DNA of 64,000 nucleotides, taken from positions 64,001 to 128,000 of IMG/VR virus record IMGVR_UViG_3300042887_005324; one strand, given 5' to 3'. Under the pieces are notes generated by a model. That model had not been told where the DNA came from. It worked only from the letters and a program-made list of their open reading frames with translations, and made no database searches. The position numbers and the translations under genes are program-made. Source of the DNA: a virus. Positions 1 to 64,000 of this stretch are shown here, piece by piece; the first letter of the stretch is position 1, and every line of letters starts with the position of its first letter.

Positions 1-481
1 ATATGAATTGATCAAAATATTGGTATCTTGACATTACTGACTTAACATCATTTACTGGTAGTTCTATTGTTTTATATAGGAAAATAAAATGATCAGAATA
101 AGACTTAAAATCTATATTTATATTTTTTTGACCTAAAGCCGTGATTACTTTCAGAAAACATTTGAATAGATTCTTACCACCTAATATTTGATTTGACTCT
201 AAAAGATTCGCATCTACATAAGCTGTGATATCTGGATCTTCTTCTTTTTCAGTTCTGTTTCTATAATCTTCAATTAACTTTAATATAGTATTTTGAGTTT
301 CTTTATCCAATAAGTTAATTGCATTTGAAATTCTAATTGTTGGATCAATGTCTTGTGTATAGTTAGAAATGATATTAAGAATGTATTCATCATTTTTAGA
401 TAAAGATTCAATATACTCACCAATACTGTCAAAACCTTTATAATAAGATTCTTTAATATACTCTTTATACTTTTTAATCAT
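1..481 (-). CDS. hypothetical protein (3'-truncated by window edge), N-terminal capsid-targeting-like leader MIKKYKEYIKES
   Basis: ATG at 481-479 directly after the AATATATA motif (486-493); frame stays open to the window edge; not in ORF track. Confidence 0.75.
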   Translation of the reverse strand, partial: MIKKYKEYIKESYYKGFDSIGEYIESLSKNDEYILNIISNYTQDIDPTIRISNAINLLDKETQNTILKLIEDYRNRTEKEEDPDITAYVDANLLESNQILGGKNLFKCFLKVITALGQKNINIDFKSYSDHFIFLYKTIELPVNDVKSVMSRYQYFDQFI

Positions 482-498
482 AGTTTATATATTAAAAG

Positions 499-2490
499 CT
501 ATAATCCGAATCTATCTTTAGTGGCATTGAAATTCTGTAATACTTCTGTAGAATTCAATACTTTATTATACATTCTAGATAGAGCGATGTTACCAGTTAA
601 GTAATCATCCCATAAACCTAATACAAAATTTGATGTTTGGTTTTGACCAGTTCTAGTTAGACTAGCTGTGTTATTCTCAACACCATTTATATAAATTCTA
701 GCAGTTGCTGAGGTATTATTAGAATCACCTTCATAAACACAAGTCACATGATACCAAGTATCTGAGGATAATGAATTAGTTGTTGTAAACGATGACCCTG
801 AGTCAATTTCCCATCTAATATTATTACCTTGAGCTTGGACATTTATATAATTACTGTTCATTGGATCATTAAAAGCAAACAATCCTTCATAAGCAGAACC
901 ACTAAATTTAGCAACACACTCAACTGTAAATCCATTACTGAAATTAATAGTATATGTAGAAACAGAATCAGCAGTGTGACTTCCATCAAAAATAATATAT
1001 CCACCATCATTAGGACTATATGATAAACTATTCATTGTTAAATTTCTTGAATTTCCAGAAATATCAAACCAAGTTGTGCCAGTGCCAGGATATGATTGAG
1101 GTAATCCAGCATCAACATAAAATTGTAAACTTTCTGTTACATAAGGAGGTGCAAAAGAAGGTAAACTACTTGTCCAACCAATATTAGAAGCAGTTACACT
1201 ATGTAATAAACCACTCACATCCACACTTGGTGTTGTTTGTTGGGAGTGTATTAAAAATTTAGTATTAGAATATGTTGCACTTAACTGAACTTCTGGAACA
1301 CTAAAAGTTCCAGTATATAAACCAGTTCCATTTATAAATCTAACATTACTAATAATACCATTAAAATAGTAATCACTATATGATGTATAATATCTACCAA
1401 CAACTAAACTGCTAATAGTATAATCTGTAGTATCAGCAACTTTATTAACTAAATTACCATTAATAAAGTAACTTGAAGTACCACCAGTTCTTGATATAGC
1501 AACATGATACCATTCATCATTACTAGCAGTATATGTTGATAGTCCGGTTCCTGCTGAAGAAAATTCAATTAAAGGTTCTGATGTATTTGCCGATTGAAGG
1601 TTTATAGATATATTATTGTTACCAACTTGTCTTTGGGAAACAATCCCGGTATAAGGATTACTTGCTGTTGATGCCTTAAAGAAAGCTTCTACTGTAAAAT
1701 CATTCGTGCCTAAAACATAATCATTTGATGTGCTTATTAAATAAGAATCAGTATCATTAAATGTCATACTACCAAAAACATATCCATGTACAACTTTATT
1801 AGAATTAAAATTAGACAATATTCTACTCACACTAAATGCTTTGTCACTAACTCTAACTTTAGAAATTTTACCATCAAAATAAGTATTATAAAAATGACCA
1901 ATTTTTAAAGTTGATGTATCAGAAACACTATGTGTTCCAGGAGTATCTGTTTCCTTTAACTCACCATTAAGATATAGTTTTCTATTAGTTCCATCAAAAG
2001 TAGCAACACCGTAATACCAGTTACCAACTATCATTGAAGATGTTCCTGACAAACTAAATGTAATATCATTATTCCACCAATAATTAGTAAGTCCATTAGC
2101 AGATAGTCTAAGAACATTTGACATATTATCATTACTAATTGTTCCCCATCCAATAATAGCACCTTGTTCTAGAACATCATATGAATTTGAGTTAAACCAA
2201 GCCTCAATTGTGTATTGTGAATTTCCAGCTGGAATACCCTCTGATTGTGTGAATGAAATATAAGAACTTGAACCATCAAAAGATAATGATGTACTAGGTA
2301 TTGAACCAGTAACAGATGAAACATTATTCAATATACCATTATTTTTTCTTATACTTAAATCCGACCAAGTTACTCCTGTGCCTGGATAACTCAATATATT
2401 ATTGGAGTCAAGTGATAAAACCAAACTTGGTGTCGCACTTCCTTGAAATAATCCTTTAGGTCCTAAAAATGTTGAAGCTCTTGATATCAT
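499..2490 (-). CDS. virion-associated protein with three LamG/concanavalin A-like domains
   Basis: Repeated LamG signatures (YTIEAWF..WYYGVATFDG..LYLNG; FTVEAFF..WYHVAISR..FING; WYHVTCVY..IYING) and LDSNNILSYPGTG-type motifs. Confidence 0.8.
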   Translation of the reverse strand: MISRASTFLGPKGLFQGSATPSLVLSLDSNNILSYPGTGVTWSDLSIRKNNGILNNVSSVTGSIPSTSLSFDGSSSYISFTQSEGIPAGNSQYTIEAWFNSNSYDVLEQGAIIGWGTISNDNMSNVLRLSANGLTNYWWNNDITFSLSGTSSMIVGNWYYGVATFDGTNRKLYLNGELKETDTPGTHSVSDTSTLKIGHFYNTYFDGKISKVRVSDKAFSVSRILSNFNSNKVVHGYVFGSMTFNDTDSYLISTSNDYVLGTNDFTVEAFFKASTASNPYTGIVSQRQVGNNNISINLQSANTSEPLIEFSSAGTGLSTYTASNDEWYHVAISRTGGTSSYFINGNLVNKVADTTDYTISSLVVGRYYTSYSDYYFNGIISNVRFINGTGLYTGTFSVPEVQLSATYSNTKFLIHSQQTTPSVDVSGLLHSVTASNIGWTSSLPSFAPPYVTESLQFYVDAGLPQSYPGTGTTWFDISGNSRNLTMNSLSYSPNDGGYIIFDGSHTADSVSTYTINFSNGFTVECVAKFSGSAYEGLFAFNDPMNSNYINVQAQGNNIRWEIDSGSSFTTTNSLSSDTWYHVTCVYEGDSNNTSATARIYINGVENNTASLTRTGQNQTSNFVLGLWDDYLTGNIALSRMYNKVLNSTEVLQNFNATKDRFGL

Positions 2491-2506
2491 TATCTATTTT
2501 ATTTAT

Positions 2507-5500
2507 TTATGATGCGAATGTTCCCATTTGTCCTAATACTTGAGCAACTGTTCCAGAACTATTAATAATAAACATAAGTCCAATTATATCTACTTGATCT
2601 GCATTACCAGTTGGTGCTTCACCATTCGCCCATTTAATTGTATGAGATGTAGTATTGATTGTAAGACCCGTAATCATATATGCACTACCACCTTGATTTA
2701 GTATAAGTGTGTAAGTAACAGTTGTATTAGGGATCAAAGGTACACTTGTGAAGTCAACATCAAAGTCTGTTGTTAAAGAACCAATATATTTTACTGCACC
2801 ATCTGTGAAACTAATTGATACTGGAGTTGAAGTGATTGTACTTGTTGTATCAGAAACTTCGACTGTTTGTCTAAAGTTAGTTGTGCCGTTCATAAATATA
2901 GTATTATTAAAATTACAGACTGACAAACCAGTACCACCTATTATTACAGAGTTACTTGTACAACAAAGTGTGTTACAACATCCACCTATAATAGCTGAGT
3001 TGTAAACATTACCACTTTCGCTACCTATCATGTTACAATATCCACCAAGTATTGATGAGTTTTTAAGGTTTCCGACGTAAGTATACATACTATTACATCT
3101 ACCACCAATAACTGATGAATAACAATCTCCATAAGTACAATTCTGTTTTCCCGATAGTATTGATGAGTAACAAGAACCATAGGTTCCATTACTAGATCCT
3201 CCTAGAATTACAGAATAATCAGAATCTTGTAATTTGTTACAACAACCTGATAGTATACCTGAGTAACAAGACGAATTTACTCGAGCACAAGCTCCAGTAA
3301 TAACAGCTGAATAACGACTATTACTACACACACAGTTATAACAACCAGCAATAACAGCTGAATAACAACTACTATTACAAATTGAGTTATAACAACCTCC
3401 AAGAATAGCTGAATGCTGTGAGTTATTTCTGATAACATTAGAACATCCACCAATTATACTTGATTGATCTGAACTACAAATGCAGTTATCGACTCCACCA
3501 ACTATTGACGATTCATAGGAGTAGTTACAGACTCGATTGCTTCTTCCACCAGTTACTGAGGATTGTATTGAATAATTTGAAACTGTGTTTCTACAACCAG
3601 CTCCGATAAAGGATCTTATAGAGGCGATATTTATGCAGTTATAGTAACCACCAGCAATGACTGAATTACAAGTTGGGTCTGGAGAACCTTCAGTTCCAAT
3701 AGAGTTACAGAAACCACTAACCACAGCAGACAGTCTTGAATCACCCTGTATGGCATTTTGACAACCACCCACAATAGATGACATTCTAGCATCTTGTTGT
3801 ACCGTGTTTTGACAACCGCCTAAAATTGTCGAAGAATGAGCGTACCCACAAATTCTGTTACTGCGACCACCTAGTATACCTGAATAATAGTTACAATCAC
3901 CACCTAAATTAAAAATACAGTTGTTTTGTCCGGCGATAATAGCTCCTGCATAACCTCTACACATATCATTGTTATCACCACCACTAATTATTGATTTGCT
4001 TGATCTACAAAGTGTGTTATTTCTACCACCCGTTACGGATGAATGGTCACTGTTATCATCTATTACATTTTGTTGACCGCCAAGTATTGTTGAATTACCT
4101 GATCCGTTATAGATGCCATTCGAGTAACCACCAAGTATTGTTGAATAAGATGAGTTACTACAAATGTCGTTACATCTTCCACCAATAATTGATGAGAACC
4201 CAGAGTTGTCACATATTTTATTTATATTCCCACTTATTACTGAACTACCAACAGAACCATCTACTCTATTAAGAGTACCTCCAATAATACTTGCTCCAGC
4301 CGAAGCGGTAACACCATTATAAGAACCACCAATTACAGAACCATTACTTGAGTTATAAATATAGTTACTTGTACCAGTCATTGACTCAGTTGCACCGTTG
4401 ATTATACCCCCAAAATTTGGTTGTAAACTAACTAATGTTCTATAGTTAATGTTACCAAGGCCATCTTTTGTAAGAATCTTATCATCTGAAGGTGAGTTAG
4501 AAACTGAACAAACTCTCAACTTAGGTACAGCGACCATACTATTCACGCCATCTAATGTCATATTGACTCCACCAATTATAGCTGAGTTATATGAGTTATT
4601 TATAGTGTTATTTCTACCACCAATAATAGATGAACGATAACTATAATTTTGAATATTATTTGAACATCCACTCAAGATACCTGATTCGAAAACACACGAG
4701 TTGATAATATTTTGATAACCACCTACAATTGCATCATTCGAAGCTGCTGTACAAATTGTATTACAGTAACCACCAGAAATCACTGAATAGTCAGATCCAC
4801 TACATATTATATTACAATATCCGCCAGAAATTAATGAATAATCAGAACTACAAATTGTATTACATTTACCAGCCACAACACCACTACTGATTGAAGAGTC
4901 ATGAATACAGTTAAAATGACCACCAGCTATGATTGATCTATCACTTTGTCCACAAATTTGGTTTTCGTGTCCACCAAGTATAGCAGTTCTTTGTGATGAA
5001 TTAAGAATAGTATGATTTGATCCACCAACTATTACAGAGTTGTATGATTGACACAACTGTGAATTGCAATTCGATATTATCGAACTTCTACATGCTCCAT
5101 CAATTTTATTATTCTCACCACCAATTATATTCGAATTATTCGAACTAGTTGCGATAATATTAGCGCATCCTGCTAAAATTGCAGAACGATAAGTATTATT
5201 TAGAATTGAATTACATACTCCGGATATAATACTAGAATCAGTAATTTGATTAGATATTATATTACAATATCCATTGTCAATCGAAACACGATATGAATTA
5301 TTAATAATACCGTACCTACCACCCATAACAATTGATATACCAGAGTTACAAATTTTTGATCCTTCACCACCAATTATTGAAGAGTAATCACTATTAGAAC
5401 AAATGATGTTGTAACATCCACCTAAAATTGAAGATCCTTCTGATCCTCCACAAATATTATTAATATATCCTCCAATAATAGCTGACTGATGTGAGTTATT

Positions 5501-7393
5501 ACAAATGAAGTTATTCTCACCTCCTATAATTGTTGCATTATCTGAAGTAGTAATATTACTATTTTGACCACCTACAATTGCTGCATTAGATGAAGTAGCA
5601 ATAGTATTATTTTCACCGGATATTTCGCCACTACCAATAGTAGAAGCTTGTCTAAAAGTTATATTACCATTTGCATCAGCTACCAAGACTTTTGTATTAT
5701 TATTACACTCATCTAAGTTATTAATCTTCAAATAAGGAACCAATACAGTATTACTTTGTGTAGCTAATGTTAAGTTTGAACCACCCAATATAACTGAGTT
5801 TTCAGAGTTAACAATACTATTTGTAAGACCTCCTATAATTGAGTTACCCCCAAGTTTAACGGTATAAATATCACCAAATTCATCACTAGCAGTAAGACCG
5901 CTTGTTATAATTAAATTTGATTCACCACCAATAATTGATGATTTAGTTGAATAACAATCTATTCTATTACAACACCCACCTAAAATACCAGAATTATTAG
6001 AGTAGCAATTTAAAGTATTATAACCACCTCCTAAAATAACACCATAGCCATTATCATTATTACCACCAATACATATTGTATTACAACAACCACCAATTAT
6101 AGCAGAGTATTGTGTTTCACAAATCAAACCACGAGAACCCCCAACTATAACAGAATAATCAGATTCTCCATAAATTTTGTTAACTTGACCACCAATAATT
6201 ACCGAGTGATCTGAAGAACAAATTATGTTATCACATCCAGCTATAATCGAGTTAACTCCAGAACCATAATCTCCAATAACTTTATTACAAGCTCCACCAA
6301 TAATTGATGAGTTACAAGAATTGGATACTATTTGATTATAATATCCACCAATAATAGATGAGTTATTTGAACCAGTCCCACCATAATAACCACCACCAGC
6401 GGTAGAACCAAAAATTTGGTTACAAACTCCACCAATAATTGATGAGTTACAAGATGCTAAATATATAACACTTCTATAACCACCTATTATAGATGAATAA
6501 GAACTTTGACAAACAATTGTGTTACAACATCCACCCAAGATAGATGAATTGCAACTTTGACAAACAATTTTGTTACGAGAACCACCCAAGATAGATGACT
6601 CCCTTGATTCATCACAAATACTATTGCAACATCCACCAATAACTGATGAATTACAAGAACCAAAACAGTAACCATTAGATTCGGTAATTCCATATTTGCC
6701 ACAAATACTATTACAACATCCACCCATTATAGATGATTCACAAGAGTATCCACAAATTACATTATATTGCCCACCAACTATTGAAGAGTTTTTTGAATTA
6801 TCACACACACAGTTATAATAACCACCTATTACAGAAGAACAACTTGATGAATCGTTCATACGGTTACCATAACCCCCAACTATAGATGAATCATTTGTAC
6901 CAGTACAAATTTCATTACATCTACCACCTATTACAGAAGAACCGCAACTATCTTCCATGCAGTTACGACATCCACCCAATATAGATGACCGACAACTATA
7001 GTCATTAATACAGTTTTCATATCCACCTATGATTGAAGATGAGTTAGATTCATAACAGATTTTATTAAGAGTACCTCCAATAATTGATGAATTAAATAAA
7101 CCCTCACCACCACCATCTAAGGAGTTTGTAAGACCACCTAAAATAACACCATTATCAGTGTTGTTTTTGGTGTGACCATTTCCTACAATAAGATTTTTGT
7201 CGGCGTCAAATGTGAAATTTTGTGATCCAGTTGCTGGATTACCAAGACCACCTCCAATTGAAACAAAATCTTCATTTAAAGTACCACCACCCGAAAGTGA
7301 AATTTCTTCAAGATATTGAAAGTTTCCATCCATTTCAGCGATGGTTAGTCTTCTACCGATTTGACCTCTTAATACTAACGAGTAAGTTGACAT
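2507..7393 (-). CDS. Cys-rich beta-roll repeat fibre protein (S-S-I-I-G-G-x-x-N repeats)
   Basis: 1628 aa, mostly ~15-16 residue SSIIGGCCNxI repeats; C-terminal domain shared with 12458..14143. Confidence 0.75.
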   Translation of the reverse strand: MSTYSLVLRGQIGRRLTIAEMDGNFQYLEEISLSGGGTLNEDFVSIGGGLGNPATGSQNFTFDADKNLIVGNGHTKNNTDNGVILGGLTNSLDGGGEGLFNSSIIGGTLNKICYESNSSSIIGGYENCINDYSCRSSILGGCRNCMEDSCGSSVIGGRCNEICTGTNDSSIVGGYGNRMNDSSSCSSVIGGYYNCVCDNSKNSSIVGGQYNVICGYSCESSIMGGCCNSICGKYGITESNGYCFGSCNSSVIGGCCNSICDESRESSILGGSRNKIVCQSCNSSILGGCCNTIVCQSSYSSIIGGYRSVIYLASCNSSIIGGVCNQIFGSTAGGGYYGGTGSNNSSIIGGYYNQIVSNSCNSSIIGGACNKVIGDYGSGVNSIIAGCDNIICSSDHSVIIGGQVNKIYGESDYSVIVGGSRGLICETQYSAIIGGCCNTICIGGNNDNGYGVILGGGYNTLNCYSNNSGILGGCCNRIDCYSTKSSIIGGESNLIITSGLTASDEFGDIYTVKLGGNSIIGGLTNSIVNSENSVILGGSNLTLATQSNTVLVPYLKINNLDECNNNTKVLVADANGNITFRQASTIGSGEISGENNTIATSSNAAIVGGQNSNITTSDNATIIGGENNFICNNSHQSAIIGGYINNICGGSEGSSILGGCYNIICSNSDYSSIIGGEGSKICNSGISIVMGGRYGIINNSYRVSIDNGYCNIISNQITDSSIISGVCNSILNNTYRSAILAGCANIIATSSNNSNIIGGENNKIDGACRSSIISNCNSQLCQSYNSVIVGGSNHTILNSSQRTAILGGHENQICGQSDRSIIAGGHFNCIHDSSISSGVVAGKCNTICSSDYSLISGGYCNIICSGSDYSVISGGYCNTICTAASNDAIVGGYQNIINSCVFESGILSGCSNNIQNYSYRSSIIGGRNNTINNSYNSAIIGGVNMTLDGVNSMVAVPKLRVCSVSNSPSDDKILTKDGLGNINYRTLVSLQPNFGGIINGATESMTGTSNYIYNSSNGSVIGGSYNGVTASAGASIIGGTLNRVDGSVGSSVISGNINKICDNSGFSSIIGGRCNDICSNSSYSTILGGYSNGIYNGSGNSTILGGQQNVIDDNSDHSSVTGGRNNTLCRSSKSIISGGDNNDMCRGYAGAIIAGQNNCIFNLGGDCNYYSGILGGRSNRICGYAHSSTILGGCQNTVQQDARMSSIVGGCQNAIQGDSRLSAVVSGFCNSIGTEGSPDPTCNSVIAGGYYNCINIASIRSFIGAGCRNTVSNYSIQSSVTGGRSNRVCNYSYESSIVGGVDNCICSSDQSSIIGGCSNVIRNNSQHSAILGGCYNSICNSSCYSAVIAGCYNCVCSNSRYSAVITGACARVNSSCYSGILSGCCNKLQDSDYSVILGGSSNGTYGSCYSSILSGKQNCTYGDCYSSVIGGRCNSMYTYVGNLKNSSILGGYCNMIGSESGNVYNSAIIGGCCNTLCCTSNSVIIGGTGLSVCNFNNTIFMNGTTNFRQTVEVSDTTSTITSTPVSISFTDGAVKYIGSLTTDFDVDFTSVPLIPNTTVTYTLILNQGGSAYMITGLTINTTSHTIKWANGEAPTGNADQVDIIGLMFIINSSGTVAQVLGQMGTFAS

Positions 7394-7487
7394 AATTCTA
7401 TTATTATTTTATTAGTTTATTGGATTATATATTAAAAAAAGAAAACTAAAAAAGTCAAACAATAAATTTTTTTTTCATATAAGCTCT

Positions 7488-8069
7488 ATGAATATTGTAA
7501 AACATGAATTTAAAATCTCTAAAGGTGACAGAGAAAAAATCAAAGACCAAAAATCAATGACTATTTGGATGTCTGGTCTATCTGGTTCAGGAAAATCAAC
7601 TATTGCAAACAATGTTGAGTTTTCACTCAACTCATTAGGATATCATACCTATATTTTAGACGGTGACAATACTAGACTTGGATTGAATAAAAACCTAGGA
7701 TTCTCTGAAGAAGATAGAATTGAGAATATTCGTAGAGTATCAGAAGTATGTAAATTGATGAACGATGCTGGTATAATTGTAATTTGTTCATTTATATCAC
7801 CTTTTCAGAAAAATAGAACTCAGGCTCAAGAAATAATCGGAGATAACTTCTTTGAAGTATTTGTTGATGCTGATTTATCAACTTGTGAAGAGCGAGATCC
7901 AAAAGGTCTTTATAAAAAAGCAAGAGCTGGTGAAATTAAAGACTTCACTGGGATATCATCACCATTTGAAGCACCGGAGAATTGTTTAGTATTAAAAAAC
8001 AATACACTCGAAGATTTAGAGAATAATACTAAAACTCTTGTAGAACTAGTAGTAAAAAATCAAAAATAA
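7488..8069 (+). CDS. cysC: adenylyl-sulfate kinase (APS kinase)
   Basis: [10 protein letters not shown]-loop, [40 protein letters not shown]. Confidence 0.95.
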
Positions 8070-8074
8070 AATAT

Positions 8075-8536
8075 ATGTGGAGTAAAGTAAATCATGGTGG
8101 AGAACCAACTACTAACCCCGATAAAAAATACGCCATCTTTATTGGTCGTTATCAACCTTATCACTCGGGCCATATTGAATTAATTCAACAAAAACTAAAT
8201 CAAGGTATACCTGCTTTAATCATGGTCAGAGATATTGCACCTGATGAAAAAAATCCATTTACTACTGGCCAAACAGTTGAAATGATTCAAAAATACCACG
8301 CTGCTAAAGGTGATGATGTTAAGGTTGTTATAATTCCAGATATTGAATCAGTAAACTATGGTAGAGGTGTAGGTTATGAAATTAATGAGTTTACACCACC
8401 AGATAATATTGGCTTTATTTCAGCTACAAAGATTAGAGATTCTATCAAGAATGGTGATGACTCTTGGAGATCTATGGTTGATGAATCAATACAAGAAGAT
8501 ATAGTAAATTATTTAACTAAGTATGCAAAAAGCTAA
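8075..8536 (+). CDS. HIGH-family nucleotidyltransferase (cytidylyltransferase-like)
   Basis: GRYQPYHSGH (HxGH), NPFT and ISATKIR motifs. Confidence 0.8.
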   Translation: MWSKVNHGGEPTTNPDKKYAIFIGRYQPYHSGHIELIQQKLNQGIPALIMVRDIAPDEKNPFTTGQTVEMIQKYHAAKGDDVKVVIIPDIESVNYGRGVGYEINEFTPPDNIGFISATKIRDSIKNGDDSWRSMVDESIQEDIVNYLTKYAKS

Positions 8537-8960
8537 AGTTTTTCAGATTAGATTCAACACACATTCAAAATCTGAAGTAGATAGATGGAGACTTATTGAA
8601 AATGGTAACGAAATATTAGTTTCTGACATAATGATTGATGGTCATACATACACCACTAAAGATTGGATGGAAGAAATAAATGATTGGAAATGGCATATCA
8701 GTTGTAAAGGACACTGTGAAGTAAAAAACAATATAGCTTTCATTACTACTGTTAAAGAACAATCTGTCTTATTAAGACACTTTTTGAAAACTATAAGTTA
8801 TCGTTTTTTAGGAACTCTAACCACTGTTATCACAGCTTATTGTCTTGGTGCACCTATTGCATTAGCTTCAATGTTAGGTGTTGGTGAAATATTAATTAAA
8901 CCCGTTATTTACTTTCTACACGAAAGAATGTGGTATAAATTTGTAAAAGTTAAAAAATAA
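8523..8960 (+). CDS. protein with C-terminal DUF2061-like membrane domain
   Basis: KTISYRFLGTLTT...EILIKPVIYFLHERMW pattern. Confidence 0.7.
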   Translation: MQKAKVFQIRFNTHSKSEVDRWRLIENGNEILVSDIMIDGHTYTTKDWMEEINDWKWHISCKGHCEVKNNIAFITTVKEQSVLLRHFLKTISYRFLGTLTTVITAYCLGAPIALASMLGVGEILIKPVIYFLHERMWYKFVKVKK

Positions 8961-8988
8961 AAAACCTCTCAATTCGAGAGGTTTTTTT
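8961..8988. terminator. bidirectional intrinsic terminator
   Basis: AAAACCTCTC-AATTC-GAGAGGTTTTTTT between convergent genes. Confidence 0.8.
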
Positions 8989-8995
8989 ATATCAA

Positions 8996-9802
8996 CTATT
9001 TCTTATTTTTTACTTTCCAAAACTCTGTATTATGTAGCTTTTTTGCCCAACTATCACCTATAATGTCTTTAGCGTCTGAAGTAGCAGGTAGAAGTTTTCC
9101 TTTTTTAATTTCGTGTAAATCACTACCCCACCCATATCCAGCATCATTTTCTCTAATTACTTGTTCAATACTATTGAAATCATGCTGGTAAAAATCCTCA
9201 CCAATGAAATCATATAGTTTCTTAAACCAAGTTTCAGGATCTGATGTCCATGCTTCATATGGGAAGAAAAGAATTCTATCACCTAAACCTCTCTGAATAG
9301 TATCTAAAAGTGAAACATAAGGTCTACCAATAACACCTTCATCAGAAGTCCAGACACCGACTCTGCCGTCAATTGTTTTCATTTGTGTATTGGAAAATTC
9401 TCCATGAATTTCACCTTCTGCTCTGTTTTTTCTAAATAACTTTTCAAAGCTAGAGCAAATATCTTCTAAGTTTCTAACACAGGCAATAATTCTTGCTTGT
9501 TTACCAGTCACTTTTTCAACAAACTCAATATGTGAAGACCAACCTCTATTTTTATCAAAGATAATTTCTTTATCGGTATTATGATAAGATTGCATAATAG
9601 CTCTGATTACACCCCACTTATCTTGGCCATCCGGAAAAGAACGATGTGATTCTAGTTTATCCCAATTGTCTCTCATTTGTAACATCAATTCTAGAAAAGA
9701 AGAAGTTGTTGTGGAATGAAATCTTGGATTTTGAAGAATTATATTTGTCAATAAGGTAGAACCACTTCTTGGTAGTCCACCAATAAAATAGTGTTTTCTC
9801 AT
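8996..9802 (-). CDS. PAPS-dependent sulfotransferase
   Basis: 5'-PSB loop GGLPRSGSTLL, DKN motif, 3'-PB motif RNLEDICSS, YE and LYDFIG. Confidence 0.88.
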   Translation of the reverse strand: MRKHYFIGGLPRSGSTLLTNIILQNPRFHSTTTSSFLELMLQMRDNWDKLESHRSFPDGQDKWGVIRAIMQSYHNTDKEIIFDKNRGWSSHIEFVEKVTGKQARIIACVRNLEDICSSFEKLFRKNRAEGEIHGEFSNTQMKTIDGRVGVWTSDEGVIGRPYVSLLDTIQRGLGDRILFFPYEAWTSDPETWFKKLYDFIGEDFYQHDFNSIEQVIRENDAGYGWGSDLHEIKKGKLLPATSDAKDIIGDSWAKKLHNTEFWKVKNKK

Positions 9803-10692
9803 TATAGTTTAATTAGTTTGTTTATTATTTCGTTTGAATCGAATAATTTTAGTTTATCGTATGGAAATTGAATTGGATTACCACCAATATCGAAATCCTC
9901 TAAGTAGGAAGAGTGATATGTATCAAAAGATGTTCCAACATTTGGTGTAACATTATTATGAAAATCATATCCAAGAACATCTGGTTTGTTTCCAATCCAA
10001 CAAACTACTGATACTTGATTTAGAGCCATAGCAGCGTGTTGTGAGAAAGAATCGATAAACAATCTTTTTCTAGAAAATAAAGGAGCTGCTAAGATTTCTC
10101 TTGTTTCCAATGTTAATTTGTTTGCTCCTTCAATAAGTCTTTGACCTTCGTATCCGATTTGATAGATATGATAATCATTTTTGAAGTAGTCAACTATCTC
10201 TTTTGCATTTTGGTGTGGTAAATCTCTGTACCAAGAATAAGGTCTTGAGTTCTGACCACCACCTCCGCCACTTGTATGAATTAAGAATATCGGTTTTGTA
10301 ACATTGTTCAACATCTTAATTTTTATGAATTCTAATTCAAGAGGCGAAAAATACAATTTTGGACCTGATTGATTATTTTTAATTCCGTAAAGATCACACC
10401 AAACATCGATTAGATGTTTTTTATTTAGAATATAATTCTCTGAATGATAAGGATCAATTCTAAAAACTTTTGTGTCTTTATCTTTTATAAAATTTTTATA
10501 AAAGTTTGCTATTTGTCCTAAAGGATAGACTTGATAAATATCTGGATTATTGAACCAAACTTGAGGCCAAGCAGTTACTAAAATAATATTTCTTTCGGGG
10601 TCACTTTCTTTAAGAGATGAAACTACAGCTGTGGCTAAGATATTTTTACCGATTCCTCCTTCAATGTGGAAAACACTGAATTTTTCTTTCAT
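9802..10692 (-). CDS. GT9-like (heptosyltransferase-fold) glycosyltransferase
   Basis: N-terminal GGIGKNILAT and C-terminal FIDSFSQHAAMAL resemble GT9 GxGD..T and DSGxxHxAxAL motifs. Confidence 0.65.
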   Translation of the reverse strand: MKEKFSVFHIEGGIGKNILATAVVSSLKESDPERNIILVTAWPQVWFNNPDIYQVYPLGQIANFYKNFIKDKDTKVFRIDPYHSENYILNKKHLIDVWCDLYGIKNNQSGPKLYFSPLELEFIKIKMLNNVTKPIFLIHTSGGGGGQNSRPYSWYRDLPHQNAKEIVDYFKNDYHIYQIGYEGQRLIEGANKLTLETREILAAPLFSRKRLFIDSFSQHAAMALNQVSVVCWIGNKPDVLGYDFHNNVTPNVGTSFDTYHSSYLEDFDIGGNPIQFPYDKLKLFDSNEIINKLIKL

Positions 10693-10742
10693 ATTTTGAC
10701 TTTTTCTTTTCTAATTATATCAAATTAATGAGAAAAGTTAGT

Positions 10743-10781
10743 ATAAAAAAAAAGAGTTAACTCAACTATTTGAGTTAACTC
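10743..10781 (-). terminator. intrinsic terminator
   Basis: GAGTTAACTCAA-loop-TTGAGTTAACTC hairpin followed by a U-tract on the minus strand. Confidence 0.75.
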
Positions 10782-10807
10782 ATTTAAAGATTATATTGAA
10801 AGATGAA

Positions 10808-11044
10808 TTAAGCGCTGTATAGAGCAGTAAGTCTTGTGATGACATCAGCATCTGTCCACTGTCCAGCTGCATCATAATCTGCTCCTTCCCACAAAACAAC
10901 TGGCTCATCCAATTCTTCAACAAAACATCTTACAACTTTTTGCTTTGGTAAATCAACAACTCTAATTACTGTTAATGAGTCAATAGTCTTACTTTTTTCT
11001 TCTTGTAAAACAATCTTTTTAGGATTTGTAAGTGTAATATTCAT
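10808..11044 (-). CDS. small hypothetical protein (late, fibre-associated)
   Basis: 78 aa ORF downstream of the AATATATA motif. Confidence 0.7.
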   Translation of the reverse strand: MNITLTNPKKIVLQEEKSKTIDSLTVIRVVDLPKQKVVRCFVEELDEPVVLWEGADYDAAGQWTDADVITRLTALYSA

Positions 11045-11098
11045 ATTTTCATTTCTTTTTTTTATATATTAAAAAATTAAATCGTTTTTTTATTAAAA

Positions 11099-12424
11099 TT
11101 AACCAAAAGGTGATAAAGAACTCCAAGTAGAACCAAAAATACTCACGGGTCTACTAAAACCACTTGTATCTATTATTGAACCACTTTCCTTGAATTTCAA
11201 AAGTAATTTAGTACCAGATACTGCTGTTAATTCAGATGTTGGGACATTGATAGTTAAATCATTGACATTATAAACAGATGTTCCAGTGACTAATCTAAAA
11301 TTAGTCAAGTAACCATTCCAAACATTATTTGTTCCAGATCCTATCCACAGGTCATTACTGTTATTACTAATATTTGTATTAACAGTTCCTGTCCAAATTC
11401 TAGTTCCGTCTTTATAAACCGAAACTACACCAGATGTTCTCGAGATAGCAAAATGAACCCATTTATTTAAATAATTTGTAAGTGTTATATTTACATAATA
11501 TGTCATTCCATTATTCAACCAGAGTAAAAATAAACCATTTTCAATACTTACAGCTAAGGAATGTGTTGGCCAACTACCAACCTCAAAAAGTCTACTGTAA
11601 CTAGGTGGAGATGCTTGGGTTTGATACTGAAACCACTCTACCGTAAAGTCATTGGTATTAAATGCGAAATCGTTACTAGCAGGTAGTGTGATATACCTTT
11701 CTGTAGTATCATTCTGACCAAATCTGAAACTACCTCCAATAAATGGAAGACTCGATGTGAATCCAACAAGTTGATTTGTTATTTCATGATTGTAGATACT
11801 GTTATCAAATATGGCAGTATTTTGACTTCCAACATTGATTAAGAATTTGGTATCAAGTGTATTACTGTAAGTGAAACTTGCGGTAAAATTAGAAGTGTAA
11901 ATAGCCGTGCCAACAATTAATCTTGATTGACTAATTAATCCATCAAAATAATATCCATCATAGTTATTATAGTATCTACCAATGGCTAAGGAATTACCGG
12001 TGTAATTATTGCTATCACTGAATTCAAAAACTAAATTACCATTTAGATAACAACTCGCTGTTCCTCCTGTTCTTGAGATAGCAGCATGATACCAAACACC
12101 AGTATTGATTGGTGTCTCATTATATCCACCAATCGTGTAAAACTCGACATTTCCATCGTGTGTGTTTATCGAAAATCCATCTACACCTCCAAACTCTCTA
12201 TTAGTTAAAATACCCTTATATCCATTAGTATTATTGGACTTAAACCAACTTTCAACAGTAAAAGAACTAGTGCCAACTATATAGTCAGATGAATCTGATC
12301 GAAGATATGAAGAACTGGCTGATACTATCAATAATGACCCGTAATATATTGTATCCAACAAAGGTATTTGCACAGAAATCATTGATGAAAGTGGTCCAGA
12401 AAAGTTTGAGAATTTACCTATCAT
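11099..12424 (-). CDS. protein with two LamG/concanavalin A-like domains
   Basis: FTVESWF..WYHAAISR..YLNG and FTVEWF..WVHFAISR..YKDG; paralogous to the middle domain of 499..2490. Confidence 0.8.
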   Translation of the reverse strand: MIGKFSNFSGPLSSMISVQIPLLDTIYYGSLLIVSASSSYLRSDSSDYIVGTSSFTVESWFKSNNTNGYKGILTNREFGGVDGFSINTHDGNVEFYTIGGYNETPINTGVWYHAAISRTGGTASCYLNGNLVFEFSDSNNYTGNSLAIGRYYNNYDGYYFDGLISQSRLIVGTAIYTSNFTASFTYSNTLDTKFLINVGSQNTAIFDNSIYNHEITNQLVGFTSSLPFIGGSFRFGQNDTTERYITLPASNDFAFNTNDFTVEWFQYQTQASPPSYSRLFEVGSWPTHSLAVSIENGLFLLWLNNGMTYYVNITLTNYLNKWVHFAISRTSGVVSVYKDGTRIWTGTVNTNISNNSNDLWIGSGTNNVWNGYLTNFRLVTGTSVYNVNDLTINVPTSELTAVSGTKLLLKFKESGSIIDTSGFSRPVSIFGSTWSSLSPFG

Positions 12425-12457
12425 AACTTATATATTATAAAATAAAAGTTATAAGTA

Positions 12458-14143
12458 TTATCCAAATGTACTTACTTGAGCCAAAACTGACCAATCATTG
12501 TTTCTTCTTATGAATGAAAACCCAACAACATCTGTTTGGTTAACACTTCCGGAAGGTGTACTAGCGCCAACCCATTTTACACTATAAGTATTTCCATTTA
12601 TTAAAATTGGCGATGTAGGTAGATAAGCTGTTCCTTGTTGTTCAATAATAATCGTAGAGGTGATAACTTTCATTTCAATCTCTGGAACATTCTGGAAGTC
12701 TGGCTGAAAGTCTTCAGCCAAATCATCGTGTGTCCAGATTGAACCTAAATTGAAGTCATAAATAATTGTTGCACCTGCGGTTGAAGTATTTAGTTCTTCT
12801 ATTGTTTGTTGAAACTGAGTTGTTGCTTGAATTGAAAAAGTTGATCCATCGAATGTTAAATTATTTTGAGCAACTAACCCAGTTGACCCATCCGAAGTGA
12901 CTAAAGAGTTGTTTGATGCATTTGTTATAGTTAAGGTAGATGAGAAATTTGATGGACTTATTTCTATGTTCCAAAAACTATAAGTAGGAACCACACCATC
13001 ATTGTTTGTTGCTCCGAATTTCGGAGAATAGTTTACCACTAGTTCAAGTAAACCAGTCTCAAAGTTATATCCAGTTACTTCACCGACGAAATAAATACCA
13101 GCATCATCAACATAGTCATCAATTGCATAGTTATTATCAATAATATTGTAAACGATTAAACTATGTGCTTGTTTAAATCCGAGTCTATCTTGAGTTTGTA
13201 ATTCTATAATAAACCCTTCTTCAGGTAGTTGAAGATGTGAACTTGAGGTGCCAGAGTACCTGTATAATACAGATTGATTGTCTCTAATAATATCTCCAAC
13301 TGTTGGTAGTATAATATTACCATTTTTGAATTGTAAGTCAAAGTTTGAAGCAGATCCAATTGTTTGTATAGAAATATAACCATTATTATTTTCATCGATA
13401 TTGGATGAGATAATAGAACTTGGAGTTATGCCAGAAATAAAATTAACTGAAGATTCGACTATACTTAAAGAAGAATTAAATTGGACTGAATTATCAGTAG
13501 AAATTGTTGCAGTATCAATAAATGTAAAAGGAATGCCTTGTAAATTATTGTAAGAAATCGGTAGACTCTGAGTACTGTTGTAAAGTAGTGTATCTCCATC
13601 AGTCGAAAGCACAAATGGATTATCAACAGAACCTATGTTAACACTATTAACTACTAAGCTATTATTATGTGATGAAAGAGTTAAACCACCAATATAAATA
13701 GAACTTGTGCCAACATACAAACTCCTCCATTGTAACTGAGGTGATCCCAAGTTATAAGTACTGTTAGTGCCTGGTAAAAAGTCACCATTAAGTGTTAATT
13801 CACCACTACCTGGACTAATTGTATTAATATCTAAGTCTGAAAGTAATCCAGTAATGTAATTCTCTACATCTTTAGCAATGACAATAGGTGTATTTTGAGT
13901 TAACGTGTCAATTTGTGTTTGTAGTTGAGTTATTGCTGACTTAGCTTCATTTGAATTATAAAAATTCAGAAATATTATCTTATCATTTTTAAGATTAATT
14001 TTTACCAAATTATTATTCACCATCGTATTGACGATAGAAAATGGGTTCACAGTGTACTTAATCACACCAGTGCTATCTAAAATTTGGATATTTCTATCTC
14101 CCGTTCCTAACGGTCTTAAAAAATAATTTACATTATAAGTCAT
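12458..14143 (-). CDS. virion fibre/structural protein
   Basis: YNLGSPQLQWRSLY fibre-type motif; C-terminal domain paralogous to that of 2507..7393. Confidence 0.6.
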   Translation of the reverse strand: MTYNVNYFLRPLGTGDRNIQILDSTGVIKYTVNPFSIVNTMVNNNLVKINLKNDKIIFLNFYNSNEAKSAITQLQTQIDTLTQNTPIVIAKDVENYITGLLSDLDINTISPGSGELTLNGDFLPGTNSTYNLGSPQLQWRSLYVGTSSIYIGGLTLSSHNNSLVVNSVNIGSVDNPFVLSTDGDTLLYNSTQSLPISYNNLQGIPFTFIDTATISTDNSVQFNSSLSIVESSVNFISGITPSSIISSNIDENNNGYISIQTIGSASNFDLQFKNGNIILPTVGDIIRDNQSVLYRYSGTSSSHLQLPEEGFIIELQTQDRLGFKQAHSLIVYNIIDNNYAIDDYVDDAGIYFVGEVTGYNFETGLLELVVNYSPKFGATNNDGVVPTYSFWNIEISPSNFSSTLTITNASNNSLVTSDGSTGLVAQNNLTFDGSTFSIQATTQFQQTIEELNTSTAGATIIYDFNLGSIWTHDDLAEDFQPDFQNVPEIEMKVITSTIIIEQQGTAYLPTSPILINGNTYSVKWVGASTPSGSVNQTDVVGFSFIRRNNDWSVLAQVSTFG

Positions 14144-14158
14144 TGTTATTCATCCTTT

Positions 14159-15301
14159 TTATGCAGTTATATCAAGATTAATTTTCAATACATTTAAATA
14201 ATTTAATGCTATATCAGAAAAATCAAAATTTACAGAGTAAGTTCCTACTTCAAGTATTGTAGTTACTGTCCCAGAAGTTGAACCTAATATTAAATTAGAT
14301 CCAGTAATACCCATTACACCATCTCTGTTATCGGTAACTGAGTTAATAAGTAAGTCAACTATTTTATTTTTATCAATTACATTGCTTACTCCAAAAGTAG
14401 ACAATGAGATTGAAGTCGAGAATGTATTACCAATTGTAGTATCAGGGTTAATACCAGTTAATCCTAAATAATCATAGATATAATCTCCTGTATTTCCAAC
14501 TTGAGTATTAAATACTATTACTGGTTTCTCCGTATCCGATAGAGGACTAAGTGTATCAATATTAACATTTGGATTTTCCATAACATAGTTAAATATTGAA
14601 AATGCTTGTGATGCATCATTTACAGTTAAGAACTTTAAGAATATTGTTCCAAAGCTTTGATCATCAACTATTAATATATCGTCTGATCTTTCGATTGAGT
14701 TAATATTTGCTATTTTGATATAGACTAGTGGTTTAGGTGGAGCACTTTTGTCCTTAATAACAATTGATTCATTTATAACATAAGTGTGTATATCTGTATA
14801 TTCCAAGCCAGTGAAAGATAATCCTGATTGATTTAGTGTATCATTAAAGAACGAATAAGTATCATCTATAACCGCAACCATTATATCCAAGTTTACTGGA
14901 TAGTTTGAATTTGGATTCGTCAAATATAACTGTGGTATTCTATATGCTGAGTTGCCAGTTAATATCATCAATTGTGCCATATAATGATTCTTGGATAAGT
15001 CATCAGCAAAATTATATTGAATGTAATTATCTTCCTCTATTTTAGATTTCGGATCATAAGTTGCTGCAATTGATAAAAATGTTGCGTTGTCTCCTAATCC
15101 TAAATGATTCATTAAATAATCAACTTGACCAGCTTTTAATACAACTCTTCCTCTTAATAATTGAGTATAAGGAATTCTTAAATCTTTTAAAAATTGTCTG
15201 TCAACAGTATTTACACCTTCTACTGCTACTAAATCACCATTAAGAAATTTTATATATTTGTCAGAAGTGCCGAATAATGAACTCTGATTATTACAAGCCA
15301 T
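14159..15301 (-). CDS. putative virion structural protein
   Basis: 380 aa beta-rich ORF in late block, AATATATA motif upstream. Confidence 0.55.
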   Translation of the reverse strand: MACNNQSSLFGTSDKYIKFLNGDLVAVEGVNTVDRQFLKDLRIPYTQLLRGRVVLKAGQVDYLMNHLGLGDNATFLSIAATYDPKSKIEEDNYIQYNFADDLSKNHYMAQLMILTGNSAYRIPQLYLTNPNSNYPVNLDIMVAVIDDTYSFFNDTLNQSGLSFTGLEYTDIHTYVINESIVIKDKSAPPKPLVYIKIANINSIERSDDILIVDDQSFGTIFLKFLTVNDASQAFSIFNYVMENPNVNIDTLSPLSDTEKPVIVFNTQVGNTGDYIYDYLGLTGINPDTTIGNTFSTSISLSTFGVSNVIDKNKIVDLLINSVTDNRDGVMGITGSNLILGSTSGTVTTILEVGTYSVNFDFSDIALNYLNVLKINLDITA

Positions 15302-15359
15302 ATTTTGAACCTTATTTTTGATTATATATTAAATTTATATAATCATTAATTCAAAAACA

Positions 15360-18047
15360 TCATCTAACTTCTCTCTCAATAAGGTATCTTTCTTCAATTG
15401 AGTCACCAACTGCATCAGAAATTCTGGTAATCTTGTACTTTATTCCTTTGTTTAACTTCAAATAAGGTTTATTAGATAATAAATAATTTGTACTTGAATT
15501 GAATGTTATTGGTAAACTGTTACTCGCTCCATAAGAAATAAGTGTTGCATTATTGTTAACATTTAGAGTTAGAATAGAATTAGTTGCTCCAACTGAATCA
15601 ACTACATATTGTCCTGAAAAATCAATTTTACTTATTGTACCAATTGTGAAATCCTTAATCTGATATGTATCACCAGCTTTAAATGAGTTGTTAACTAATT
15701 GTCCATTTTCGTTTATCGGTAAAGTTAGTAGACCACCAGAAGTCAATTGAAAGTCTTTTGTTAGATCTATATCGAAATTCACCGAGTTCCAACTTTTGGC
15801 ACTATTCGAGACTTGTGTTACGGTATTATAATAAACAGGTAAGTCAACTGTTTCAACTATTTGTGTTTCTACTGGAGTTGCTGTATCAAGACCTAATTTA
15901 TAATTTATGAAAATTTCAAGTTTCTTATTCTGTGTTGCAGTTAGATTTGAATCGATGATAATATCACAACTTTGTTTATAATCTAAGTCTCTATCAATTA
16001 AGATAGTAAGTTTATCATCATTCGGTAGTGTGAAATCATTTATATCATCATTAGTTACATAAATTAGAAAATTCTTGTTCTCAGGAACAGTAGCAATATA
16101 TGGAACTGCACCATTGATGTTATAAAGTTGAGAAGTGAATACTTCATAGATAACATTATAAGTAGCATCTTTGTTTCTTAACTTAATTCTCGGTGGTGAA
16201 ACAGTAGAGTCTAAGTCTACCGCAATTGTATCTGAATTTATTATTTGATTTGTTGAATAAAGTCTTAATAGATTATCTAAATTAGAAATTCTTGCATTGA
16301 TTGTTTGAAAATCTGTCTGTGAATATAAGAGTTGTCTCATATCAGAAACCTGTTGTTCAAGATCGCCTTGAGTTGCTAAAATTTCTAAAAATGATTGATT
16401 TACATTAGCCAATCTTCTCATCGCTTCATTAAACAGATTGAAACTAAATAATGAATTGATTGCTTGAGGATTATAGGTATCCTGTGGATTCTCATTGATG
16501 ATATTGAAACTAAGATTAAGTGAAAAAGCATAAGATGTACCGTCTTGTAAATCATTTGTAGCTAACTTTTTGAAAGTAGGTACTCTTAATGATACCTCAC
16601 TAGGCAAAGGATTGTTATCTGGATTATCGACAAACGAGATGCCATATAGGTTCGTCGTTTGATTACCATTAATATCTTCAACAGTATAATACCATAAAAT
16701 TGAGTTAAATTCGAAATCCTGAGGAACTTGATTATTTACTTCTAAAGCATTAAATTGATCAAAATTAGTAAGTTCTCTACCAATAATATTCATTTTAACA
16801 TAGTGTGCTGGGTCAAAATCTAAAGTAAGACCATCAACAGTTGAACCATTTACTACTGGAATATTAATATCACCAGAAATACCAAAATAATCACCACTCC
16901 TTCTAAGTGAATCACCACTTGCTGTCTCGTATGTAAAATCTTCAGTGTCGAACTGACCATAGTGATTACCTGGATAATTAACAGGAGTACTAACGATTGG
17001 ACTAGAAAACAATTCAGCTCCTATAATTTCAGGTTGATACTGACTTGGTAAAATCGGAAAAGTCATGTTTGGTTTGTAATTAACATCAAATTTAGTTCTG
17101 AATAATATGTCTGGTGTACGTCCTGTATGATCAGGTATATGTGCATATACTTCAGTATAGGATCTGTTAGCCTCTTGTACATTATTTACACCATTAACTT
17201 CTCCTATATACTGAACTAATCTTTGATATACTAATTTGACAAACGCCCCAGTTTCGTTAAATTCAGCATTTGTGTAATTCACATCAAAAACTATTTTCTG
17301 TCCAGTAGTAGAGGTTGCTGGTATAATTTTTTGAATTTTAGTTCTAAAACCTGACTCACCAAATAAACTAACTAAGATTGGATCAGTTATATTACCGAAC
17401 TCAACTAAATCATTAACTCTAAAATTCGTAGTTGATTGAAACTCTATTTCTAATTTATTAGAGTATCCAGCTTCACCAGACTCATAAAAACTTACAGTAG
17501 ACCACTCAACTACTTCTCTTTCTTTCCAAAGTAACTCTGGAAAATATTCATCATCATTTAAGTTATTCCTTTGAAATTCAGGTAAATTACCAAAGTATTC
17601 ATCTCCATCAACTGCTTGATCAAAATCAATTAGTCCTAGTTTTTTACACCATTTCCAGAATATTTTCTCAGTTGGTGTTTCTATTATTGTATTATCGTAA
17701 TAGTACTCTGTATTATTTAATCTTGACTCTTTAATTACAACTTCTTGGTTTGCTACATAGTTTCTCAAGGATTCAACCATTTGGTCTTGGTAGTTAGTTG
17801 CTGGTGTTGAGAAGTTTGATCTCTTAAATCCATATCCTAAGTTTGCAGTATTTTCAAAGTCCCAATAAATTGATGCAGTGCTACCACTCAGTTTTTGTAT
17901 AGGCAAATTTAATAAAACATATTTAGAAAAATACATTTTGTAATTCTCATTCTGATATGCAGCTGAAATATCTTCAGCAGCTCCAGGAAAAGCGTAAAAT
18001 GAGGTTCCGTTTGCTTTAAGTCTCTTATATAATGGGGTAGCAGCCAT
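15360..18047 (-). CDS. large putative virion structural protein
   Basis: 895 aa ORF with central coiled coil, late motif upstream. Confidence 0.55.
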   Translation of the reverse strand: MAATPLYKRLKANGTSFYAFPGAAEDISAAYQNENYKMYFSKYVLLNLPIQKLSGSTASIYWDFENTANLGYGFKRSNFSTPATNYQDQMVESLRNYVANQEVVIKESRLNNTEYYYDNTIIETPTEKIFWKWCKKLGLIDFDQAVDGDEYFGNLPEFQRNNLNDDEYFPELLWKEREVVEWSTVSFYESGEAGYSNKLEIEFQSTTNFRVNDLVEFGNITDPILVSLFGESGFRTKIQKIIPATSTTGQKIVFDVNYTNAEFNETGAFVKLVYQRLVQYIGEVNGVNNVQEANRSYTEVYAHIPDHTGRTPDILFRTKFDVNYKPNMTFPILPSQYQPEIIGAELFSSPIVSTPVNYPGNHYGQFDTEDFTYETASGDSLRRSGDYFGISGDINIPVVNGSTVDGLTLDFDPAHYVKMNIIGRELTNFDQFNALEVNNQVPQDFEFNSILWYYTVEDINGNQTTNLYGISFVDNPDNNPLPSEVSLRVPTFKKLATNDLQDGTSYAFSLNLSFNIINENPQDTYNPQAINSLFSFNLFNEAMRRLANVNQSFLEILATQGDLEQQVSDMRQLLYSQTDFQTINARISNLDNLLRLYSTNQIINSDTIAVDLDSTVSPPRIKLRNKDATYNVIYEVFTSQLYNINGAVPYIATVPENKNFLIYVTNDDINDFTLPNDDKLTILIDRDLDYKQSCDIIIDSNLTATQNKKLEIFINYKLGLDTATPVETQIVETVDLPVYYNTVTQVSNSAKSWNSVNFDIDLTKDFQLTSGGLLTLPINENGQLVNNSFKAGDTYQIKDFTIGTISKIDFSGQYVVDSVGATNSILTLNVNNNATLISYGASNSLPITFNSSTNYLLSNKPYLKLNKGIKYKITRISDAVGDSIEERYLIEREVR

Positions 18048-18147
18048 GTAATTAAAATTATTAATTTTATTTATATATTAAATAAGATTAGCTCTTTTGT
18101 AAAACAATCGTAACGAATAAGAGTATAAAATAAAAATATTGATTTTT

Positions 18148-18588
18148 ATGTTAGGTGATATATTTTATTTCTTTGGTCTAATTCTTTTTATTTTGAACCT
18201 AAGTACACTACTAAATTTTCAAAACTACAATAGGATTTACGATTGGTATTATAAATTTAAAAAAGTTACAAAAAAGGAACCAACACGCAGTGATTTTAAG
18301 TCAAAAGACTTCGAATACTTCAGTTTCTACTTAGCACTTGAAATATTAAATATTTGTTGGGTTTTATTAGGACTTGTTACAAAAAGTTGGTTAATCTTCA
18401 TTACAATATTTATCTTTAATATTCTAATGAATTCGATTCTCAAGAAACTACACAACTATTTTGTAATTGTTAGATTTCTAAGACTTTTCAAGGTAACAAT
18501 AGTTACTATGATTTTCGGTTTTTTATTCCTTAATCATTTTCACTTACATAAAGATCCTTTAACTCTATTGAGCTTCTTTCTCAGATGA
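18148..18588 (+). CDS. membrane protein
   Basis: About four hydrophobic segments; ATG at 18148. Confidence 0.7.
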   Translation: MLGDIFYFFGLILFILNLSTLLNFQNYNRIYDWYYKFKKVTKKEPTRSDFKSKDFEYFSFYLALEILNICWVLLGLVTKSWLIFITIFIFNILMNSILKKLHNYFVIVRFLRLFKVTIVTMIFGFLFLNHFHLHKDPLTLLSFFLR

Positions 18589-18960
18589 ACCACTTTCTGA
18601 TAAGTCAGATATTATTTCTGATACTGCTCTTTTAGTACCTTTAATTATATAATCATATAAACTAAAAGTAGACATTTCTGAAGGTACTTCATCATAGAAG
18701 TTTACTTTTGATAAAAGTTCATCTATATCATTTCTATATTTCAAATAAAACTCATATACATCTGAATCATTAATTAATCCCTGTATTTGAGATTCTTCTG
18801 GATTTCTTATGAATGACTTTAGAAATTTATTAAAGGTTTCTTCATCCTCTGTATTTAAGGATTTTTTAATCATTTCAGAAATGTCATTTTTCAAATCTGT
18901 ATTTACTTCTGATGTTGTCTCAGCTTCTTCGAAAAGTCTGTAGTTCTTTAAAAATTTCAT
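18565..18960 (-). CDS. acidic hypothetical protein with capsid-targeting-like leader
   Basis: MKFLKNYRLFEE N-terminus. Confidence 0.7.
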   Translation of the reverse strand: MKFLKNYRLFEEAETTSEVNTDLKNDISEMIKKSLNTEDEETFNKFLKSFIRNPEESQIQGLINDSDVYEFYLKYRNDIDELLSKVNFYDEVPSEMSTFSLYDYIIKGTKRAVSEIISDLSESGSSEKEAQ

Positions 18961-18963
18961 AGG

Positions 18964-19293
18964 TTATTTGAATTTATTTGGGTATAGATGTCTTAATTCG
19001 TGTCCTTGTGGTATATCACTTGTTCTGATTCCAAAAACTTTTTTTTCAGGACAAGTATCTTTTCCATCCATGTAGAAATTATTATTACAAGCCCATACTT
19101 CAACATTTCTTGAAAGTAATTGACCTTCAGAAAAAGGAAATCTCACACCAGCTTCATTATCAATAGATATTATTCTACCATTTTCAGTAACCACAGTGAT
19201 CACAAGATTAGAATTTCTCTTACTGACAAAAGTAATTGTTTTATTTCTAAATGATTCATACTCTTCCAAATGCATTAATAATTTTCTTTTCAT
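18964..19293 (-). CDS. hypothetical protein
   Basis: 109 aa ORF after AATATATA motif. Confidence 0.7.
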   Translation of the reverse strand: MKRKLLMHLEEYESFRNKTITFVSKRNSNLVITVVTENGRIISIDNEAGVRFPFSEGQLLSRNVEVWACNNNFYMDGKDTCPEKKVFGIRTSDIPQGHELRHLYPNKFK

Positions 19294-19319
19294 ATTATCT
19301 ATATATTAATTCTTAATAT

Positions 19320-22300
19320 TTAATTACCCCACGAACCACTTTTGAATACACCATTATACCAAATTCCAGAATCAAATTGATCACCATCGAATATTCCATT
19401 AGTCCAAATACCACTATACCAATGAGCTCCTTTGAAGTGACTGACTACTCTTAATCCAGTTTCATATCCAACATTATCAATTGATCCTATTGTGTTATCA
19501 ACACCTAGTTGACTCAAATCATAATTTAAATACAAAGTTGTTCTTTCGAGAACTGAATCTTCAAGTATTTGTATGATTCTATAGCTAAGTGGATTTTCAT
19601 TATTACCAAGATTTGCGTATGCTTGATCTGTATAATCATCAATAATCCAAATTATATCACCGGTATTAAATTTGAAAATACCATTCAATACAATCGAATT
19701 AGTTGACGATGTATTGGGATAAATTTGATTTACACCAATTACTTGTATCTCTTCTAAAATTCCACCAAGCCAATCACCACTTCTAAAGTCGACGTTATAA
19801 GCTATACCACCATAGAATTTTCCTTTAAGCCAAATTCCAGTTCTCCAAATTGAATATTTGTGTATATCAGATACAAGTGTTTCACCACTTTCACTATCAA
19901 CATTTAGAAAAGAGTGAAACTCACCATCAACCCAACGACCACCATGCCAGTTTGCTGTTCTGCTATTACTTGCTTTTGTTCCAAATCTTGTTAGGATTTG
20001 CTGGTCATTACCAAATAAACCATTATACCAGATACCGTTTTCGAAGTCACCAGACTTAAAGGTTCCGTAAAGCCAATAAGCAGGTTTTGAATTACAATTA
20101 AAAATTCCTTTTTCCCAAGTTCCTTGTACCCAGACTCCACCTTCAAAATTACCATCTTTCCAAAGTCCATCGTTCCAAATACCATTATACCAGTTACCAG
20201 TGTTCCAGTCACCAGCATATCTTCTACCATTATACCAAGTACCTCCTTCCCAAGTACCATCAAACCACCTACCGTTAAACCATCTTGAAGCAGTATTGTC
20301 TATGTAAGAGGTATCTACTTCAACAGAAATTACTTTATATTTTGTGTTATAAGATTTCCAAGTTCCTTCATACCAATCACCACTTACCCATCTACCAGAA
20401 TACCATGTCCCTCCAAACCACCTACCACACCTCCAAATACCTGAGTACCAAACTAAACCATTCTTATCTCTACCAATTACAGCATTTGAAATCTCAGCCT
20501 CTAACAGCCAAGAAAAGTTTTGATTTACTTCATCTAATGAAAGACCATCAACAAACTCAAATTTGTATTTAGTCAAGTCCAAATCAACTAAACTATAAGT
20601 TGAACCAGTAAGTTTGAAATTTTCTGGCATTATTTCAATTGACCTAGTGACATTTTTATCAACGCCTAAGTTAAATAAATCAATATTTTGATAGTTGAAA
20701 AACGGATCTTTCTTAATAAATTTAACTTGAACATTATCGACTTCACCTAAATAATCAAAAGAGTAATAGTATTTTGATGTAGATATTTTTGTCGGTCCCT
20801 CATTGGATATAACTGTCTGTAGTCCTAAAACATTACTCAAATTAAATACTGAGCTTGTTCCGGATATAAGATATATCAAGTCACCAGGTTGTAATTCATT
20901 TTCCCCTATATTCAAAATTAATCTATTGGGTTCACCTTTTATTGGCTCATCATATCCATTCCAGTATGAAGAAGAAGAGTCTACACTAGTTACGTTATAA
21001 ACTAATTCCTTTTCGAGATTCAAAATATTCATTGATAGTTGATAGTCATAATCAACATATATTATTGAACTAATATATTTTCTTATTGAATAATCAGATA
21101 CCAAAGCCTTAAAATATGAGTCAGTACTAAACTTAGTTTTTAATTCATTCTCTAGTGTTGAAAAAGTATTTAAATATTGAACTGTTTTATTTTTCTGTGT
21201 TCTTTGAATATTATTCAATAGCTGAAGATCCTGACTTATTTCTAACAGTTCATTTCTACTTCTGATATCTAATTCAAAAACAGAAAAACTACCAGGTAGT
21301 TCAAACTTTCTATGAAACTCCATGACATATCCACCTAAGTTAGAGTCATAATATTTATTCGTTATTAGTAATCGTGTGTTAATAACATCACCATCTGTTG
21401 TGGATCTAAAAGTTATATCAACAAATGTATGTAACAACAATGAATCCCAATGGTTTTTATAATCAGACCCAAATATTAGTTGATTAGTTCCATTTCTATA
21501 CCAACTATAAGTACCTGTTTGAACTCCTACACTAGGATCAACAAATATGTTGGAATCAGTAAATGTGTTACTGTCATTTCCTACTAAATTTGTAAACTCT
21601 GGTAAGATTGAAAAAATCTTATCTGATGTGAAAATATCAGGATCTACCTTATTTAGATAATCAAAGATGTTATATGTAGGACTATAACCAAAATCTAAGA
21701 AGCTCTCCTTATAACTCAAATCACTGGTGAAATTACTTGATTGACTAATTAGATTAAATCTAGCTTGTAAATTATAATAAGCAGTCTTGTTGTTAAATCT
21801 TGGAGTTATGATTAAATCGTTATCTGATATTTCAAACTTATATGCTAATCCCAAAAAGTGATTGTCCAAATTCGATATTAGTGTATCAGAAGATGTATAT
21901 CTATTTAAATAAGTCAAACTAATAACGGCTGTAGATTTAGTGAGATTTTTAATTATTGTCTCATTAAATTCCGAATAGCAATACATATAAACATCATATC
22001 TCTTAGTTGTGTTAATTGTTACTGGTGGAAACTGACCAGCTGACATTCTTAACCTTGTTGTACTATTAGATGTTGTATATTCAAAAACTTCGATTCTATT
22101 AATAAGTAAGTTACAATCTATCACATCAGATGTTAATCTAACTATATCACCAACTTGTGGTAAAGTATCAATATTGTTAGAAGTTATATCAAAAGTCTGA
22201 CTGAATACTAAGATATCTCGATATGCCCAGATTTTATATGGCTGAGATGATGAGTTATTAGTGGGTAGAAAATTAGATGCAATTGGCGTTGAATTCTGAA

Positions 22301-25022
22301 AATATCTAGATGCGGTTGAACTTAATATTGAAGGTACCAATTTAATTATCTCTGAAACTTCGGTATTAACTTCTATGTTTGAATAAGTAACTATGTCGGT
22401 TCGATGTAGTGAATCAGAACTCGTTGTTAAATCATAAAATTTAAAAGTAGTACTAAATTCAACTTTATTTGCATCATTCATTGATGTATAATAAGCAAAG
22501 GTTTTCTCAGAGTCTTTATAATAATCCATCCAACTAAGTTCACCCGTCTTACTTGTGAAAGTAAAAGATGAAGTACCTGAGTTCAATAGGTTTACTTGTG
22601 ATTGAGTTAGAGTAATTGAATCAGGAACTCTATAGTTACCATTATCATCAAAAAAGTTAAGTTTTGAAGCGATATCATAATCTAAAAATACCATTCTAGA
22701 CTTGATTCTTTCGTTGAAAGTTGGATCTAATTCATAAAAATTAGATGATAAATAATCATTTGTTTTTAACAAAGCGTTATTTCCAGCTAAATATAAATTG
22801 GTGTCAGAAGACAGTAAAATATTTGGATATAAATCAACGACTTCACTTACACTCACTGATATCATATTACTTACTGTACTTGTTAATTTAGTAAAATCAC
22901 TTAGATTGAATTGATAGACCTTGTCTGACGCAAAATACCCATACTGTGTATTTTTATTTCTTTCAACTACTCTTAGATCACTATAATTTTGTGAGAATGA
23001 AGCATATACAAACTGTTGTTGACTTGGTGTGAAAATACTATTCACATCATAACAAACTAAATTATTATAATTACTCGCTAAAAGAATTAAACTTCCTTCA
23101 ACTGGTTGCATTTTAAATTCTTTATTCGATTGAATAATACCTGGGTTAATACCATCAGTCAAACCATCATAGTCATAAAAAATTTGTGCTGAAACGGTAA
23201 AACTATCGATTGAGATATTTCCATTAGTTAAAGGTAATGAACATGTGAAAACTAATTTCTCATAAGTTGTTGATGCCTGTATATAATGATAAAAGTCATA
23301 TGTTGTATCCTGAGCAGGTGCTATGTTGAAATTAGAATTTGTATATACAATTGATCCACTCTGTTCAATCTCTAAAGCTATCATAAGTTGAGATTGATTA
23401 CTAAATGTTGAATTACTAAAATATTTGTTATCAATTGTGATTTGTAAAGTCTCACCCATCAAACTATAATTGAAATACAAATTATTTGCAAAATCCACAG
23501 AAGTCAGATCATCAACATAAGAAGAAGACTTAATATTTGTCCAATTTGTTAGTGTCATTGAATTGATATCTTCAAATAACACAACTTCATCTATTTCATC
23601 TATTTTTTTGATTATTTTTCTCTTATATGCAATCCAATTATTTAGTGAATATGAAAGCTCTAAGAACACACCATTATCACCAGCAACATAAGCTTGATTA
23701 TAATTTGCATATATAACCTTATTATAAGAGTAATTATCAAATTGGCTAAAAGTTAACTTTGACCAGTTTAATCCTCCATCATTTGTATAGTAGATAGTAT
23801 TGTAGTCACCAACTGCTAAACCATTCAAGTCTTGATAGAAAGAAATGGATGTAAAATTAGAAGTTTCATCAATTAAAATTCTTTTAATTGAATAGTCGAC
23901 TTTAGAAATTCTCAAAATTGTACCTTCATCACCACAAGACCAATAATATTTAGTAGTTTCAGTAATTGATCTTAAATTGACTTTATATTTATTTGAAATA
24001 ACACTTGAATTACTATAAGTAAAGGATGAATTTAATTTATCTTGGTTATTTATAATTATTCCAAACTCACCAACTGCGATTGTTCTCTGAGGGACTGAAA
24101 ATGTAAATCCAGTGTTTACATCATAAAAACTTTGAGTTGCATGATTGATTATATCATAATAATTAATGTCATAGACATTATTATAATCTACCCTATTTCT
24201 TAAAACCCAGTTATGATTTTCTTTAAATTCAATGTTTTGATTTTCAGAAATTAATGGATAATAACCATTCTTCAGTCTAGATAGATGAAATTGTTTTTCA
24301 CGATTTGTAGTACCTAGTTTTACAGCTACACTATATCTGTATGCATCTTCATATAAGTCTAAATCTGCGGTTTTGACTAAAGTGTTATTTGTATATTCAT
24401 AAATACCATTTTGGTTATTATAATAAAAATATGTTATGTTTGTGCCATCATTATCAACCTCATAGTAATTTGAAGTCAAAATAGTGTTAGTAAAATACTC
24501 TTCTGCATCTACTGAAACAGATAAAACAATCTCAGTTGTCTGATTTTTAACAAGTACTCTATGACCTTCTAATAATACAACATCGTCAATTTGAAGTCCT
24601 ACTACTTGTTGTCCTAAATTTGTTAAAGAAACTGTTGTAGCAGCGTCTACATATAAATAGTTTTTAAGCTGGTCTTTAATTAATTTTGTAGGAGTGAATA
24701 GGTTTTTAATTGTAAAGGCATTCTCTTTTAGATATTTAGTATAAATTTCATCTGAATTGCTAGAATCTATTTGAAGTTGAGGACCAAGTGCAGGAGGATT
24801 TAATATTGAACCAGGAAAATTTGGATAATAACCAATTTTTGTAAATTTCATTACATCATAGATATCATCTAAGTTGTTGATTGGTAGATATGTTGAACCA
24901 CTCAAACATTTAGAATAAAGCTTAACTTTGTCTAAATCTTGTTTTAGACTATCATAGTAATCTTTATTTAAGGTCTCTTTTTGGTTTGACCATTTACCGG
25001 TGTCAACATTTCTTGTAAACAT
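19320..25022 (-). CDS. giant virion protein: fibre-type N-terminal domain, BNR/YCF48-like propeller blades, C-terminal WxxGx pentapeptide repeats
   Basis: RVLVKNQT..NGIY; AVGEFG, SCGDEG, AVGDYNTIYYTNDGGLNWS; WYSGIWRCGRWFGGTWYSGRW repeats. Confidence 0.65.
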   Translation of the reverse strand: MFTRNVDTGKWSNQKETLNKDYYDSLKQDLDKVKLYSKCLSGSTYLPINNLDDIYDVMKFTKIGYYPNFPGSILNPPALGPQLQIDSSNSDEIYTKYLKENAFTIKNLFTPTKLIKDQLKNYLYVDAATTVSLTNLGQQVVGLQIDDVVLLEGHRVLVKNQTTEIVLSVSVDAEEYFTNTILTSNYYEVDNDGTNITYFYYNNQNGIYEYTNNTLVKTADLDLYEDAYRYSVAVKLGTTNREKQFHLSRLKNGYYPLISENQNIEFKENHNWVLRNRVDYNNVYDINYYDIINHATQSFYDVNTGFTFSVPQRTIAVGEFGIIINNQDKLNSSFTYSNSSVISNKYKVNLRSITETTKYYWSCGDEGTILRISKVDYSIKRILIDETSNFTSISFYQDLNGLAVGDYNTIYYTNDGGLNWSKLTFSQFDNYSYNKVIYANYNQAYVAGDNGVFLELSYSLNNWIAYKRKIIKKIDEIDEVVLFEDINSMTLTNWTNIKSSSYVDDLTSVDFANNLYFNYSLMGETLQITIDNKYFSNSTFSNQSQLMIALEIEQSGSIVYTNSNFNIAPAQDTTYDFYHYIQASTTYEKLVFTCSLPLTNGNISIDSFTVSAQIFYDYDGLTDGINPGIIQSNKEFKMQPVEGSLILLASNYNNLVCYDVNSIFTPSQQQFVYASFSQNYSDLRVVERNKNTQYGYFASDKVYQFNLSDFTKLTSTVSNMISVSVSEVVDLYPNILLSSDTNLYLAGNNALLKTNDYLSSNFYELDPTFNERIKSRMVFLDYDIASKLNFFDDNGNYRVPDSITLTQSQVNLLNSGTSSFTFTSKTGELSWMDYYKDSEKTFAYYTSMNDANKVEFSTTFKFYDLTTSSDSLHRTDIVTYSNIEVNTEVSEIIKLVPSILSSTASRYFQNSTPIASNFLPTNNSSSQPYKIWAYRDILVFSQTFDITSNNIDTLPQVGDIVRLTSDVIDCNLLINRIEVFEYTTSNSTTRLRMSAGQFPPVTINTTKRYDVYMYCYSEFNETIIKNLTKSTAVISLTYLNRYTSSDTLISNLDNHFLGLAYKFEISDNDLIITPRFNNKTAYYNLQARFNLISQSSNFTSDLSYKESFLDFGYSPTYNIFDYLNKVDPDIFTSDKIFSILPEFTNLVGNDSNTFTDSNIFVDPSVGVQTGTYSWYRNGTNQLIFGSDYKNHWDSLLLHTFVDITFRSTTDGDVINTRLLITNKYYDSNLGGYVMEFHRKFELPGSFSVFELDIRSRNELLEISQDLQLLNNIQRTQKNKTVQYLNTFSTLENELKTKFSTDSYFKALVSDYSIRKYISSIIYVDYDYQLSMNILNLEKELVYNVTSVDSSSSYWNGYDEPIKGEPNRLILNIGENELQPGDLIYLISGTSSVFNLSNVLGLQTVISNEGPTKISTSKYYYSFDYLGEVDNVQVKFIKKDPFFNYQNIDLFNLGVDKNVTRSIEIMPENFKLTGSTYSLVDLDLTKYKFEFVDGLSLDEVNQNFSWLLEAEISNAVIGRDKNGLVWYSGIWRCGRWFGGTWYSGRWVSGDWYEGTWKSYNTKYKVISVEVDTSYIDNTASRWFNGRWFDGTWEGGTWYNGRRYAGDWNTGNWYNGIWNDGLWKDGNFEGGVWVQGTWEKGIFNCNSKPAYWLYGTFKSGDFENGIWYNGLFGNDQQILTRFGTKASNSRTANWHGGRWVDGEFHSFLNVDSESGETLVSDIHKYSIWRTGIWLKGKFYGGIAYNVDFRSGDWLGGILEEIQVIGVNQIYPNTSSTNSIVLNGIFKFNTGDIIWIIDDYTDQAYANLGNNENPLSYRIIQILEDSVLERTTLYLNYDLSQLGVDNTIGSIDNVGYETGLRVVSHFKGAHWYSGIWTNGIFDGDQFDSGIWYNGVFKSGSWGN

Positions 25023-25025
25023 AAA

Positions 25026-25241
25026 TTACTTTTTTACTTTTAAATTCCAAATAGCACTCTTTGAATCTAAGTCTACTTTTTCTCTAATTATAGAAACTTT
25101 AGACTTTTTTAGAACTTCTTTAATCTCATCTATGAACTTATCATATTTATAAATGTTTTCAATATACTCAGCAATATCAATTCTAAACTCTGAATCTTCA
25201 GAGAATATCAAATCATATATTAGTTGTTCTTTAGTTTTCAT
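25026..25241 (-). CDS. small hypothetical protein (start revised to MKTKEQ)
   Basis: ATG at 25241 follows the AATATATA motif at 25253-25260; the longer track start overlaps phoH. Confidence 0.7.
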   Translation of the reverse strand: MKTKEQLIYDLIFSEDSEFRIDIAEYIENIYKYDKFIDEIKEVLKKSKVSIIREKVDLDSKSAIWNLKVKK

Positions 25242-25313
25242 ACCTAATGTATTATATATTAAAAAGAACAATTCCATCATAAGGGAAAAATAATTTATTA
25301 ATAAATAAATCCG

Positions 25314-26081
25314 ATGGGAACAACAAATAAACAAAAACAAACTGGAAGAAAAGAACTCGAAATCGAAGCTCTTGAACTTCTCAAACAAAGAGAACTAAAC
25401 TCTCAGAAAAAAGGTAGACTAACTAAACAAGAGCTTGATTCAAAAAGAATTGAATTAACTCCTAAGCAATTAGAACTATACAAAGGTATTAGACACAACA
25501 CTTTAACTGTTTGTCAAGGACCGGCTGGTTCTTCAAAAACTTTCACAGCTTGTTACACAGCTTTAGCACTTTTAGCTGATAAAAAAGTAGACCAAATTAT
25601 TTTAACTAAGCCAATTCAAGAAAGTGGTGAGAATTTAGGTTTTTTACCTGGAACTAAAGAAGAAAAAGTAGATCCATTTATGAAATCTTATAGTTCTAAC
25701 TTTGAAAAAATAATCGGTAAGCCTACATTTCAATGGATGGTATCAAATAACGAGATAGTAGTTGAGCCATTAGCTTATATGAGAGGTACAACTTACGATA
25801 ACGCAATTATGATTTTAGATGAAGCTCAAAACTGTACTATGACACAACTAATGCTTTGGGTAACAAGATTAGGTAAAGATTCTAAGGCAATAATGATGGG
25901 TGATGTTTCTCAATATGATATTAAGAAAAAAGACTCAAGATTTTTAGAATTTATAAATCTTATTAGTGATGTAGAACAAGTTCATAACTTTAGATTTGGT
26001 GTTGAGGATATAGTAAGAAATAAATTTCTTATTGATATTGTTAACAAGTATGAGAAATGGAAATTTGATAATAATATTTAA
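25314..26081 (+). CDS. phoH: PhoH-family ATPase
   Basis: GPAGSSKT, LGFLPG, PLAYMRG, LDEAQN, GDVSQYD, DIVRN. Confidence 0.93.
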   Translation: MGTTNKQKQTGRKELEIEALELLKQRELNSQKKGRLTKQELDSKRIELTPKQLELYKGIRHNTLTVCQGPAGSSKTFTACYTALALLADKKVDQIILTKPIQESGENLGFLPGTKEEKVDPFMKSYSSNFEKIIGKPTFQWMVSNNEIVVEPLAYMRGTTYDNAIMILDEAQNCTMTQLMLWVTRLGKDSKAIMMGDVSQYDIKKKDSRFLEFINLISDVEQVHNFRFGVEDIVRNKFLIDIVNKYEKWKFDNNI

Positions 26082-27059
26082 TTACCAATTATCTTCTTCT
26101 ACTGATTCATTATCTTCTACTGACTCTAAACTACCATTAGCTTGAACTAAAGTGAATTGATAATTAGGTGAATTTATATCATTTCTAAGAAATCCTTTGT
26201 TTAGATCAAAATAAGGAAAGGTGTCTAAGTAAGGATAGTAATTGAAGTTATACTGTTGAAGCTTTATCTTACATTTTATTACTGTTCTTTCATTATCAAC
26301 ATCGAAAAATTGGTGTGATTTGGCTGATTGCTCCCATTTAGTGATATAACCATTTTCTTTTGCCCATTTTTTAAACAAATGAACATCAGAATCAAAAACA
26401 CTGTAGATTCTATCCATTACTTTTATATTAGATAAACCTTTAGATTGGAATCTATCATCAGACGAAATAACACTAACATCATCCCAAAGTAGAGCTCTTG
26501 ATCTAACTTTTTCTTCTCCATTTTGTTTAGTAATCAAACAAAGCATTTTGATTGGATTGTTAGAATACATTTGTAGATAACTTTGTCTTTTGGCGTATCG
26601 CATACAAGAATTCCAAAGTGTGCCAATATAATTTCCATCTGGAGCAAAATAGTTTTCATCTAAATACCACTTCTTAATTTCTTCTCCTTCTACAATTCTG
26701 AATTCTAATTCACTTGTATCAAACCAAGCTTTGTATTTATTTACAAAGTTCTCAATAGCACGGCTATCAATATTGTGTTCTAATATTAGTTTATCTGGAA
26801 TAAGTTTTTGAACAAGTCGGCCAATCTTCATTTGAGCTCTTCCTTTTGCTGTGAAAGGATCTAACTCACCATCTTTTAATTTATTTTCTGGTAAATAAGA
26901 AATTAAATCAGCCTTATCTGTTGGTGCAAGAAAGTCAATGCCTGGTTCGGTATTAATATTTAGCAATATCAAACAAATAATGTTGTGATTCATACTTAAA
27001 AAATCATAGAAACTTTTCTCTACTGTTAAGTTTCGATTTATTCTTACCATGTCTGTCAT
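26082..27059 (-). CDS. conserved phage protein (SCM...RALLW...MDRIY...YPYLDT type)
   Basis: 325 aa ORF; motifs recur in phage proteins found next to M28-like peptidases. Confidence 0.6.
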   Translation of the reverse strand: MTDMVRINRNLTVEKSFYDFLSMNHNIICLILLNINTEPGIDFLAPTDKADLISYLPENKLKDGELDPFTAKGRAQMKIGRLVQKLIPDKLILEHNIDSRAIENFVNKYKAWFDTSELEFRIVEGEEIKKWYLDENYFAPDGNYIGTLWNSCMRYAKRQSYLQMYSNNPIKMLCLITKQNGEEKVRSRALLWDDVSVISSDDRFQSKGLSNIKVMDRIYSVFDSDVHLFKKWAKENGYITKWEQSAKSHQFFDVDNERTVIKCKIKLQQYNFNYYPYLDTFPYFDLNKGFLRNDINSPNYQFTLVQANGSLESVEDNESVEEDNW

Positions 27060-27079
27060 AAAAAATTAATATATATTAG

Positions 27080-27292
27080 ATGAATTTTATTTTAGAGTTT
27101 AAAAGTTTTTATAAGCCAGGTGATTTAGTATTAATAAAATACTGGTATAACCGTATGGTAACACCAGTGAGAATTGTTGAAAAAAAAGGAAATAAGTTTT
27201 TAATTTCACACGATGTTGAATCTTCTAAAATTAGAAACGCTCCTGATGAATTAATCAAAAACTCTGAAATCATATCTCCGTATAGAAATTAA
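27080..27292 (+). CDS. small SH3/KOW-like hypothetical protein
   Basis: YKPGDLVLI pattern; AATATATA motif upstream. Confidence 0.55.
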   Translation: MNFILEFKSFYKPGDLVLIKYWYNRMVTPVRIVEKKGNKFLISHDVESSKIRNAPDELIKNSEIISPYRN

Positions 27293-28407
27293 GATAAATG
27301 AAAAATAATATCATCATAGAAGGCTTGATCTTTAGGATCATTCATATCTAAGTATTGTTCTTTAATAATCTCAAAGTCTTGAACAGTCAATTTATCATCG
27401 AACAACATCTGTTTTAAAGACTCATAATAAAACTTTGTTTCTCTTTGTGAAAAACTATCAGTAATATCGTTTTCGAGTGTATCTAAATAAATCTTTTGTG
27501 GTTTATTTTTTACAGTTTTCCACTTACTCTTAGGAGTTTCATCATACCAATCATCATAGTCACGAAAGGCTCTTGAAGAAAGCTTTCTACTTGTTCCACT
27601 TCTTGAAGAAAAACGACCAGTTGGATGATAACTATCATAAGTAGAATATTCACTTTTATAATAGTTTTTATATTCTTTATTCTTAGTATCTCTTTCAGTT
27701 GGTAGATTTTCCCAATCAATTTTAACAGAAGCATTACAAAGTTTCACTAAGTGTGCTAAATCTTGATGTTCTTCGTGTGTATGTTCTTTGTAATAACCAA
27801 CAGAGATATTTGTACATTCTGAAATAACACCAGTAAACTCAGCTGAGTCAGTATAAACACCAGTATCGTCTGGTGCCATCATCATACCATTACTATTATA
27901 CTGTTTTGCTAGTTCATTTGCAAATTTATCAGAACAACATCTTTGAGAAGATTGATAAGTAATAATAGAACCAGTACCTCTTCTATCAAAAGAAATCATT
28001 CTATTATAGTTCTTAAACAAATCATCTTTAGAAGCTGCACTTGAACCAATACATCCAACTTCTTCTCCGATGAAAAAACAATAAAGACCTGGAACATTTT
28101 TCTCTATCATATAAAGTAAGACTGTCATACCAGCTTTATCGTCAGCTCCTAAAATACTCTTACCATTTGTTCTGATATAATTTTTATCAAAAACATGAGT
28201 CACATTTACTTGAGCTTTACAAGCAGTATCTAAGTGACAAGTAAAAGCTGTTTTACTTTCGCCAATTTTATAGTAATAGTTTCCGTGTTCGTCTTTGAAA
28301 TATCCTTTTGGTAGAAAAATCTCTAATTCTTCTTCATAACCATAAGGAAAGGTTTTCATCGTAAGTGCCAGAAAAGTTTCTTTAATTTTCATTAGGTTAA
28401 TATTCAT
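27289..28407 (-). CDS. M28/M20-family Zn-dependent peptidase-like protein
   Basis: HLDT, LGADDKAG, EEVG, FDRRG, YTDS and EH metal-ligand motifs; start revised to ATG 28407 (or 28392). Confidence 0.8.
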   Translation of the reverse strand: MNINLMKIKETFLALTMKTFPYGYEEELEIFLPKGYFKDEHGNYYYKIGESKTAFTCHLDTACKAQVNVTHVFDKNYIRTNGKSILGADDKAGMTVLLYMIEKNVPGLYCFFIGEEVGCIGSSAASKDDLFKNYNRMISFDRRGTGSIITYQSSQRCCSDKFANELAKQYNSNGMMMAPDDTGVYTDSAEFTGVISECTNISVGYYKEHTHEEHQDLAHLVKLCNASVKIDWENLPTERDTKNKEYKNYYKSEYSTYDSYHPTGRFSSRSGTSRKLSSRAFRDYDDWYDETPKSKWKTVKNKPQKIYLDTLENDITDSFSQRETKFYYESLKQMLFDDKLTVQDFEIIKEQYLDMNDPKDQAFYDDIIFHLS

Positions 28408-28413
28408 TATATA

Positions 28414-28445
28414 CAAATATAAGGTAAAAATCTGAAATATCCAAA
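28414..28445 (-). promoter_or_regulatory. Bacteroidota primary-sigma type promoter (TTTG-N20-TATATTTG)
   Basis: Matches the -33 TTTG / -7 TAnnTTTG consensus. Confidence 0.7.
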
Positions 28446-28498
28446 TTTGTCAGTATTTATTGGTTTTTTTCAGAAATTCAAATATAAACAAAAAATAT

Positions 28499-29257
28499 TT
28501 ATTTTAATTTAAATTTTAATTTTAATTCTTTTATTAAATGTGGATGAGCCCATTTTTCATCTAAAATATCAACTTCTACGACCTGTTTGTTGGGTATTAG
28601 GTTGTGTTTCAATTGATAATGATCACCTATAGATGTTGGATCAGATGGTTTATTAACTCTAAAAATACTTCCATCTTCAAGTTGAATAAATAAGGTTCCT
28701 TTTTTATACTTAAATTTGTTGCCATTATTATATTCTATTTCAACATCTTCTTTAACTTTCCAGCCTTTTACTTCATATTTTTTGGAATCAGGGTTATTAT
28801 CACTAAATAATTTATCAAGTTTGAAACTTCTATATTCCATTTGATTCATTACATATAATGGTTTTATTCTCCACTCACAAACACTATTCTTAGACAAGTG
28901 ACATTTAAGAGCCGCCTCATTTGCTTGATGTATTGAATGATATATTTTGTGATTCCAATATGTAGTCCATCCATACCATTCACCTTTATTGTCTTTCCAT
29001 CTTACTTCTAAAGTATATCCATAAGGATTTATATCATCAGCGACAGCTTGACATTTAAAATGAATTGATTCTTCTATTGCCCAATTTTTACCATTAACTG
29101 TGTAATAGTGTTTTGGAGTTACTAATTTTTCTGTGGATGTTCCGGTGATCTCTTTGAAAGAGTTGAGATCTGTGTTTGAATGTGTTTGATAACCTGAGTT
29201 GATATCTTGTCTGGTTAAATTGACAAGTTGAGAATTTTGTGAATTAATCTACATCAT
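28499..29257 (-). CDS. 252-codon gene with in-frame amber (TAG) at codon 3; candidate read-through gene (or pseudogene)
   Basis: ATG ATG TAG ATT AAT... at 29257-29243, in frame with track ORF 28499..28897; about 117 extra open codons with no ATG/GTG/TTG; own AATATATA motif at 29276-29283. Confidence 0.7.
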
Positions 29258-29293
29258 ATTTTTTATTTTTATTTTTATATATTATAAAATTTG

Positions 29294-29374
29294 TGCTTCC
29301 AGGAGGGCACGATCCCCTTTCCTCTGAGGTTAGAATTCAGATTATCCCCACGGATAATTTAAGGATCTGAAAGC
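29294..29374 (-). tRNA. non-canonical tRNA-like RNA with CUA anticodon (putative amber suppressor)
   Basis: Acceptor GCTTTCA(G)/(C)TGGAAGC-A; anticodon arm TCTGA-A-TT[CTA]AC-C-TCAGA; T-like arm GGGG-ATCGTGC-CCTC; tandem with tRNA-CAU and shares its ..GCACAA 3' trailer. Confidence 0.6.
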
Positions 29375-29381
29375 AATTTTG

Positions 29382-29454
29382 TGCGCCCTACTGGGATCGA
29401 ACCAGTGACCCGCTGATTATGAGTCAGCCGCTCTAACCTCTGAGCTAAAAGCGC
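29382..29454 (-). tRNA. tRNA with CAU anticodon (probably Ile2, lysidine type; otherwise elongator Met)
   Basis: GCGCTTT-TAGCTCAGAGGTTAGAGC-GGCTGACT[CAT]AATCAGC-...GGTTCGATCC-..AGGGCGC-A canonical cloverleaf. Confidence 0.92.
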
Positions 29455-29482
29455 TAATTTTTAACAGTTGAGTTTATATTTA

Positions 29483-29512
29483 CAAATATAAAAAGAGTTT
29501 GTTAATTAACAA
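29483..29512 (-). promoter_or_regulatory. Bacteroidota-type promoter driving the tRNA pair
   Basis: TTG-N19-TATATTTG. Confidence 0.65.
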
Positions 29513-29660
29513 GTTTTTTTTCATATTTTGTTCAAAACAAAGAATTATCTAACCAATATATAAATTAGCTGTTCGTCAATCTTATGTCGAGTGTTCAAAG
29601 TGACACTTTTAAGAGTTTGAAAAGACTCAAAGATATAGGACTAAAATAAAAGGAATAACT

Positions 29661-30626
29661 ATGAAAGTTAAACAAAAAAAAGGCACTAATTTGCCTAGTG
29701 CCTTTATTGTAAATCCAAAAGATAAAGGCAGAAAATCAATCAAAGGAGATAAAATCTATCTCGATAATAATCAAGAATTTGAAATCGAAATCTTTAATCC
29801 TCTAAAAGAATCTGTCTTAGCAGATATTCGTTTGAACGGTAATTCAATTTCAAAGACTGGTCTTGTAATAAAACCAGGTCAACGAGTTTACTTAGATTGT
29901 TTTGTTGATGATAGAAAGAAATTCATATTTCAGACTTATCAAGTTGACGATAATCAAGAATCTATTGATGCTACTGCTGACAATGGCTTATTAGAAGTAT
30001 TTTTCTATAAAGAACAAGCAGTTACTCTCAAAGATTGGAATGATAGATTTCATAAGATCGTGGTTCATGAATACTATCCTGTCTATACAAGATGGTATTC
30101 AAATCCATATTATATCCCGTATTATGGAACAACGCTCACCACTACAAATGTAGTAAATAGTATATACACAACAAATGGTAGTAACACACTTACCGTTGGT
30201 AATTCAAATGTTTCATATTCATCAAACTTTAATGGAAGTTTGACCTCTGGGAGTTTATCATCAAACACTGCTTATTACAATTCACCTGTAGCTGGTTCTT
30301 TTGAAACCGGTAGAGTTGAAAAAGGTGAAAAATCTAATCAGAAATTTGTAGATGTCGATATGGAATTTGAAAAGAACTACATACACCATCTTGTATATCA
30401 AATTCTTCCGAGTTCAAGAAAACCAAAGGATATTAACGATATCTCAAAGTCTAAGAAGATTATGGAGAAACTAAAATCAAATAAGCCACAATTAAATGAT
30501 ATCTTAAAAAGAGAGTCAGAAGATGTAATCGAACTAATTAAAAAACTAGCTGACTTACACTCAGCAGGTATATTAACAGATGAAGAGTTTTCAGATAAAA
30601 AGTCTGAATTACTTAGTAAAATCTAA
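29661..30626 (+). CDS. hypothetical protein with C-terminal SHOCT domain
   Basis: IKKLADLHSAGILTDEEFSDKKSELL matches the SHOCT pattern. Confidence 0.75.
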   Translation: MKVKQKKGTNLPSAFIVNPKDKGRKSIKGDKIYLDNNQEFEIEIFNPLKESVLADIRLNGNSISKTGLVIKPGQRVYLDCFVDDRKKFIFQTYQVDDNQESIDATADNGLLEVFFYKEQAVTLKDWNDRFHKIVVHEYYPVYTRWYSNPYYIPYYGTTLTTTNVVNSIYTTNGSNTLTVGNSNVSYSSNFNGSLTSGSLSSNTAYYNSPVAGSFETGRVEKGEKSNQKFVDVDMEFEKNYIHHLVYQILPSSRKPKDINDISKSKKIMEKLKSNKPQLNDILKRESEDVIELIKKLADLHSAGILTDEEFSDKKSELLSKI

Positions 30627-30650
30627 AGACAATAAAACGAACAGCTAAGA

Positions 30651-30678
30651 AAAGAGACTAAAATAGTCTCTTTTTTTT
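30651..30678 (+). terminator. intrinsic terminator
   Basis: AAAGAGACTA-AAA-TAGTCTCTTTTTTTT. Confidence 0.8.
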
Positions 30679-30689
30679 ATATATACTAT

Positions 30690-31253
30690 ATGATTAAAAA
30701 TTGGTCAAAATTTAATGAATCCACATCTGAAGATTTCACGGAAGAAATGGCTCAAGAAATTCTTTATTTTTTTGGTGAGGACTCACAAGTATCTAAAGAT
30801 GGAGAGTTAAATTTCAATGAGATTTATAAAAAGTACAATTTAGAACATATAGTCTTTTATGAGACTAGTTATGATGAAATGAAGGAATTCACACAATATC
30901 TACTTAATAAATCCAAAGAAGATACAAATCTTAAACAGGAGCTAATTGAATTATATAATAAAATTCGGCAAAAAATGAATATGTTTCCTGAAGTTTATCA
31001 AATTGAAGATATGTATTTGAGTATAATTGAAGAATTAAATTATGATTTCTATTTAAATGTCAATTCAATAAGAAAAGAGATTGAAATTAGACTAACAAGA
31101 TGGAATGAATCAGAATTGAGTGAGTTTATAGAAACTTGTAAAATAGTTGAAGGTACACTCAAAAGATTGGAAAGTGATAAATATAAGACTAAACTAAAAT
31201 CTTGTGAATTACATAGTAGTTATACTCAATTTAAAATTGAATTAAAAGCATGA
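30690..31253 (+). CDS. acidic hypothetical protein, capsid-targeting-like leader
   Basis: MIKNWSKFNES N-terminus. Confidence 0.7.
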   Translation: MIKNWSKFNESTSEDFTEEMAQEILYFFGEDSQVSKDGELNFNEIYKKYNLEHIVFYETSYDEMKEFTQYLLNKSKEDTNLKQELIELYNKIRQKMNMFPEVYQIEDMYLSIIEELNYDFYLNVNSIRKEIEIRLTRWNESELSEFIETCKIVEGTLKRLESDKYKTKLKSCELHSSYTQFKIELKA

Positions 31254-32605
31254 TTAAAAATTGGAAACAATTTAATGAGGAAAGACAATTAGATTTATTT
31301 GCTGGAACTTCATATGAAAAACCAGAGTTAATTCACAATAATCTTTATCCAATTGACGAAGATGATATTCGTGATTATTTAGCTGAAATTGAAGATGAGA
31401 AGTATATAATACAAGTCAATTTTGGATTCCTATCAAAATCAACTGGTGAATATACAGAATTAATTGATACTTATGATGTTAGACCTTGTATATCTGTTAA
31501 CATTATGAAAATGACTATAGATTATAAAGTAATAACTGGTAATGAGGATGTTACATCTTGTTTAACATCTTTTATTAAGAGAATTTCACATAAATTCAAA
31601 GAAATAAAAGTTCGAGATGATGAAGGATATCTGAATATTGAAGATATTAAATTAGAAGGTGGAATATTCCTAAAATCAGAGAGTGGAAATATTGAAGATG
31701 AGATAGAACTAATATCTCCACTGTGTATTCAATTAGTTTGGTTCGAAGATGTTCATTTAACAGATAAAATGATTTTTGATTACTATGGTATTCCAACAGA
31801 CGATTCGATGGAGTTTACCAAGAATGGATCATTACAAATTTCAGTACCTCGTGATAAAATAACAGGATGGCTCTTAAAAGCTTCTAAATATAGAGATATT
31901 TTAGACGATAATGATTATGATCCCTACGAATTTTATGACGAAAGTGATTGGTTTCCAGAACATGATTCTTTTTTCAAGTATGATTTAGAAGAAGAAACTA
32001 TACAAATGTTATTAAGATGTTGTCTTCATAATTTTGATGAATTAAAAAAAGAAGGTTCTAATTTTTTGACAAATTATGAATCTTTAGAAGACTTAATTAA
32101 AAAAACTATCGATGGAAGAACAAAATTGTCATACGACTTTGATAAATTAGGAAAATTCTTAACTGAAGTCAGTGATATGTATGGAGAATTACGAAGAATG
32201 TATGCTGATTATTCTTTACAAACAAAAGCTGATGATGATTACGAAGAAATAATTAGAGCATTTGATAAGATTGTAGAAGATCAATTAGAAACTAAAATTA
32301 TTAAAAAGATTTCTAAACAAGAACCTTTGAAATATAAAACAAAAGACTTGAATAATCAGGAAATTTACAAAGAAACTACTATCGAAAAAACATATTATGT
32401 TCTATCATTTAATTTACAATGGTTGAGTAAAGCTGGTAATTTATTTAATTTAGGAAGTTTAGAACAAGCAATCGATGATTGGTGTTATTACTCTATAGAA
32501 TCAGTTGAACTAAATCCAAATTTTTCTGATTATCCTCATGTTGATGATAAAAAGTTTAATGAAGAAGCAAGAAAAGAGTTGAAAGACGCACTTAATAAAT
32601 TATAA
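31250..32605 (+). CDS. acidic hypothetical protein, capsid-targeting-like leader
   Basis: MIKNWKQFNEE N-terminus, nearly identical to that of the upstream gene. Confidence 0.7.
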   Translation: MIKNWKQFNEERQLDLFAGTSYEKPELIHNNLYPIDEDDIRDYLAEIEDEKYIIQVNFGFLSKSTGEYTELIDTYDVRPCISVNIMKMTIDYKVITGNEDVTSCLTSFIKRISHKFKEIKVRDDEGYLNIEDIKLEGGIFLKSESGNIEDEIELISPLCIQLVWFEDVHLTDKMIFDYYGIPTDDSMEFTKNGSLQISVPRDKITGWLLKASKYRDILDDNDYDPYEFYDESDWFPEHDSFFKYDLEEETIQMLLRCCLHNFDELKKEGSNFLTNYESLEDLIKKTIDGRTKLSYDFDKLGKFLTEVSDMYGELRRMYADYSLQTKADDDYEEIIRAFDKIVEDQLETKIIKKISKQEPLKYKTKDLNNQEIYKETTIEKTYYVLSFNLQWLSKAGNLFNLGSLEQAIDDWCYYSIESVELNPNFSDYPHVDDKKFNEEARKELKDALNKL

Positions 32606-33166
32606 ATTCAAATACTCTTTAAACTTAATCAACATTAGTTCAGTCAAAACATCTGAAGTATTAAGAGAATTCAAGTATTTCACATCTACTTTAACAGTCT
32701 GACTTAAACTTTCTGCTCTTGAACCATCCCCTTTTATTACAATTTCATGATAGTCATTTTCTGTTAAAGGTAGAATACAAGGAATTACTCTCATAGAAGT
32801 ATATTTACCTAAATAAAGTGGTTTGTCGAATTCAATTTTATAACTATCTCTTAAAACAAGACCAGCTTCTTCTTGAAGTTCTCTTAGTAATGCAGTTTCT
32901 GGATCTTCTCCGAGTTCAATACCACCACCAACACAAGCTAAATGATAATCAATTCCATCAGAATACTTAAATGAAGGAATATATTCTTGTCTAATTATAA
33001 ACTGATTTAGTTCAATTAAATAAGGAATGCAAACAACAGCGTCTTTACCAGCCAAAACCGACCAATCCTCATATTGAATAAGTTTAATATGATCATCACT
33101 ATATAAAACTTCATCAGATTTAAATAGCTTACTCACTTCAGGTTTTAGATTAGTAAATTTTTTCAT
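32600..33166 (-). CDS. Nudix hydrolase
   Basis: Nudix box GGIELGEDPETALLRELQEEAG. Confidence 0.9.
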   Translation of the reverse strand: MKKFTNLKPEVSKLFKSDEVLYSDDHIKLIQYEDWSVLAGKDAVVCIPYLIELNQFIIRQEYIPSFKYSDGIDYHLACVGGGIELGEDPETALLRELQEEAGLVLRDSYKIEFDKPLYLGKYTSMRVIPCILPLTENDYHEIVIKGDGSRAESLSQTVKVDVKYLNSLNTSDVLTELMLIKFKEYLNL

Positions 33167-33245
33167 TTAAGTAGTATTTTTTATTATATATTAAAAATGA
33201 TTGAAAAAAATAATATATAGTTTATATAAATAAATAATTAATTAG

Positions 33246-33839
33246 ATGAATTACTCTCAAAACGATATTGAAAATGTTTTAGAATATTGGCAAGATATTT
33301 CTCAAGATGTTCAATATATCTCAGATGAATTAAACTTAGATATTAATAATGTAATTGATATATTATCAAAACTACAATCAGAAAATCAAATTAATGGATT
33401 CGAAAAAATTCAAAAAAGAAAACAAGTTTTACAAGAAAAAACAGTTCAATCATTTTTAGAGTCATTAGATCCAGAAACATTAAAAGCTCTTAAACTAGAT
33501 AAACTAAAAAGCAAAGAATATTTCTTCATCGAGAAAGAAGTAAATGAAATTTATGACAACCATATATTTTTAACCAAAGTTTCTAAAATAACTTGTGATG
33601 GAGACTTTGTTGTTATTACACTTAATATAGAATACAGAAACACAGAATTCGATATATTTATGGTTTACTTTTCTGATGATACAGTATTCTATGGTTCTGA
33701 AAAAGGAAAATCTGAACTATCAAGATTCTTCGAAACAATGGGACCAGATAATATTGAAGAGTTCAATATAGTAACAAGTAGAATATTAGACGATCATATT
33801 CCAGAGGACTTTTGGGAAGTTAGAGGGTTTGCTAATTAA
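33246..33839 (+). CDS. hypothetical protein
   Basis: 197 aa ORF after AATATATA motif. Confidence 0.65.
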   Translation: MNYSQNDIENVLEYWQDISQDVQYISDELNLDINNVIDILSKLQSENQINGFEKIQKRKQVLQEKTVQSFLESLDPETLKALKLDKLKSKEYFFIEKEVNEIYDNHIFLTKVSKITCDGDFVVITLNIEYRNTEFDIFMVYFSDDTVFYGSEKGKSELSRFFETMGPDNIEEFNIVTSRILDDHIPEDFWEVRGFAN

Positions 33840-34471
33840 AATTTATAATTTTTAGTAGCCTTTCTAAATTTAATCTGACTTTTAGTATTATTGTTTTCAG
33901 TATTACCAATTTCCAATTTAGCGGATTTTCTTTTACACACTAAACCTTCAATCATATCTATTTTAGATAAGTTAGTAAACAATTCTTTGAAATTTGAATC
34001 AAACGACTTGACTCGGTAAATATTTTCAGAAATAGAATATAAGTATTCTTTTTCAGAACTATTAGTACCAAATAAACTATCTAATAGTGATATTCTTTCT
34101 TGAAAAGAATTTCCTACTAAATAATTACCATCATAAACTAACAAATCAAAAATAACTAATTTATGATTGAAAACTTCATTATTTTCATCGTTTTTTGATT
34201 TATTCATATACTCACCATTGATAGCCATCCAACCACTACCAGAATAAAGTTGTAATAGTTCATCACTATTTAATTGAACATTACTCATTCGTTGATTGTG
34301 TCTATTAAAGAATAAAACATCTTTACCATTCATAAAAATGATCGCATTAGAACCATTTAATTTTGGTTGTGCAATCATCATATTATTGTCCCAAAAATCT
34401 AAGTCAGATAAAGGAACTGCATTCTTTGGTCGAGGAGGGTATAAATAGTGGAATGAATCAAACTTAATCAT
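33836..34471 (-). CDS. minimal ATP-dependent polynucleotide ligase (adenylation domain only)
   Basis: Motif I QPKLNG, III NGE, IIIa FDLL, IV EGLVCK, V KFR. Confidence 0.8.
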   Translation of the reverse strand: MIKFDSFHYLYPPRPKNAVPLSDLDFWDNNMMIAQPKLNGSNAIIFMNGKDVLFFNRHNQRMSNVQLNSDELLQLYSGSGWMAINGEYMNKSKNDENNEVFNHKLVIFDLLVYDGNYLVGNSFQERISLLDSLFGTNSSEKEYLYSISENIYRVKSFDSNFKELFTNLSKIDMIEGLVCKRKSAKLEIGNTENNNTKSQIKFRKATKNYKF

Positions 34472-34475
34472 TCCA

Positions 34476-34507
34476 CAAATATACGGATTTTAATTCAAAA
34501 AAACAAA
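34476..34507 (-). promoter_or_regulatory. Bacteroidota-type promoter
   Basis: TTTG-N20-TATATTTG, 4 nt before the ligase ATG. Confidence 0.65.
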
Positions 34508-35773
34508 TTAATTCAAATTAAAAACTGTCTGAAACTCTTTAACTAAATCATTTTTTTCCCAAGGAAACAACTCAACTTCAACAGTTTTCTCGTTTCCTAA
34601 AATATCTTTAAATGTTTTTGTTTTAACAAATGATTCTCTACCCATATGACCATAAGCAGCAGTTTCAGAATAAATTGGAGTTCTTAAATTAAATCTCTTT
34701 TCAATTGAGTAAGGTCTTAAATTACAAGAATCAAGTTCCATAATTTTCTTAGCAATTTCACCATCACTAAGTTTTACATTAGATGTATTATATGTATTAA
34801 CATAAAGACCAACTGGATCAGCCACTCCAATTGCATAAGCGACTTGTACTAAAACTTCGTCACAAACACCACTAGCAACTAAATTACGAGCAATATGTCT
34901 AGTAGCATAAGCTGCGCTTCTATCAACCTTACTTGGATCTTTTCCTGAGAAAGCACCGCCACCATGAGCTCCTTTACCACCATAGGTATCAACAATGATT
35001 TTTCTACCAGTTAATCCAGTATCTCCGTGAGGTCCACCAATTACAAACTTACCAGTTGGGTTGACGTGTAATGTAAAATCAGATTTGAAAAGTTTTTGAA
35101 TTCTTTTAGGACATTTACTAATAACACGAGGAATTAAAATCTTTTTAACATCTTTTCTAATTTTATCTAACATTTTATCATCGTCTTGTTCAAAATCATC
35201 ATGTTGAGTTGAAATTACAATCGTATCAATTCTTTTGGCTTTATGTTTTTTGTCATATTCAATTGTAACTTGACTTTTTGCATCTGGTCTCAAATATTTC
35301 ATTTTCTTACCTTCTTTTCGTATCTCTGATAGCTCTCTCAAAAGTAAGTGTGATAATTCTAAAGGTAAAGGCATATAATTATCAGTTTCATTTGTAGCAT
35401 AACCAAACATCATACCTTGGTCTCCTGCTCCTTGATCTTCTTTATTTGTTCTTTCAACACCTTGATTAATGTCAGTAGATTGCTCGTGAATTGCTGATAG
35501 TATACCACAAGAATTTGCATCAAACATATATTCACTTTTAGTATATCCAATATTTTCAATTACTTTTCTTGCAATTAATTGAACATTGAGTTGTGTTGTA
35601 GATTTAACTTCACCGGCTAAAATAACTTGACCAGTAGTAACAAGTGTTTCACAAGCGACCTTAGATTCTGGATCAAAAGCTAAGAAATTATCGATTAAGG
35701 CATCTGATATTTGGTCAGCAATTTTATCTGGATGACCTTCAGAAACAGATTCTGATGTAAAAAAATAAGACAT
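34508..35773 (-). CDS. metK: S-adenosylmethionine synthetase
   Basis: [38 protein letters not shown]. Confidence 0.97.
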
Positions 35774-35828
35774 AATATAAATTAATTTTCAATTTATATT
35801 ATGTCTTTAATAGGAAGTTTCTTAAAAC

Positions 35829-36245
35829 TTAACTCATCTTAGCCTTTGCTAATTCAGAGACTATCTTTTTATCTACAGGTAAAGAACTAAACTCTTTCAT
35901 AATAGCACCAATATTAGTAATACCAGAGGAAATTAAAGAATCGATTTTTGATTCAATTTCTTCAGCTGACATTTGTTTAGGCAAATAAGATTCTACAATT
36001 TCTAACTCGGTTTTAGAAAATGATAGTTTATCTGGATCGGTAAGAGAAGAAAGTGTTTCTTTTAATGACTTAACAGACTTGTTAAGAATTTTAGTAACAT
36101 CTTCATCTGTTAGATTTTCAACACCTGTGTTTTTTTCAATAGTTTGAATCTCACCTTTAATTACAGAAAGTAAGTTCTTTGATAAGGTGTTTTTAGCTTT
36201 GAAAGCGTCGATGTAATCTTTGTTGATTTTTTCTTTAAGTGTCAT
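35829..36245 (-). CDS. GatB/YqeY domain protein (start revised to MTLKEKI)
   Basis: LKEKINKDYIDAFKAK..LLSVIKGEI..ELEIVESYLPKQMS..IGAIMK; the track start overlaps tRNA-Cys. Confidence 0.85.
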   Translation of the reverse strand: MTLKEKINKDYIDAFKAKNTLSKNLLSVIKGEIQTIEKNTGVENLTDEDVTKILNKSVKSLKETLSSLTDPDKLSFSKTELEIVESYLPKQMSAEEIESKIDSLISSGITNIGAIMKEFSSLPVDKKIVSELAKAKMS

Positions 36246-36260
36246 AGTTGTAAAAGTTTG

Positions 36261-36331
36261 AGGTCGGGGATAGATTCTCACTACCGTAAAAGACTTTGCT
36301 GGTCTCTGCCTAAATGCTCAGCCACCCGACC
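36261..36331 (-). tRNA. tRNA-Cys(GCA), atypical (A33, T-loop TGAGAAT)
   Basis: GGTCGGG/CCCGACC-U73; anticodon arm GAGAC-CA[GCA]AA-GTCTT. Confidence 0.8.
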
Positions 36332-36338
36332 GTGTATA

Positions 36339-36473
36339 TTATTTATTTATTTCATCACGAAGTTCTTCCATCAAAATTTGATGTTCATAATCTTGAGCCA
36401 TACGAAAAAGATCACAAAAATTAATGTTTTGTTTATTCTCTATGATTTCTGATGTAACAGTTGTTATATACAT
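36339..36473 (-). CDS. 44-aa small protein MYITTVTSE...LRDEINK
   Basis: Open frame between a Bacteroidota-type promoter (36492-36522) and tRNA-Cys; below the track cutoff. Confidence 0.5.
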   Translation of the reverse strand: MYITTVTSEIIENKQNINFCDLFRMAQDYEHQILMEELRDEINK

Positions 36474-36510
36474 ATTTCTAATTATTTAATACAAATATAA
36501 GAAATAGTTT

Positions 36511-36774
36511 TCAATTATCAAAATCCTTAGGAAAAAAATCTCCTAATCTATTCTTTTTGGACAAATCTAATATTTCGTCTATTTTATCATCCCTAAGTCT
36601 TGATTGATCCTCTAACCACATATGAAAGTAGATTTCGTGAAAATCATAGAAGTAATCTTCTAATAAACCATCATACCATAACATGAAAAAATCACTATAT
36701 TCTTTTTGTTCATCAAAGAATTCTTTTTTTGATATATCATCTAATATTTCTTGTTTGGTTTTTCTATTGTTCAT
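36511..36774 (-). CDS. hypothetical protein (RDxKI motif)
   Basis: RLRDDKIDEIL. Confidence 0.65.
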   Translation of the reverse strand: MNNRKTKQEILDDISKKEFFDEQKEYSDFFMLWYDGLLEDYFYDFHEIYFHMWLEDQSRLRDDKIDEILDLSKKNRLGDFFPKDFDN

Positions 36775-37111
36775 ATAATATCGACTTCAATTGTAAATCT
36801 CTTAATCTTTGTTTAATTATTGAATTATCTGTTGTATCTGAAATTACCTCAATAATTTGATTAACTCTAGTAATGAGTCCTTCTAAATTTGTAGTTCCTG
36901 GATCAGATGAGTATTTCGAGCCTTTCCAAATTAATTCAATTTTATTAAATTTGTCTGCTATATACCACATAGTAACATTGCTATAATTTAAATATTTTTT
37001 AGCTGACTCAAATTTGTCTCTAGCTGACTGATTAGTTAAACCATCAACATCAATATAAACTACAAAAATAGGGTTCTCTAAATCTAATTTTTCTTCAATC
37101 ATATAATTCAC
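36764..37111 (-). CDS. hypothetical protein (C-terminal RD motif)
   Basis: RLRDLQLKSIL; overlaps neighbouring ORFs. Confidence 0.65.
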   Translation of the reverse strand: MNYMIEEKLDLENPIFVVYIDVDGLTNQSARDKFESAKKYLNYSNVTMWYIADKFNKIELIWKGSKYSSDPGTTNLEGLITRVNQIIEVISDTTDNSIIKQRLRDLQLKSILYEQ

Positions 37112-37460
37112 TAATAATTAAATCTCTTTGAGATTCAATAGACAAATCATTTTCTTCATATTCTTCAACTACAATCTTTAGTATCTGAAAAGAATTTGTT
37201 TTTGATAAAACACTAACTCTAATTACATCAAAACTTATATCTAAAAATATTTCATTGTTTTTTAAATAAACATTTTTAAATGTGTTGTTATTAGTTTTAT
37301 AGTTAGCCAATTCAAAATCAGAAGGCACTTTTATCTTAAATGAGTGATAAGCTATATTAGACCACATATTATCATCTTTATATGGATTTAAGGGTCCAAT
37401 ATATTTAAAGTTTTGAAGTAGTTCAATTTTATCAGAATTCTCGAATTTTATCCAATTCAT
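37095..37460 (-). CDS. hypothetical protein (C-terminal RD motif)
   Basis: SQRDLIISEL. Confidence 0.65.
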   Translation of the reverse strand: MNWIKFENSDKIELLQNFKYIGPLNPYKDDNMWSNIAYHSFKIKVPSDFELANYKTNNNTFKNVYLKNNEIFLDISFDVIRVSVLSKTNSFQILKIVVEEYEENDLSIESQRDLIISELYD

Positions 37461-37466
37461 TAGATT

Positions 37467-37895
37467 TTATTTATCAGAGTTAGACCAAAGTTTACAAAAA
37501 GGTGTAGTGAAGTAATCATTATATTGTAAAGTATCATCAATATGTAAATTAATATTTTCTCTTCTACAATAATCAGCTTTAGTTTTATCCCAAAGTTCAT
37601 CTTCAATCAAAGCAAATCCAAATTTTGGATGAAATCCCTTAGTCGGCGTACCTAATTGTTTATGATAATCTGTGATAGAAAATATCTTAGTATATTTAAT
37701 TTTATAAGTAGCCAATAATTCAAAGTCTTTATCAGATAAACCACCTGTAATTATATGAACCTCACCACCAGATTTGATTATTGAGTTTGATAAAAATGAA
37801 AAGAACTCTGGCATTGTATCAATAACACCATGAAAATCTAAACCTACTTTGTAAGTATTTTTACTCTCAAAGATTTTAGAAAATTTTCTTATCAT
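37467..37895 (-). CDS. HAD-superfamily-like protein with capsid-targeting-like leader
   Basis: GLDFHGVID, ITG, K and HIDD motifs; MIRKFSKIFES leader. Confidence 0.7.
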   Translation of the reverse strand: MIRKFSKIFESKNTYKVGLDFHGVIDTMPEFFSFLSNSIIKSGGEVHIITGGLSDKDFELLATYKIKYTKIFSITDYHKQLGTPTKGFHPKFGFALIEDELWDKTKADYCRRENINLHIDDTLQYNDYFTTPFCKLWSNSDK

Positions 37896-37966
37896 TTATT
37901 ATATATTATTCAAATATAATAATTTTTTTTAATATATAGTTTAGTGGATAAAAATAAAAATACTAA

Positions 37967-38512
37967 ATGGAAAGAGAAATTTTAGAAAATTACTTAAATG
38001 GTGGATTATCAACAAATGATATTGTTAAGATAACGAATAAGTCACAAACAACCATAGTTTATTGGATGAAAAAACATGGATTAAAATCAAATTTTATTAA
38101 CTTCAAAGATCAAGGAGTAAAAGACTACGGTGAATATAGATTTTGCCCAAGATGTAAAAAGGAATGTAAAACATCAGATTTTTATAACAGAAGAGGAAAG
38201 GCCAATAGTTCAGTTTACTGTAAGAGCTGCACAAGTGACCAAACATTAGAAAGAATGAGGGCATTAAAGTTACAAATGGTTGAGTATAAAGGCGGTTCTT
38301 GTGTAAAATGTGGATATAATAGATACTTAGGTGCTTTAGAATTTCACCATCTTAATCCAGATGAAAAAGACTTTAACCCATCTCAACTAAAAAGATACAA
38401 ATTTGATGATAATGTAAAGTCAGAACTGGATAAATGTATATTAGTATGTTCAAACTGTCATAGAGAAACACACGATGAAATTAATAGAAATAAAAAAGAG
38501 ACTCAAGATTGA
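37967..38512 (+). mobile_element. free-standing HNH homing endonuclease
   Basis: CxxC motifs plus CVKCG..LEFHHLNP..ELDKCILVCSNCHRETH; N-terminal HTH-like segment. Confidence 0.85.
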
Positions 38513-38521
38513 GTCTCTTTT
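38494..38521. terminator. bidirectional terminator between HNH gene and tRNA-Arg
   Basis: AAAAGAGACTCAA-GA-TTGAGTCTCTTTT. Confidence 0.75.
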
Positions 38522-38522
38522 G

Positions 38523-38802
38523 TGATTCCGGATGGATTCGAACCATCGACCCACAGCTTAGACATACCACTATAGCTTTCGCTACCTAATGTTTGTGGTC
38601 TGGACTATATCATCACCTTCAACCTAGTTGTTCAGGTGCTTCCCCCTTAGTCTCTACACACTCCCTCATTTCTGAGGTTTGGCTCGGTATTACCATCAAC
38701 ATTACTTGGAAGGTTTCACCGAATTCGAGAAGTTCTATCTAACTATTTCTAATTAAACGCCCCCTTTGAGGCTGTTGCTCTATCCAACTGAGCTACGGAA
38801 CC
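38523..38802 (-). tRNA. tRNA-Arg(UCU) interrupted by a group I intron (exons 38769-38802 and 38523-38562)
   Basis: Joined exons give GGTTCCGTAGCTCAGTTGGATAGAGCA-ACAGC-CT[TCT]AA-GCTGT-GGGTC-GATGGTTCGAATCCATC-CGGAATCA. Confidence 0.92.
38563..38768 (-). ncRNA. group I self-splicing intron (206 nt, no ORF)
   Basis: 5' exon ends in U and intron ends in G; P AATTCGGTGAAA, Q AATACCGAGCC, R GTAGAGACTA, S GATATAGTCC; GGGGC guide pairs with exon GCCU. Confidence 0.9.
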
Positions 38803-38819
38803 ATTTTTTATTTCTATCA

Positions 38820-38851
38820 CAAATATAATTTAAAGTTTTTAATTTTCCAAA
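38820..38851 (-). promoter_or_regulatory. Bacteroidota-type promoter for tRNA-Arg
   Basis: TTTG-N20-TATATTTG. Confidence 0.65.
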
Positions 38852-39258
38852 ATCAAATTAATTTTTCTATCTCTCTTGAATTGTGATATTAATTTTTCAA
38901 CTTCACATTCATCTTCATCTCCATCTGAAGAAACTTGAATATTACTACCAAAGTATTCCTTAGCAAGAAGTAAACAAGCATTTACATGTCGATCATAGGG
39001 TTTTAAGTTAGTTTTAGTAAATTGAAATCCAGTGGTGTCTTTACCTAAAGCAAAGGTTTCGTGTGAATTTTTATCAACTCCATTAAATCTGACCTCATCT
39101 TTTGTAAACTGGGCATCGCCTTCACCATCATATCCGGCAATTCCATGTCCAAAAATATTAGTAATTTCATCACAGATGATTTTACAATCTTCTGAATACT
39201 TCTCAAATTTTTGAGGATCAATTTGACCATTTACTATGTAATATCTTGTATATCCCAT
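38839..39258 (-). CDS. conserved phage hypothetical protein (C-terminal RD motif)
   Basis: MGYTRY..FNG..HETF..FTKTNLKPYD..SSDG; ends KRDRKINLILEN. Confidence 0.7.
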   Translation of the reverse strand: MGYTRYYIVNGQIDPQKFEKYSEDCKIICDEITNIFGHGIAGYDGEGDAQFTKDEVRFNGVDKNSHETFALGKDTTGFQFTKTNLKPYDRHVNACLLLAKEYFGSNIQVSSDGDEDECEVEKLISQFKRDRKINLILEN

Positions 39259-39267
39259 ATCTTAAAA

Positions 39268-39669
39268 TTATTGATTATAAACTAATTTTTTCCAACTTGT
39301 ATTTTCTATATGAATCACTAATGTATTTGGATTATTAGCCTTAATAACATTAGCTTCAAATTCAGAGTTTTCAAAGTGACATTCAATACCAAGTTCTTTT
39401 ATTTGTTGGTCTTTTAACACTCTATTTGTAAAATATATTTTTTTAACACCTAGTTCTTTTGCTAATTCAACTACAACTTCTGATTCACCAGAATAAACAC
39501 TTGGATGGTATCTTTTAGTGATAATACAAACATCTTTGCCTTGATTGATTAATTCTTTACATATTGATTGTATTTCTTCTTTTTGGGGATTTACAGTTCC
39601 ATCGAAATCATCATGTAAAGTTCCGTCAAAATCAAAGGAAATTTTATTTTGAGTAATGATTATCGACAT
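39268..39669 (-). CDS. HAD-superfamily hydrolase
   Basis: FDFDGTL motif I, IITKR motif II. Confidence 0.75.
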   Translation of the reverse strand: MSIIITQNKISFDFDGTLHDDFDGTVNPQKEEIQSICKELINQGKDVCIITKRYHPSVYSGESEVVVELAKELGVKKIYFTNRVLKDQQIKELGIECHFENSEFEANVIKANNPNTLVIHIENTSWKKLVYNQ

Positions 39670-40130
39670 CTAACATTAATAATTTCTAATTCAAGTAATC
39701 CAGCAGGAATATTGATATTTACTTTATCACCTACTTTATTTCCAATAAGAGCTTTTCCAATTGGACTTAATTGTGATATTTTTCCTTCTTTCAAAGAAAT
39801 CTCGTGTTCTGGTACAATTTTATATTCAATTTCTGAATTGTTTTTCAAATTTTTAACTTTAACCCAGGTAAGAAGTTGAACGGTTCCATCATCTACAACA
39901 CCTTCTACAATTTGAGCATTAGCAAGTAAACTGTTAACTTTCGAAAGTTTATTATTAAGATTGTCTAATGCTTGTTTTGCTGCTTCATATTCTGCGTTTT
40001 CAGATAAATCGCCTTTATCACGAGCATCAGCCAAGTTTTGTAAACACTCTCTTAATTCGACTGTTTTCATTTTTGTGTATTCCTCGCTCATTTTATTAAA
40101 TCCCTCACGAGTCATTGGTACTTTTTCCAT
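39660..40130 (-). CDS. greA: transcription elongation factor GreA
   Basis: ARDKGDLSENAEYEAAK, ISQLSPIGKALIG. Confidence 0.95.
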   Translation of the reverse strand: MEKVPMTREGFNKMSEEYTKMKTVELRECLQNLADARDKGDLSENAEYEAAKQALDNLNNKLSKVNSLLANAQIVEGVVDDGTVQLLTWVKVKNLKNNSEIEYKIVPEHEISLKEGKISQLSPIGKALIGNKVGDKVNINIPAGLLELEIINVRCR

Positions 40131-40161
40131 AATGAATTTTTATATTTAATTTGTATTATAC

Positions 40162-40782
40162 TTATTTAATTTTGAAAGTTTTATTATATAAATTTTTAAT
40201 TGCTTCTATACCAGATTGATTAATCTTTCTTGTTCCAATTCCAGCAAAGTCTTCAACCAAAATTATTGGAACATTACATTCTACAAATGTAGAAGTATTA
40301 TAACTCCACTTAAACCATTTTAGTTTAGTCTGGTCAAAAACAAAAACATCTCTGTTATTATTGATTGCCATTTGAACGGCATACCCAGTACCACCATCAA
40401 CTGACTGGCATTTAGATTTTGAACTATATCCTCTACTTCCTTTTTCACCAGGATTAACTATTTGACCAATGGCGAAAACTTGTTTAGAGTATTTTACTTG
40501 AGCCCAATTTCTTGCTAAAAGATTCATAAATTTATCAATACCAAATCGTTTAAGAAAAAGATTTGCCTTTTTTACTTCAGATATACCTTCAGTATAATCT
40601 TCTTCAGATATTTCAACTTTGTTTTGAGATTGATGGTATTTAGTTTTATAGGAATATGCTTTGGTTTTCACACCAAACTCTTCTCCTATTTTCTCAAAGT
40701 AAGTATCTGCTCCATCAGCACCACCAGAATGACAAACTAATTTTGTTAAATCAATTTTAGGTGTATCAAATAAGTCTATCAT
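40162..40782 (-). CDS. SLOG-superfamily (YspA/DprA-like) nucleotide-binding protein
   Basis: HSGGADGAD, RN and GGTGYAV motifs. Confidence 0.6.
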   Translation of the reverse strand: MIDLFDTPKIDLTKLVCHSGGADGADTYFEKIGEEFGVKTKAYSYKTKYHQSQNKVEISEEDYTEGISEVKKANLFLKRFGIDKFMNLLARNWAQVKYSKQVFAIGQIVNPGEKGSRGYSSKSKCQSVDGGTGYAVQMAINNNRDVFVFDQTKLKWFKWSYNTSTFVECNVPIILVEDFAGIGTRKINQSGIEAIKNLYNKTFKIK

Positions 40783-41138
40783 TTACAATATTTTTCTATT
40801 AGTTCTACAAGTACATCACCATGACAAGATTTTCCACCACCACCTTCATTCTTACACCAACATCCTAAAACTTTATCTTTTATTTCATGTAAATCTTTCA
40901 ATAAGTATTGACCTTCACCATTTTCTAACCAGTCTCGATATTTATCGATTGCTTCTTTACGAGAAGAACAAATAAACTTTGCTTGAGTATTTCTGTCTTT
41001 GATATGGGTAAATGGACAACCCCACTTCGAAGGTCTCGCAATAAAAACATCATAGTTTTCTTTTCTATGATGCACAACTCTTGTAGTGTGTTTCAACTTC
41101 TTGGGTTGTTTGAACATATTGTCAAATTCATCAAACAT
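40779..41138 (-). CDS. DUF4326-family protein
   Basis: FIARPSKWGCPF..LGCWC..CHGDVL. Confidence 0.8.
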   Translation of the reverse strand: MFDEFDNMFKQPKKLKHTTRVVHHRKENYDVFIARPSKWGCPFTHIKDRNTQAKFICSSRKEAIDKYRDWLENGEGQYLLKDLHEIKDKVLGCWCKNEGGGGKSCHGDVLVELIEKYCK

Positions 41139-41201
41139 ATTTTATATCAACATAGTTATAGGCTTCAAATATATAAATTATAAATTCAATTTCAAAATAA
41201 A

Positions 41202-42071
41202 ATGTTAAAATTATCCGAAAAAGTTGGACAAACTCCTTTAATCAAAATCTCTGAAAAAATTTACGCCAAATTCGAAGGTTCAAATCCAAGTGGTTCTATC
41301 AAAGATAGAATGGCTACTTATATAATAAACCATGCTGAAGAAAATAATCTTATTAAAAAAGGTGATACTATTATTGAGGCAACATCAGGCAACTCAGGTA
41401 TAGCATTTGCTTTTCTAGCTGCCGAAAGAGGATACCATTGTAAGATTGTTATGCCAAGAAATATGTCTGAAGAAAGAAAACAAATGCTGAGATTATACGG
41501 TGCTGAATTGATTGAAGTCGATGATGGTAAATTTGACGACGCAATTGCTCTTAGAGATAAATTATCCATTGAAAATGGATGGTTTAATCCTAAACAATTT
41601 AATAATCCACTGAATATAGAAGCTCATCAGAAAACAACCGCAGTTGAGCTACTACATCAACACACAGAAGAAATATCAGCTTTTATAGATGGAACCGGAA
41701 CTGGTGGAACTTTAATGGGAATTAGTTCAATATTAAAAAATCATCATCCAGATATTAAAACAGTTGCAGTCGAACCAGCAGAATCACCAGTAATGTCAGG
41801 TGGTGAACCAGGTCTACATGGAATTCAGGGAATTGGTGATGGCTCAAAATTCTTAGTTGATTTGAATAAAGTAGATGAAATTATTATAATCTCAACAGAA
41901 GAAGCCAAAGAAAGAGCAAGAGCGTTAGCAAAAGAAAAGGGATTATTAGTAGGAATTAGCTCTGGTGCTAATATTTTAGCAGCTGAAAGATTTGTAGAAA
42001 AATATCAACCAAAAGGTAATGTTATAACTATTCTATGTGATAGAGGTGAAAGATATTTATCATGTTTATAA
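41202..42071 (+). CDS. cysK: cysteine synthase (O-acetylserine thiol-lyase)
   Basis: NPSGSIKDR (PLP lysine), EATSGNSG, GTGGT, HGIQGIG, GISSGAN, DRGERYLS. Confidence 0.95.
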   Translation: MLKLSEKVGQTPLIKISEKIYAKFEGSNPSGSIKDRMATYIINHAEENNLIKKGDTIIEATSGNSGIAFAFLAAERGYHCKIVMPRNMSEERKQMLRLYGAELIEVDDGKFDDAIALRDKLSIENGWFNPKQFNNPLNIEAHQKTTAVELLHQHTEEISAFIDGTGTGGTLMGISSILKNHHPDIKTVAVEPAESPVMSGGEPGLHGIQGIGDGSKFLVDLNKVDEIIIISTEEAKERARALAKEKGLLVGISSGANILAAERFVEKYQPKGNVITILCDRGERYLSCL

Positions 42072-42087
42072 ATTAATATATACTATT

Positions 42088-42684
42088 ATGAAATGGATGA
42101 AAAAATTTGAAACATTTGTTACTGATCTTAACAGAGATACAGAAACAACTGATTATGTACCAAAACATAATCCAGTATTAAGACAAGTTGCTACTGAATT
42201 TGTAGATTCTTTACTAAAAGGTAATGATTATGATAAACTATTCAAATTGGTTGGTATGGAACTTCCTAAAGAAATTGAAGGTTCAGAACTAGACGAGTTA
42301 TTTGATGAAGTCAAAGATAAAGCAATCGAATTCTTTATTGATAATCCAGAACAAATTGGTAAAGATATTACCCTAAAACAATTTAGTGTTAATGGTGGGG
42401 ATGGTATACCAAGAGTTCAAAACAATTTAGGTGGTTCAAGTCATGCTAACTCTTTAATAATTGGTGAAAGTAAATCAAACTTCGACACTGAAGTTGAAAT
42501 ATCTGAAGACGATATGCAACAATTTCAAAACCAAGAACCACTAATAGAACTAATTAGAAAAAACAAAATAGGTTTAGGTAATAAGAAAGTTCACTTCAAC
42601 AAAAAAGATGAAGAAACTATTAAAACTTTAGATATCTATTTTGAAATAGATCAAAAAGATTTAGAATCTGATATAGAAGAATAA
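42088..42684 (+). CDS. acidic hypothetical protein (start revised to MKWMKKFETF)
   Basis: ATG at 42088 directly after AATATATA (42075-42082). Confidence 0.7.
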   Translation: MKWMKKFETFVTDLNRDTETTDYVPKHNPVLRQVATEFVDSLLKGNDYDKLFKLVGMELPKEIEGSELDELFDEVKDKAIEFFIDNPEQIGKDITLKQFSVNGGDGIPRVQNNLGGSSHANSLIIGESKSNFDTEVEISEDDMQQFQNQEPLIELIRKNKIGLGNKKVHFNKKDEETIKTLDIYFEIDQKDLESDIEE

Positions 42685-42690
42685 AAAATT

Positions 42691-42716
42691 AAACCTCTCA
42701 ATCGAGAGGTTTTTTT
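42691..42716. terminator. bidirectional terminator, near-identical to the one at 8961
   Basis: AAACCTCTC-AATC-GAGAGGTTTTTTT. Confidence 0.75.
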
Positions 42717-42961
42717 ATATCATCAATCCTTTTAGACAAATCCGTATCCTTTTGAGTTACTCTACCTTCATCATGAGTAACTAATGTTATCTTAACTTTA
42801 TTATAATTCCAATTAATTTCTGGGTGATGATTCATTTCTTCTGATAATTCAGCAACCTTATTAACAAAATCTAAAGCTTCATTAAAATCCTTAAAAGAAA
42901 ATTCTTTTACAATTTTATCTTTGCCACTCCAATCAGATTCAAACAATTTGATATATTTCAT
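42698..42961 (-). CDS. phhB: pterin-4-alpha-carbinolamine dehydratase
   Basis: FKDFNEALDFVNKVAELSEEMNHHPEI..THD..DTDLS. Confidence 0.88.
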   Translation of the reverse strand: MKYIKLFESDWSGKDKIVKEFSFKDFNEALDFVNKVAELSEEMNHHPEINWNYNKVKITLVTHDEGRVTQKDTDLSKRIDDIKKPLD

Positions 42962-42977
42962 TAAGGTATATATTAAA

Positions 42978-44207
42978 TTATGACTTCAAATTGTTCCAAA
43001 GTATCTGATAGATATCTTCAATCTGGTCATATCTAATTCTGATGAGATTTATATAATTATCTTCACAATAATCATTTTTAATTTTGTCGTTGATTTTAAG
43101 AGATTCATAAGCCTTTACGCCACCAAAGAATTCCATAGGTTGATAATGTTGTTTGCCATCAAACTCAATACAAGTTCTTTTACTTGGTATGTAGAAATCA
43201 AATGGTAGTTTATATCTTTTACCAGCACATCCATCAAATCTATGCTGCCTAATATAATAAATCTTATATTTATTTAGGAATTTTGCAATTAACTTTTCAC
43301 CTCTGGACTCCGAGCAACTATTACACCCAAATCCTTGAAGATGTGAGACGGGTCTTTGTTCAAAATCTCCATGTATTGGACAAGTTATTAGTAATTTGGT
43401 CTGATTATTTATATAGACTGACTTATCATAATTATATTTATTGTCATGTACTCTAGATGATATTTCCTTGAATTCCTCAATTGTTCTTCTTTTTTTAACA
43501 TTTTCTATTAAGCCACTTGAATATAAATGAGCTCCAGCTTTTTGCTCATAAATTATCCCATTGTATTTAATTTTTACCTTTTTTTGAATTCCTTTGTATT
43601 CGACCAAAGAATAGTCATACTTATTCCCATGTCTTTGATAGCATTTTTTGATAAAATCATCGGTATTTTTTACATTTTGACTTTCACATTTATATCCAGA
43701 TAGATGTTGAGATGGCGTTTGGTAGTAGATATTATTTTTATATAATATCACAACATCTACATGAGAGCCTTTATATTCCACAAGTGAGTAGTCATATTTA
43801 TATCCCCAGATTTTACGAGCATCTTCGATAAATTCGTTCTTAGTTCTTAATTTCTTTCCTTTTTCTGGACATCTACCCATAAGATGTTTGCTTGGAGATT
43901 GTAAATATTCAGTATTATCTAATATGATTATGACATTACTTTTCATATTTATGAACTTTGTTTTACCATAATCATATTTATCACCATGTATTTTCTTTGA
44001 TTCAAAGATGAATCTTTCTGTACTCCATCTAAGCTCACATAGTTTACCAAGTAAATGATCTTCTGGTTTTTGTTCAAAAATCCAATCGTCATAAATTATT
44101 TTAACTTTTGATTTCATATTAACATAATTTACTAGTGAATAGTCATATTTATTTCCATAAATTTCCTTCGATTTATTTATGAATTCTTCGTTAGTCATTT
44201 TTTTCAT
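42978..44207 (-). mobile_element. putative homing endonuclease: tandem FI..HG.KYDYS.V.Y repeats plus C-terminal PD-(D/E)xK (Vsr/DUF559-like) nuclease
   Basis: Five KYDY/KYNY repeats, CPIHG..GCNSC..SRGE, FDFYIP..IEFDGKQHY..DKIKNDYC..LIRI. Confidence 0.8.
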
Positions 44208-44342
44208 AATTTATATATAAATCTATCACTTCTTCATTCCCTCTTTTTAATAAAGTTTTTGTAATTTTTTTTTAATTTTAATAAAACACAAAACAGGTGA
44301 TTTGGAAGTTTATATATAAGTTATAAAAAATTAATTCATAAA

Positions 44343-45566
44343 ATGGCAAAAACTAAAGAAGTTAAGAAATTTGAGTTCAGTAAAGTTGGATCAATATTAG
44401 ATAATATTGCTAAAACAGTACCAGTTCAAATTAAAAAAGAAATTAAAGAAAAAGTATTTATTACTACTGGTGTTTACTTATTAGATGCAGCTTTATCAGG
44501 TAGATTATTAGGAGGTGGTGTTGCTAATAATAGAATAACCGCGTTTGCTGGTGAATCTGGATCAGGAAAATCATTTCTAGCATACTCTTGTGCAAGACAC
44601 GCCCAAAAATCTGGATATTCAATTATTTACATTGATACAGAACAAGCAATTGACTTAGAAGATCTTCCTAAATTTGGAATTGACAACTCATTAGAAAAAT
44701 TTAGATTAATCTCTTCAAATAAAGTAGAAGATGTTAATATCTTATTAACACAATTAATTGATGAACTTAAAGAACAAAAATTAGGTGGATTTGAATTACC
44801 AAAGCTAATGATTGTACTTGATTCATTGGGACAAATGGCTTCTAATAAAGAAAAAGAAGATTTATTGAAAGGCGATATCAAACAAGATATGACTAAAGCT
44901 AAAGCATTAGGTTCAATGTTCCGTTCAATCAATACAGATTTAGGATATTTAGAGATTCCAATGCTAGTATGTAACCATACCTATCAGACTTTAGATCTCT
45001 TCAGTACAGAAAAATTGAAAGGCGGTAATGGCCTTCTATATTCAGCTTCAGTAATTGGTTTCATGAGTAAATCAAAATTAAAGACTTCTGAGGAAGATGA
45101 GATGGATTTGGGAGCATCAGGTATTACTGTACTTTTCAAAACGGCTAAAAACCGTATGGCTAAACCAAAGAAAATCAGGTTTGATATTTCATTTATACAT
45201 GGTATGAATCCATATACTGGATTAGATGCTTTCTGTCGTCCAGAATATTTTAATCAAATTGGTATCGCTCAAGGTAAGGCAGAAGTTGATAAGTCAACCG
45301 GTGAATTTAAATTCACACCAGGTGGTAACCGTTGGTATGTTTCTCACTTAGATAAATCATTCACAACAAAACAGTTATTTACTTCAGAAATCTTTACACA
45401 AGAGGTTCTTGAGAAAATGGCTCCAATTGTTAATGATTATTTCCGATTCAAATCATTAGATGAAATTGAAGAAACTGAAAAGCAATTTAACCAAATGATA
45501 GAAGATGATGGAACTGATGATAACGGTTTCTCAGATAGTTTAAGTGCAGATGATTTGTTCAACTAA
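44343..45566 (+). CDS. uvsX: UvsX/RecA-like recombinase
   Basis: LDAALSG, AGESGSGKS, YIDTE, LDSLG, NHTY, GGNG..YSAS. Confidence 0.9.
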   Translation: MAKTKEVKKFEFSKVGSILDNIAKTVPVQIKKEIKEKVFITTGVYLLDAALSGRLLGGGVANNRITAFAGESGSGKSFLAYSCARHAQKSGYSIIYIDTEQAIDLEDLPKFGIDNSLEKFRLISSNKVEDVNILLTQLIDELKEQKLGGFELPKLMIVLDSLGQMASNKEKEDLLKGDIKQDMTKAKALGSMFRSINTDLGYLEIPMLVCNHTYQTLDLFSTEKLKGGNGLLYSASVIGFMSKSKLKTSEEDEMDLGASGITVLFKTAKNRMAKPKKIRFDISFIHGMNPYTGLDAFCRPEYFNQIGIAQGKAEVDKSTGEFKFTPGGNRWYVSHLDKSFTTKQLFTSEIFTQEVLEKMAPIVNDYFRFKSLDEIEETEKQFNQMIEDDGTDDNGFSDSLSADDLFN

Positions 45567-45583
45567 AAAGTTAAAAAAGTAAG

Positions 45584-46372
45584 ATGGAAATATCCGAAAA
45601 ACTTAGACACATCTATAATTATAATAATTTTGTAGATTTAATAGTAGAGGGATTGATACACACATATCCAATCAAGACTACAATTAAATTAATAAAAAGA
45701 GAATTAAATGGTATTAAATCAAAAATCGATATAGAAGAAGAGACTGGTACGATTTTTCTAAAAGGATACTCGAATCATTTCAATAAAGATAATATCATTC
45801 AATTAATAAGAGTTATTACTTTGTGTGGGTATTTTCCATCTATTTTTGAACTTTATGATGAAGATGATAACTTATTGAGGTCATTCAATTACAAATCAAC
45901 AAATGATAAAGAAAATGAGATATTTTTGTCTAATTTATTATTTGAGATTCAAAAATCATATTTTACTCAAATAATAATTGAATCTAAATTCAATCAAAAT
46001 ATTACTAATATACCAAATAAGCTTTATCATGTTGCTCCTTACACATTTAGAGACAAAATATTGGTAAAGGGTTTATCACCAAAAACATTAAGTAAGAAAG
46101 CATATCATCCGGGTAGAATATATTTGGGATTTAATCTTCTGATAACTAAAAATTTAGCTTATCAGTTTGAATATAAAGGAGAATATGTCTTATTTGAAAT
46201 CGACACAGAAAAAATAGGAGTAAATAATCTAAAATTAAAAGATTATATTCAGATCTATGATGATCCAGATTTTCCTAAAAATGGCTGCTATACAAATGAA
46301 AATATACCTCCAAATTGTATAAAAGAAATTTTAAAATTTAAAAATACTAACGATGAAACAAAAGGTTTATAA
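45584..46372 (+). CDS. protein with C-terminal ADP-ribosyltransferase/Tpt1-like fold
   Basis: LYHVAP..KILVKGL.P..RIYL..LFEIDT..YTNENIPPNCI. Confidence 0.55.
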   Translation: MEISEKLRHIYNYNNFVDLIVEGLIHTYPIKTTIKLIKRELNGIKSKIDIEEETGTIFLKGYSNHFNKDNIIQLIRVITLCGYFPSIFELYDEDDNLLRSFNYKSTNDKENEIFLSNLLFEIQKSYFTQIIIESKFNQNITNIPNKLYHVAPYTFRDKILVKGLSPKTLSKKAYHPGRIYLGFNLLITKNLAYQFEYKGEYVLFEIDTEKIGVNNLKLKDYIQIYDDPDFPKNGCYTNENIPPNCIKEILKFKNTNDETKGL

Positions 46373-46550
46373 TATTTTGCGAGAAAAGAATATTGACTAT
46401 AAAAAATTCAATATTGATACATTATGTGATGCGGGTATTAATAACATTGTAAACAACATAGAGTTTTATTTTGATAAACCTTATTCATGTGAGTCAGTTT
46501 TCAAAGAACTATTTACAAGGGGAGTAATTAATTATATAAATTCTAAGTAA
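46353..46550 (+). CDS. small hypothetical protein
   Basis: 65 aa ORF overlapping the upstream stop, ends before a terminator. Confidence 0.5.
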   Translation: MKQKVYNILREKNIDYKKFNIDTLCDAGINNIVNNIEFYFDKPYSCESVFKELFTRGVINYINSK

Positions 46551-46554
46551 AAAG

Positions 46555-46584
46555 AAAACCTCAGATTAATCTGAGGTTTTTTTT
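46555..46584. terminator. bidirectional terminator
   Basis: Palindrome AAAACCTCAGATTAATCTGAGGTTTT plus T-tract. Confidence 0.75.
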
Positions 46585-47036
46585 ATTGAAGATATTTTAT
46601 GTCTAAATATTATAAAAGACCAGAAAAATACTAAAAGTAAATTATAGAAATAATTAAACCATTCTATATTATAGACTGTCTTCAAAAAAATATCAATAAT
46701 TAGAAATGAAATTATCAGAAATATAAGATACTTAAAGAATGTATTAAAGGTATCTTTAAGTAAGTATAATTTTAATTTATTAATCTTTGAAAATAAACTA
46801 TATTTTGTAAGAGTGTCGAGTTTTTGATGTCTATAACATTTCTTACAAAGTTGATAGTTACTTTTATTCTGAGATAATATCAAGAGCTTTTGATGTATAT
46901 CCAGTTCAATTATTTCTTTACAAGAATAACACTTTTCGCCTAATTTTAGTTCAAAAGTAATATATTCACTTTTACGAGCAAGCATTGAGTAATAAATAGC
47001 AAAGAATAAAGGAATTAAAATAGTAAGGATAATCAT
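46566..47036 (-). CDS. membrane protein with CxxC...CxxC zinc ribbon
   Basis: CYSC/CKKC and three hydrophobic segments. Confidence 0.65.
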   Translation of the reverse strand: MIILTILIPLFFAIYYSMLARKSEYITFELKLGEKCYSCKEIIELDIHQKLLILSQNKSNYQLCKKCYRHQKLDTLTKYSLFSKINKLKLYLLKDTFNTFFKYLIFLIISFLIIDIFLKTVYNIEWFNYFYNLLLVFFWSFIIFRHKISSIKKTSD

Positions 47037-47485
47037 TTCAAAAGTGAATTTAACAAATGATTTCTTTTTTCAACTTTATTGATAGTCTTAAAACATTCTG
47101 GTCCGAATCCTGTTTCAATAGATTCTGGAACAGTTAATTGTCTACCACATTTACCACATTTACCATCGTGGTAAATCTCAATTAGTTCTGATAGTTGATT
47201 TTTTTGTAATTTATCAATTACATAAGTAAAAACTTTAACAGATTGTGAGTCTTGTTTAATATGAGATTTAATTGAATGTTTATAAACATTGTTTTTAACT
47301 GATCCGATAAATGTATAGGTATCGGGATTAGTCAAAACATTGACAAAGTAAAGATCGTATATTTTATGTTTGACTACTTTATAGGTGAATCTATTTTCGG
47401 TACTAGTATTTAAGAAAGTAACAAAAGATTTACCACCAAAGATAAAGTTTAAGGCTGATTCGTGTTTTATTATTCCAGATACCAT
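47033..47485 (-). CDS. DUF6011-like zinc-finger protein (start revised to MVSGIIKH)
   Basis: CGKCGRQLTVPESIETGFGPEC; TATATTTG element at 47505-47512. Confidence 0.7.
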   Translation of the reverse strand: MVSGIIKHESALNFIFGGKSFVTFLNTSTENRFTYKVVKHKIYDLYFVNVLTNPDTYTFIGSVKNNVYKHSIKSHIKQDSQSVKVFTYVIDKLQKNQLSELIEIYHDGKCGKCGRQLTVPESIETGFGPECFKTINKVEKRNHLLNSLLK

Positions 47486-47565
47486 ATTATTTATGATTAG
47501 ATTACAAATATAACTAAAATTTTTCAAAGAAAAAAGGAAAACATGAGAAGTTTATAAATAATATT

Positions 47566-48264
47566 ATGAAATATAATCTTATTGGAATTGACCCTTCATT
47601 GATTTCTACTGGTGTAGTTATTAATGGTAAAATGTTTAATTATTGTCGTGAAAGTGATGCTACTTTATCTAAAGGAGGATTTAGTAAATGGTTCAAGCTT
47701 TGTGAAGGCAAAATAGAGTTAAGATATATTAAATATCGTGAATTTGAAAATTATTCAGAGGGTGAACTAACTAAATTAAAAGATTATGATTTTATAACTG
47801 ATATGATCATTTCTGACATTGAAAAGAATATTGATAAGTCTTTAGAAAGTAAAGTAGCAATTGAGGGTTATAATTTTGGAGCACAAGTAGGTGATTTAAT
47901 TGATTTAGTTACTTTTTCAACATTACTCAGAAAAAAGATTTACGATTATATTACTAAAGACATTACTGTTTTATCGCCATCTACCTTAAAACAAGAATCA
48001 TGTAAGTTAACTTATAATCCAGTTGATATTGGTAAGAAAAAACCAAAATTAGAATGGAGAAATCATTTTGGGATTTCTGGAGGTAATTTCACAAAAAGAG
48101 AAATCTTTTTATCAATTGTTGAAAATAGTAATTGGACAGATGAATGGGCACTACATTGTAAGGATATACAAGTAGATTTATTAGAAAATAAGACTATTAA
48201 AAAACCTTATGAAGATGTCAATGATGCTTATATTCTTTGGCAGTATTTAAATAAAATCAGTTAA
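47566..48264 (+). CDS. RuvC-like (RNase H fold) nuclease / Holliday junction resolvase
   Basis: IGIDPS..TG, AIEGY, PSTLK, DVNDAY. Confidence 0.75.
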   Translation: MKYNLIGIDPSLISTGVVINGKMFNYCRESDATLSKGGFSKWFKLCEGKIELRYIKYREFENYSEGELTKLKDYDFITDMIISDIEKNIDKSLESKVAIEGYNFGAQVGDLIDLVTFSTLLRKKIYDYITKDITVLSPSTLKQESCKLTYNPVDIGKKKPKLEWRNHFGISGGNFTKREIFLSIVENSNWTDEWALHCKDIQVDLLENKTIKKPYEDVNDAYILWQYLNKIS

Positions 48265-48290
48265 AAAGTTAATAACTTTTTCGACTTCGA

Positions 48291-48596
48291 CTAAAAGCCA
48301 TAGTCATTTAATAGTTCGATTAATCTATCTTTAAAATCTGTTTTACCATGTTGAGAAGACAGTATACCTTGAATAGTTCTATCAGCTAAAACTTTTCTTT
48401 CTTCGACTTGCTCATCTAGCTGTTTTTGTTTCATAGATTTTTCTTCAAGTTCAGAAAGGTATTTACCAGAAGTTTCTTTTCTTCTTTTTTCGATTTCTTC
48501 CAATCTTGCTTTTTCGAAGTCTTCTCTTGCCTTTTGTTGAAGTTCAAGTTGTCTTTTATAATCGAGTTCTTCGTTGAATTTAGATAAATGTTTCAT
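48291..48596 (-). CDS. coiled-coil protein with capsid-targeting-like leader
   Basis: MKHLSKFNEE N-terminus after AATATATA motif. Confidence 0.7.
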   Translation of the reverse strand: MKHLSKFNEELDYKRQLELQQKAREDFEKARLEEIEKRRKETSGKYLSELEEKSMKQKQLDEQVEERKVLADRTIQGILSSQHGKTDFKDRLIELLNDYGF

Positions 48597-48627
48597 ATTG
48601 TATATATTTAGTTTTAATATTAAAAAA

Positions 48628-51123
48628 TTATCGTCCTGGTACTACAAAACTTGGATCTACTGGAGTATTACCAGTTAAAGGAGTTGATAGGAAATGACCG
48701 TGTAAAAGGCCTTTAGGTGATCCGTTTGGTAGATTATTGTAATAATAAACTCCTTGTAAGTTGAAATTGGTTCCAGTAAGAGAAGTAATACTTTCGTTAT
48801 TATTAATTATTAATCTACCTGGCTGAGCATCAATATTTCTTACAACAGAAACATTTCTTACATTTACAAATTTAGCAAATTTTTCACCACCGTTATTTTC
48901 TTCTTCTTGAAACCAAACATAAAAGAAACTTGCACCAGTTGTAGTAGTGATGTTGCAAAATCTATCTGGTCTTCCAGTAAAAAACTCATCCATAATAAGT
49001 GTAGCACCAGGAACTACTAAAACATTTTCTAACGGACATCTGTTGAATCCAATTAGTCGAGTTGAGTTAAGTCTAAGAGTAGCGTTTCGACTAATAACTC
49101 TACCTCTATTATAAGTTAAAGTACCACTGTAACTAAATGTTTTACCAGCTTGAAATGTCACTGATTCAGCGTCTATTATAATAGGTAAACTAAAACTTGG
49201 AGTTGAAGTAGCTTGATTGTCTATTGTAACTTCACCAACTAAATAGATTGATGATGTTCCAGAAAAGCTTGGAGCACTACCAGTAAGTATTAAACTTCTA
49301 AATAAGTATATTGGATTAACATTAATACTAGTTAGTGTGGTTGTTACACCCATAGAAAGTGTCCTAGCTTTTACTATTGATGTAAAATTATGTACACCAT
49401 TTATCAATGTCAAATTGTTTAATAATATTTCACCTGGACTAAAAGTTACTATATTATTGGCATATTTTGTCATTGTATTGTTATTAGTAAAGGCATCAAC
49501 ATACCCTTTTATCCATTCAAAATTGTGAACAGCAAAATAACTACCACCCAGTGTTATAACACCATTGGTATCAATTACAACACCTTGTGTTGCTCCGTAT
49601 CCAGTCAGAAAACTAGAAATAGTAAGTGTTCCAGTACCAACCATTCGAATGACTGTTTGATAAATATTTGATGACCCAGTGACTTGGAAACTACCAGCAA
49701 CATAAATAGTATTATTAGAACTTGTTATTCCTATTATTGAACTTGTAAGTAAGCTACCAGTCAGATAAAGATCACCTCTAGTTATTAACTGATGTGAACC
49801 ACCGCCACCAGCGTATGTTATGTTAGCAAAAGTCATACCTGGAGTATCAAAAATTGTAGTATTAGTAGTCATAACTATTGTACTATTAGTGGTAACAAGG
49901 TTTCCCGCAACATATCGTAATGTTCCACCATCAAAGTAAACTGTTCCGGATATTCTTCTAGTACCTGATGTATTGAATTCGATTAAACCTCTATTTCTAA
50001 AAGTAGTACCACCATTCCCCAAAACACTTCCAACACTCCAAGTACCTGTGCCAACAAGTTTTATATCCGCTCCTCCTGCTAATCTTGTAGCGTTCCCCCA
50101 TTGTTGTAGATTTTGATTGACCGAGATTGTTAAACCAGTTGGTAAGAGACTACAGTTCAGAGTTGTTGAGCCAATATCAAAATTGAGAACATCTAATGAG
50201 TTTGGTAAAGTAAGTGTTTGACCAGTATTATTATAATAAAGACTTCCAGTGAGATTATTATTAGCATCAGTAAAAAGTAAACTATAAGTTCCAAGAGAGA
50301 ATGAATGTAAAGCTCCACTGCTTCCTAAAGCTAAGTAACCACCGATTCTTATATTATTATTCGATGTTAAAACTCCTCCCAGGTTCCAGTTAACTATATT
50401 AAAAACTGGATTAAAATTTACAAATGACATAGAACCATATAAGTGAAAAGTTGTAGTTGTTGGTGGTGCTATTGTACCAGAAACAACAGTAATGGTTGGT
50501 CCACCATATCGAACAGTTGAACCAAAAGAAAAAGTACCAGAAGAATTTATATTTACCGGTAATCGAAAATAACTTGTACCAGAAGTGTGTGACCAGCTAC
50601 TACTTGCTACAATTCGTGTGGTTCCAGATGGTACTACACCAGCGGATGGTTGACTATCAATATTGGTACAAGATATTGTAAATCCATTTATTGTGGCACC
50701 GGATACTTGACTTGATATAGTGAGTGTTGTAGTTCTCCAATCATCTAATAAATTACTGTTGGTACCACCTCTAAATTGTAATGATGGGAAAAAAACTCTA
50801 TTTGACCTAAAATTACCGCTACCATTTATAGTAAAGAAATTTGCACCAGCTATACTCATGGTTTGACTACCGGTGAAACCATTATTCACAGATAAAGGTT
50901 GTGTTAAAGTGAGTGTACCTGAATAACGAGTACAATCTAAAGTTCTGACTGTGAATCCTCCTGCGACATTGCTTGTAACATTACCACTTGCTGCTTCAAA
51001 TATGACATCATCTGTTGATACAGGTGTGCCAGTCACTCCAGTATAGGTAGGAGATGGTGTACTACTCCAACTTGAGGTAGCGTTCCAGTTTGTAGATGTA
51101 TTTCTAAGGTAATATAGTGCCAT
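48628..51123 (-). CDS. beta-helix-like adhesin / receptor-binding protein
   Basis: NWNATSSWS..P..TDDVIF start; S/T/G/N-rich beta-repeat composition. Confidence 0.6.
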   Translation of the reverse strand: MALYYLRNTSTNWNATSSWSSTPSPTYTGVTGTPVSTDDVIFEAASGNVTSNVAGGFTVRTLDCTRYSGTLTLTQPLSVNNGFTGSQTMSIAGANFFTINGSGNFRSNRVFFPSLQFRGGTNSNLLDDWRTTTLTISSQVSGATINGFTISCTNIDSQPSAGVVPSGTTRIVASSSWSHTSGTSYFRLPVNINSSGTFSFGSTVRYGGPTITVVSGTIAPPTTTTFHLYGSMSFVNFNPVFNIVNWNLGGVLTSNNNIRIGGYLALGSSGALHSFSLGTYSLLFTDANNNLTGSLYYNNTGQTLTLPNSLDVLNFDIGSTTLNCSLLPTGLTISVNQNLQQWGNATRLAGGADIKLVGTGTWSVGSVLGNGGTTFRNRGLIEFNTSGTRRISGTVYFDGGTLRYVAGNLVTTNSTIVMTTNTTIFDTPGMTFANITYAGGGGSHQLITRGDLYLTGSLLTSSIIGITSSNNTIYVAGSFQVTGSSNIYQTVIRMVGTGTLTISSFLTGYGATQGVVIDTNGVITLGGSYFAVHNFEWIKGYVDAFTNNNTMTKYANNIVTFSPGEILLNNLTLINGVHNFTSIVKARTLSMGVTTTLTSINVNPIYLFRSLILTGSAPSFSGTSSIYLVGEVTIDNQATSTPSFSLPIIIDAESVTFQAGKTFSYSGTLTYNRGRVISRNATLRLNSTRLIGFNRCPLENVLVVPGATLIMDEFFTGRPDRFCNITTTTGASFFYVWFQEEENNGGEKFAKFVNVRNVSVVRNIDAQPGRLIINNNESITSLTGTNFNLQGVYYYNNLPNGSPKGLLHGHFLSTPLTGNTPVDPSFVVPGR

Positions 51124-51128
51124 ATCTA

Positions 51129-51551
51129 TTAGTAGTCACCCGCATAAGCTAAGGCATCAAATTGGTCTTGTGCACCAGCATAAATAGATTGACCTACTAA
51201 CATTGATTGACCAGAAAGTAAGATTATTGGTTGATCGAAAGTAAATATTGAAGTTGCTCCAACAGCTGTTGTGCTTCTTGTAGCGGCAGAAGTAACAACT
51301 TCACCCACTAATCTGTTATTACTTCCAGTTGTACTATTAATAAAAATTCTATGAACCATGTTAGAAGAAGCAGTTGCTGATGATGCTTGTGAGTTTCTAA
51401 ATCTGACTCCATCAATTCTAGTACCATCGACACCTGATGTAACTACTGTAAAAAGTGTACCACTACCGTCAGATGCTGTATTAGCAGTTGTTAATCTAGC
51501 TGGTGTAAAGTTACCTTGTTTGATGAAAATTGGTGATGTATTAGCTGGCAT
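51129..51551 (-). CDS. small fibre-associated (adaptor-like) protein
   Basis: MPANTSPIF..TANTASDGSG..GDY, located between collagen fibre and adhesin genes. Confidence 0.55.
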   Translation of the reverse strand: MPANTSPIFIKQGNFTPARLTTANTASDGSGTLFTVVTSGVDGTRIDGVRFRNSQASSATASSNMVHRIFINSTTGSNNRLVGEVVTSAATRSTTAVGATSIFTFDQPIILLSGQSMLVGQSIYAGAQDQFDALAYAGDY

Positions 51552-51556
51552 AATTT

Positions 51557-51808
51557 TTATCTATTTCCATTTATGTAATCAATTAATTCTTGATCACTAC
51601 TTTCTCTTATTGTTATTGTCATTATTTCATTTTCAACGAATCTTAATATTCTGATTTGTTGAATACCTATTGGTTTAGCAGAACCAGTTGTTTCAATCGA
51701 TTCATATCTACCTTCTGGTAAAAAAGTACAACTAAGTGAATATGTCACTTCTTCAGGATAGGGTCTTGACTCAATCACAAACCCATCAGGTGCGGTATAT
51801 TTCATCAT
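51557..51808 (-). CDS. small hypothetical protein
   Basis: 83 aa ORF after AATATATA motif. Confidence 0.6.
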   Translation of the reverse strand: MMKYTAPDGFVIESRPYPEEVTYSLSCTFLPEGRYESIETTGSAKPIGIQQIRILRFVENEIMTITIRESSDQELIDYINGNR

Positions 51809-51834
51809 AACTTATATATTGTATTTTTTATTTT

Positions 51835-53220
51835 TCATATAAAATTATAGTAATTAAATAAATTTGTTGCTGGTGAAACCCCTGCTGGGCCGATATTTCC
51901 TTGAGGACCAGTAGGACCTTGAGGACCAGAACCTTGAGGACCAGTAGGCCCTTGAGATCCAGTTGAACCTAAACCAGATGTTCCTTGTGGTCCAGTTGGA
52001 CCTTGTGAGCCATTGGCACCAGATGAACCTTGAGGTCCAGTAGGACCCTGTGTGCCTAAACCTTGTGGTCCGGTTGGTCCTTGAATACCGGTATCTCCTT
52101 GACTACCCTGAGATCCTGTTGGTCCTTGGAATCCTTGGAGTCCTTGAGGACCAATGACACCAGAAGAAACGATTGATAAGATAATTGGGTGATTTAGTGG
52201 TACAGAATAGGTTCCGCTTACTAAATTAACTGGAAAAGTTAAATAACTATTATAGATTACAGAGGGTGTACTAGAAATTATCCATTGTTGAAAGTTTGCA
52301 GAATCGTTTGAATCTTGGATTGTTAAGTAATCATTTATTTTAAGTAAGGCCAAGAAAATATCAACATCAATATTGTCGACAGTAAGATGTGAAACATAAA
52401 TTGTGTTTGAAGCAGTCTGTGTTGAATTACTCCAAGAAATAGAACCAGTTGCAGGTGGCACAGAGGTAGCACCACCTACATAATTATAAAATGAAGTTGA
52501 TTGTCCATTTGCTCCTTGAAATCCTTGAGGTCCAGTTGGTCCTTGAAAACCTTGGTATCCCTGATCACCCTGAAAACCTTGAGGACCTTGATCACCTTGA
52601 AATCCAATATCTCCTTGTGGTCCTTGATCACCCTGAAAACCTTGAGGACCTTGATCGCCTTGAAATCCAACATCTCCTTGTGGTCCTTGATCGCCTTGAA
52701 ATCCAACATCTCCTTGTGGTCCTACTGGACCTTGATCTCCCTGAGGACCTTGATCACCTTGTAAACCTTGAGGACCAACATCACCTTGTACACCTTGAGG
52801 TCCTTGATCACCTTGTGGTCCTGGATCACCTTGTGGACCTTGAAACCCTTGATCACCCTGAAATCCCTGAGGGCCTTGATCGCCTTGTGGTCCAGTTGGT
52901 CCTTGACTTCCCGAACCTGTTCCACCACCTGCTGGTCCCTGTGGACCCTGAAATCCTTGTGGTCCGGTCGATCCCACACCAGTCGGACCTTGAAATCCCT
53001 GAGGACCGGTTGTTCCCTGAGGACCAGTTGCTCCTTGACTACCAGAGCCAGTCCCACCTCCACCACCTGAACCCTGAGGTCCAGTCGGACCCTGAAAACC
53101 CTGTGGTCCCGAAGCAGTAGAAACAGTCAAAACCCAACCATATCCATTAAAAATAAATAGATTTCCATTGAATGAATATGTTTGACCAGATGAAGGTGGA
53201 TTCGGGAAATTAATTGCCAT
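51835..53220 (-). CDS. collagen-like fibre protein
   Basis: Gly-X-Y runs (GPQ, GFQ, GDQ, GPT); MAINFP N-terminal module. Confidence 0.88.
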   Translation of the reverse strand: MAINFPNPPSSGQTYSFNGNLFIFNGYGWVLTVSTASGPQGFQGPTGPQGSGGGGGTGSGSQGATGPQGTTGPQGFQGPTGVGSTGPQGFQGPQGPAGGGTGSGSQGPTGPQGDQGPQGFQGDQGFQGPQGDPGPQGDQGPQGVQGDVGPQGLQGDQGPQGDQGPVGPQGDVGFQGDQGPQGDVGFQGDQGPQGFQGDQGPQGDIGFQGDQGPQGFQGDQGYQGFQGPTGPQGFQGANGQSTSFYNYVGGATSVPPATGSISWSNSTQTASNTIYVSHLTVDNIDVDIFLALLKINDYLTIQDSNDSANFQQWIISSTPSVIYNSYLTFPVNLVSGTYSVPLNHPIILSIVSSGVIGPQGLQGFQGPTGSQGSQGDTGIQGPTGPQGLGTQGPTGPQGSSGANGSQGPTGPQGTSGLGSTGSQGPTGPQGSGPQGPTGPQGNIGPAGVSPATNLFNYYNFI

Positions 53221-53252
53221 ATCTTATTTATTAATTAAGTGGTTTTTCATTT

Positions 53253-56200
53253 TTAAGGTATAAATTGACTATCCCCGGTGATTGTAAATATTGTATATAA
53301 ACCATCAGTTGATGTAGTATAGGTTCCAATGACAGTACTATTTTGAGAAGTCAAAACACGTAATATAACTACACCATTACTACCATTGCCACCTTGACCG
53401 GTATTAGTAGCACCACCACCACCACCCATACCATAACCACCAGCACCATTTGTACCAGCACCTCCAGTTGTATTACCACCCTTACCACCAGTATTTCCAG
53501 TACCACCGGATGATTGAACGGATCCGTTACCCCCACCACCACCACCACCAGCAGAGTAATAAGAAGATGTTCCGGTAATTGAACTTGTTTTACCAGCACC
53601 ACCATCACCACCGGCTTGTGAAGTTTGTCCCTCTGTACCAACTGCACCAGCACCACCTCCACCACCACAACCGAAAGTACTCAATCCTCTTGACTGACCA
53701 CCACTGTTGTATGAATTAATAGTTTGAAATTCTATAGTTACATTATTGACACCAGATCCACCAGCAACTGTTCCACCAGAACCTGGAAAACCTGCTCCTC
53801 CACCAGAACCATTACCGTTTGAATTCCCAACAACTGCTGTAGATCCACTTGAGTTGAATCCACCACCACCACCTCCAGAACCCGTGATAGTGAAATTACT
53901 AGAAGTATATTTTACACCTTGTATATATGATGTACCACCATTACCGCCAGCTCCTGTAGTAGTTGCTCCAGCTCCACCAGTTCCAACAATAACATCATAA
54001 ACAAATCCTTTAGCAAATCCAGAAGTTCCTTCTACGAAGGCTCCACCACCTCCGCCACCACCCCAGTTGCATCCACCTCCGCCACCGCCACCAATGACTA
54101 GATATTGAACTGAAACGTATGAGTAAATTGGTGGCTTTACAAAATTACCTTGTAAATATGGACCAAATTGTTGACCTGTTTCAGTTGTAACATTACCTCC
54201 AGAACCTTGTAGACCATACATTTCAATATAATCAGTGATACCATCCATAAAAATCATTGCACTAATCATTGTTCCAACACCATTAGTATTACAAGGAACC
54301 CTAACACCTCTTTTAAATTCATATCCATTTTTATAAAGTGACATAATTTGTGAGCCAGCATTTGAGGCGTATGTGACAACACTGATATGACCATGAAACA
54401 GATAATAGCCTGCTAAAGTTGGCGTAAATCGATAGGTTGAAGTGCTGAATGCGTTATCAGAATCAAATTCTTCAGTATCTAAAGTTATTTTAGTTACTAC
54501 ATTGTTATTTAGTGTTGTCGCAACACTTCCATAAGCTGAAAATGCAGGACCATCAAGTGCTTTGAAAGTGGCAATTTGATAAGTAGCGGCATTAAATGTA
54601 GTAGCGGATGCTAGATTGATTACTGAAATAGTACCAGCTGTGAGTGTATTGGTTATTGTTGCATTATTCGTTACTGATAATGAACCAGTTGCAGATATAT
54701 TACCTAGAATAGATTGTGTACCTGAAGATAAAGTTCCTCTTAGATTTGAGTTTCCAGTAATAGTCAATGAACCAGTTGCACTAATATTTCCTAATACAGA
54801 TTGTGTACCGGAAAATACATTACCAGTCAATATTGAGTTTCCAGACACATTCAAATTACTACTAATTGTAGTTGGTTGGAATAACAAAATTGAGTTTGTT
54901 CCAAATGTCGACATTGTGGTAGAACCAATACCACCAGTATATAATGATATATTAGTGTTTGAACCAACTGATATTCTTCCATTACCAGTGATGAAGTCTG
55001 TAACGATTCCATTTGTAAAACTACTAGAATATGTAGAAGTTGACAGTAATCCACCTATGACACTATAGTTGCCATAACCATCCAAAGTAGAAACTAAAGT
55101 TGTACCAGCATACCATTTGTGTGAAGATCCTTGAGTATCAACACCATACCATAATGTAGAAGGAGCCACACCAAACGCGTAACCAGCACTAGCAGTACCA
55201 ATTGTTTCATATAAGACTATTTTACTACCAATACTTCTTGTCGTGAAGGTAGGTGGTGCAGAACCACCAAAATTAGTCATATTAATCCAGCCACCGTTTG
55301 CATTGTTACCAGTCAATGTAACTAAAGCTCCACCACTACTAGATGTTATAGTTATTGGTGAATTTATATTGACCATATTTGTTGTAAATGTGATACTACT
55401 TGTACTTGAAATAGCTGATGTTCCAGAATAAAAAGCAATTTGATTAGTAGTTCCATTATTTACAGTGTTTATAGATGACCAAGTTGTACCATTATAAAAA
55501 CTATAAAGTGATAGATTTGTATCAAATACTAACAAACCAGCAGTAGCTGATACAATTGCATTTTTTTCAGAAGATAACATTCTTGGTGGTAAGAAACCTT
55601 TAGTTGTTGAATTTAATGTCAAAATAGAACTTGTAACTCCTAAGAATGTTCCCCCATTTTGCAACATCAAACTACCATCCACAAACATTAACATATTCGT
55701 TGTGGTGCTGTTTCTCCATTCAAAAAGTGGTCTTGTTGTGACTAAACTACTACCATTTAATCTAGATTCAAATCTAGTTATTGATGTTGTCCCAATATCA
55801 GTGCCCGTCAATAAATCCGAAAGAATCCAAGTTGATGGATAACCATTTGTATTAGATCTAGACCATATCGTTGGTGCAAAAATATTTGCTGTTTGAACTC
55901 CATTTGTAAAACGTACATATCCGTCTGTCGATGATACACCATTTCCATACATTACAATAAAACTATTACCGGTTGAAGTCACTTCCAATGAATATGTTGA
56001 ACCAGTACCGGTGATTCTTTGTCTACCAACTACATCTAAGTTAAAAGAAGGTGCAGTCATACCTATACCAACACTTCCAACAGAATCCACAACAAAAGGA
56101 CTTGAATCTGGATTACTAGAGTCTTCAACAATAAGTGCATTTCCTGAACCTGTTTGTGTTATTCTTACCAAATCTGTTGAGGTCTCACCTGAAACTCTCA

Positions 56201-59200
56201 AACCAATTGTTGAACCGGTTGACGCATCTATATCTAATTTTGATCCAGGTGTTATTGTACCGATACCTAAGTTACCATTATTAAAATATGAGTCACCGAC
56301 TGTTGCAAAGTTTATGAGAGCTCTTCCAGCAACTGAATTTTGAATTGATCTATTAGATGTACCATTTATAAAGATGTTTCCATAAAGAAGTGTATTGCCA
56401 CTTACATTAAGAACCGAGGTAGACGAAGTTGTTATTCCAATATAAACCTTTCCATCTGCAGCTACAAGAAATGGACTCGAATCTGGATTTGTGGAATCCT
56501 CTACAAGAATCGCATTTCCATCACCTAACTGTGTTATTCTGACCATGTCAGTTGAACTACTACCCGATACTATTAATCCAGAACTAGTAGAATTATTTTG
56601 AATCTCAAGTGATGCAGTTGGCGATGCAGTTCCTATTCCGACTTTTCCATCACCACTTATTGTTAGTCTTATACCTTTACTACCTCCATTATTAGTAACA
56701 AAATGATGACTCTTATTTTGATAGTTATTTACATAAATAGCATCATTTCTATTCGCGAATAAATTGTTCCAAGAAGGCCCAGTAGCTCTATCTAATGAGA
56801 TATAAAAAGAATTGTTTATGTTATAAGCATCATTTCTGTCACTTAATACAATAAATGGAACTTTGGTTGTTGTGTCTGCTCTAGTCACTAAATTAGCATT
56901 GGCTAAAGTCCCACCATCAAAAAACATCACAGAATCAACACCACTTGTTGATAGTGCATGTAATTGGTATGATGGTGCAGTTATACCTAATCCGAGTCTA
57001 TTGTTAGTTTGATCCCAGTAGAATTGTGAGCTTTGTTGTAATACATTACCAGATCCCTGGAATAATACATATCCGACAGTACCACTCAAAATAGAAGTAG
57101 AACCAACTGTCAGACTATTTGGACCAGTAGGTCCTTGGTTTCCTTGAAATCCCTGATTTCCTTGTGGACCAGTTGGTCCTTGATTACCTTGATTACCCTG
57201 AAATCCTTGAGGTCCAGTTGGTCCCTGATTTCCTTGTGGTCCAGTTGGTCCTTGAAAGCCTTGGTTACCTTGAAATCCTTGAGGACCGGTCGGACCTTGA
57301 TTACCTTGATTTCCCTGAAATCCCTGAGGTCCAGTTGGTCCTTGATTGCCTTGGTTTCCTTGAAAGCCTTGAGGTCCAGTTGGTCCTTGAAATCCCTGAT
57401 TACCTTGAAAGCCTTGAGGTCCGGTCGGACCTTGATTGCCTTGGTTACCTTGAAAACCTTGAGGTCCGGTTGGTCCTTGACTTCCTTGGTTACCCTGGAA
57501 TCCTTGTGGTCCAGTTGGTCCTTGGAATCCCTGATTACCTTGAAATCCTTGTGGTCCGGTTGGTCCTTGTGAGCCAGTAGCGCCATTTGAACCTGTTCTA
57601 CCTTGAAATCCCTGATTACCCTGGAATCCTTGTGGTCCGGTTGGTCCTTGAAATCCCTGATTGCCCTGGAATCCTTGAGGACCGGTAACACCACTGCCTT
57701 GAAAACCCTGAGGTCCAGTTGGTCCTTGATTTCCTTGAACTCCTTGTGATCCGGTTGTTCCTTGAGCTCCTTGTCCATTAGTAATAAGTACTGCACTAAA
57801 CCAAGTACCCGAACCTAATGTACTACCTTTCAAAAGAGTCTGAGGTACCCCAGTATAAGCAGTAAAATCTACATAATCTGTAGTTCCGTTTAGGTATATA
57901 AGTTTAGTACCACCTGATGAAAATCCAGAAAATGTAGCTGAAGTTATTTGAGCTTGACTTATTAAGAAAGTACCACCGTTTTTACGAGCTTGTAAATTAT
58001 GCTGATTATTAACACTATATGTACCTGACCACCAGCCATTTAAAGTAATTTCATAATATCCAGCTATTGTTGGTAAGAATTGTTTAGTTGATGCATTCCA
58101 CCAATTTTGAGGATCAAAATCACTCACAAAAGCAATTAAAACATCACTAGCTGTAAATGGTTGGTTAGCACTTAATATGCCTTGAGAAACATAATTAGAT
58201 ACAGACAAGTCAGCAGATGGACCAGTAACTCCCTGAAATCCTTGTGGACCAGTAGTGCCCTGTGGGCCTACTGAACCCTGATTACCTTGAAATCCAGTTG
58301 GTCCTTGAGGTCCTTGAGCACCAGATCCTTGTGGACCAGTTGTACCTTGTGGTCCAGTTGGTCCTTGGTTACCTTGATTACCTTGAAAACCAGTCGCTCC
58401 ATATCCTTGTGGACCAACAGAACCTTGAAATCCTTGTGGACCAGTTGGTCCTTGATTACCTTGATTACCTTGAAATCCTTGTGGACCAGTTGGTCCTTGA
58501 AATCCTTGATTGCCTTGAAACCCCTGAGGACCAGTTGGTCCTTGTGATCCAGTAGCACCATTAGAACCCGTTCTACCTTGAAATCCTTGATTACCTTGAA
58601 ATCCTTGTGGACCAGTCAATCCCTGAAATCCTTGATTACCCTGGAATCCTTGTGGACCAGTTGGTCCTTGATTACCCTGGAATCCTTGTGGACCAGTTGG
58701 CCCTTGAAGTCCTTGAAAACCAGTCGCTCCATATCCTTGAGGTCCAGTAGATCCTTGAAAACCTTGAAATCCAGTTGGTCCTTGAAACCCTTGAAATCCC
58801 TGAGTACCTTGGAATCCTTGAAATCCCTGAGGTCCAGTTGGTCCTTGATTACCTTGAAATCCTTGAAACCCAGTTGGTCCTTCAACTCCTTGATCACCCT
58901 GGAGTCCCTGAGGACCACTTGGTCCCTGATCACCTTGATCACCTTGAAAACCAGTTGGTCCTTGAAACCCTTGATCACCTTGAAATCCCTGAGGTCCTTG
59001 ATCACCTTGATTACCTTGAAAACCTTGAGGTCCAGTTGGTCCTTGTCGACCTTGAAAACCTTGAGGTCCAGTTGGTCCTTGTCGACCTTGGAAACCCTGA
59101 ACTCCTTGAGGACCAGTTGGTCCTTGTCTTCCCTGAAAACCTTGGAAACCTTGTGGTCCAGTTGGTCCTTGATCACCTTGAACACCTTGAAATCCCTGAG

Positions 59201-59987
59201 GACCAGTCGGTCCTTGAAATCCCTGGTCACCCTGAGGACCAAGTATACCAGTTAAGTTGACAGTCCATTCTGAATATGTAATACCAAATGTCGCGCCAAG
59301 TTCATTACACTCAACAATCATTTGTCCAGTACTTGCTGAGTAAGCAAGAATGTCTCCATTAAACTTATCAAGTTTATTACTAATTGGTGTTACTATTACC
59401 TGTTGTGTTTCAGTGTAAGCTAATAATGTATCAATTGTAAATGAAACAGTAAAACCTAAATCTGGAACAGCGAAAGTATCATAGGTAAAGGTAGAATACT
59501 TATCACCTTTTGTTCCTTGAAACCCTTGAGGACCAGTAGCACCTTGATTACCTTGAAAACCTTGATTACCTTGAAAACCCTGAAATCCGGTTGGTCCTTG
59601 AAAGCCCTGGTTACCTTGAAAACCTTGAGGTCCTTGAAATCCCTGTGCTCCCTGAAATCCTTGCGCACCTTGAAATCCTTGCGCACCCTGAAACCCTTGA
59701 TAACCCTGTGGACCTTGGGATATAAAAGGAGTAACCCATTGAAAGCTATCACCATCACTGAAATAAACAAACTCAGTACCAGTACTTAAATCATACCATC
59801 TGTCACCGGTTATAGCATCAGTTGGTGCTGGTGGTTCTTGAACAAAGTATCGGTTACTTACTGCAGCACCACCTACATCTAAAACATTACCACTTCCATC
59901 ATAAAAAACGCCGTTGATATATTGAACTATTCTCGGAAATAATTCCGGTACTATTTGTTCTATCTTATTCGGATTCTGCCTAGCCAC
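53253..59987 (-). CDS. giant collagen-like tail fibre protein with C1q-like and Gly-rich C-terminal domains
   Basis: 2244 aa; three Gly-X-Y blocks, G.VGIGT..P shaft repeats, two F.PT.AGYY..L/M.G.TDY domains, YLVIGGGGGGG..GSNGVVILR Gly-rich tip; GTG start. Confidence 0.88.
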   Translation of the reverse strand: MARQNPNKIEQIVPELFPRIVQYINGVFYDGSGNVLDVGGAAVSNRYFVQEPPAPTDAITGDRWYDLSTGTEFVYFSDGDSFQWVTPFISQGPQGYQGFQGAQGFQGAQGFQGAQGFQGPQGFQGNQGFQGPTGFQGFQGNQGFQGNQGATGPQGFQGTKGDKYSTFTYDTFAVPDLGFTVSFTIDTLLAYTETQQVIVTPISNKLDKFNGDILAYSASTGQMIVECNELGATFGITYSEWTVNLTGILGPQGDQGFQGPTGPQGFQGVQGDQGPTGPQGFQGFQGRQGPTGPQGVQGFQGRQGPTGPQGFQGRQGPTGPQGFQGNQGDQGPQGFQGDQGFQGPTGFQGDQGDQGPSGPQGLQGDQGVEGPTGFQGFQGNQGPTGPQGFQGFQGTQGFQGFQGPTGFQGFQGSTGPQGYGATGFQGLQGPTGPQGFQGNQGPTGPQGFQGNQGFQGLTGPQGFQGNQGFQGRTGSNGATGSQGPTGPQGFQGNQGFQGPTGPQGFQGNQGNQGPTGPQGFQGSVGPQGYGATGFQGNQGNQGPTGPQGTTGPQGSGAQGPQGPTGFQGNQGSVGPQGTTGPQGFQGVTGPSADLSVSNYVSQGILSANQPFTASDVLIAFVSDFDPQNWWNASTKQFLPTIAGYYEITLNGWWSGTYSVNNQHNLQARKNGGTFLISQAQITSATFSGFSSGGTKLIYLNGTTDYVDFTAYTGVPQTLLKGSTLGSGTWFSAVLITNGQGAQGTTGSQGVQGNQGPTGPQGFQGSGVTGPQGFQGNQGFQGPTGPQGFQGNQGFQGRTGSNGATGSQGPTGPQGFQGNQGFQGPTGPQGFQGNQGSQGPTGPQGFQGNQGNQGPTGPQGFQGNQGFQGPTGPQGFQGNQGNQGPTGPQGFQGNQGNQGPTGPQGFQGNQGFQGPTGPQGNQGPTGPQGFQGNQGNQGPTGPQGNQGFQGNQGPTGPNSLTVGSTSILSGTVGYVLFQGSGNVLQQSSQFYWDQTNNRLGLGITAPSYQLHALSTSGVDSVMFFDGGTLANANLVTRADTTTKVPFIVLSDRNDAYNINNSFYISLDRATGPSWNNLFANRNDAIYVNNYQNKSHHFVTNNGGSKGIRLTISGDGKVGIGTASPTASLEIQNNSTSSGLIVSGSSSTDMVRITQLGDGNAILVEDSTNPDSSPFLVAADGKVYIGITTSSTSVLNVSGNTLLYGNIFINGTSNRSIQNSVAGRALINFATVGDSYFNNGNLGIGTITPGSKLDIDASTGSTIGLRVSGETSTDLVRITQTGSGNALIVEDSSNPDSSPFVVDSVGSVGIGMTAPSFNLDVVGRQRITGTGSTYSLEVTSTGNSFIVMYGNGVSSTDGYVRFTNGVQTANIFAPTIWSRSNTNGYPSTWILSDLLTGTDIGTTSITRFESRLNGSSLVTTRPLFEWRNSTTTNMLMFVDGSLMLQNGGTFLGVTSSILTLNSTTKGFLPPRMLSSEKNAIVSATAGLLVFDTNLSLYSFYNGTTWSSINTVNNGTTNQIAFYSGTSAISSTSSITFTTNMVNINSPITITSSSGGALVTLTGNNANGGWINMTNFGGSAPPTFTTRSIGSKIVLYETIGTASAGYAFGVAPSTLWYGVDTQGSSHKWYAGTTLVSTLDGYGNYSVIGGLLSTSTYSSSFTNGIVTDFITGNGRISVGSNTNISLYTGGIGSTTMSTFGTNSILLFQPTTISSNLNVSGNSILTGNVFSGTQSVLGNISATGSLTITGNSNLRGTLSSGTQSILGNISATGSLSVTNNATITNTLTAGTISVINLASATTFNAATYQIATFKALDGPAFSAYGSVATTLNNNVVTKITLDTEEFDSDNAFSTSTYRFTPTLAGYYLFHGHISVVTYASNAGSQIMSLYKNGYEFKRGVRVPCNTNGVGTMISAMIFMDGITDYIEMYGLQGSGGNVTTETGQQFGPYLQGNFVKPPIYSYVSVQYLVIGGGGGGGCNWGGGGGGGAFVEGTSGFAKGFVYDVIVGTGGAGATTTGAGGNGGTSYIQGVKYTSSNFTITGSGGGGGGFNSSGSTAVVGNSNGNGSGGGAGFPGSGGTVAGGSGVNNVTIEFQTINSYNSGGQSRGLSTFGCGGGGGAGAVGTEGQTSQAGGDGGAGKTSSITGTSSYYSAGGGGGGGNGSVQSSGGTGNTGGKGGNTTGGAGTNGAGGYGMGGGGGATNTGQGGNGSNGVVILRVLTSQNSTVIGTYTTSTDGLYTIFTITGDSQFIP

Positions 59988-60071
59988 TAAAATTCATTAA
60001 GATTTAACTTTATATATTAAAAATATAAGTGACCACTATAAACCAAATGAACATATTTAAATATAAAATTT

Positions 60072-60566
60072 ATGAAAAAGAAGAAGCTTAAAAAAATAGC
60101 TAAATTTATTTTTGATAGTGTTGAAAAAAAACAACTTAGATCTTCAGAAATAAAAGAAACATATGAATCTTCACTTGCTCTTTCATATGACGAAGAAACA
60201 TCGAATAAAATTTCAGATTTTATTCTCAATCTAATTACACTAGACTCTAAAATAAATCTTGAGATTAACGAAAACTATATAAACATCTATTGTAACTTAT
60301 CTCAATTCTCAAACCATTCAAAAGGAAATACTTTGACAAAAGATGAATCACTAGAATTAAACATAACAGACTCATCTCTAAGAATTAGAAAAGATTATGG
60401 TACTTATATTGTTTATAAAGATTCAGTTACTTTCAACAAATTAAAACCTATTCTTTTAGAGAAGCATCAAAAGAATTCAAACGAAGAGTTACAGAAAATC
60501 ATAAATGATGTAATGATTGTAACAAAATTATCAAGAGATAGTAATTTAAATATTCTACTCGATTAA
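60072..60566 (+). CDS. hypothetical protein (C-terminal RD motif)
   Basis: Ends LSRDSNLNILLD. Confidence 0.65.
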   Translation: MKKKKLKKIAKFIFDSVEKKQLRSSEIKETYESSLALSYDEETSNKISDFILNLITLDSKINLEINENYINIYCNLSQFSNHSKGNTLTKDESLELNITDSSLRIRKDYGTYIVYKDSVTFNKLKPILLEKHQKNSNEELQKIINDVMIVTKLSRDSNLNILLD

Positions 60567-60583
60567 AAATTAAAAATACTTAA

Positions 60584-62320
60584 ATGATTATAAGTGAAAT
60601 AGGAATTAAAGGATTCAAGAGTTTTGGAAACAATGAGCAAACTCTTAAACTAAATAATGAAAAAGGTGAACTAATTTTATTAACTGGTTCTAATGGTAAT
60701 GGTAAGTCATCATTCATTGAATCATTTGAATATGTTTTATATGGTAAAGTAAAGTCTATGAAAAAAAAGAAATGGGCTACCCTATCAACTTTACCTAACA
60801 GAATAAATAATGAGTTACAAAATAGAATCAAATTCGTTTCTAATGGTACTGAAATTGAAGTAATAAGAGGAATCAATCCAGGTACACTTAAACTAATAGA
60901 AAATGGTTTAGAAAACGACAGAGCAGGTAAAGCAAACTTAGATGAGAAAATTGAAAATTATATCGGAATGGATATTGAAACATTTAAGTCTTTTATTTCT
61001 ATGTCAATTAATGACTTCAAAAACTTTATAAGTCTATCAACTGACGAAAAACAGTTGCTATTAGATAAGTTATTTAACTTAGAAGTCATAAATATTTTGA
61101 ATCAAATTCTTAAAGACTTGAATAAAGTTAATAAAATTCAATTAGCAAAGTATGATTCTGAGATTTCTACACTAAATGATTCAATCTCATCTATACAAAG
61201 GTCTATTCAAAAAGCTATTGAAAAAGAAAAGTTGAATATTCAATCAGAAATTGATGAGATAAAAAAACAAATTGATGACAGAAAATCTGAATATCAATTA
61301 CTTAAAGAAAAAGTAGAAAAAATAAAAGTTAAAGAAAATGAACTTAAAACAGAACTTGATTCAGAAAAAGAACAATATATTAATCTCAACTCTGAGATTA
61401 AGTCTGCTCAAAAAGACATTGATTTATATGATTCAGGAAAGTGTCCTACTTGCGGAACCGATTTTGATAATGATCATTTCCACAATCTTAAAGATGTATT
61501 ATTAGAAAAAAAGAATTCATTAGAATCTCTTAGAAATGAAATAGAAGCAAACATCAGAGGCATTAAAGAAAAGCAAGTTAAACTTCAAGGTATTTCTGAT
61601 ACAACTACTAAGTCATTTAATGATATTACTTATTTGCTTAGAAACTATAAAACACAAATAGAAAAACTACAGTCTCAGAAAGATAGAGAATCTGGTCAAT
61701 CTAATGTCAATGTTGTCGAATTTGAAAATACAATAAAAGAATTAGAATCTAAAAAAGAAACTAGTGTTGAATATCAGACTATTTCTAAGGAAAAAGAACT
61801 CTACTATAAAGAACTCTCGAAAGTATTTGGTGAAGATGGTGTCAAAAAAACTATTATCTCAAGTATTATAAAGCCGATTAATCATTTTATCAACGATAAT
61901 GTTAAAAAGATGAGTCTTCCTTTTCAAGTTCAATTGGATGAAACATTTACGGCTCAAATCAAACAATTTGGCGGAGTAATTGAACATGATTCTTTATCGA
62001 CCGGTGAAACCAAAAAGATAAATATTAGTATTCTGATTGCTTATCTAAAGTTAATTAGAACTAAAAAACATATCAATATTCTTTTCTTAGATGAGATATT
62101 TTCAAGTATTGACATCGAGGGTTGCGAAGACATTCTAAACTTGTTAAAATCATTTGCAAATGATTACAATATTAATATCTTTGTAGTTCATCACGCTATA
62201 TTGAATCAAGAAGTTTTTGATAGAATCATACATATTAACAAAGATGTTTTTACAACAATAAATGAAATGAATATAGAAGGTGTAGAAGAAAATAAAATTG
62301 AGGAAAATGATTTTGTTTAA
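60584..62320 (+). CDS. SbcC/Rad50-like recombination ATPase (T4 gp46-like)
   Basis: Walker A GSNGNGKS, coiled coil with zinc hook CPTC, signature LSTGE, Walker B LFLDE. Confidence 0.92.
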   Translation: MIISEIGIKGFKSFGNNEQTLKLNNEKGELILLTGSNGNGKSSFIESFEYVLYGKVKSMKKKKWATLSTLPNRINNELQNRIKFVSNGTEIEVIRGINPGTLKLIENGLENDRAGKANLDEKIENYIGMDIETFKSFISMSINDFKNFISLSTDEKQLLLDKLFNLEVINILNQILKDLNKVNKIQLAKYDSEISTLNDSISSIQRSIQKAIEKEKLNIQSEIDEIKKQIDDRKSEYQLLKEKVEKIKVKENELKTELDSEKEQYINLNSEIKSAQKDIDLYDSGKCPTCGTDFDNDHFHNLKDVLLEKKNSLESLRNEIEANIRGIKEKQVKLQGISDTTTKSFNDITYLLRNYKTQIEKLQSQKDRESGQSNVNVVEFENTIKELESKKETSVEYQTISKEKELYYKELSKVFGEDGVKKTIISSIIKPINHFINDNVKKMSLPFQVQLDETFTAQIKQFGGVIEHDSLSTGETKKINISILIAYLKLIRTKKHINILFLDEIFSSIDIEGCEDILNLLKSFANDYNINIFVVHHAILNQEVFDRIIHINKDVFTTINEMNIEGVEENKIEENDFV

Positions 62321-62603
62321 AATCAAATCTGGTTATTATTATAATTTAACTTATTCAACTAATGACCAAATTGATTTTGATCCAACACTTTTATTGACTT
62401 CTGATATTGAACTCATAAGAGATTTAGAAGGAAAAATTGACTATAAGTCAATGATTGATATTGAAGACATATTAATAAATGAAAACAAAATTCAAGGTTA
62501 TTTTGTATCAAATTCAAGAGTTGATAAATGTCCAGTTTTTAAGATAGATTTAGAAAAAGAAATTAGAGATAATAAAATAAAAAATATAATAAATGAAAAA
62601 TAA
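62307..62603 (+). CDS. hypothetical protein (C-terminal RD motif)
   Basis: Ends EIRDNKIKNIINEK. Confidence 0.6.
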   Translation: MILFKIKSGYYYNLTYSTNDQIDFDPTLLLTSDIELIRDLEGKIDYKSMIDIEDILINENKIQGYFVSNSRVDKCPVFKIDLEKEIRDNKIKNIINEK

Positions 62604-62844
62604 AAAAAACATACTAAGATTTTTATTAATCTTTTTGATCTCGTTCATATTGTTTGAGATATTAGAACACTCGGTTGAATATATTTTTGATATAGATTTT
62701 CATAACTTAGAATGGGGTTGGGCAGGATTTATTGTTGTATATGGATTTAAGTACCATATATTCTGTTGTTTATTACCTGCAATATGGGCCGGATATAAAT
62801 GTAGACATAATAATTGTGAGCATGAATACTGTGAGCATAAATAA
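62593..62844 (+). CDS. small membrane protein with Cys/His-rich tail
   Basis: Hydrophobic segments, CCLLP..CRHNNCEHEYCEHK. Confidence 0.6.
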   Translation: MKNKKNILRFLLIFLISFILFEILEHSVEYIFDIDFHNLEWGWAGFIVVYGFKYHIFCCLLPAIWAGYKCRHNNCEHEYCEHK

Positions 62845-63052
62845 CAAATCATCGTTCGATCCAATAACATCATCTGGCGTAAATATTACTACTGCCTCAT
62901 CAATCACAATTGATAAAAACTTGATTGAATATATAGATTTATTATATCAATTATTAGGAGTAGATATTGATTTTGAAAGGTGGAAAAATATGAATCTTAG
63001 TGATCGAATCAACCTAATTAGAGATATAAAAATTAAAAAATTAATTGATTAA
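62822..63052 (+). CDS. hypothetical protein (C-terminal RD motif)
   Basis: Ends IRDIKIKKLID; start revised to ATG 62822. Confidence 0.6.
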   Translation: MNTVSINNKSSFDPITSSGVNITTASSITIDKNLIEYIDLLYQLLGVDIDFERWKNMNLSDRINLIRDIKIKKLID

Positions 63053-63055
63053 ATT

Positions 63056-63250
63056 ATGATTATTATTGAAATCGAACAAGGAAAAGATGGACTTGAGAAG
63101 TCGTTGAAAAAGTATAAAAGAAAATTCGACAAGCTTAAAATTATGAAATCTCTTAGAGATAGAAAATATTACAAAAAGAAATCTGTCAAAAGAAGAGAAG
63201 AGATTAATAAAGCTATATATGTTCAACAAAAATTTAAATCAGAAGACTAA
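63056..63250 (+). CDS. rpsU: 30S ribosomal protein bS21
   Basis: LEKSLKKYKRKFDK..LRDRKYYKKKSVKRREEINKAIY, Bacteroidota-like bS21. Confidence 0.9.
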   Translation: MIIIEIEQGKDGLEKSLKKYKRKFDKLKIMKSLRDRKYYKKKSVKRREEINKAIYVQQKFKSED

Positions 63251-63657
63251 TGGGATTTTTCAAAAGGTTTATTACTAAGGACTTAATACTTGCACAAAAA
63301 AATTGTGAGAGTGTATTGAATTTATTAGAAGCAGATGCAGTAGTCTTTGATACTTGGTCATCTAACTTCTTCAAAAGATTTGATGACAATTATAACGATT
63401 ATCAAGAAAAAAGACAAAAAAAGATTGAACAATATCAGTTCTCATCTTCTTATGCAAATATACAAGAATTTGACACACATCATATTTCTAATATTTTAAT
63501 AAATCTCAAAAATGAACCTTGTTGGATCGATATACATGTTTGTCTCGAAGCATTTAAGCCGGTTGAGATATCATCTAGAATAAGTGGTCAGTTTGAATTA
63601 CTTCGTGAATTTTGTATAAATCTGATTGAAAATAAACTCGAGAATGGATTTCAATAA
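63250..63657 (+). CDS. hypothetical protein
   Basis: 135 aa ORF coupled to rpsU. Confidence 0.65.
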   Translation: MGFFKRFITKDLILAQKNCESVLNLLEADAVVFDTWSSNFFKRFDDNYNDYQEKRQKKIEQYQFSSSYANIQEFDTHHISNILINLKNEPCWIDIHVCLEAFKPVEISSRISGQFELLREFCINLIENKLENGFQ

Positions 63658-64000
63658 AAATTATTATTCTATTTTAGGATTGAATTCTAATTCAACTGAA
63701 AAAGAAATAAAGAAGTCTTACTATAAATTATCTTTTACACACCATCCTGACAAAGGTGGTGACGAATTAATTTTCTCTGAAATAACAGAGGCATATGATA
63801 TTTTGATGGATGAAAAATCTAGAGAAGAATATGATAAAAAAAGTAAATGGGGTTCAAATTATGATGAATCAATTGAACTTTTGAACTATGAGTTTAGTAA
63901 TACAGCAAAAGGATGGGATGAAGAAAAACTAACTGGTTGGATAAATGAGAATCAATTAAATATTTTAATATACATAGATGATTCATTTGATGGTAAAGTT
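63644..64000 (+). CDS. DnaJ (J-domain) protein, 3'-truncated by window edge
   Basis: MDFNKNYYSILGL..EIKKSYYKLSFTHHPDKGG..ITEAYDIL (HPD motif). Confidence 0.88.
   Translation, partial: MDFNKNYYSILGLNSNSTEKEIKKSYYKLSFTHHPDKGGDELIFSEITEAYDILMDEKSREEYDKKSKWGSNYDESIELLNYEFSNTAKGWDEEKLTGWINENQLNILIYIDDSFDGKV

What the first reader, a model, noticed from the sequence alone, without database searches (positions are those of the whole stretch)
28499..29512. Candidate dedicated amber read-through cassette: CUA-anticodon tRNA-like gene directly upstream of a gene starting ATG-ATG-TAG
Seen in sequence, on the minus strand, in order: a host-type promoter (29483-29512), tRNA-CAU (29382-29454), an 81-nt tRNA-like element with a centred CUA anticodon (29294-29374), a late-type AATATATA motif (29276-29283), an A-rich leader, then ATG ATG TAG. 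After the TAG the frame stays open for about 250 codons to the stop at 28499. The first ~117 codons after TAG have no stop and no ATG/GTG/TTG, which is unlikely by chance in such AT-rich DNA. The genome is not globally recoded: TAG ends the ORFs at 499, 8996, 18565 and 48291, and the 1600-2200 aa ORFs contain no internal TAG. Known: some huge phages reassign TAG genome-wide with suppressor tRNAs. Inference: here a suppressor is physically paired with one amber-gated gene, so the protein is made only when the phage tRNA is expressed and charged. This could be a timing switch, a tRNA-integrity sensor, or a way to insert a special residue near the N-terminus.
Basis: partly seen in the sequence, partly recalled or inferred. 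Interest (0 to 1): 0.92.

Follow-up and report, generated by a model that had tools for sequence, protein, structure and literature searches.

The report
Amber-gated phage gene with remodelled tRNA
A large lake phage that uses the normal genetic code keeps a UAG stop as the third codon of one gene, directly behind its own oddly built UAG-reading tRNA; the same pairing recurs in many giant phages, so the gene is probably made only when that tRNA overrides the stop.

Summary
Confirmed, and not an assembly error: two independent lake samples carry the same TAG. The locus is a derived form of a jumbo-phage operon: CUA-tRNA, then a Pth2-like gene starting ATG-(NNN)1-3-TAG-RT, gene X, and an HD-like gene with the same start. 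Here an in-frame deletion fused the gated Pth2-like start to X. X became directly gated in 3-4 lineages and otherwise follows the gated Pth2-like gene.

Pth2-like genes found by protein search alone are gated in 28 of 30 loci. All 8 near-complete genomes checked also encode a CUA tRNA, some over 100 kb away. Two near-complete relatives have just two gated genes each; this 174-kb fragment has one.

The RNA belongs to a family that ARAGORN and Rfam miss here: 8-bp acceptor, 4-bp T stem, and an extra loop pairing with the variable region (18 of 20 sequences; permuted mean 3.1).

Best reading: dedicated amber suppression competing with host RF1 (about 0.8). That the gate is a regulated switch is inferred only (about 0.4). 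No experiment exists, and X's function is unknown. I found no published description. This scan noted the Pth2-like/amber pairing before on other DNA. Cultured phage pT24 offers a test system.

The parts
29483..29512 (-). Host-type promoter of the Bacteroidota -33/-7 kind (TTG-N19-TATATTTG), inferred to drive both tRNA genes
   Evidence: Sequence; same element upstream of the CUA tRNA in L002, L004, L005, L051, L054; consensus TTTG/TANNTTTG in PMC6847099; function not tested
29382..29454 (-). Canonical tRNA with CAU anticodon (Met or Ile2); a passenger, absent from this position in other lineages
   Evidence: ARAGORN, Rfam RF00005 66.5 bits; absent between promoter and CUA tRNA in L002, L004, L005, L051
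29294..29374 (-). tRNA(CUA) with 8-bp acceptor, 4-bp T stem, extra loop pairing with the variable region, long D hairpin, A73, no encoded CCA; anticodon at 29333-29331
   Evidence: Alignment of 22 members; pair 8-65 kept in 22/22 with GC/GU/CG/AU types vs canonical 49-65 in 3/22; RNAalifold gives 8/4 unaided; extra helix 18/20 vs permuted mean 3.1, max 10; held-out members score 61-83 bits
29276..29283 (-). AATATATA phage promoter motif (late-type by inference) between tRNA and start codon
   Evidence: Upstream of 46/165 ORFs vs 0 controls, including very long ORFs; same position in L002, L028, L033, L050, L051
29258..29275 (-). A-rich leader without Shine-Dalgarno sequence
   Evidence: only 5/165 ORFs have an SD-like word; A-rich initiation in Bacteroidetes, PMC6847099
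29246..29257 (-). The gate: ATG ATG TAG ATT (TAG at 29251-29249)
   Evidence: TAG in independent samples; same motif on Pth2-like, HD-like and X genes of relatives
29150..29248 (-). Remnant of the first ~33 codons of the ancestral Pth2-like gene, fused in frame to gene X
   Evidence: tblastn 53-55% identity to Pth2-like residues 1-33 at 29248-29165, and DNA alignment to L051/L054; ancestral protein hits Pfam PTH2 above cut-off and solved Pth2 structures
28499..29149 (-). Gene X body: conserved ~230-aa phage protein of unknown function; read-through product 252 aa
   Evidence: 98 homologues; purifying selection upstream of the first alternative start; no Pfam, PHROG or clear fold match

Best explanation
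A dedicated amber-suppression gate. Inferred steps: the phage transcribes tRNA(CUA) from a host-type promoter; host enzymes trim it, add CCA and charge it; on the gated mRNA the ribosome meets UAG after 1-4 codons, where charged tRNA(CUA) competes with host RF1. If RF1 wins, a 2-4 residue minigene product is released and the gene is off; if the tRNA wins, the full protein is made. Shown by sequence: the gate is confined to one operon (Pth2-like, X, HD-like), sits in a context that favours suppression (+4 purine), and always comes with a CUA tRNA in near-complete genomes. In this phage the Pth2-like gene was deleted and its gate fused to X, which is the only gated gene in the 174 kb held. The most likely purpose (inferred, about 0.4) is to make the operon's output depend on the ratio of charged, intact tRNA to RF1, so that a tRNA/ribosome-rescue operon reports the state of translation. 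The inserted residue cannot be determined; acceptor pairs 2-7 vary freely while G1:C72, A73 and the anticodon are fixed, which points to a synthetase that reads the anticodon and discriminator (Lys, Gln or Tyr; from memory).
For: TAG at codon 3 in X homologues of 96, 60, 52 and 50% identity, each directly behind a CUA tRNA or its 3' part. Pth2-like genes found by protein search alone: 28 of 30 loci gated, 22 of 24 distinct by my count; 5 further phage records all gated. HD-like gene gated in 16/24; most of the rest are in frame with the Pth2-like gene. Of 13 ungated X genes, 12 follow a gated Pth2-like gene and the 13th follows a 5'-broken one, several with an ATGA stop/start overlap. CUA tRNA present in 8/8 near-complete genomes: G003, G001, LR745206.1, LR756500.1, LR756501.1, LR756502.1, LR756504.1, pT24; the tRNA body may be 8/4-type or canonical, only the anticodon is constant. 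Census: two gated genes each in G003 and G001, which have 59 and 35 ordinary TAG stops. +4 base is a purine in 42/42 gated Pth2-like genes vs 53/105 terminal TAGs, p = 3e-10 uncorrected for relatedness; +4 purine, above all A, favours amber suppression (PMC6266110). Codons 4-120 are under purifying selection: 5 synonymous vs 2 non-synonymous variable codons in the window clade, p about 0.005; dN/dS 0.22 vs L051 for codons 46-120. 8/4 tRNAs can suppress UAG in E. coli (PMC5389517).
Against: No expression, charging or suppression data; the one RNA run gives contigs only. [quoted passage not shown] The window's copy has a deviant T loop (AUCGUGC). ATT follows the TAG in 33/42 cases, which could serve as a start codon. 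Part of the locus set came from patterns that demanded tRNA plus TAG, and related phages are not independent. One GC-rich phage has CUA tRNAs beside an ungated Pth2-like gene (L098). G002 (83% complete) has gated genes but no CUA tRNA was found. Selection in codons 46-120 of the L005 clade was not significant within the clade. I did not test phages lacking a CUA tRNA as a negative set.
Confidence: 0.8

Rival explanations
1. Read-through is real but constitutive: the tRNA suppresses all the time, and stop and tRNA persist as a mutual lock-in with no regulatory role; X acquired the gate passively through deletions. This shares the read-through step with the best explanation and differs only in purpose.
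For: The fusion in the window is a simple in-frame deletion. The tRNA has a host-type promoter and so should be present before the late-type motif fires. The +4 context is the one that maximises suppression.
Against: A neutral TAG should revert or spread; instead it is kept at codons 2-5 across proteins of 30-100% identity and stays limited to 1-2 genes per genome. The HD-like gene has its own copy of the gate. X stayed under the gate through 3-4 rearrangements.
Confidence: 0.35
2. Stop-restart: the ribosome terminates at UAG and re-initiates at the adjacent AUU; the tRNA-like RNA does something else.
For: ATT follows TAG in 33/42 Pth2-like, 15/16 HD-like and 8/8 X genes; AUU is a known rare start codon (own knowledge).
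Against: GTA (4), AGA, AAA, GCC and GTT also occur after the TAG. The stop is always TAG, never the far commoner TAA. It does not explain a CUA tRNA in 8/8 near-complete genomes.
Confidence: 0.08
3. The RNA is an uncharged A-site decoy or a nuclease/Pth2 substrate that acts on the minigene without inserting a residue.
For: Unusual fold; related E-loop tRNAs were not charged in vitro and some allo-tRNAs are inactive (PMC5389517).
Against: Fully canonical CUA tRNAs fill the same slot in G001, LR756504.1, LR756501.1 and pT24. The 12-bp acceptor branch and A73 are strictly kept.
Confidence: 0.07
4. The amber inserts a special (non-standard) residue needed near the N-terminus.
For: Unusual tRNA body, possibly orthogonal.
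Against: TAG position varies (codons 2-5), lies in an unconserved N-terminus of three unrelated proteins, and most X homologues lack the position altogether. No Glu/Gln-type synthetase in G000 or the complete G003; other synthetase families were not searched.
Confidence: 0.03
5. Sequencing error or recent nonsense mutation in a decaying gene.
For: Most X homologues start without TAG.
Against: Identical TAG in independent samples, gating in 3-4 lineages of X, purifying selection.
Confidence: 0.01

Closest known systems
Stop-codon recoding in phages with phage-encoded suppressor tRNAs (code 15; bioRxiv 10.1101/2021.08.26.457843, PMC9523058)
   Same: Phage tRNA(CUA) in a standard-code host; in-frame TAG proposed to regulate translation of phage genes.
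   Different: There TAG is spread through many structural and lysis genes. Here TAG remains a stop genome-wide and only 1-2 genes hold one TAG, at codons 2-5.
Orphan CUA suppressor tRNAs of standard-code jumbo phages, e.g. XacN1 (PMC5852040)
   Same: CUA tRNAs in a code-11 jumbo phage that also encodes a peptidyl-tRNA hydrolase.
   Different: The authors tested read-through of terminal stops and found no target gene; here a conserved N-terminal target is identified. I did not examine XacN1 itself.
(8/4) allo-tRNAs and the (8/4) E-loop tRNA1 (Mukai et al., PMC5389517; review PMC7609411)
   Same: 8-bp acceptor plus 4-bp T stem, extra loop between acceptor and D stem, long D stem with small loop.
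   Different: Allo-tRNAs have a long variable arm and G73/U73; the tested E-loop tRNA has U73 and GCU, probably from Acidobacteria. This family has a 5-nt variable region that pairs with the extra loop, A73, CUA, and a defined target codon. Their figures and supplements were not available for a direct sequence comparison.
prfB (RF2) autoregulation at an early in-frame stop (own knowledge; comparison also made in earlier scan notes)
   Same: An early in-frame stop turns release-factor competition into control of a translation-related gene.
   Different: prfB bypasses UGA by +1 frameshifting with no dedicated tRNA; here the frame is kept and a tRNA is supplied.
Jumbo-phage PTH2 (PMC7824862)
   Same: [quoted passage not shown]
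   Different: No amber gate is mentioned there; the window keeps only about 33 codons of it.

Membership tests
Genome-wide TAG recoding (code 15) | In-frame TAG in many genes and higher coding density under code 15 | tested here: not met
   92.6% vs 93.4% density; TAG ends 11/154 ORFs; one early-TAG gene
Genome-wide TAG recoding (code 15) | Phage-encoded tRNA with CUA anticodon | tested here: met
Genome-wide TAG recoding (code 15) | Phage release factor (seen in some members) | tested here: inconclusive
   No PF00472 match in G000, but the record is 68% complete; none in G003, G001, pT24; RF-like 178-180 aa genes in two others
Amber suppressor tRNA | U33-CUA-A37 in a 7-nt loop on a paired stem, 12-bp acceptor branch, discriminator | tested here: met
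   Invariant columns and pair counts; bottom anticodon pair open in 16/22
Amber suppressor tRNA | Charged in vivo and decodes UAG | not testable with these tools
   Needs acid gel, MS or reporter
Canonical tRNA (RF00005, 7/5) | 7-bp acceptor, 2-nt connector, 5-bp T stem | tested here: not met
   No Rfam or ARAGORN hit; 49-65 pair in 3/22
(8/4) allo-tRNA | 8/4 acceptor branch | tested here: met
(8/4) allo-tRNA | Long variable arm and G73/U73 (Ser identity) | tested here: not met
   4-6 nt variable region, A73 invariant
(8/4) E-loop tRNA1 | Extra loop between acceptor and D stem on an 8/4 frame | tested here: met
   against the description
(8/4) E-loop tRNA1 | Sequence homology to the published members | not testable with these tools
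   Supplement not held
Pyrrolysine system | tRNA-Pyl fold (short connector, 6-bp anticodon stem) and pylS/pylBCD | tested here: not met
   Connector is long, not short; pyl genes not searched. ARAGORN's 'Pyl' label only means a CUA anticodon
Pth2 (ancestral gated gene) | PF01981 above cut-off, similarity to solved Pth2 | tested here: met
   26.1 bits vs cut-off 23; E 8e-9 to 2zv3
Pth2 (ancestral gated gene) | Catalytic Lys/Asp/Thr | tested here: inconclusive
   Lys aligns to Tyr and Asp to Glu; residue roles are from memory, the paper was not held
Pth2 (window gene) | Whole domain present | tested here: not met
   Only about 33 codons remain; no PF01981 match in G000

The most novel reading that the evidence does not exclude
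A natural, portable one-codon translational switch: a phage-only, structurally remodelled tRNA (8/4 with an extra helix) competes with host RF1 at an N-terminal UAG, so that a tRNA/ribosome-rescue operon is expressed according to the state of the translation machinery; the 12-nt gate can be moved onto unrelated genes, and may be the foothold from which genome-wide TAG recoding starts.
Probability: 0.3. Interest if true: 0.92.

Novelty: new variant of a known kind. Interest (0 to 1): 0.8.

Why it matters
It gives the unexplained suppressor tRNAs of standard-code jumbo phages a conserved target and shows a state between the standard code and full recoding. Gene callers truncate or miss these genes (RefSeq pT24 starts the gene 45 codons late), and tRNA finders miss or mislabel the 8/4 family. 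If charged, the tRNA is a new natural architecture that the ribosome accepts, of use for genetic code expansion. A cultured Bacteroidota phage with the gate makes the question directly testable.

Tried and rejected
ARAGORN at relaxed thresholds and with introns: only noise, no CUA element. Exact-pattern search of viral contigs for the window's RNA: 0 hits. Pairing of the extra loop with the T loop: full 3-bp match in only 12/20, against 18/20 for the variable region, so not preferred. Single-sequence folding is weak evidence (z -1.74). Function of X: nothing from Pfam, PHROGs, ESM Atlas, Foldseek or VIA-align (best Z 5.7 over 58 residues; model pTM 0.37); absence of a match does not show a new fold. 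HD-like protein: weak Pfam HD hit below cut-off, only non-significant likeness to poly(A) polymerase. Apparent counter-example G004 (rated complete, gate but no CUA tRNA) matches LR756504.1 at 100% over the locus tested, and that 636-kb record has a CUA tRNA in a part G004 lacks. RNA run X20 has a low-depth contig ending at the TAG; not taken as proof of expression. One search used a mis-registered acceptor stem; only its row 59-75 is used. Ten literature searches found no description of the cassette; subscription journals are mostly not covered.

Full report
Observation. The window lies in a 174-kb phage record, rated 68% complete, found in lake and freshwater metagenomes of about a dozen studies. 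It uses code 11: TAG ends 11 of 154 ORFs and code 15 adds under one point of coding density. After removing candidates that lie inside other ORFs, this is the only early-TAG gene in the record. The TAG is not an error: contigs from two other studies cross it with no differences, and a 96%-identical protein in ENA translates only with TAG read as a residue. The host is probably a member of Bacteroidota. This is inferred from the TTG-N19-TATATTTG promoter, the lack of Shine-Dalgarno words (PMC6847099) and a related gene in a Tenacibaculum phage.

The gene. The read-through product has 98 homologues of about 230 residues. But homologues of 60, 52 and 50% identity also need TAG read through at codon 3, each directly behind a CUA tRNA or its 3' part. 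Fetching contigs through ungated homologues showed the ancestral layout: promoter, CUA tRNA, AATATATA motif, a Pth2-like gene starting ATG-NNN-TAG-ATT, gene X, and an HD-like gene again starting ATG-NNN-TAG-ATT. In the window, the first ~33 codons are the Pth2-like start, joined in frame to X; the HD-like gene is not in the record. Of 21 distinct X genes, 8 are gated directly. Of the other 13, 12 follow a gated Pth2-like gene and one follows a copy broken at its 5' end; several overlap it by ATGA, which suggests translational coupling. The tree needs 3-4 changes for direct gating, at least 2 forced by well-supported branches. Codons 4-120, upstream of the first alternative start, are under purifying selection: 5 synonymous vs 2 non-synonymous variable codons in the window clade (p about 0.005, small numbers), and dN/dS 0.22 against L051 for codons 46-120. 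X has no family or fold match, so its job is unknown.

The gate. Among 30 loci found with the Pth2-like protein alone, 28 have an in-frame TAG at codons 3-5; one lacks it and one is doubtful. Five further phage records are all gated, including cultured Tenacibaculum phage pT24, where RefSeq starts the gene 45 codons downstream. The HD-like gene is gated in 16 of 24; most of the rest are in frame with the gated Pth2-like gene. The base after TAG is a purine in all gated genes but in only 53 of 105 terminal TAGs. A +4 purine, above all A, favours amber suppression (PMC6266110). The complete 373-kb G003 and the 95% complete 385-kb G001 each hold two gated genes and one CUA tRNA, beside 59 and 35 ordinary TAG stops. 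All eight near-complete genomes examined carry a CUA tRNA, in four cases more than 100 kb from the operon. One apparent exception proved to be a fragment; G002, 83% complete, remains without a detected tRNA. Related phages are not independent points, and some loci came from patterns that demanded both parts, so I rest the case on the protein-only set.

The RNA. ARAGORN and Rfam miss the window's copy. An alignment of 22 members shows an 8-bp acceptor and a 4-bp T stem: pair 8-65 holds in 22 of 22 with four pair types, the canonical 49-65 pair in 3 of 22, and RNAalifold finds the same fold unaided. An extra loop of 7-11 nt follows the acceptor. Three of its bases form Watson-Crick pairs with the variable region in 18 of 20 sequences, in many different combinations; 20,000 permutations gave a mean of 3.1 and a maximum of 10 (relatedness not corrected). 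Three members not used in the model score 61-83 bits and keep two or three of these pairs. G1:C72, A73 and U33-CUA-A37 are invariant. The nearest published form is the (8/4) E-loop tRNA1 of Mukai et al., which has another anticodon and discriminator and was not charged in vitro by the two enzymes tried; other 8/4 tRNAs did suppress UAG in E. coli (PMC5389517; PMC7609411). Canonical CUA tRNAs occupy the same role in several genomes, so the anticodon, not the body, is what is conserved.

Mechanism. Shown: the anatomy, its conservation, its restriction to one operon, and selection on the read-through product. Inferred: transcription, processing, charging, and competition with RF1 at the UAG. With RF1 winning, the gene is a minigene of 2-4 codons, the stage at which peptidyl-tRNAs drop off and need a hydrolase (abstracts of PMC2490762 and PMC10192219); this may be why a Pth2-like gene is the ancestral target, though its catalytic residues are only partly kept. 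I put read-through by this tRNA at about 0.8, and a regulated switch, as opposed to constitutive lock-in, at about 0.4. A plain timer is weakly supported: the tRNA has a host-type promoter and the gene has its own late-type motif, so transcription alone would set timing. A special residue is unlikely because the position is variable and dispensable.

Prior knowledge. Recoded phages use CUA tRNAs for many genes. XacN1 has CUA tRNAs with no target found. Jumbo-phage PTH2 is known without mention of a gate. Ten searches found no description of this cassette. Earlier unchecked notes of this scan report the tRNA plus gated Pth2-like pairing in other genomes; I tested it independently. What this locus adds is the transfer of the gate to an unrelated gene after loss of the Pth2-like gene, and the covariation-supported 8/4 tRNA family.

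Verdict. Real and conserved; a new variant of suppressor-tRNA recoding, narrowed to a one-operon gate; no experimental proof. Interest 0.8.

Noticed in passing
L190:2456-3409 (Tenacibaculum phage pT24, NC_049383.1): Gated 317-codon gene with a Pth2-like N-terminal part starts ATG AAA TAG ATA; RefSeq annotates it from 2591 only. A canonical CUA tRNA lies about 2.5 kb upstream. Two 'tRNA-Undet' genes nearby have an enlarged anticodon arm.
   Followed up: partly
window 28820-28845 (-), residues ~140-147 of the product: Gene X family carries a conserved R-x-[FY]-K-[IL]-D-x-L-L stretch resembling the R-[DN]-x-x-[IL]-x-x-[IL] tag that first readers noted on many small proteins of this genome.
   Followed up: no
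window 38522-38802 (-): ARAGORN with introns calls a tRNA-Arg(UCU) with a 206-nt intron.
   Followed up: no
L034:1030-1080, L035:1920-1945, L037, L047: In some phages the CUA tRNA is followed by a short gated leader peptide (7-24 codons, some ending in Pro-Pro) instead of, or ahead of, the gated Pth2-like gene.
   Followed up: no
L030:2195, L048:1302: A putative homing-endonuclease-like ORF inserted behind the tRNA carries its own ATG AAA TAG GTT start, with the gated Pth2-like gene behind it.
   Followed up: no
L016:2015 (-), L025:3588, L022:3473, L015:2840 (-): Further unrelated genes with TAG at codon 3-4 near canonical CUA tRNAs.
   Followed up: no
L087:2690-2775, L088, L092, L100: A third CUA tRNA architecture with a reduced D region, missed by ARAGORN, beside gated Pth2-like/HD-like fusions.
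   Followed up: no
G004:190529-190843; LR745206.1:48139-48459: Short (178-180 aa) RF-1-domain genes in two phages with the gate, the size of ArfB-type rescue factors (identity from memory).
   Followed up: no
window 29679-29705 (-): Terminator-like hairpin upstream of the tRNA promoter; a close strain (L057) has an HNH gene inserted in this interval.
   Followed up: no
G004 (IMG/VR record behind L093): Rated 100% complete from inverted repeats but matches the 636-kb LR756504.1 at 100% over the locus tested and lacks part of it; the completeness label is unreliable.
   Followed up: yes

Follow-up and report, generated by a model that had tools for sequence, protein, structure and literature searches.

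A covarying family of non-canonical tRNA(CUA)-like genes linked to an early-UAG, Pth2-like gene in huge phages

The element and its neighbours in the window

The window, i.e., the entire 64,000-nt stretch of DNA under analysis, comprises bases 64001-128000 of a 174-kb IMG/VR virus record with a G+C content of 30% and an estimated completeness of 68%. Positions 29294..29374 on its minus strand hold an 81-nt non-canonical tRNA-like gene with the anticodon CUA, recognized by its sequence and fold; with 81.6 bits against the family model R3 (see below), this copy is among the best scoring of its family. A canonical tRNA(CAU) gene (29381..29454, minus strand), which is called by ARAGORN and matches the Rfam tRNA model with 66.5 bits, lies 7 nt upstream of the element on the same strand. 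CCA is un-encoded in both genes and thus would be added afterwards. Downstream of the element, an ORF starting with ATG ATG TAG occupies 28499..29257 on the minus strand and would specify 252 aa if its TAG (29249-29251) were read through; a AATATATA motif precedes this ORF at 29276-29283. The cassette is adjoined by an M28-like peptidase gene (27289-28416, minus strand), which has at least two paralogues in the same genome (G000 4757-5836 and 12536-13912); all three match one gene of the record G001, a relative described below.

The acceptor stem of the element consists of 8 bp (GCUUUCAG/CUGGAAGC, one U.G pair included), its 5' strand (nt 1-8; 29367..29374, minus strand) pairing with 29295-29302, and the discriminator is A (29294). 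Nucleotides 10-12, UCC (29363..29365, minus strand), pair with GGA at 29320-29322, the first three bases of the 5-nt variable region, and thereby form a helix termed P2. A conserved linker UUAAA (29358-29362, minus strand) precedes the equivalent of the D arm (29342..29357, minus strand), in which six covarying pairs, UUAUCC/GGAUAA, are capped by the tetraloop GUGG. The anticodon arm (29323..29341, minus strand) has five standard pairs and a loop-closing A.C, written CUGA(A)/(C)UCAG, around the 7-nt loop UUCUAAC with CUA at 29331-29333. In the T arm (29303..29317, minus strand), a 4-bp stem GGGG/CCUC carries the loop AUCGUGC, with A54/U58 in place of U54/A58. U8 is absent. The features that a sequence-only reading had claimed for this interval, namely an acceptor stem of 7-8 bp followed by A, the hairpin AUUAUCC-GUGG-GGAUAAU, the potential of UCCU to pair with AGGA, the T loop AUCGUGC, the missing U8 and an extended anticodon stem, were all found on the minus strand. 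The same T loop AUCGUGC is present in the nearest relative of the window copy, L177, whose downstream gene is intact, and A54/U58 T loops seem to be a trait of this phage lineage rather than a sign of decay.

Standard tRNA finders do not recognize the element, as had been predicted from the sequence. ARAGORN makes no call at its default setting nor at thresholds lowered to 80%, and at 70% it misreads the gene with a wrong, four-base anticodon; the Rfam tRNA, tRNA-Sec and tmRNA models give no match at E<=10. The same holds for the family: none of 14 members is called by ARAGORN at default (0/14), and the window copy and three relatives (4/5) are unmatched by Rfam tRNA at E<=10, the fifth member reaching 25.4 bits vs a cut-off of 29. 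Huge-phage genomes that carry this family therefore look devoid of a suppressor tRNA. Folding of the window sequence by itself gives an MFE of -26.1 kcal/mol (z = -1.75; 9 of 200 shuffles fold equally well), which barely beats chance, and therefore the case for the element rests on its relatives.

Relatives of the element and the fold common to them

The neighbouring peptidase-like protein led to G001 as the record with the first relative. When the window sequence with its proposed structure was the only input to a covariance model, the G001 copy scored 41.4 bits and all of its model pairs were standard; this copy is missed by the single-sequence model under default Infernal filters and found with the filters off. 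Between these two copies, 12/27 pairs are changed on both sides. In G001, a canonical tRNA(CUA) stands at the place corresponding to that of tRNA(CAU) in the window, followed by a spacer of ~6-7 nt and then by the 82-nt look-alike. Models R2 and R3 recovered further members beside relatives of the adjacent genes and in whole records. Searches of IMG/VR with exact or degenerate DNA patterns yielded only the G001 copy and chance matches in coding sequences, and a hand-written structure scanner was dropped as far too permissive.

By covariance models seeded from the window element, at least 16 distinct relatives were found in 20 huge, AT-rich phage records. The final alignment, A9, has 17 rows with 16 distinct sequences from these 20 records. 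Standard pairs occupy 93.1% of its cells, compared with 36-44% when the partners are slid by 1-3 columns; 24/27 pairs show changes on both sides, and none of 500 shuffles matches the observed pairing values. A9 was fitted to the model and hence is biased toward the structure of that model, but a genuine signal is indicated by the slid controls and by the use of a single sequence as the seed. Homologues with compensatory changes thus exist, and the anticodon is conserved, CUA and A37 being present in 16/16 sequences; both had been named as checks on the sequence-only reading. By comparison of sequences, an RNA family with this fold is well supported, and the element does not appear to be a decayed tRNA.

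The eighth acceptor pair is standard in 16/16 sequences, with four pair types. In the alternative 7/5 division of the acceptor and T stems, the additional fifth T-stem pair would form in only 1-2 of the 16, and the arrangement is thus 8/4. All cells of the T stem are paired in A9 (100%). The three pairs of P2 (nt 10-12 with the first three bases of the variable region) are formed in 16/16, 16/16 and 12/12 sequences with three to four pair types per position. The single base between the acceptor stem and P2 is A in 13/16, and the linker after P2 is UUAAA or UUAAU. The D hairpin, which abuts the anticodon stem, has a 6-bp stem and a 4-5-nt loop in 14/16; all six pairs are changed on both sides, 91% of its cells are paired and GG is present in the loop of all relatives. 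L175 and L176 have other sequence in place of the D hairpin and retain P2. The variable region consists of 4-5 nt without a hairpin. The T loop is UUCGA or UUCAA in 14/16, and AUCGU in the window copy and L177.

The anticodon stem contains four to five firm pairs, its top pair being formed in 12/16, and the loop-closing pair (39.47) is standard in only 4/16 and mismatched in 12/16. The 7-nt loop follows the pattern Y-U-C-U-A-A-N, in which C34, U35, A36 and A37 are invariant (16/16) while the flanking stems vary. U33 is present in 14/16, being replaced by A in G001 and by C in G017. The loss of U33 in these two copies and the loop-closing mismatch in 12/16 would weaken decoding.

The canonical two-base connector with U8 is absent, and nt 10-12 pair with the variable region instead of a D stem. 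As the connector pairs with the variable loop, the usual four-way junction would be replaced by two nested three-way junctions (acceptor/P2/T and P2/D/anticodon); as modelled, both arm lengths would be near those of a normal tRNA. The two D-region folds that had been offered from the sequence alone fared differently in their parts. The hairpin, as one of 6 bp, and the UCC/GGA helix covary. A D stem UCCU/GGGA forms in 5-9 of the 16, no better than slid controls; a seventh hairpin pair is found in 7/16 and a fourth P2 pair (UCCU/AGGA) in 3/11, neither being conserved.

The downstream gene, its early UAG and its associated tRNAs

The frame of the window ORF remains open for 250 codons beyond the TAG, to 28499, and contains no in-frame ATG, GTG or TTG after the TAG until 28897 (residue 121). 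Its residues 32-252 are 66.5% identical to the product of a gene in the related record G005. There, the order is element, AATATATA motif, ATG AAG TAG ATT, a 117-aa Pth2-like ORF and then the homologue of window residues 32-252. Over its first ~24 aa, in which the TAG is codon 3, the window ORF matches the start of the Pth2-like protein, and this leader is conserved in G005. By this comparison, the body of the Pth2-like hydrolase has been deleted in frame in the window, with its ~24-residue leader fused to the next gene. No other Pth2-like match was found in the 174-kb record. Three of the gated proteins score 26.0, 24.4 and 21.2 bits against Pfam PF01981 (PTH2), the cut-off being 23.

A search with an alignment of the Pth2-like proteins yielded 33 IMG/VR loci and 6 GenBank records. 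A start of the form M-(0-3 aa)-TAG, which places UAG 1-4 codons after the ATG, occurs in 31/33 of the IMG/VR and 6/6 of the GenBank relatives (37/39), and the stretch immediately behind the TAG shows conservation at the protein level. The suppressor proposed in the sequence-only reading has a likely codon to decode in this conserved UAG near the start of the downstream gene. This TAG sits in the non-conserved N-terminal tail of the Pth2-like protein, so that any inserted residue would be tolerated. The codon after the TAG specifies Ile in 36 of the 37 TAG-bearing relatives and is ATT wherever the DNA was read; in L169, ATG TAG ATT follow one another directly. That ATT nearly always follows leaves room for a start-stop mini-ORF and subsequent re-initiation. 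The exception is G001, in which the TAG is followed by AAC and no potential start codon occurs before a GTG within the conserved first strand of the domain; initiation past the stop is therefore unlikely in G001.

In the cultured Tenacibaculum phage pT24 (L249, LC168164.1; 5001-5900), the annotated start of BPT24_235 lies 81 nt downstream of the onset of homology, and ATG AAA TAG ATT is found in frame upstream of it. The start of a UAG-dependent gene may thus be mis-set in annotation, as exemplified by BPT24_235. In G018, a second AATATATA motif with ATG ATG TAG ATT (19850-20000, minus strand, within L147) lies upstream of the real Pth2-like start. Within a few codons, this second leader meets a stop and a hairpin resembling a terminator; it has the appearance of a duplicate of the leader or of a decoy.

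The element and the gene are consistently linked. In 17/17 aligned copies with a full Pth2-like gene, the element is upstream of that gene on the same strand, at a distance of ~50 nt to 3.4 kb. Ordinary 7/5 tRNA(CUA) genes substitute for the element in other phages: G018 has two of them, L171 and L153 have one apiece, and others occur in LR756500, LR756501 and pT24; in G009, the single ordinary 7/5 tRNA(CUA) is ~128 kb away. The annotated tRNA-Sup(CUA) of pT24, BPT24_227, is 2.6 kb upstream of ATG AAA TAG ATT on the same strand. The anticodon arm of the first canonical tRNA of G018 differs by one base from that of the family member L155, and a 31.39 mismatch is common to both, which suggests a common descent of the canonical and non-canonical forms. 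The replacement of one by the other at the same cassette in sister phages suggests that both forms of tRNA(CUA) do the same job.

A tRNA with anticodon CUA, of either form, is present in all five of the examined genomes that are complete or nearly so (G024, G023, G025, G009 and pT24). G024 is a complete genome of 373 kb with terminal repeats in which ARAGORN finds 33 tRNAs and no suppressor; its sole CUA-anticodon tRNA-like gene is the non-canonical one, and its Pth2-like gene is the only recognizable early-TAG gene. A scan of G024 for early stops gave three other TAG hits, vs nine for TAA and three for TGA, and these three look like background. TAG terminates 12/137 ORFs of at least 150 codons in the source record of the window and 37/312 long ORFs in G024. 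As TAG ends normal ORFs, a strong suppressor would be costly. Genome-wide recoding of TAG was rejected: standard-code ORFs tile the source record densely and cover the genomes, with TAG as an ordinary minor stop, and the TAG-split ORFs considered as a sign of recoding proved to be adjacent genes or antisense shadows. As a separate observation, the window region 52000-60000 has a G+C content of 0.40-0.42, vs ~0.29 elsewhere, and includes a 2244-aa ORF (53253-59987, minus strand); on both strands of this region, numerous long open frames overlap one another and give rise to spurious in-frame-stop signals.

The related records reach 373-483 kb. The GenBank relatives are the uncultured huge phages LR745206 and LR756500-LR756504 (462-735 kb), in addition to pT24. 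The host is probably a member of Bacteroidota, as judged from pT24 alone. In a tree of Pth2 sequences, the backbone is unresolved and the deepest branches (pT24, LR756500 and LR756501) carry canonical tRNAs; a single origin of the odd fold is neither shown nor excluded by this tree.

Amber suppression, rival readings and known tRNAs

Comparison establishes the conserved structure, the invariant anticodon, the linkage to an early UAG and the replacement by an ordinary tRNA(CUA) in sister phages. The most economical reading of these features, which is inferential and which we regard as probable if far from certain, is an amber-suppressor role. The proposal made from the sequence alone, of a new class of suppressor tRNA, gains support from the covarying relatives, the invariant CUA and A37, and the linked early UAG. 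Specifically, we judge it somewhat likely that the element, with its rewired core, functions as a phage tRNA and decodes UAG for the downstream gene.

In this mechanism, the element would be co-transcribed with the upstream tRNA(CAU) and excised as in any tRNA array, with CCA added post-transcriptionally. The 8-bp acceptor stem and the 4-bp T stem would stack into an arm of the usual 12 bp. The connector that leads from the acceptor to the D stem would have grown from 2 to 9 nt, three of its bases pairing with the variable loop as P2, and the long D hairpin would retain the GG that normally touches the T loop. After aminoacylation, probably by a host synthetase, the invariant CUA would pair with the conserved UAG 1-4 codons past the ATG of the immediately downstream gene, which is the Pth2-like gene in the relatives and the fusion ORF in the window; full translation would occur only when the element out-competes release factor 1. 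Processing, aminoacylation, use by the ribosome and the purpose of gating are steps that we infer, and the fit of the fold to EF-Tu and the ribosome is assumed; to our knowledge, the 8/4-plus-P2 fold has no solved or tested precedent. Gating of a hydrolase by a stop codon might serve timing, a guard against untimely expression or feedback on suppressor activity.

The sequence of the element is not informative about the amino acid. G1-C72 is invariant, the discriminator is A in 14/16 and G in 2/16, and G3.U70 is not conserved, so that these identity elements would point to no amino acid. A search for PylS (TIGR02367) in G000, G001, G005 and G024, of which the last is complete, yielded no match, and G000, G005 and G024 also lack synthetases of the Glu/Gln-type, class IIa-core and class IIb families. 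Given this absence, any charging of the RNA is likely to depend on a host enzyme. A dedicated synthetase travelling with the element was not found among the genomes searched (G000, G001, G005 and G024); the several synthetase genes of G001 are unlinked to the element. One of the genes in G001 (172939-173865) codes for a Glu/Gln-type synthetase and is located beside three tRNA-Gln genes.

The RNA might instead be a tRNA-shaped regulator or decoy that is unused by the ribosome and keeps its CUA loop for a reason other than decoding, for example as a ligand, substrate or sensor of the Pth2-like enzyme or as bait for host defence nucleases that target tRNAs. Its core without precedent among translating tRNAs, the non-universal U33, the mostly mismatched loop-closing pair, the tight linkage to a tRNA-hydrolase-like gene and the want of an accompanying synthetase would all accord with such a role. 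We consider it unlikely, as it would leave unexplained the matching UAG conserved in 37/39 of the neighbouring genes, and as the cassette of sister phages has an ordinary 7/5 tRNA(CUA) in place of the element. The RNA also retains the GG of the D loop, a 12-bp acceptor/T arm and, for the majority of copies, a UUCGA T loop. A different doubt concerns the codon, since the early TAG might be unread. ATG-x-TAG would then be a mini-ORF of 1-4 codons, followed by re-initiation at the ATT, and the tRNA(CUA) would serve another purpose or none. The nearly constant Ile codon (36/37) and the direct ATG TAG ATT of L169 fit this arrangement, and so do the bar minigenes of phage lambda, in which mini-ORFs and peptidyl-tRNA drop-off are linked to Pth function. 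Evidence against it comes from G001, where AAC follows the TAG and the next GTG is inside the conserved first strand of the domain, from the presence of a CUA tRNA of either form in all five complete or nearly complete genomes, and from the complete G024, which has one recognizable early-TAG gene and three other hits at the TAA/TGA background. This explanation is rated as improbable.

The remaining alternative accepts the family and concerns the window copy, which might be a relic in the course of loss, as the hydrolase that it served has been deleted from the genome. Of the Pth2-like gene, only the 24-aa leader remains, joined to the gene that follows; the 174-kb record contains no further Pth2-like match, and this copy combines a loop-closing A.C with an unusual T loop. 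Yet the copy scores 81.6 bits, among the best of the family, its mismatch is the majority state of the family, and the nearest relative, L177, has the same T loop together with an intact gated gene. In addition, the fused frame is open for 250 codons past the TAG and, without read-through, would offer no start before residue 121. Decay of the window copy is the least probable of the readings considered here.

Among known tRNAs, the allo-tRNAs, in which a 12-bp acceptor/T arm is divided 8/4 or 9/3, resemble the family in the 8/4 division, in the long D stem capped by a tetraloop, in an anticodon stem of increased length and in their occurrence in phages. 8/4 tRNAs, namely allo-tRNAs and phage (8/4) tRNA-Ser and tRNA-His, are compatible with E. 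coli translation, and some members of the allo-tRNA family have been proposed as nonsense suppressors (Mukai et al., Nucleic Acids Res 2017, PMC5389517). However, allo-tRNAs have a long hairpin variable arm (class II) and mostly G73 or U73, fitting Ser identity, whereas the present family has a variable region of 4-5 nt, A73 in 14/16 and a 9-nt acceptor-to-D connector. The pairing of three bases between connector and variable region is found in this family and is undescribed for allo-tRNAs. A resemblance to tRNA-Sec and tRNA-Pyl, which had been pointed out from the sequence, extends to isolated features and leaves out those that define either tRNA. The element resembles tRNA-Sec in the lengths of the acceptor stem (8 bp), of the D stem and its loop (6 bp and 4 nt) and of the anticodon stem (~6 bp); tRNA-Sec itself has the anticodon UCA, a long variable arm and 13 bp in its acceptor/T arm (8/5 or 9/4), in contrast to the 12-bp arm, short variable region and CUA of the element, which has no Rfam tRNA-Sec match. 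Similar to tRNA-Pyl are the anticodon CUA, the small size of the D loop, the longer than usual anticodon stem and the one base that follows the acceptor stem. tRNA-Pyl differs in its 7/5 arm, its 3-nt variable loop, the lack of GG in the D loop and its dependence on PylRS, the element having an 8/4 arm, a 5-nt variable region and GG.

Ordinary phage suppressors resemble the element in being phage-borne tRNAs with the anticodon CUA, and the same early-TAG Pth2-like gene is present with them in pT24, G018 and G009. However, these tRNAs (BPT24_227 of pT24 and those of code 15 crAss-like and Lak phages) are 7/5 cloverleaves that are found by scanners. Also, code-15 phages contain many in-frame TAGs, whereas the genomes analysed here use the standard code with one recognizable early-TAG gene each. 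The XacN1 genome was reported to encode two CUA suppressors and a peptidyl-tRNA hydrolase, with no target found (PMC5852040); the targets went unfound because only the 3' ends of genes were examined (PMC5852040). In contrast to what that search covered, the recognizable target in the phages described here is a UAG at the 5' end of one gene. No description of an 8/4-plus-P2 fold or of an amber-gated Pth2 cassette was found in the literature.

If it does translate, the family would widen the known limits of tRNA architecture by a connector-to-variable-loop helix atop an 8/4 arm, and it could be a natural starting point for orthogonal suppressor tRNAs. The odd shape might confer partial orthogonality to host synthetases, modification enzymes or anticodon nucleases. 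A bolder and more doubtful idea, offered tentatively, is that the connector-variable-loop helix defines a third natural working tRNA core beside classes I and II, and that this core arose in huge phages of Bacteroidota to serve a single amber-gated gene exclusively.

Unusual tRNA genes of other kinds are also present in these phages. In pT24, two 79-nt genes annotated as 'tRNA-Undet' (within 2384-3341) are read by ARAGORN as tRNA-Ile(UAU) with an enlarged anticodon region. The 190-kb fragment G001 contains 46 tRNA genes between 129434 and 172865, some of which are odd: one call (133744-133833) has a four-base anticodon, and 86-90-nt tRNA-Met, tRNA-Asp and tRNA-Gln genes may hold introns. A canonical tRNA-Glu(UUC) of the same fragment (L045:3096-3167, corresponding to G001:143096-143167) has the T loop AUCGUAA, with the A54/U58 swap that is also present in the window element.

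What the first reader, a model, noticed from the sequence alone, without database searches (positions are those of the whole stretch)
38523..38802. Group I intron in a phage tRNA-Arg(UCU), inserted after U33
Seen: a 206-nt ORF-less intron with P/Q/R/S core, terminal G and a guide sequence pairing with exon GCCU. It splits the anticodon loop as CU^UCUAA. Known: bacterial tRNA group I introns occur in Leu(UAA), fMet, Ile(CAU) and Arg(CCU); classical phage group I introns sit in protein genes. A phage tRNA intron is rare. AGA is visibly the dominant Arg codon in these ORFs, so supply of this tRNA would depend on splicing. The precursor also lacks an intact anticodon loop for host anticodon nucleases to cut (inference).
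Basis: partly seen in the sequence, partly recalled or inferred. Interest (0 to 1): 0.7.

Follow-up and report, generated by a model that had tools for sequence, protein, structure and literature searches.

The report
Self-splicing intron in phage arginine tRNA
A large lake phage keeps its only arginine tRNA gene (for AGA, its main arginine codon) split by a genuine 206-base group I intron that travels with a neighbouring DNA-cutting enzyme gene. It is a real, well-supported new member of a known intron family, not a new kind of element.

Summary
On the minus strand, 38802-38523 is a tRNA-Arg(UCU) gene split between U33 and U34 by a 206-nt ORF-less intron (38768-38563). The intron scores 69 bits against RF00028 (cut-off 50).

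- **Guide sequence.** It pairs with seven consecutive bases of the joined exons (GCCU|UCU). U-1 forms a U.G pair and the intron ends in G.
- **Relatives.** Eight other IMG/VR contigs carry the same split gene (six further lineages). Compensatory changes support the tRNA acceptor, anticodon and T stems and P2, P3, P4, P5a, P6a, P7, P8 and P9a.
- **Uninterrupted alleles.** Genes with the identical 23-nt site occur in at least 118 viral contigs.
- **Known family.** After U33 is the classical tRNA-fMet site. What is new is the host gene (Arg-UCU), the phage setting, and a phage-specific clade sharing one P9 domain across Leu, Arg, Asn and Ser tRNAs.
- **Literature.** A 2014 review says all phage introns known then lie in protein genes. 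Yet the motif is common in viral contigs and sits unannotated in Agrobacterium phage Atu_ph07.
- **HNH cassette.** The abutting HNH gene plus the split tRNA form a roughly 0.88-kb cassette shared between otherwise unrelated loci, which suggests trans homing (inferred).
- **Anticodon nucleases.** That idea has no support.

Splicing itself was not shown here. This scan has already found the same Arg(UCU) 33/34 intron on other DNA.

The parts
38820..38851 (-). Promoter-like site, TTTG-N20-TATATTTG (Bacteroidota -33/-7 type; also reads as a sigma-70-like TTGGAA-17-TATATT). It ends 17 nt before the tRNA 5' end.
   Evidence: The motif occurs 12 times in the window against 4.2 expected. Function is inferred.
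38769..38802 (-). tRNA-Arg(UCU) exon 1: acceptor 5' strand, D arm (G18 G19 A20), anticodon stem 5' strand, C32 and U33.
   Evidence: The acceptor stem covaries and the D stem is invariant in 8 distinct relatives.
38563..38768 (-). Group I intron, 206 nt, no ORF, ending in G at 38563.
   Evidence: RF00028 69 bits; ARAGORN -i; covariation.
38759..38765 (-). Internal guide sequence AGG|GGGC. It forms P10 with exon 2 UCU and P1 with exon 1 GCCU (U33.G wobble).
   Evidence: Read from the sequence. The U.G pair is kept in 8 of 8 relatives.
38740..38755 (-). P2 hairpin with a GAAA tetraloop.
   Evidence: All 6 pairs show changes on both sides. The loop is GNRA in all relatives.
38658..38732 (-). P3 5' strand (38732-38727), then the P4-P5-P5a-P6-P6a domain.
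   Evidence: Rfam alignment. P3, P4, P5a and P6a covary.
38639..38654 (-). P7 5' strand with a bulged A (38654-38648; the R element GUAGAGACUAA), J7/3, and P3 3' strand (38644-38639). P3 and P7 form the core pseudoknot.
   Evidence: P7 is 100% paired, with one covarying pair.
38602..38638 (-). P8 hairpin (38638-38614), J8/7, and P7 3' strand (38607-38602; the S element AUAUAGUCC).
38566..38599 (-). P9 and P9a with an invariant GAAA tetraloop. This domain is shared by phage tRNA introns whatever the tRNA.
   Evidence: The domain is 76-98% identical among phage tRNA introns and about 45% identical to bacterial ones.
38523..38562 (-). tRNA-Arg(UCU) exon 2: U34 C35 U36 A37 A38, anticodon stem 3' strand, variable loop, T arm, acceptor 3' strand and discriminator A. 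No CCA is encoded.
38494..38521 (-). Intrinsic terminator hairpin, 12 bp plus a T run, starting 2 nt after the tRNA. It overlaps the last codons of the convergent HNH gene.
37967..38512 (+). Free-standing HNH endonuclease gene (181 aa), convergent with the tRNA. Its stop codon lies 11 bp from the tRNA 3' end.
   Evidence: phrog_2255, E 2e-36. Homologues abut the split tRNA-Arg in L004, L094, L132 and L127, and the intron-less tRNA-Arg in L133.

Best explanation
The phage transcribes a roughly 300-nt precursor from its own promoter to an intrinsic terminator. In it, a compact ORF-less group I intron of the bacterial tRNA (IC3-like) type sits between U33 and U34 of tRNA-Arg(UCU). The intron's guide sequence AGG|GGGC holds exon 1 (GCCU, with a U33.G wobble) in P1 and exon 2 (UCU) in P10. 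Free guanosine would attack after U33, and the freed U33 3'-OH would then attack after the terminal G. That joins the exons into an ordinary 74-nt tRNA-Arg(UCU) reading AGA, the phage's main Arg codon. The intron is a selfish passenger rather than a device of the phage. Together with the abutting free-standing HNH endonuclease gene it forms a cassette of about 0.88 kb that has moved between otherwise unrelated phage loci. Most likely the nuclease cuts rival tRNA-Arg regions, and repair copies in the cassette (trans or collaborative homing). What is shown: intron identity, the exact borders, the conserved fold, the existence of uninterrupted alleles, and the shared cassette. What is inferred: splicing activity in vivo, promoter use, the HNH target, and any immunity the intron gives against it.
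For: - **Identity and borders.** RF00028 gives 69 bits against a cut-off of 50. ARAGORN -i returns the same borders, and the joined exons form a canonical tRNA-Arg.
- **Fold conservation.** Across 9 Arg pre-tRNAs from 7 lineages, 96% of cells pair. 34 pairs show double changes against 17.2 in shuffles, and slid controls give about 40%. The U.G pair at the 5' splice site, the terminal G, the L9 GAAA loop and the guide are invariant.
- **Uninterrupted alleles.** Genes with the identical 23-nt site occur in at least 118 viral contigs. The best matches are 92% identical to the joined exons. L315 equals the exons of the L126 group apart from a 1-nt indel in the D loop.
- **Cassette.** Against L004, L132 and L127, only window 38844-37967 is shared within 10 kb of flanks. 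The close relative L133 shares both flanks and the HNH gene but has another, intron-less tRNA-Arg.
- **HNH proximity.** HNH genes of three families lie within 150 bp in 5 of 7 intron-bearing lineages. Background at intron-less alleles is roughly 10-20% or less.
- **Transcription signals and codon use.** AGA usage is 82.5%.
Against: - No RNA evidence was obtained. A scan of metagenome contigs for the full-length intron circle junction found nothing. The four hits to the joined-exon body are other intron-less genes.
- The HNH link is not obligate. L133 has the HNH without the intron, and L126 and L129 have the intron without an HNH.
- The intron-bearing lineages are few and related, so the enrichment is only suggestive.
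- The HNH family also sits beside other tRNA genes, so tRNA clusters may simply be nuclease hot spots.
Confidence: 0.8

Rival explanations
1. The intron and the HNH gene are two independent selfish elements that merely share a recombination hot spot, the conserved tRNA gene. The intron spreads by reverse splicing or plain recombination, and the HNH has another target.
For: Each occurs without the other: L133 has the HNH only, and L126 and L129 have the intron only. The HNH family lies beside tRNA-Lys, Ile/Phe and Asn/Ala genes in other phages. Homing-endonuclease and HNH families also turn up beside intron-less alleles. The same P9 domain is found in introns of Leu, Arg, Asn and Ser tRNAs with different guide sequences, as expected if the intron retargets itself through its guide.
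Against: tRNA, intron and HNH are the only shared segment between the window and three otherwise unrelated loci. HNH genes of three families abut 5 of 7 intron-bearing lineages.
Confidence: 0.4
2. The intron serves the phage. It either hides the anticodon loop from host anticodon nucleases or times the supply of tRNA-Arg through GTP-dependent splicing.
For: This is the only tRNA-Arg gene in the held record, and AGA makes up 82.5% of Arg codons. The unspliced precursor does lack an intact loop (sequence).
Against: The spliced tRNA has a standard CUUCUAA loop and would be cut like any other. Most phages with the same tRNA allele have no intron (at least 118 against 9 contigs). The closest relative manages without it. 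The record is only 68% complete, and the host also supplies tRNA-Arg.
Confidence: 0.08
3. The intron is a decayed relic and the tRNA a pseudogene.
For: No splicing data were obtained here.
Against: All core helices are intact and kept by compensatory changes across 7 lineages. The U.G pair, the terminal G, the guide, the bulged-A P7 and the GAAA loops are invariant. The tRNA stems also covary. The model match is full length.
Confidence: 0.05
4. The stretch is bacterial DNA (a host tRNA gene) wrongly filed as viral.
For: Neighbouring genes look cellular: GreA, MetK, CysK-like and YqeY. One viral Leu intron (L114) nests among Burkholderia introns.
Against: The record has a Gp23-family capsid gene, and the tRNA lies mid-record at 102.5 of 174 kb. 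The Arg-type junction pattern has 0 hits in one genome each of 185,579 prokaryote species. There is no Arg(tct) among 120 bacterial core-motif hits. Relatives lie in viral contigs of up to 321 kb with tRNA arrays.
Confidence: 0.03

Closest known systems
Bacterial tRNA-fMet group I intron (class fMet.2Ug / Met.2Ug; Williams 2020, bioRxiv 10.1101/2020.01.27.920355)
   Same: Same insertion site, after U33 (loop position 2), with U-1 and a terminal G. It belongs to the same family of small tRNA anticodon-loop introns filed as subgroup IC3.
   Different: The host tRNA is initiator or elongator Met in bacteria. Some members carry an endonuclease ORF. Here the host is Arg(UCU), the genome is a phage, and there is no ORF.
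Bacterial Arg.3Ug and Arg.5Ug introns (Arg.5Ug is the classical tRNA-Arg(CCU) intron)
   Same: They are arginine tRNAs split by the same intron family. Arg.3Ug, in the seed alignment of Williams 2020, has the P1 strand CUUC, which I read as Arg(UCU) cut one base further on.
   Different: The site differs: after U34 or after position 36 rather than after U33. No Arg.2Ug is in that seed. My bacterial sample gave 9 Arg(cct) and no Arg(tct).
Azoarcus pre-tRNA-Ile(CAU) intron
   Same: By my recollection of that 205-nt RNA, it has the same size and plan: P1-P9 with no P5abc or P2.1, GAAA loops in L2 and L9, and a bulged A in P7. The shared core words AAUUCGGYGAAACC and CCGAGCCAA also hit Rhodocyclaceae tRNA(CAU) introns.
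   Different: The site is after position 36. The P9 domain is unrelated (about 45% identity). P5 lacks the CCUAAG/UAUGG receptor.
Cyanobacterial/plastid and phage tRNA-Leu(UAA) introns (Leu.3Ug)
   Same: These are the nearest relatives by sequence. The P9 domain is 76-84% identical to the window's intron for the Leu introns of Atu_ph07 and LR756501. The core of the second Arg group is 86% identical to the LR756501 Leu intron.
   Different: The site is after U34, and the guide sequence differs.
Collaborative or trans homing: the cyanophage psbA intron with its free-standing endonuclease, and T4 mobE with the nrdB intron (PMC3984707; PMC2790892). Also T4 SegB in the tRNA region.
   Same: An ORF-less intron sits next to a free-standing endonuclease gene, and the two move together as one segment. 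As with SegB, the nuclease sits in a phage tRNA region.
   Different: No cleavage site is known here. The host gene is a tRNA rather than a protein gene. The pairing is not obligate.
Introns of Lak megaphage tRNAs (bioRxiv 10.1101/356790) and of jumbo phages (PMC13037316)
   Same: These are phage tRNA genes with introns, noted as conserved and common in large phages.
   Different: Those papers give no intron type ('enigmatic'), and some are said to encode a tRNA. Here the intron is a clear group I ribozyme.

Membership tests
Group I intron (Rfam RF00028) | Covariance-model score above the curated cut-off over the whole model | tested here: met
   69 bits against 50, model positions 1-253.
Group I intron (Rfam RF00028) | P3-P7 pseudoknotted core with P4-P6 and P8, kept by covariation | tested here: met
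   Across 77 pairs, 96% of cells pair. 34 pairs show double changes against 17.2 in shuffles (0 of 500 shuffles reach this), and slid controls give 37-44%.
Group I intron (Rfam RF00028) | U at -1 in a U.G wobble in P1, a guide sequence pairing with both exons, and G as the last intron base | tested here: met
   The U.G pair is kept in 8 of 8 relatives. The guide AGG|GGGC faces GCCU|UCU, and the terminal G is invariant.
Group I intron (Rfam RF00028) | Guanosine-dependent self-splicing | not testable with these tools
   This needs an in vitro or in vivo RNA assay. The scan for the circle junction found nothing.
Subgroup IC3 tRNA anticodon-loop introns | Lies in a tRNA anticodon loop at a site that leaves a normal 7-nt loop after splicing | tested here: met
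   The loop is CU|UCUAA. The site equals class '2Ug'.
Subgroup IC3 tRNA anticodon-loop introns | Compact plan: P1-P9 only, no P2.1 or P5abc, with GNRA loops in L2 and L9 | tested here: met
   206 nt. L2 is GAAA (GUAA in L096) and L9 GAAA is invariant. The list of features is from my own knowledge.
Subgroup IC3 tRNA anticodon-loop introns | Sequence kinship with accepted members | tested here: met
   The core words are shared with bacterial Leu(UAA), CAU, Arg(CCU) and Ser introns. The core is 63-70% identical to them, and it clusters with tRNA introns in the tree.
Subgroup IC3 tRNA anticodon-loop introns | Formal subgroup assignment by a subgroup-specific model (GISSD, or gpI_bact_tRNA of Williams 2020) | not testable with these tools
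   Rfam holds one model only. The published model could not be run here.
Collaborative / trans homing pair (ORF-less intron plus free-standing endonuclease) | A free-standing endonuclease gene beside an ORF-less intron, inherited together | tested here: met
   The HNH lies 11 bp from the tRNA. Only the roughly 0.88-kb unit is shared with L004, L132 and L127.
Collaborative / trans homing pair (ORF-less intron plus free-standing endonuclease) | The endonuclease cuts the intron-less allele at or near the insertion site, and the intron-bearing allele is immune | not testable with these tools
   This needs a cleavage assay. One indirect pointer exists: the only HNH-bearing relative without the intron has a divergent tRNA-Arg around the site.
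Collaborative / trans homing pair (ORF-less intron plus free-standing endonuclease) | Consistent association of the two across genomes | tested here: inconclusive
   5 of 7 intron-bearing lineages have an HNH within 150 bp, against roughly 10-20% or less at intron-less alleles. But the lineages are few and related, and both elements occur alone.

The most novel reading that the evidence does not exclude
Large phages carry their own clade of group I introns, marked by a shared P9 domain, that has hopped between tRNA genes (Leu-UAA, Arg-UCU, Asn-GUU, Ser-UGA) by changing its guide sequence. In tRNA-Arg it works as the immunity half of a two-part homing system. The neighbouring HNH nuclease destroys uninterrupted tRNA-Arg genes of rival phages, while the intron keeps the carrier's own gene uncuttable yet functional. 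That would be the first collaborative-homing pair in a tRNA gene and a weapon in phage-phage competition.
Probability: 0.3. Interest if true: 0.65.

Novelty: new member of a known kind. Interest (0 to 1): 0.45.

Why it matters
Three things follow.

- **Correction to the reviews.** It contradicts the review statement that phage group I introns lie only in protein genes. It also gives a type (group I, tRNA class) to at least part of the 'enigmatic' tRNA introns reported in huge phages.
- **Annotation.** Standard tRNA finders and Rfam at default settings both miss the gene. Phage tRNA sets, and arguments built on them about codon-usage matching or missing suppressor tRNAs, are therefore undercounted. 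The cultured phage Atu_ph07 has such an unannotated tRNA-Leu, which could serve as a test system.
- **A model for mobility.** The compact cassette of tRNA, intron and HNH gives a simple natural system for studying how ORF-less introns spread with free-standing nucleases.

The instance itself is an ordinary, well-behaved member of the family.

Tried and rejected
- **Whole-window detectors.** Rfam at gathering threshold and plain ARAGORN found nothing at the site. Only the local Rfam search and ARAGORN with introns allowed found it.
- **Mis-designed pattern.** One junction pattern used N{1,8} where the window has no spacer. Its six bacterial hits are chance matches in GC-rich protein genes, and its viral scan returned only L096.
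- **Kin search failures.** The upstream 139-aa ORF gave no relatives.
- **Chance match.** L131, one of the ten junction hits, is a chance match in a coding region.
- **ARAGORN mis-splits.** Its 'Tyr(ata)', 'Gln(ttg)' and some other labels are wrong. Those inspected are Leu(UAA) or CAU tRNAs, so the tallies by tRNA type are approximate.
- **No RNA evidence.** The full-length circle junction gave 0 hits in metagenome contigs. The joined-exon body gave only other intron-less genes.
- **GenBank hits outside tRNA genes.** The hit in Pelagibacter phage HTVC120P is a capsid-gene intron, and the one in crAss-like cr111_1 is a helicase-gene intron with a GIY-YIG ORF.
- **Literature.** Eight searches found no paper naming a group I intron in a phage tRNA gene. 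That is not proof that none exists.
- **Tree limits.** The tree is a FastTree of a short alignment without support values. I use it only for coarse grouping.

Full report
**What is there**

Reading the minus strand of 38802-38523 gives GGUUCCG..AGCCU, then 206 nt, then UCUAAGCUGU..CGGAAUCA. Joined, the two outer pieces form a textbook 74-nt tRNA-Arg(UCU):
- a 7-bp acceptor stem
- a D arm with G18 G19 A20
- the anticodon stem ACAGC/GCUGU and loop CUUCUAA
- a T arm GAUGG-UUCGAAU-CCAUC
- a discriminator A

ARAGORN calls the in-silico spliced sequence tRNA-Arg(tct). With introns allowed, it finds the same gene in the genomic sequence with a 206-nt intron.

The intron matches Rfam's group I model over its whole length at 69 bits (cut-off 50, E 1.6e-17). 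It is the only such match in the 174-kb record. Plain ARAGORN and the whole-window Rfam scan at gathering settings missed both the gene and the intron. Routine annotation would therefore show neither.

**Borders and fold**

Only one split satisfies three conditions at once: a 7-nt loop, U before the 5' splice site, and G as the last intron base. That split is U33|U34.

Intron bases 4-10 (AGG GGGC) are complementary to seven consecutive bases of the joined exons (GCCU UCU). This gives P1 (4 bp, with U33.G7) and P10 (3 bp).

I laid out the following helices by hand from the Rfam alignment:
- P2, with a GAAA loop
- P3
- P4, P5, P5a, P6 and P6a
- P7, with a bulged A
- P8
- P9 and P9a, with a GAAA loop

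I then tested this layout on an alignment of nine intron-bearing tRNA-Arg genes:
- 96% of cells pair, against 84.5% in shuffles.
- 34 pairs show changes on both sides, against 17.2 in shuffles. None of 500 shuffles reaches this.
- Sliding the partners by 1-3 columns drops pairing to 37-44%.
- The helices with compensatory changes are P2, P3, P4, P5a, P6a, P7, P8, P9a and the tRNA's acceptor, anticodon and T stems.
- The U.G pair, the guide, the L9 GAAA loop and the terminal G never vary.

Both the ribozyme and the tRNA are therefore under selection. A dead relic is unlikely.

**Is it a phage?**

The record is an IMG/VR virus record, estimated 68% complete, with a Gp23-family major capsid gene. 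The neighbours look cellular (GreA, MetK, a PALP enzyme, YqeY), which is usual for very large phages.

The Arg-type 5' junction plus P4 pattern has no match in one genome each of 185,579 prokaryote species. Among 120 bacterial hits to the shared core motif there is no Arg(tct).

**Relatives and uninterrupted alleles**

- The exact 3' junction occurs in ten IMG/VR contigs, of which one is a chance match. The real ones are 17 to 321 kb long, several with tRNA arrays. All nine are called tRNA-Arg(tct) with introns of 197-209 nt.
- The uninterrupted 23-nt site AGAGCAAC(A/T)GCCU|UCUAAGC(A/T)GU occurs in at least 118 viral contigs.
- The best uninterrupted matches are 92% identical to the joined exons. 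L315 equals the exons of the L126 group apart from a 1-nt indel in the D loop. The predicted spliced product thus exists as a normal gene in other phages, and the intron-bearing form is the minority.
- The window's closest relative, L133, has a GreA 78% identical and synteny on both sides at 72-80% nucleotide identity. At the same place it carries a different, intron-less tRNA-Arg(UCU). Homology breaks exactly over the tRNA's 5' part.

**How common are such introns in phages?**

One core motif (AAUUCGGYGAAACC..CCGAGCCAA) hits at least 119 viral contigs. ARAGORN places 54 of them in tRNA genes. Most are Leu(UAA), with others in Arg(UCU), CAU tRNAs, Ser(UGA) and Asn(GUU). Several of ARAGORN's labels are mis-splits that I corrected by eye.

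In GenBank, the cultured jumbo phage Atu_ph07 and the 735-kb LR756501 each carry an unannotated tRNA-Leu(UAA) with such an intron.

The phage tRNA introns share a P9 domain (CCAGACCACAAAC..GGUAGYGAAARCUAUAGUGGUAUG). It is 76-98% identical whatever the tRNA, but only about 45% identical to bacterial tRNA introns. The Arg introns fall into two groups. The core of the second group (L126, L128, L130) is 86% identical to a phage Leu intron, against 71% to the window's intron. This looks like one phage clade that has moved between tRNA genes by changing its guide sequence.

**What the literature says**

- A 2014 review states that all phage introns seen so far lie in protein genes, despite many phage tRNA genes (PMC3984707).
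- The Lak megaphage preprint reports tRNA introns as previously unreported in phages and 'enigmatic'. A 2026 jumbo-phage survey notes them without naming a type.
- For bacteria, Williams 2020 extends the four classical classes to 21. The classical fMet.2Ug uses this same site, after U33. The seed alignment there holds Arg.3Ug and Arg.5Ug but no Arg.2Ug.

The site is therefore classical and the family is known. The host gene and the phage setting are new to the papers I could search.

**The neighbour**

ORF 37967-38512 on the plus strand is an HNH endonuclease gene (phrog_2255, E 2e-36). It converges on the tRNA, stops 11 bp from it, and shares the terminator hairpin.

- **Homologues.** Proteins 58-61% identical abut the split tRNA-Arg in L004, L094, L132 and L127. 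One 80% identical abuts the intron-less tRNA-Arg of L133.
- **Shared segment.** Across 10 kb, the only segment the window shares with L004, L132 or L127 is 38844-37967. That is the tRNA, the intron and the HNH gene, about 0.88 kb.
- **Other HNH families.** L096 has an HNH of another family 82 bp downstream. L004 has a second one about 120 bp upstream. L128 and L130 have an HNH remnant 38 bp upstream. L126 and L129 have none nearby.
- **Background.** That makes 5 of 7 intron-bearing lineages with an HNH within 150 bp. Beside uninterrupted alleles, tblastn finds 3 of 118 within 1 kb. A PHROG scan of 113 flanking ORFs at 66 loci shows a few homing-endonuclease or HNH families with 2-4 members each.
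- **Other tRNA genes.** The window's HNH family also sits beside other tRNA genes in other phages.

I read this as a mobile cassette driven by the nuclease (trans or collaborative homing, as described in PMC3984707). The data do not exclude two independent elements sharing a hot spot.

**Function for the phage**

AGA makes up 82.5% of Arg codons, and this is the only tRNA-Arg gene in the held record. The tRNA is therefore plausibly useful, and its supply from this gene does depend on splicing.

A Bacteroidota-type promoter motif ends 17 nt upstream, and a strong terminator follows the gene. It looks like its own transcription unit.

Nothing supports the idea that the intron protects against anticodon nucleases. 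The spliced tRNA has a normal loop, most carriers of this allele lack the intron, and the nearest relative does without it.

**What I could not show**

Splicing itself remains untested here. A scan of metagenome contigs for the full-length circle junction found nothing. The four hits to the joined-exon body are other intron-less genes with different acceptor stems and flanks.

Earlier notes of this scan report the same Arg(UCU) 33/34 intron on other DNA, including a claim of RNA evidence for a 209-nt relative. I could not reproduce that evidence and do not lean on it.

**Verdict**

The finding is real and precisely described. It is a new member of a known family, at a classical site, in a new host gene and genome type. 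It comes with a suggestive nuclease partnership. Interest is moderate.

Noticed in passing
L123 (MF403008.1, Agrobacterium phage Atu_ph07, about 112.7-113.1 kb) and L124 (LR756501.1, about 190.2-190.5 kb): Both GenBank phages carry a tRNA-Leu(UAA) split after U34 by a group I intron (278 and 205 nt). It is not annotated as a tRNA in the Atu_ph07 record (only a 'hypothetical protein' CDS lies over it), and the LR756501 record has no annotation at all.
   Followed up: partly
L263:2501-2995, L264:2501-2722, L265:755-994: Homologues of the window's HNH protein sit inside tRNA clusters of other phages, next to tRNA-Lys, between tRNA-Ile and tRNA-Phe, and between tRNA-Asn and tRNA-Ala. This looks like a tRNA-region homing endonuclease family, comparable with T4 SegB.
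   Followed up: partly
window, 12 sites, e.g. 38851-38820(-), 36522-36492(-), 34507-34476(-), 41196-41166(-): The Bacteroidota-type promoter motif TTTG-N18-22-TAnnTTTG occurs 12 times against 4.2 expected. Several copies lie just upstream of genes, including tRNA-Cys and tRNA-Arg. This hints at a Bacteroidota host.
   Followed up: partly
L126, L128, L130, L129 versus window, L004, L127, L096: The Arg(UCU) introns form two groups. They share the guide and the P9 domain but have different cores. The core of the first group named is closer to phage Leu(UAA) introns (86%) than to the window's group (71%), so either the introns are mosaic or the same site was invaded twice.
   Followed up: partly
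L059 (viral) and L155, L214, L248, L252 (bacterial, mostly Patescibacteria-type MAGs): ARAGORN places the tRNA-Asn(GUU) introns after G34. The same sequences can be read as inserted after U33 with a terminal G, the same site as here. Williams 2020 names an Asn.4Ug class, so more than one Asn site may exist.
   Followed up: no
L096:4718-5106(-): A viral contig with an intron-bearing tRNA-Arg also encodes a tmRNA (RF00023, 73 bits) and at least five other tRNAs.
   Followed up: no
L133:8251-8322: At the orthologous position the closest relative has a quite different tRNA-Arg(UCU), with anticodon stem UAACU/AGUUA and another D arm. The tRNA gene has been swapped while both flanks stayed.
   Followed up: partly
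L114 (IMGVR_UViG_2609460129_000003): This 'viral' tRNA-Leu(UAA) intron nests among Burkholderia introns in the tree. It is probably host DNA at a prophage edge rather than a phage gene.
   Followed up: no
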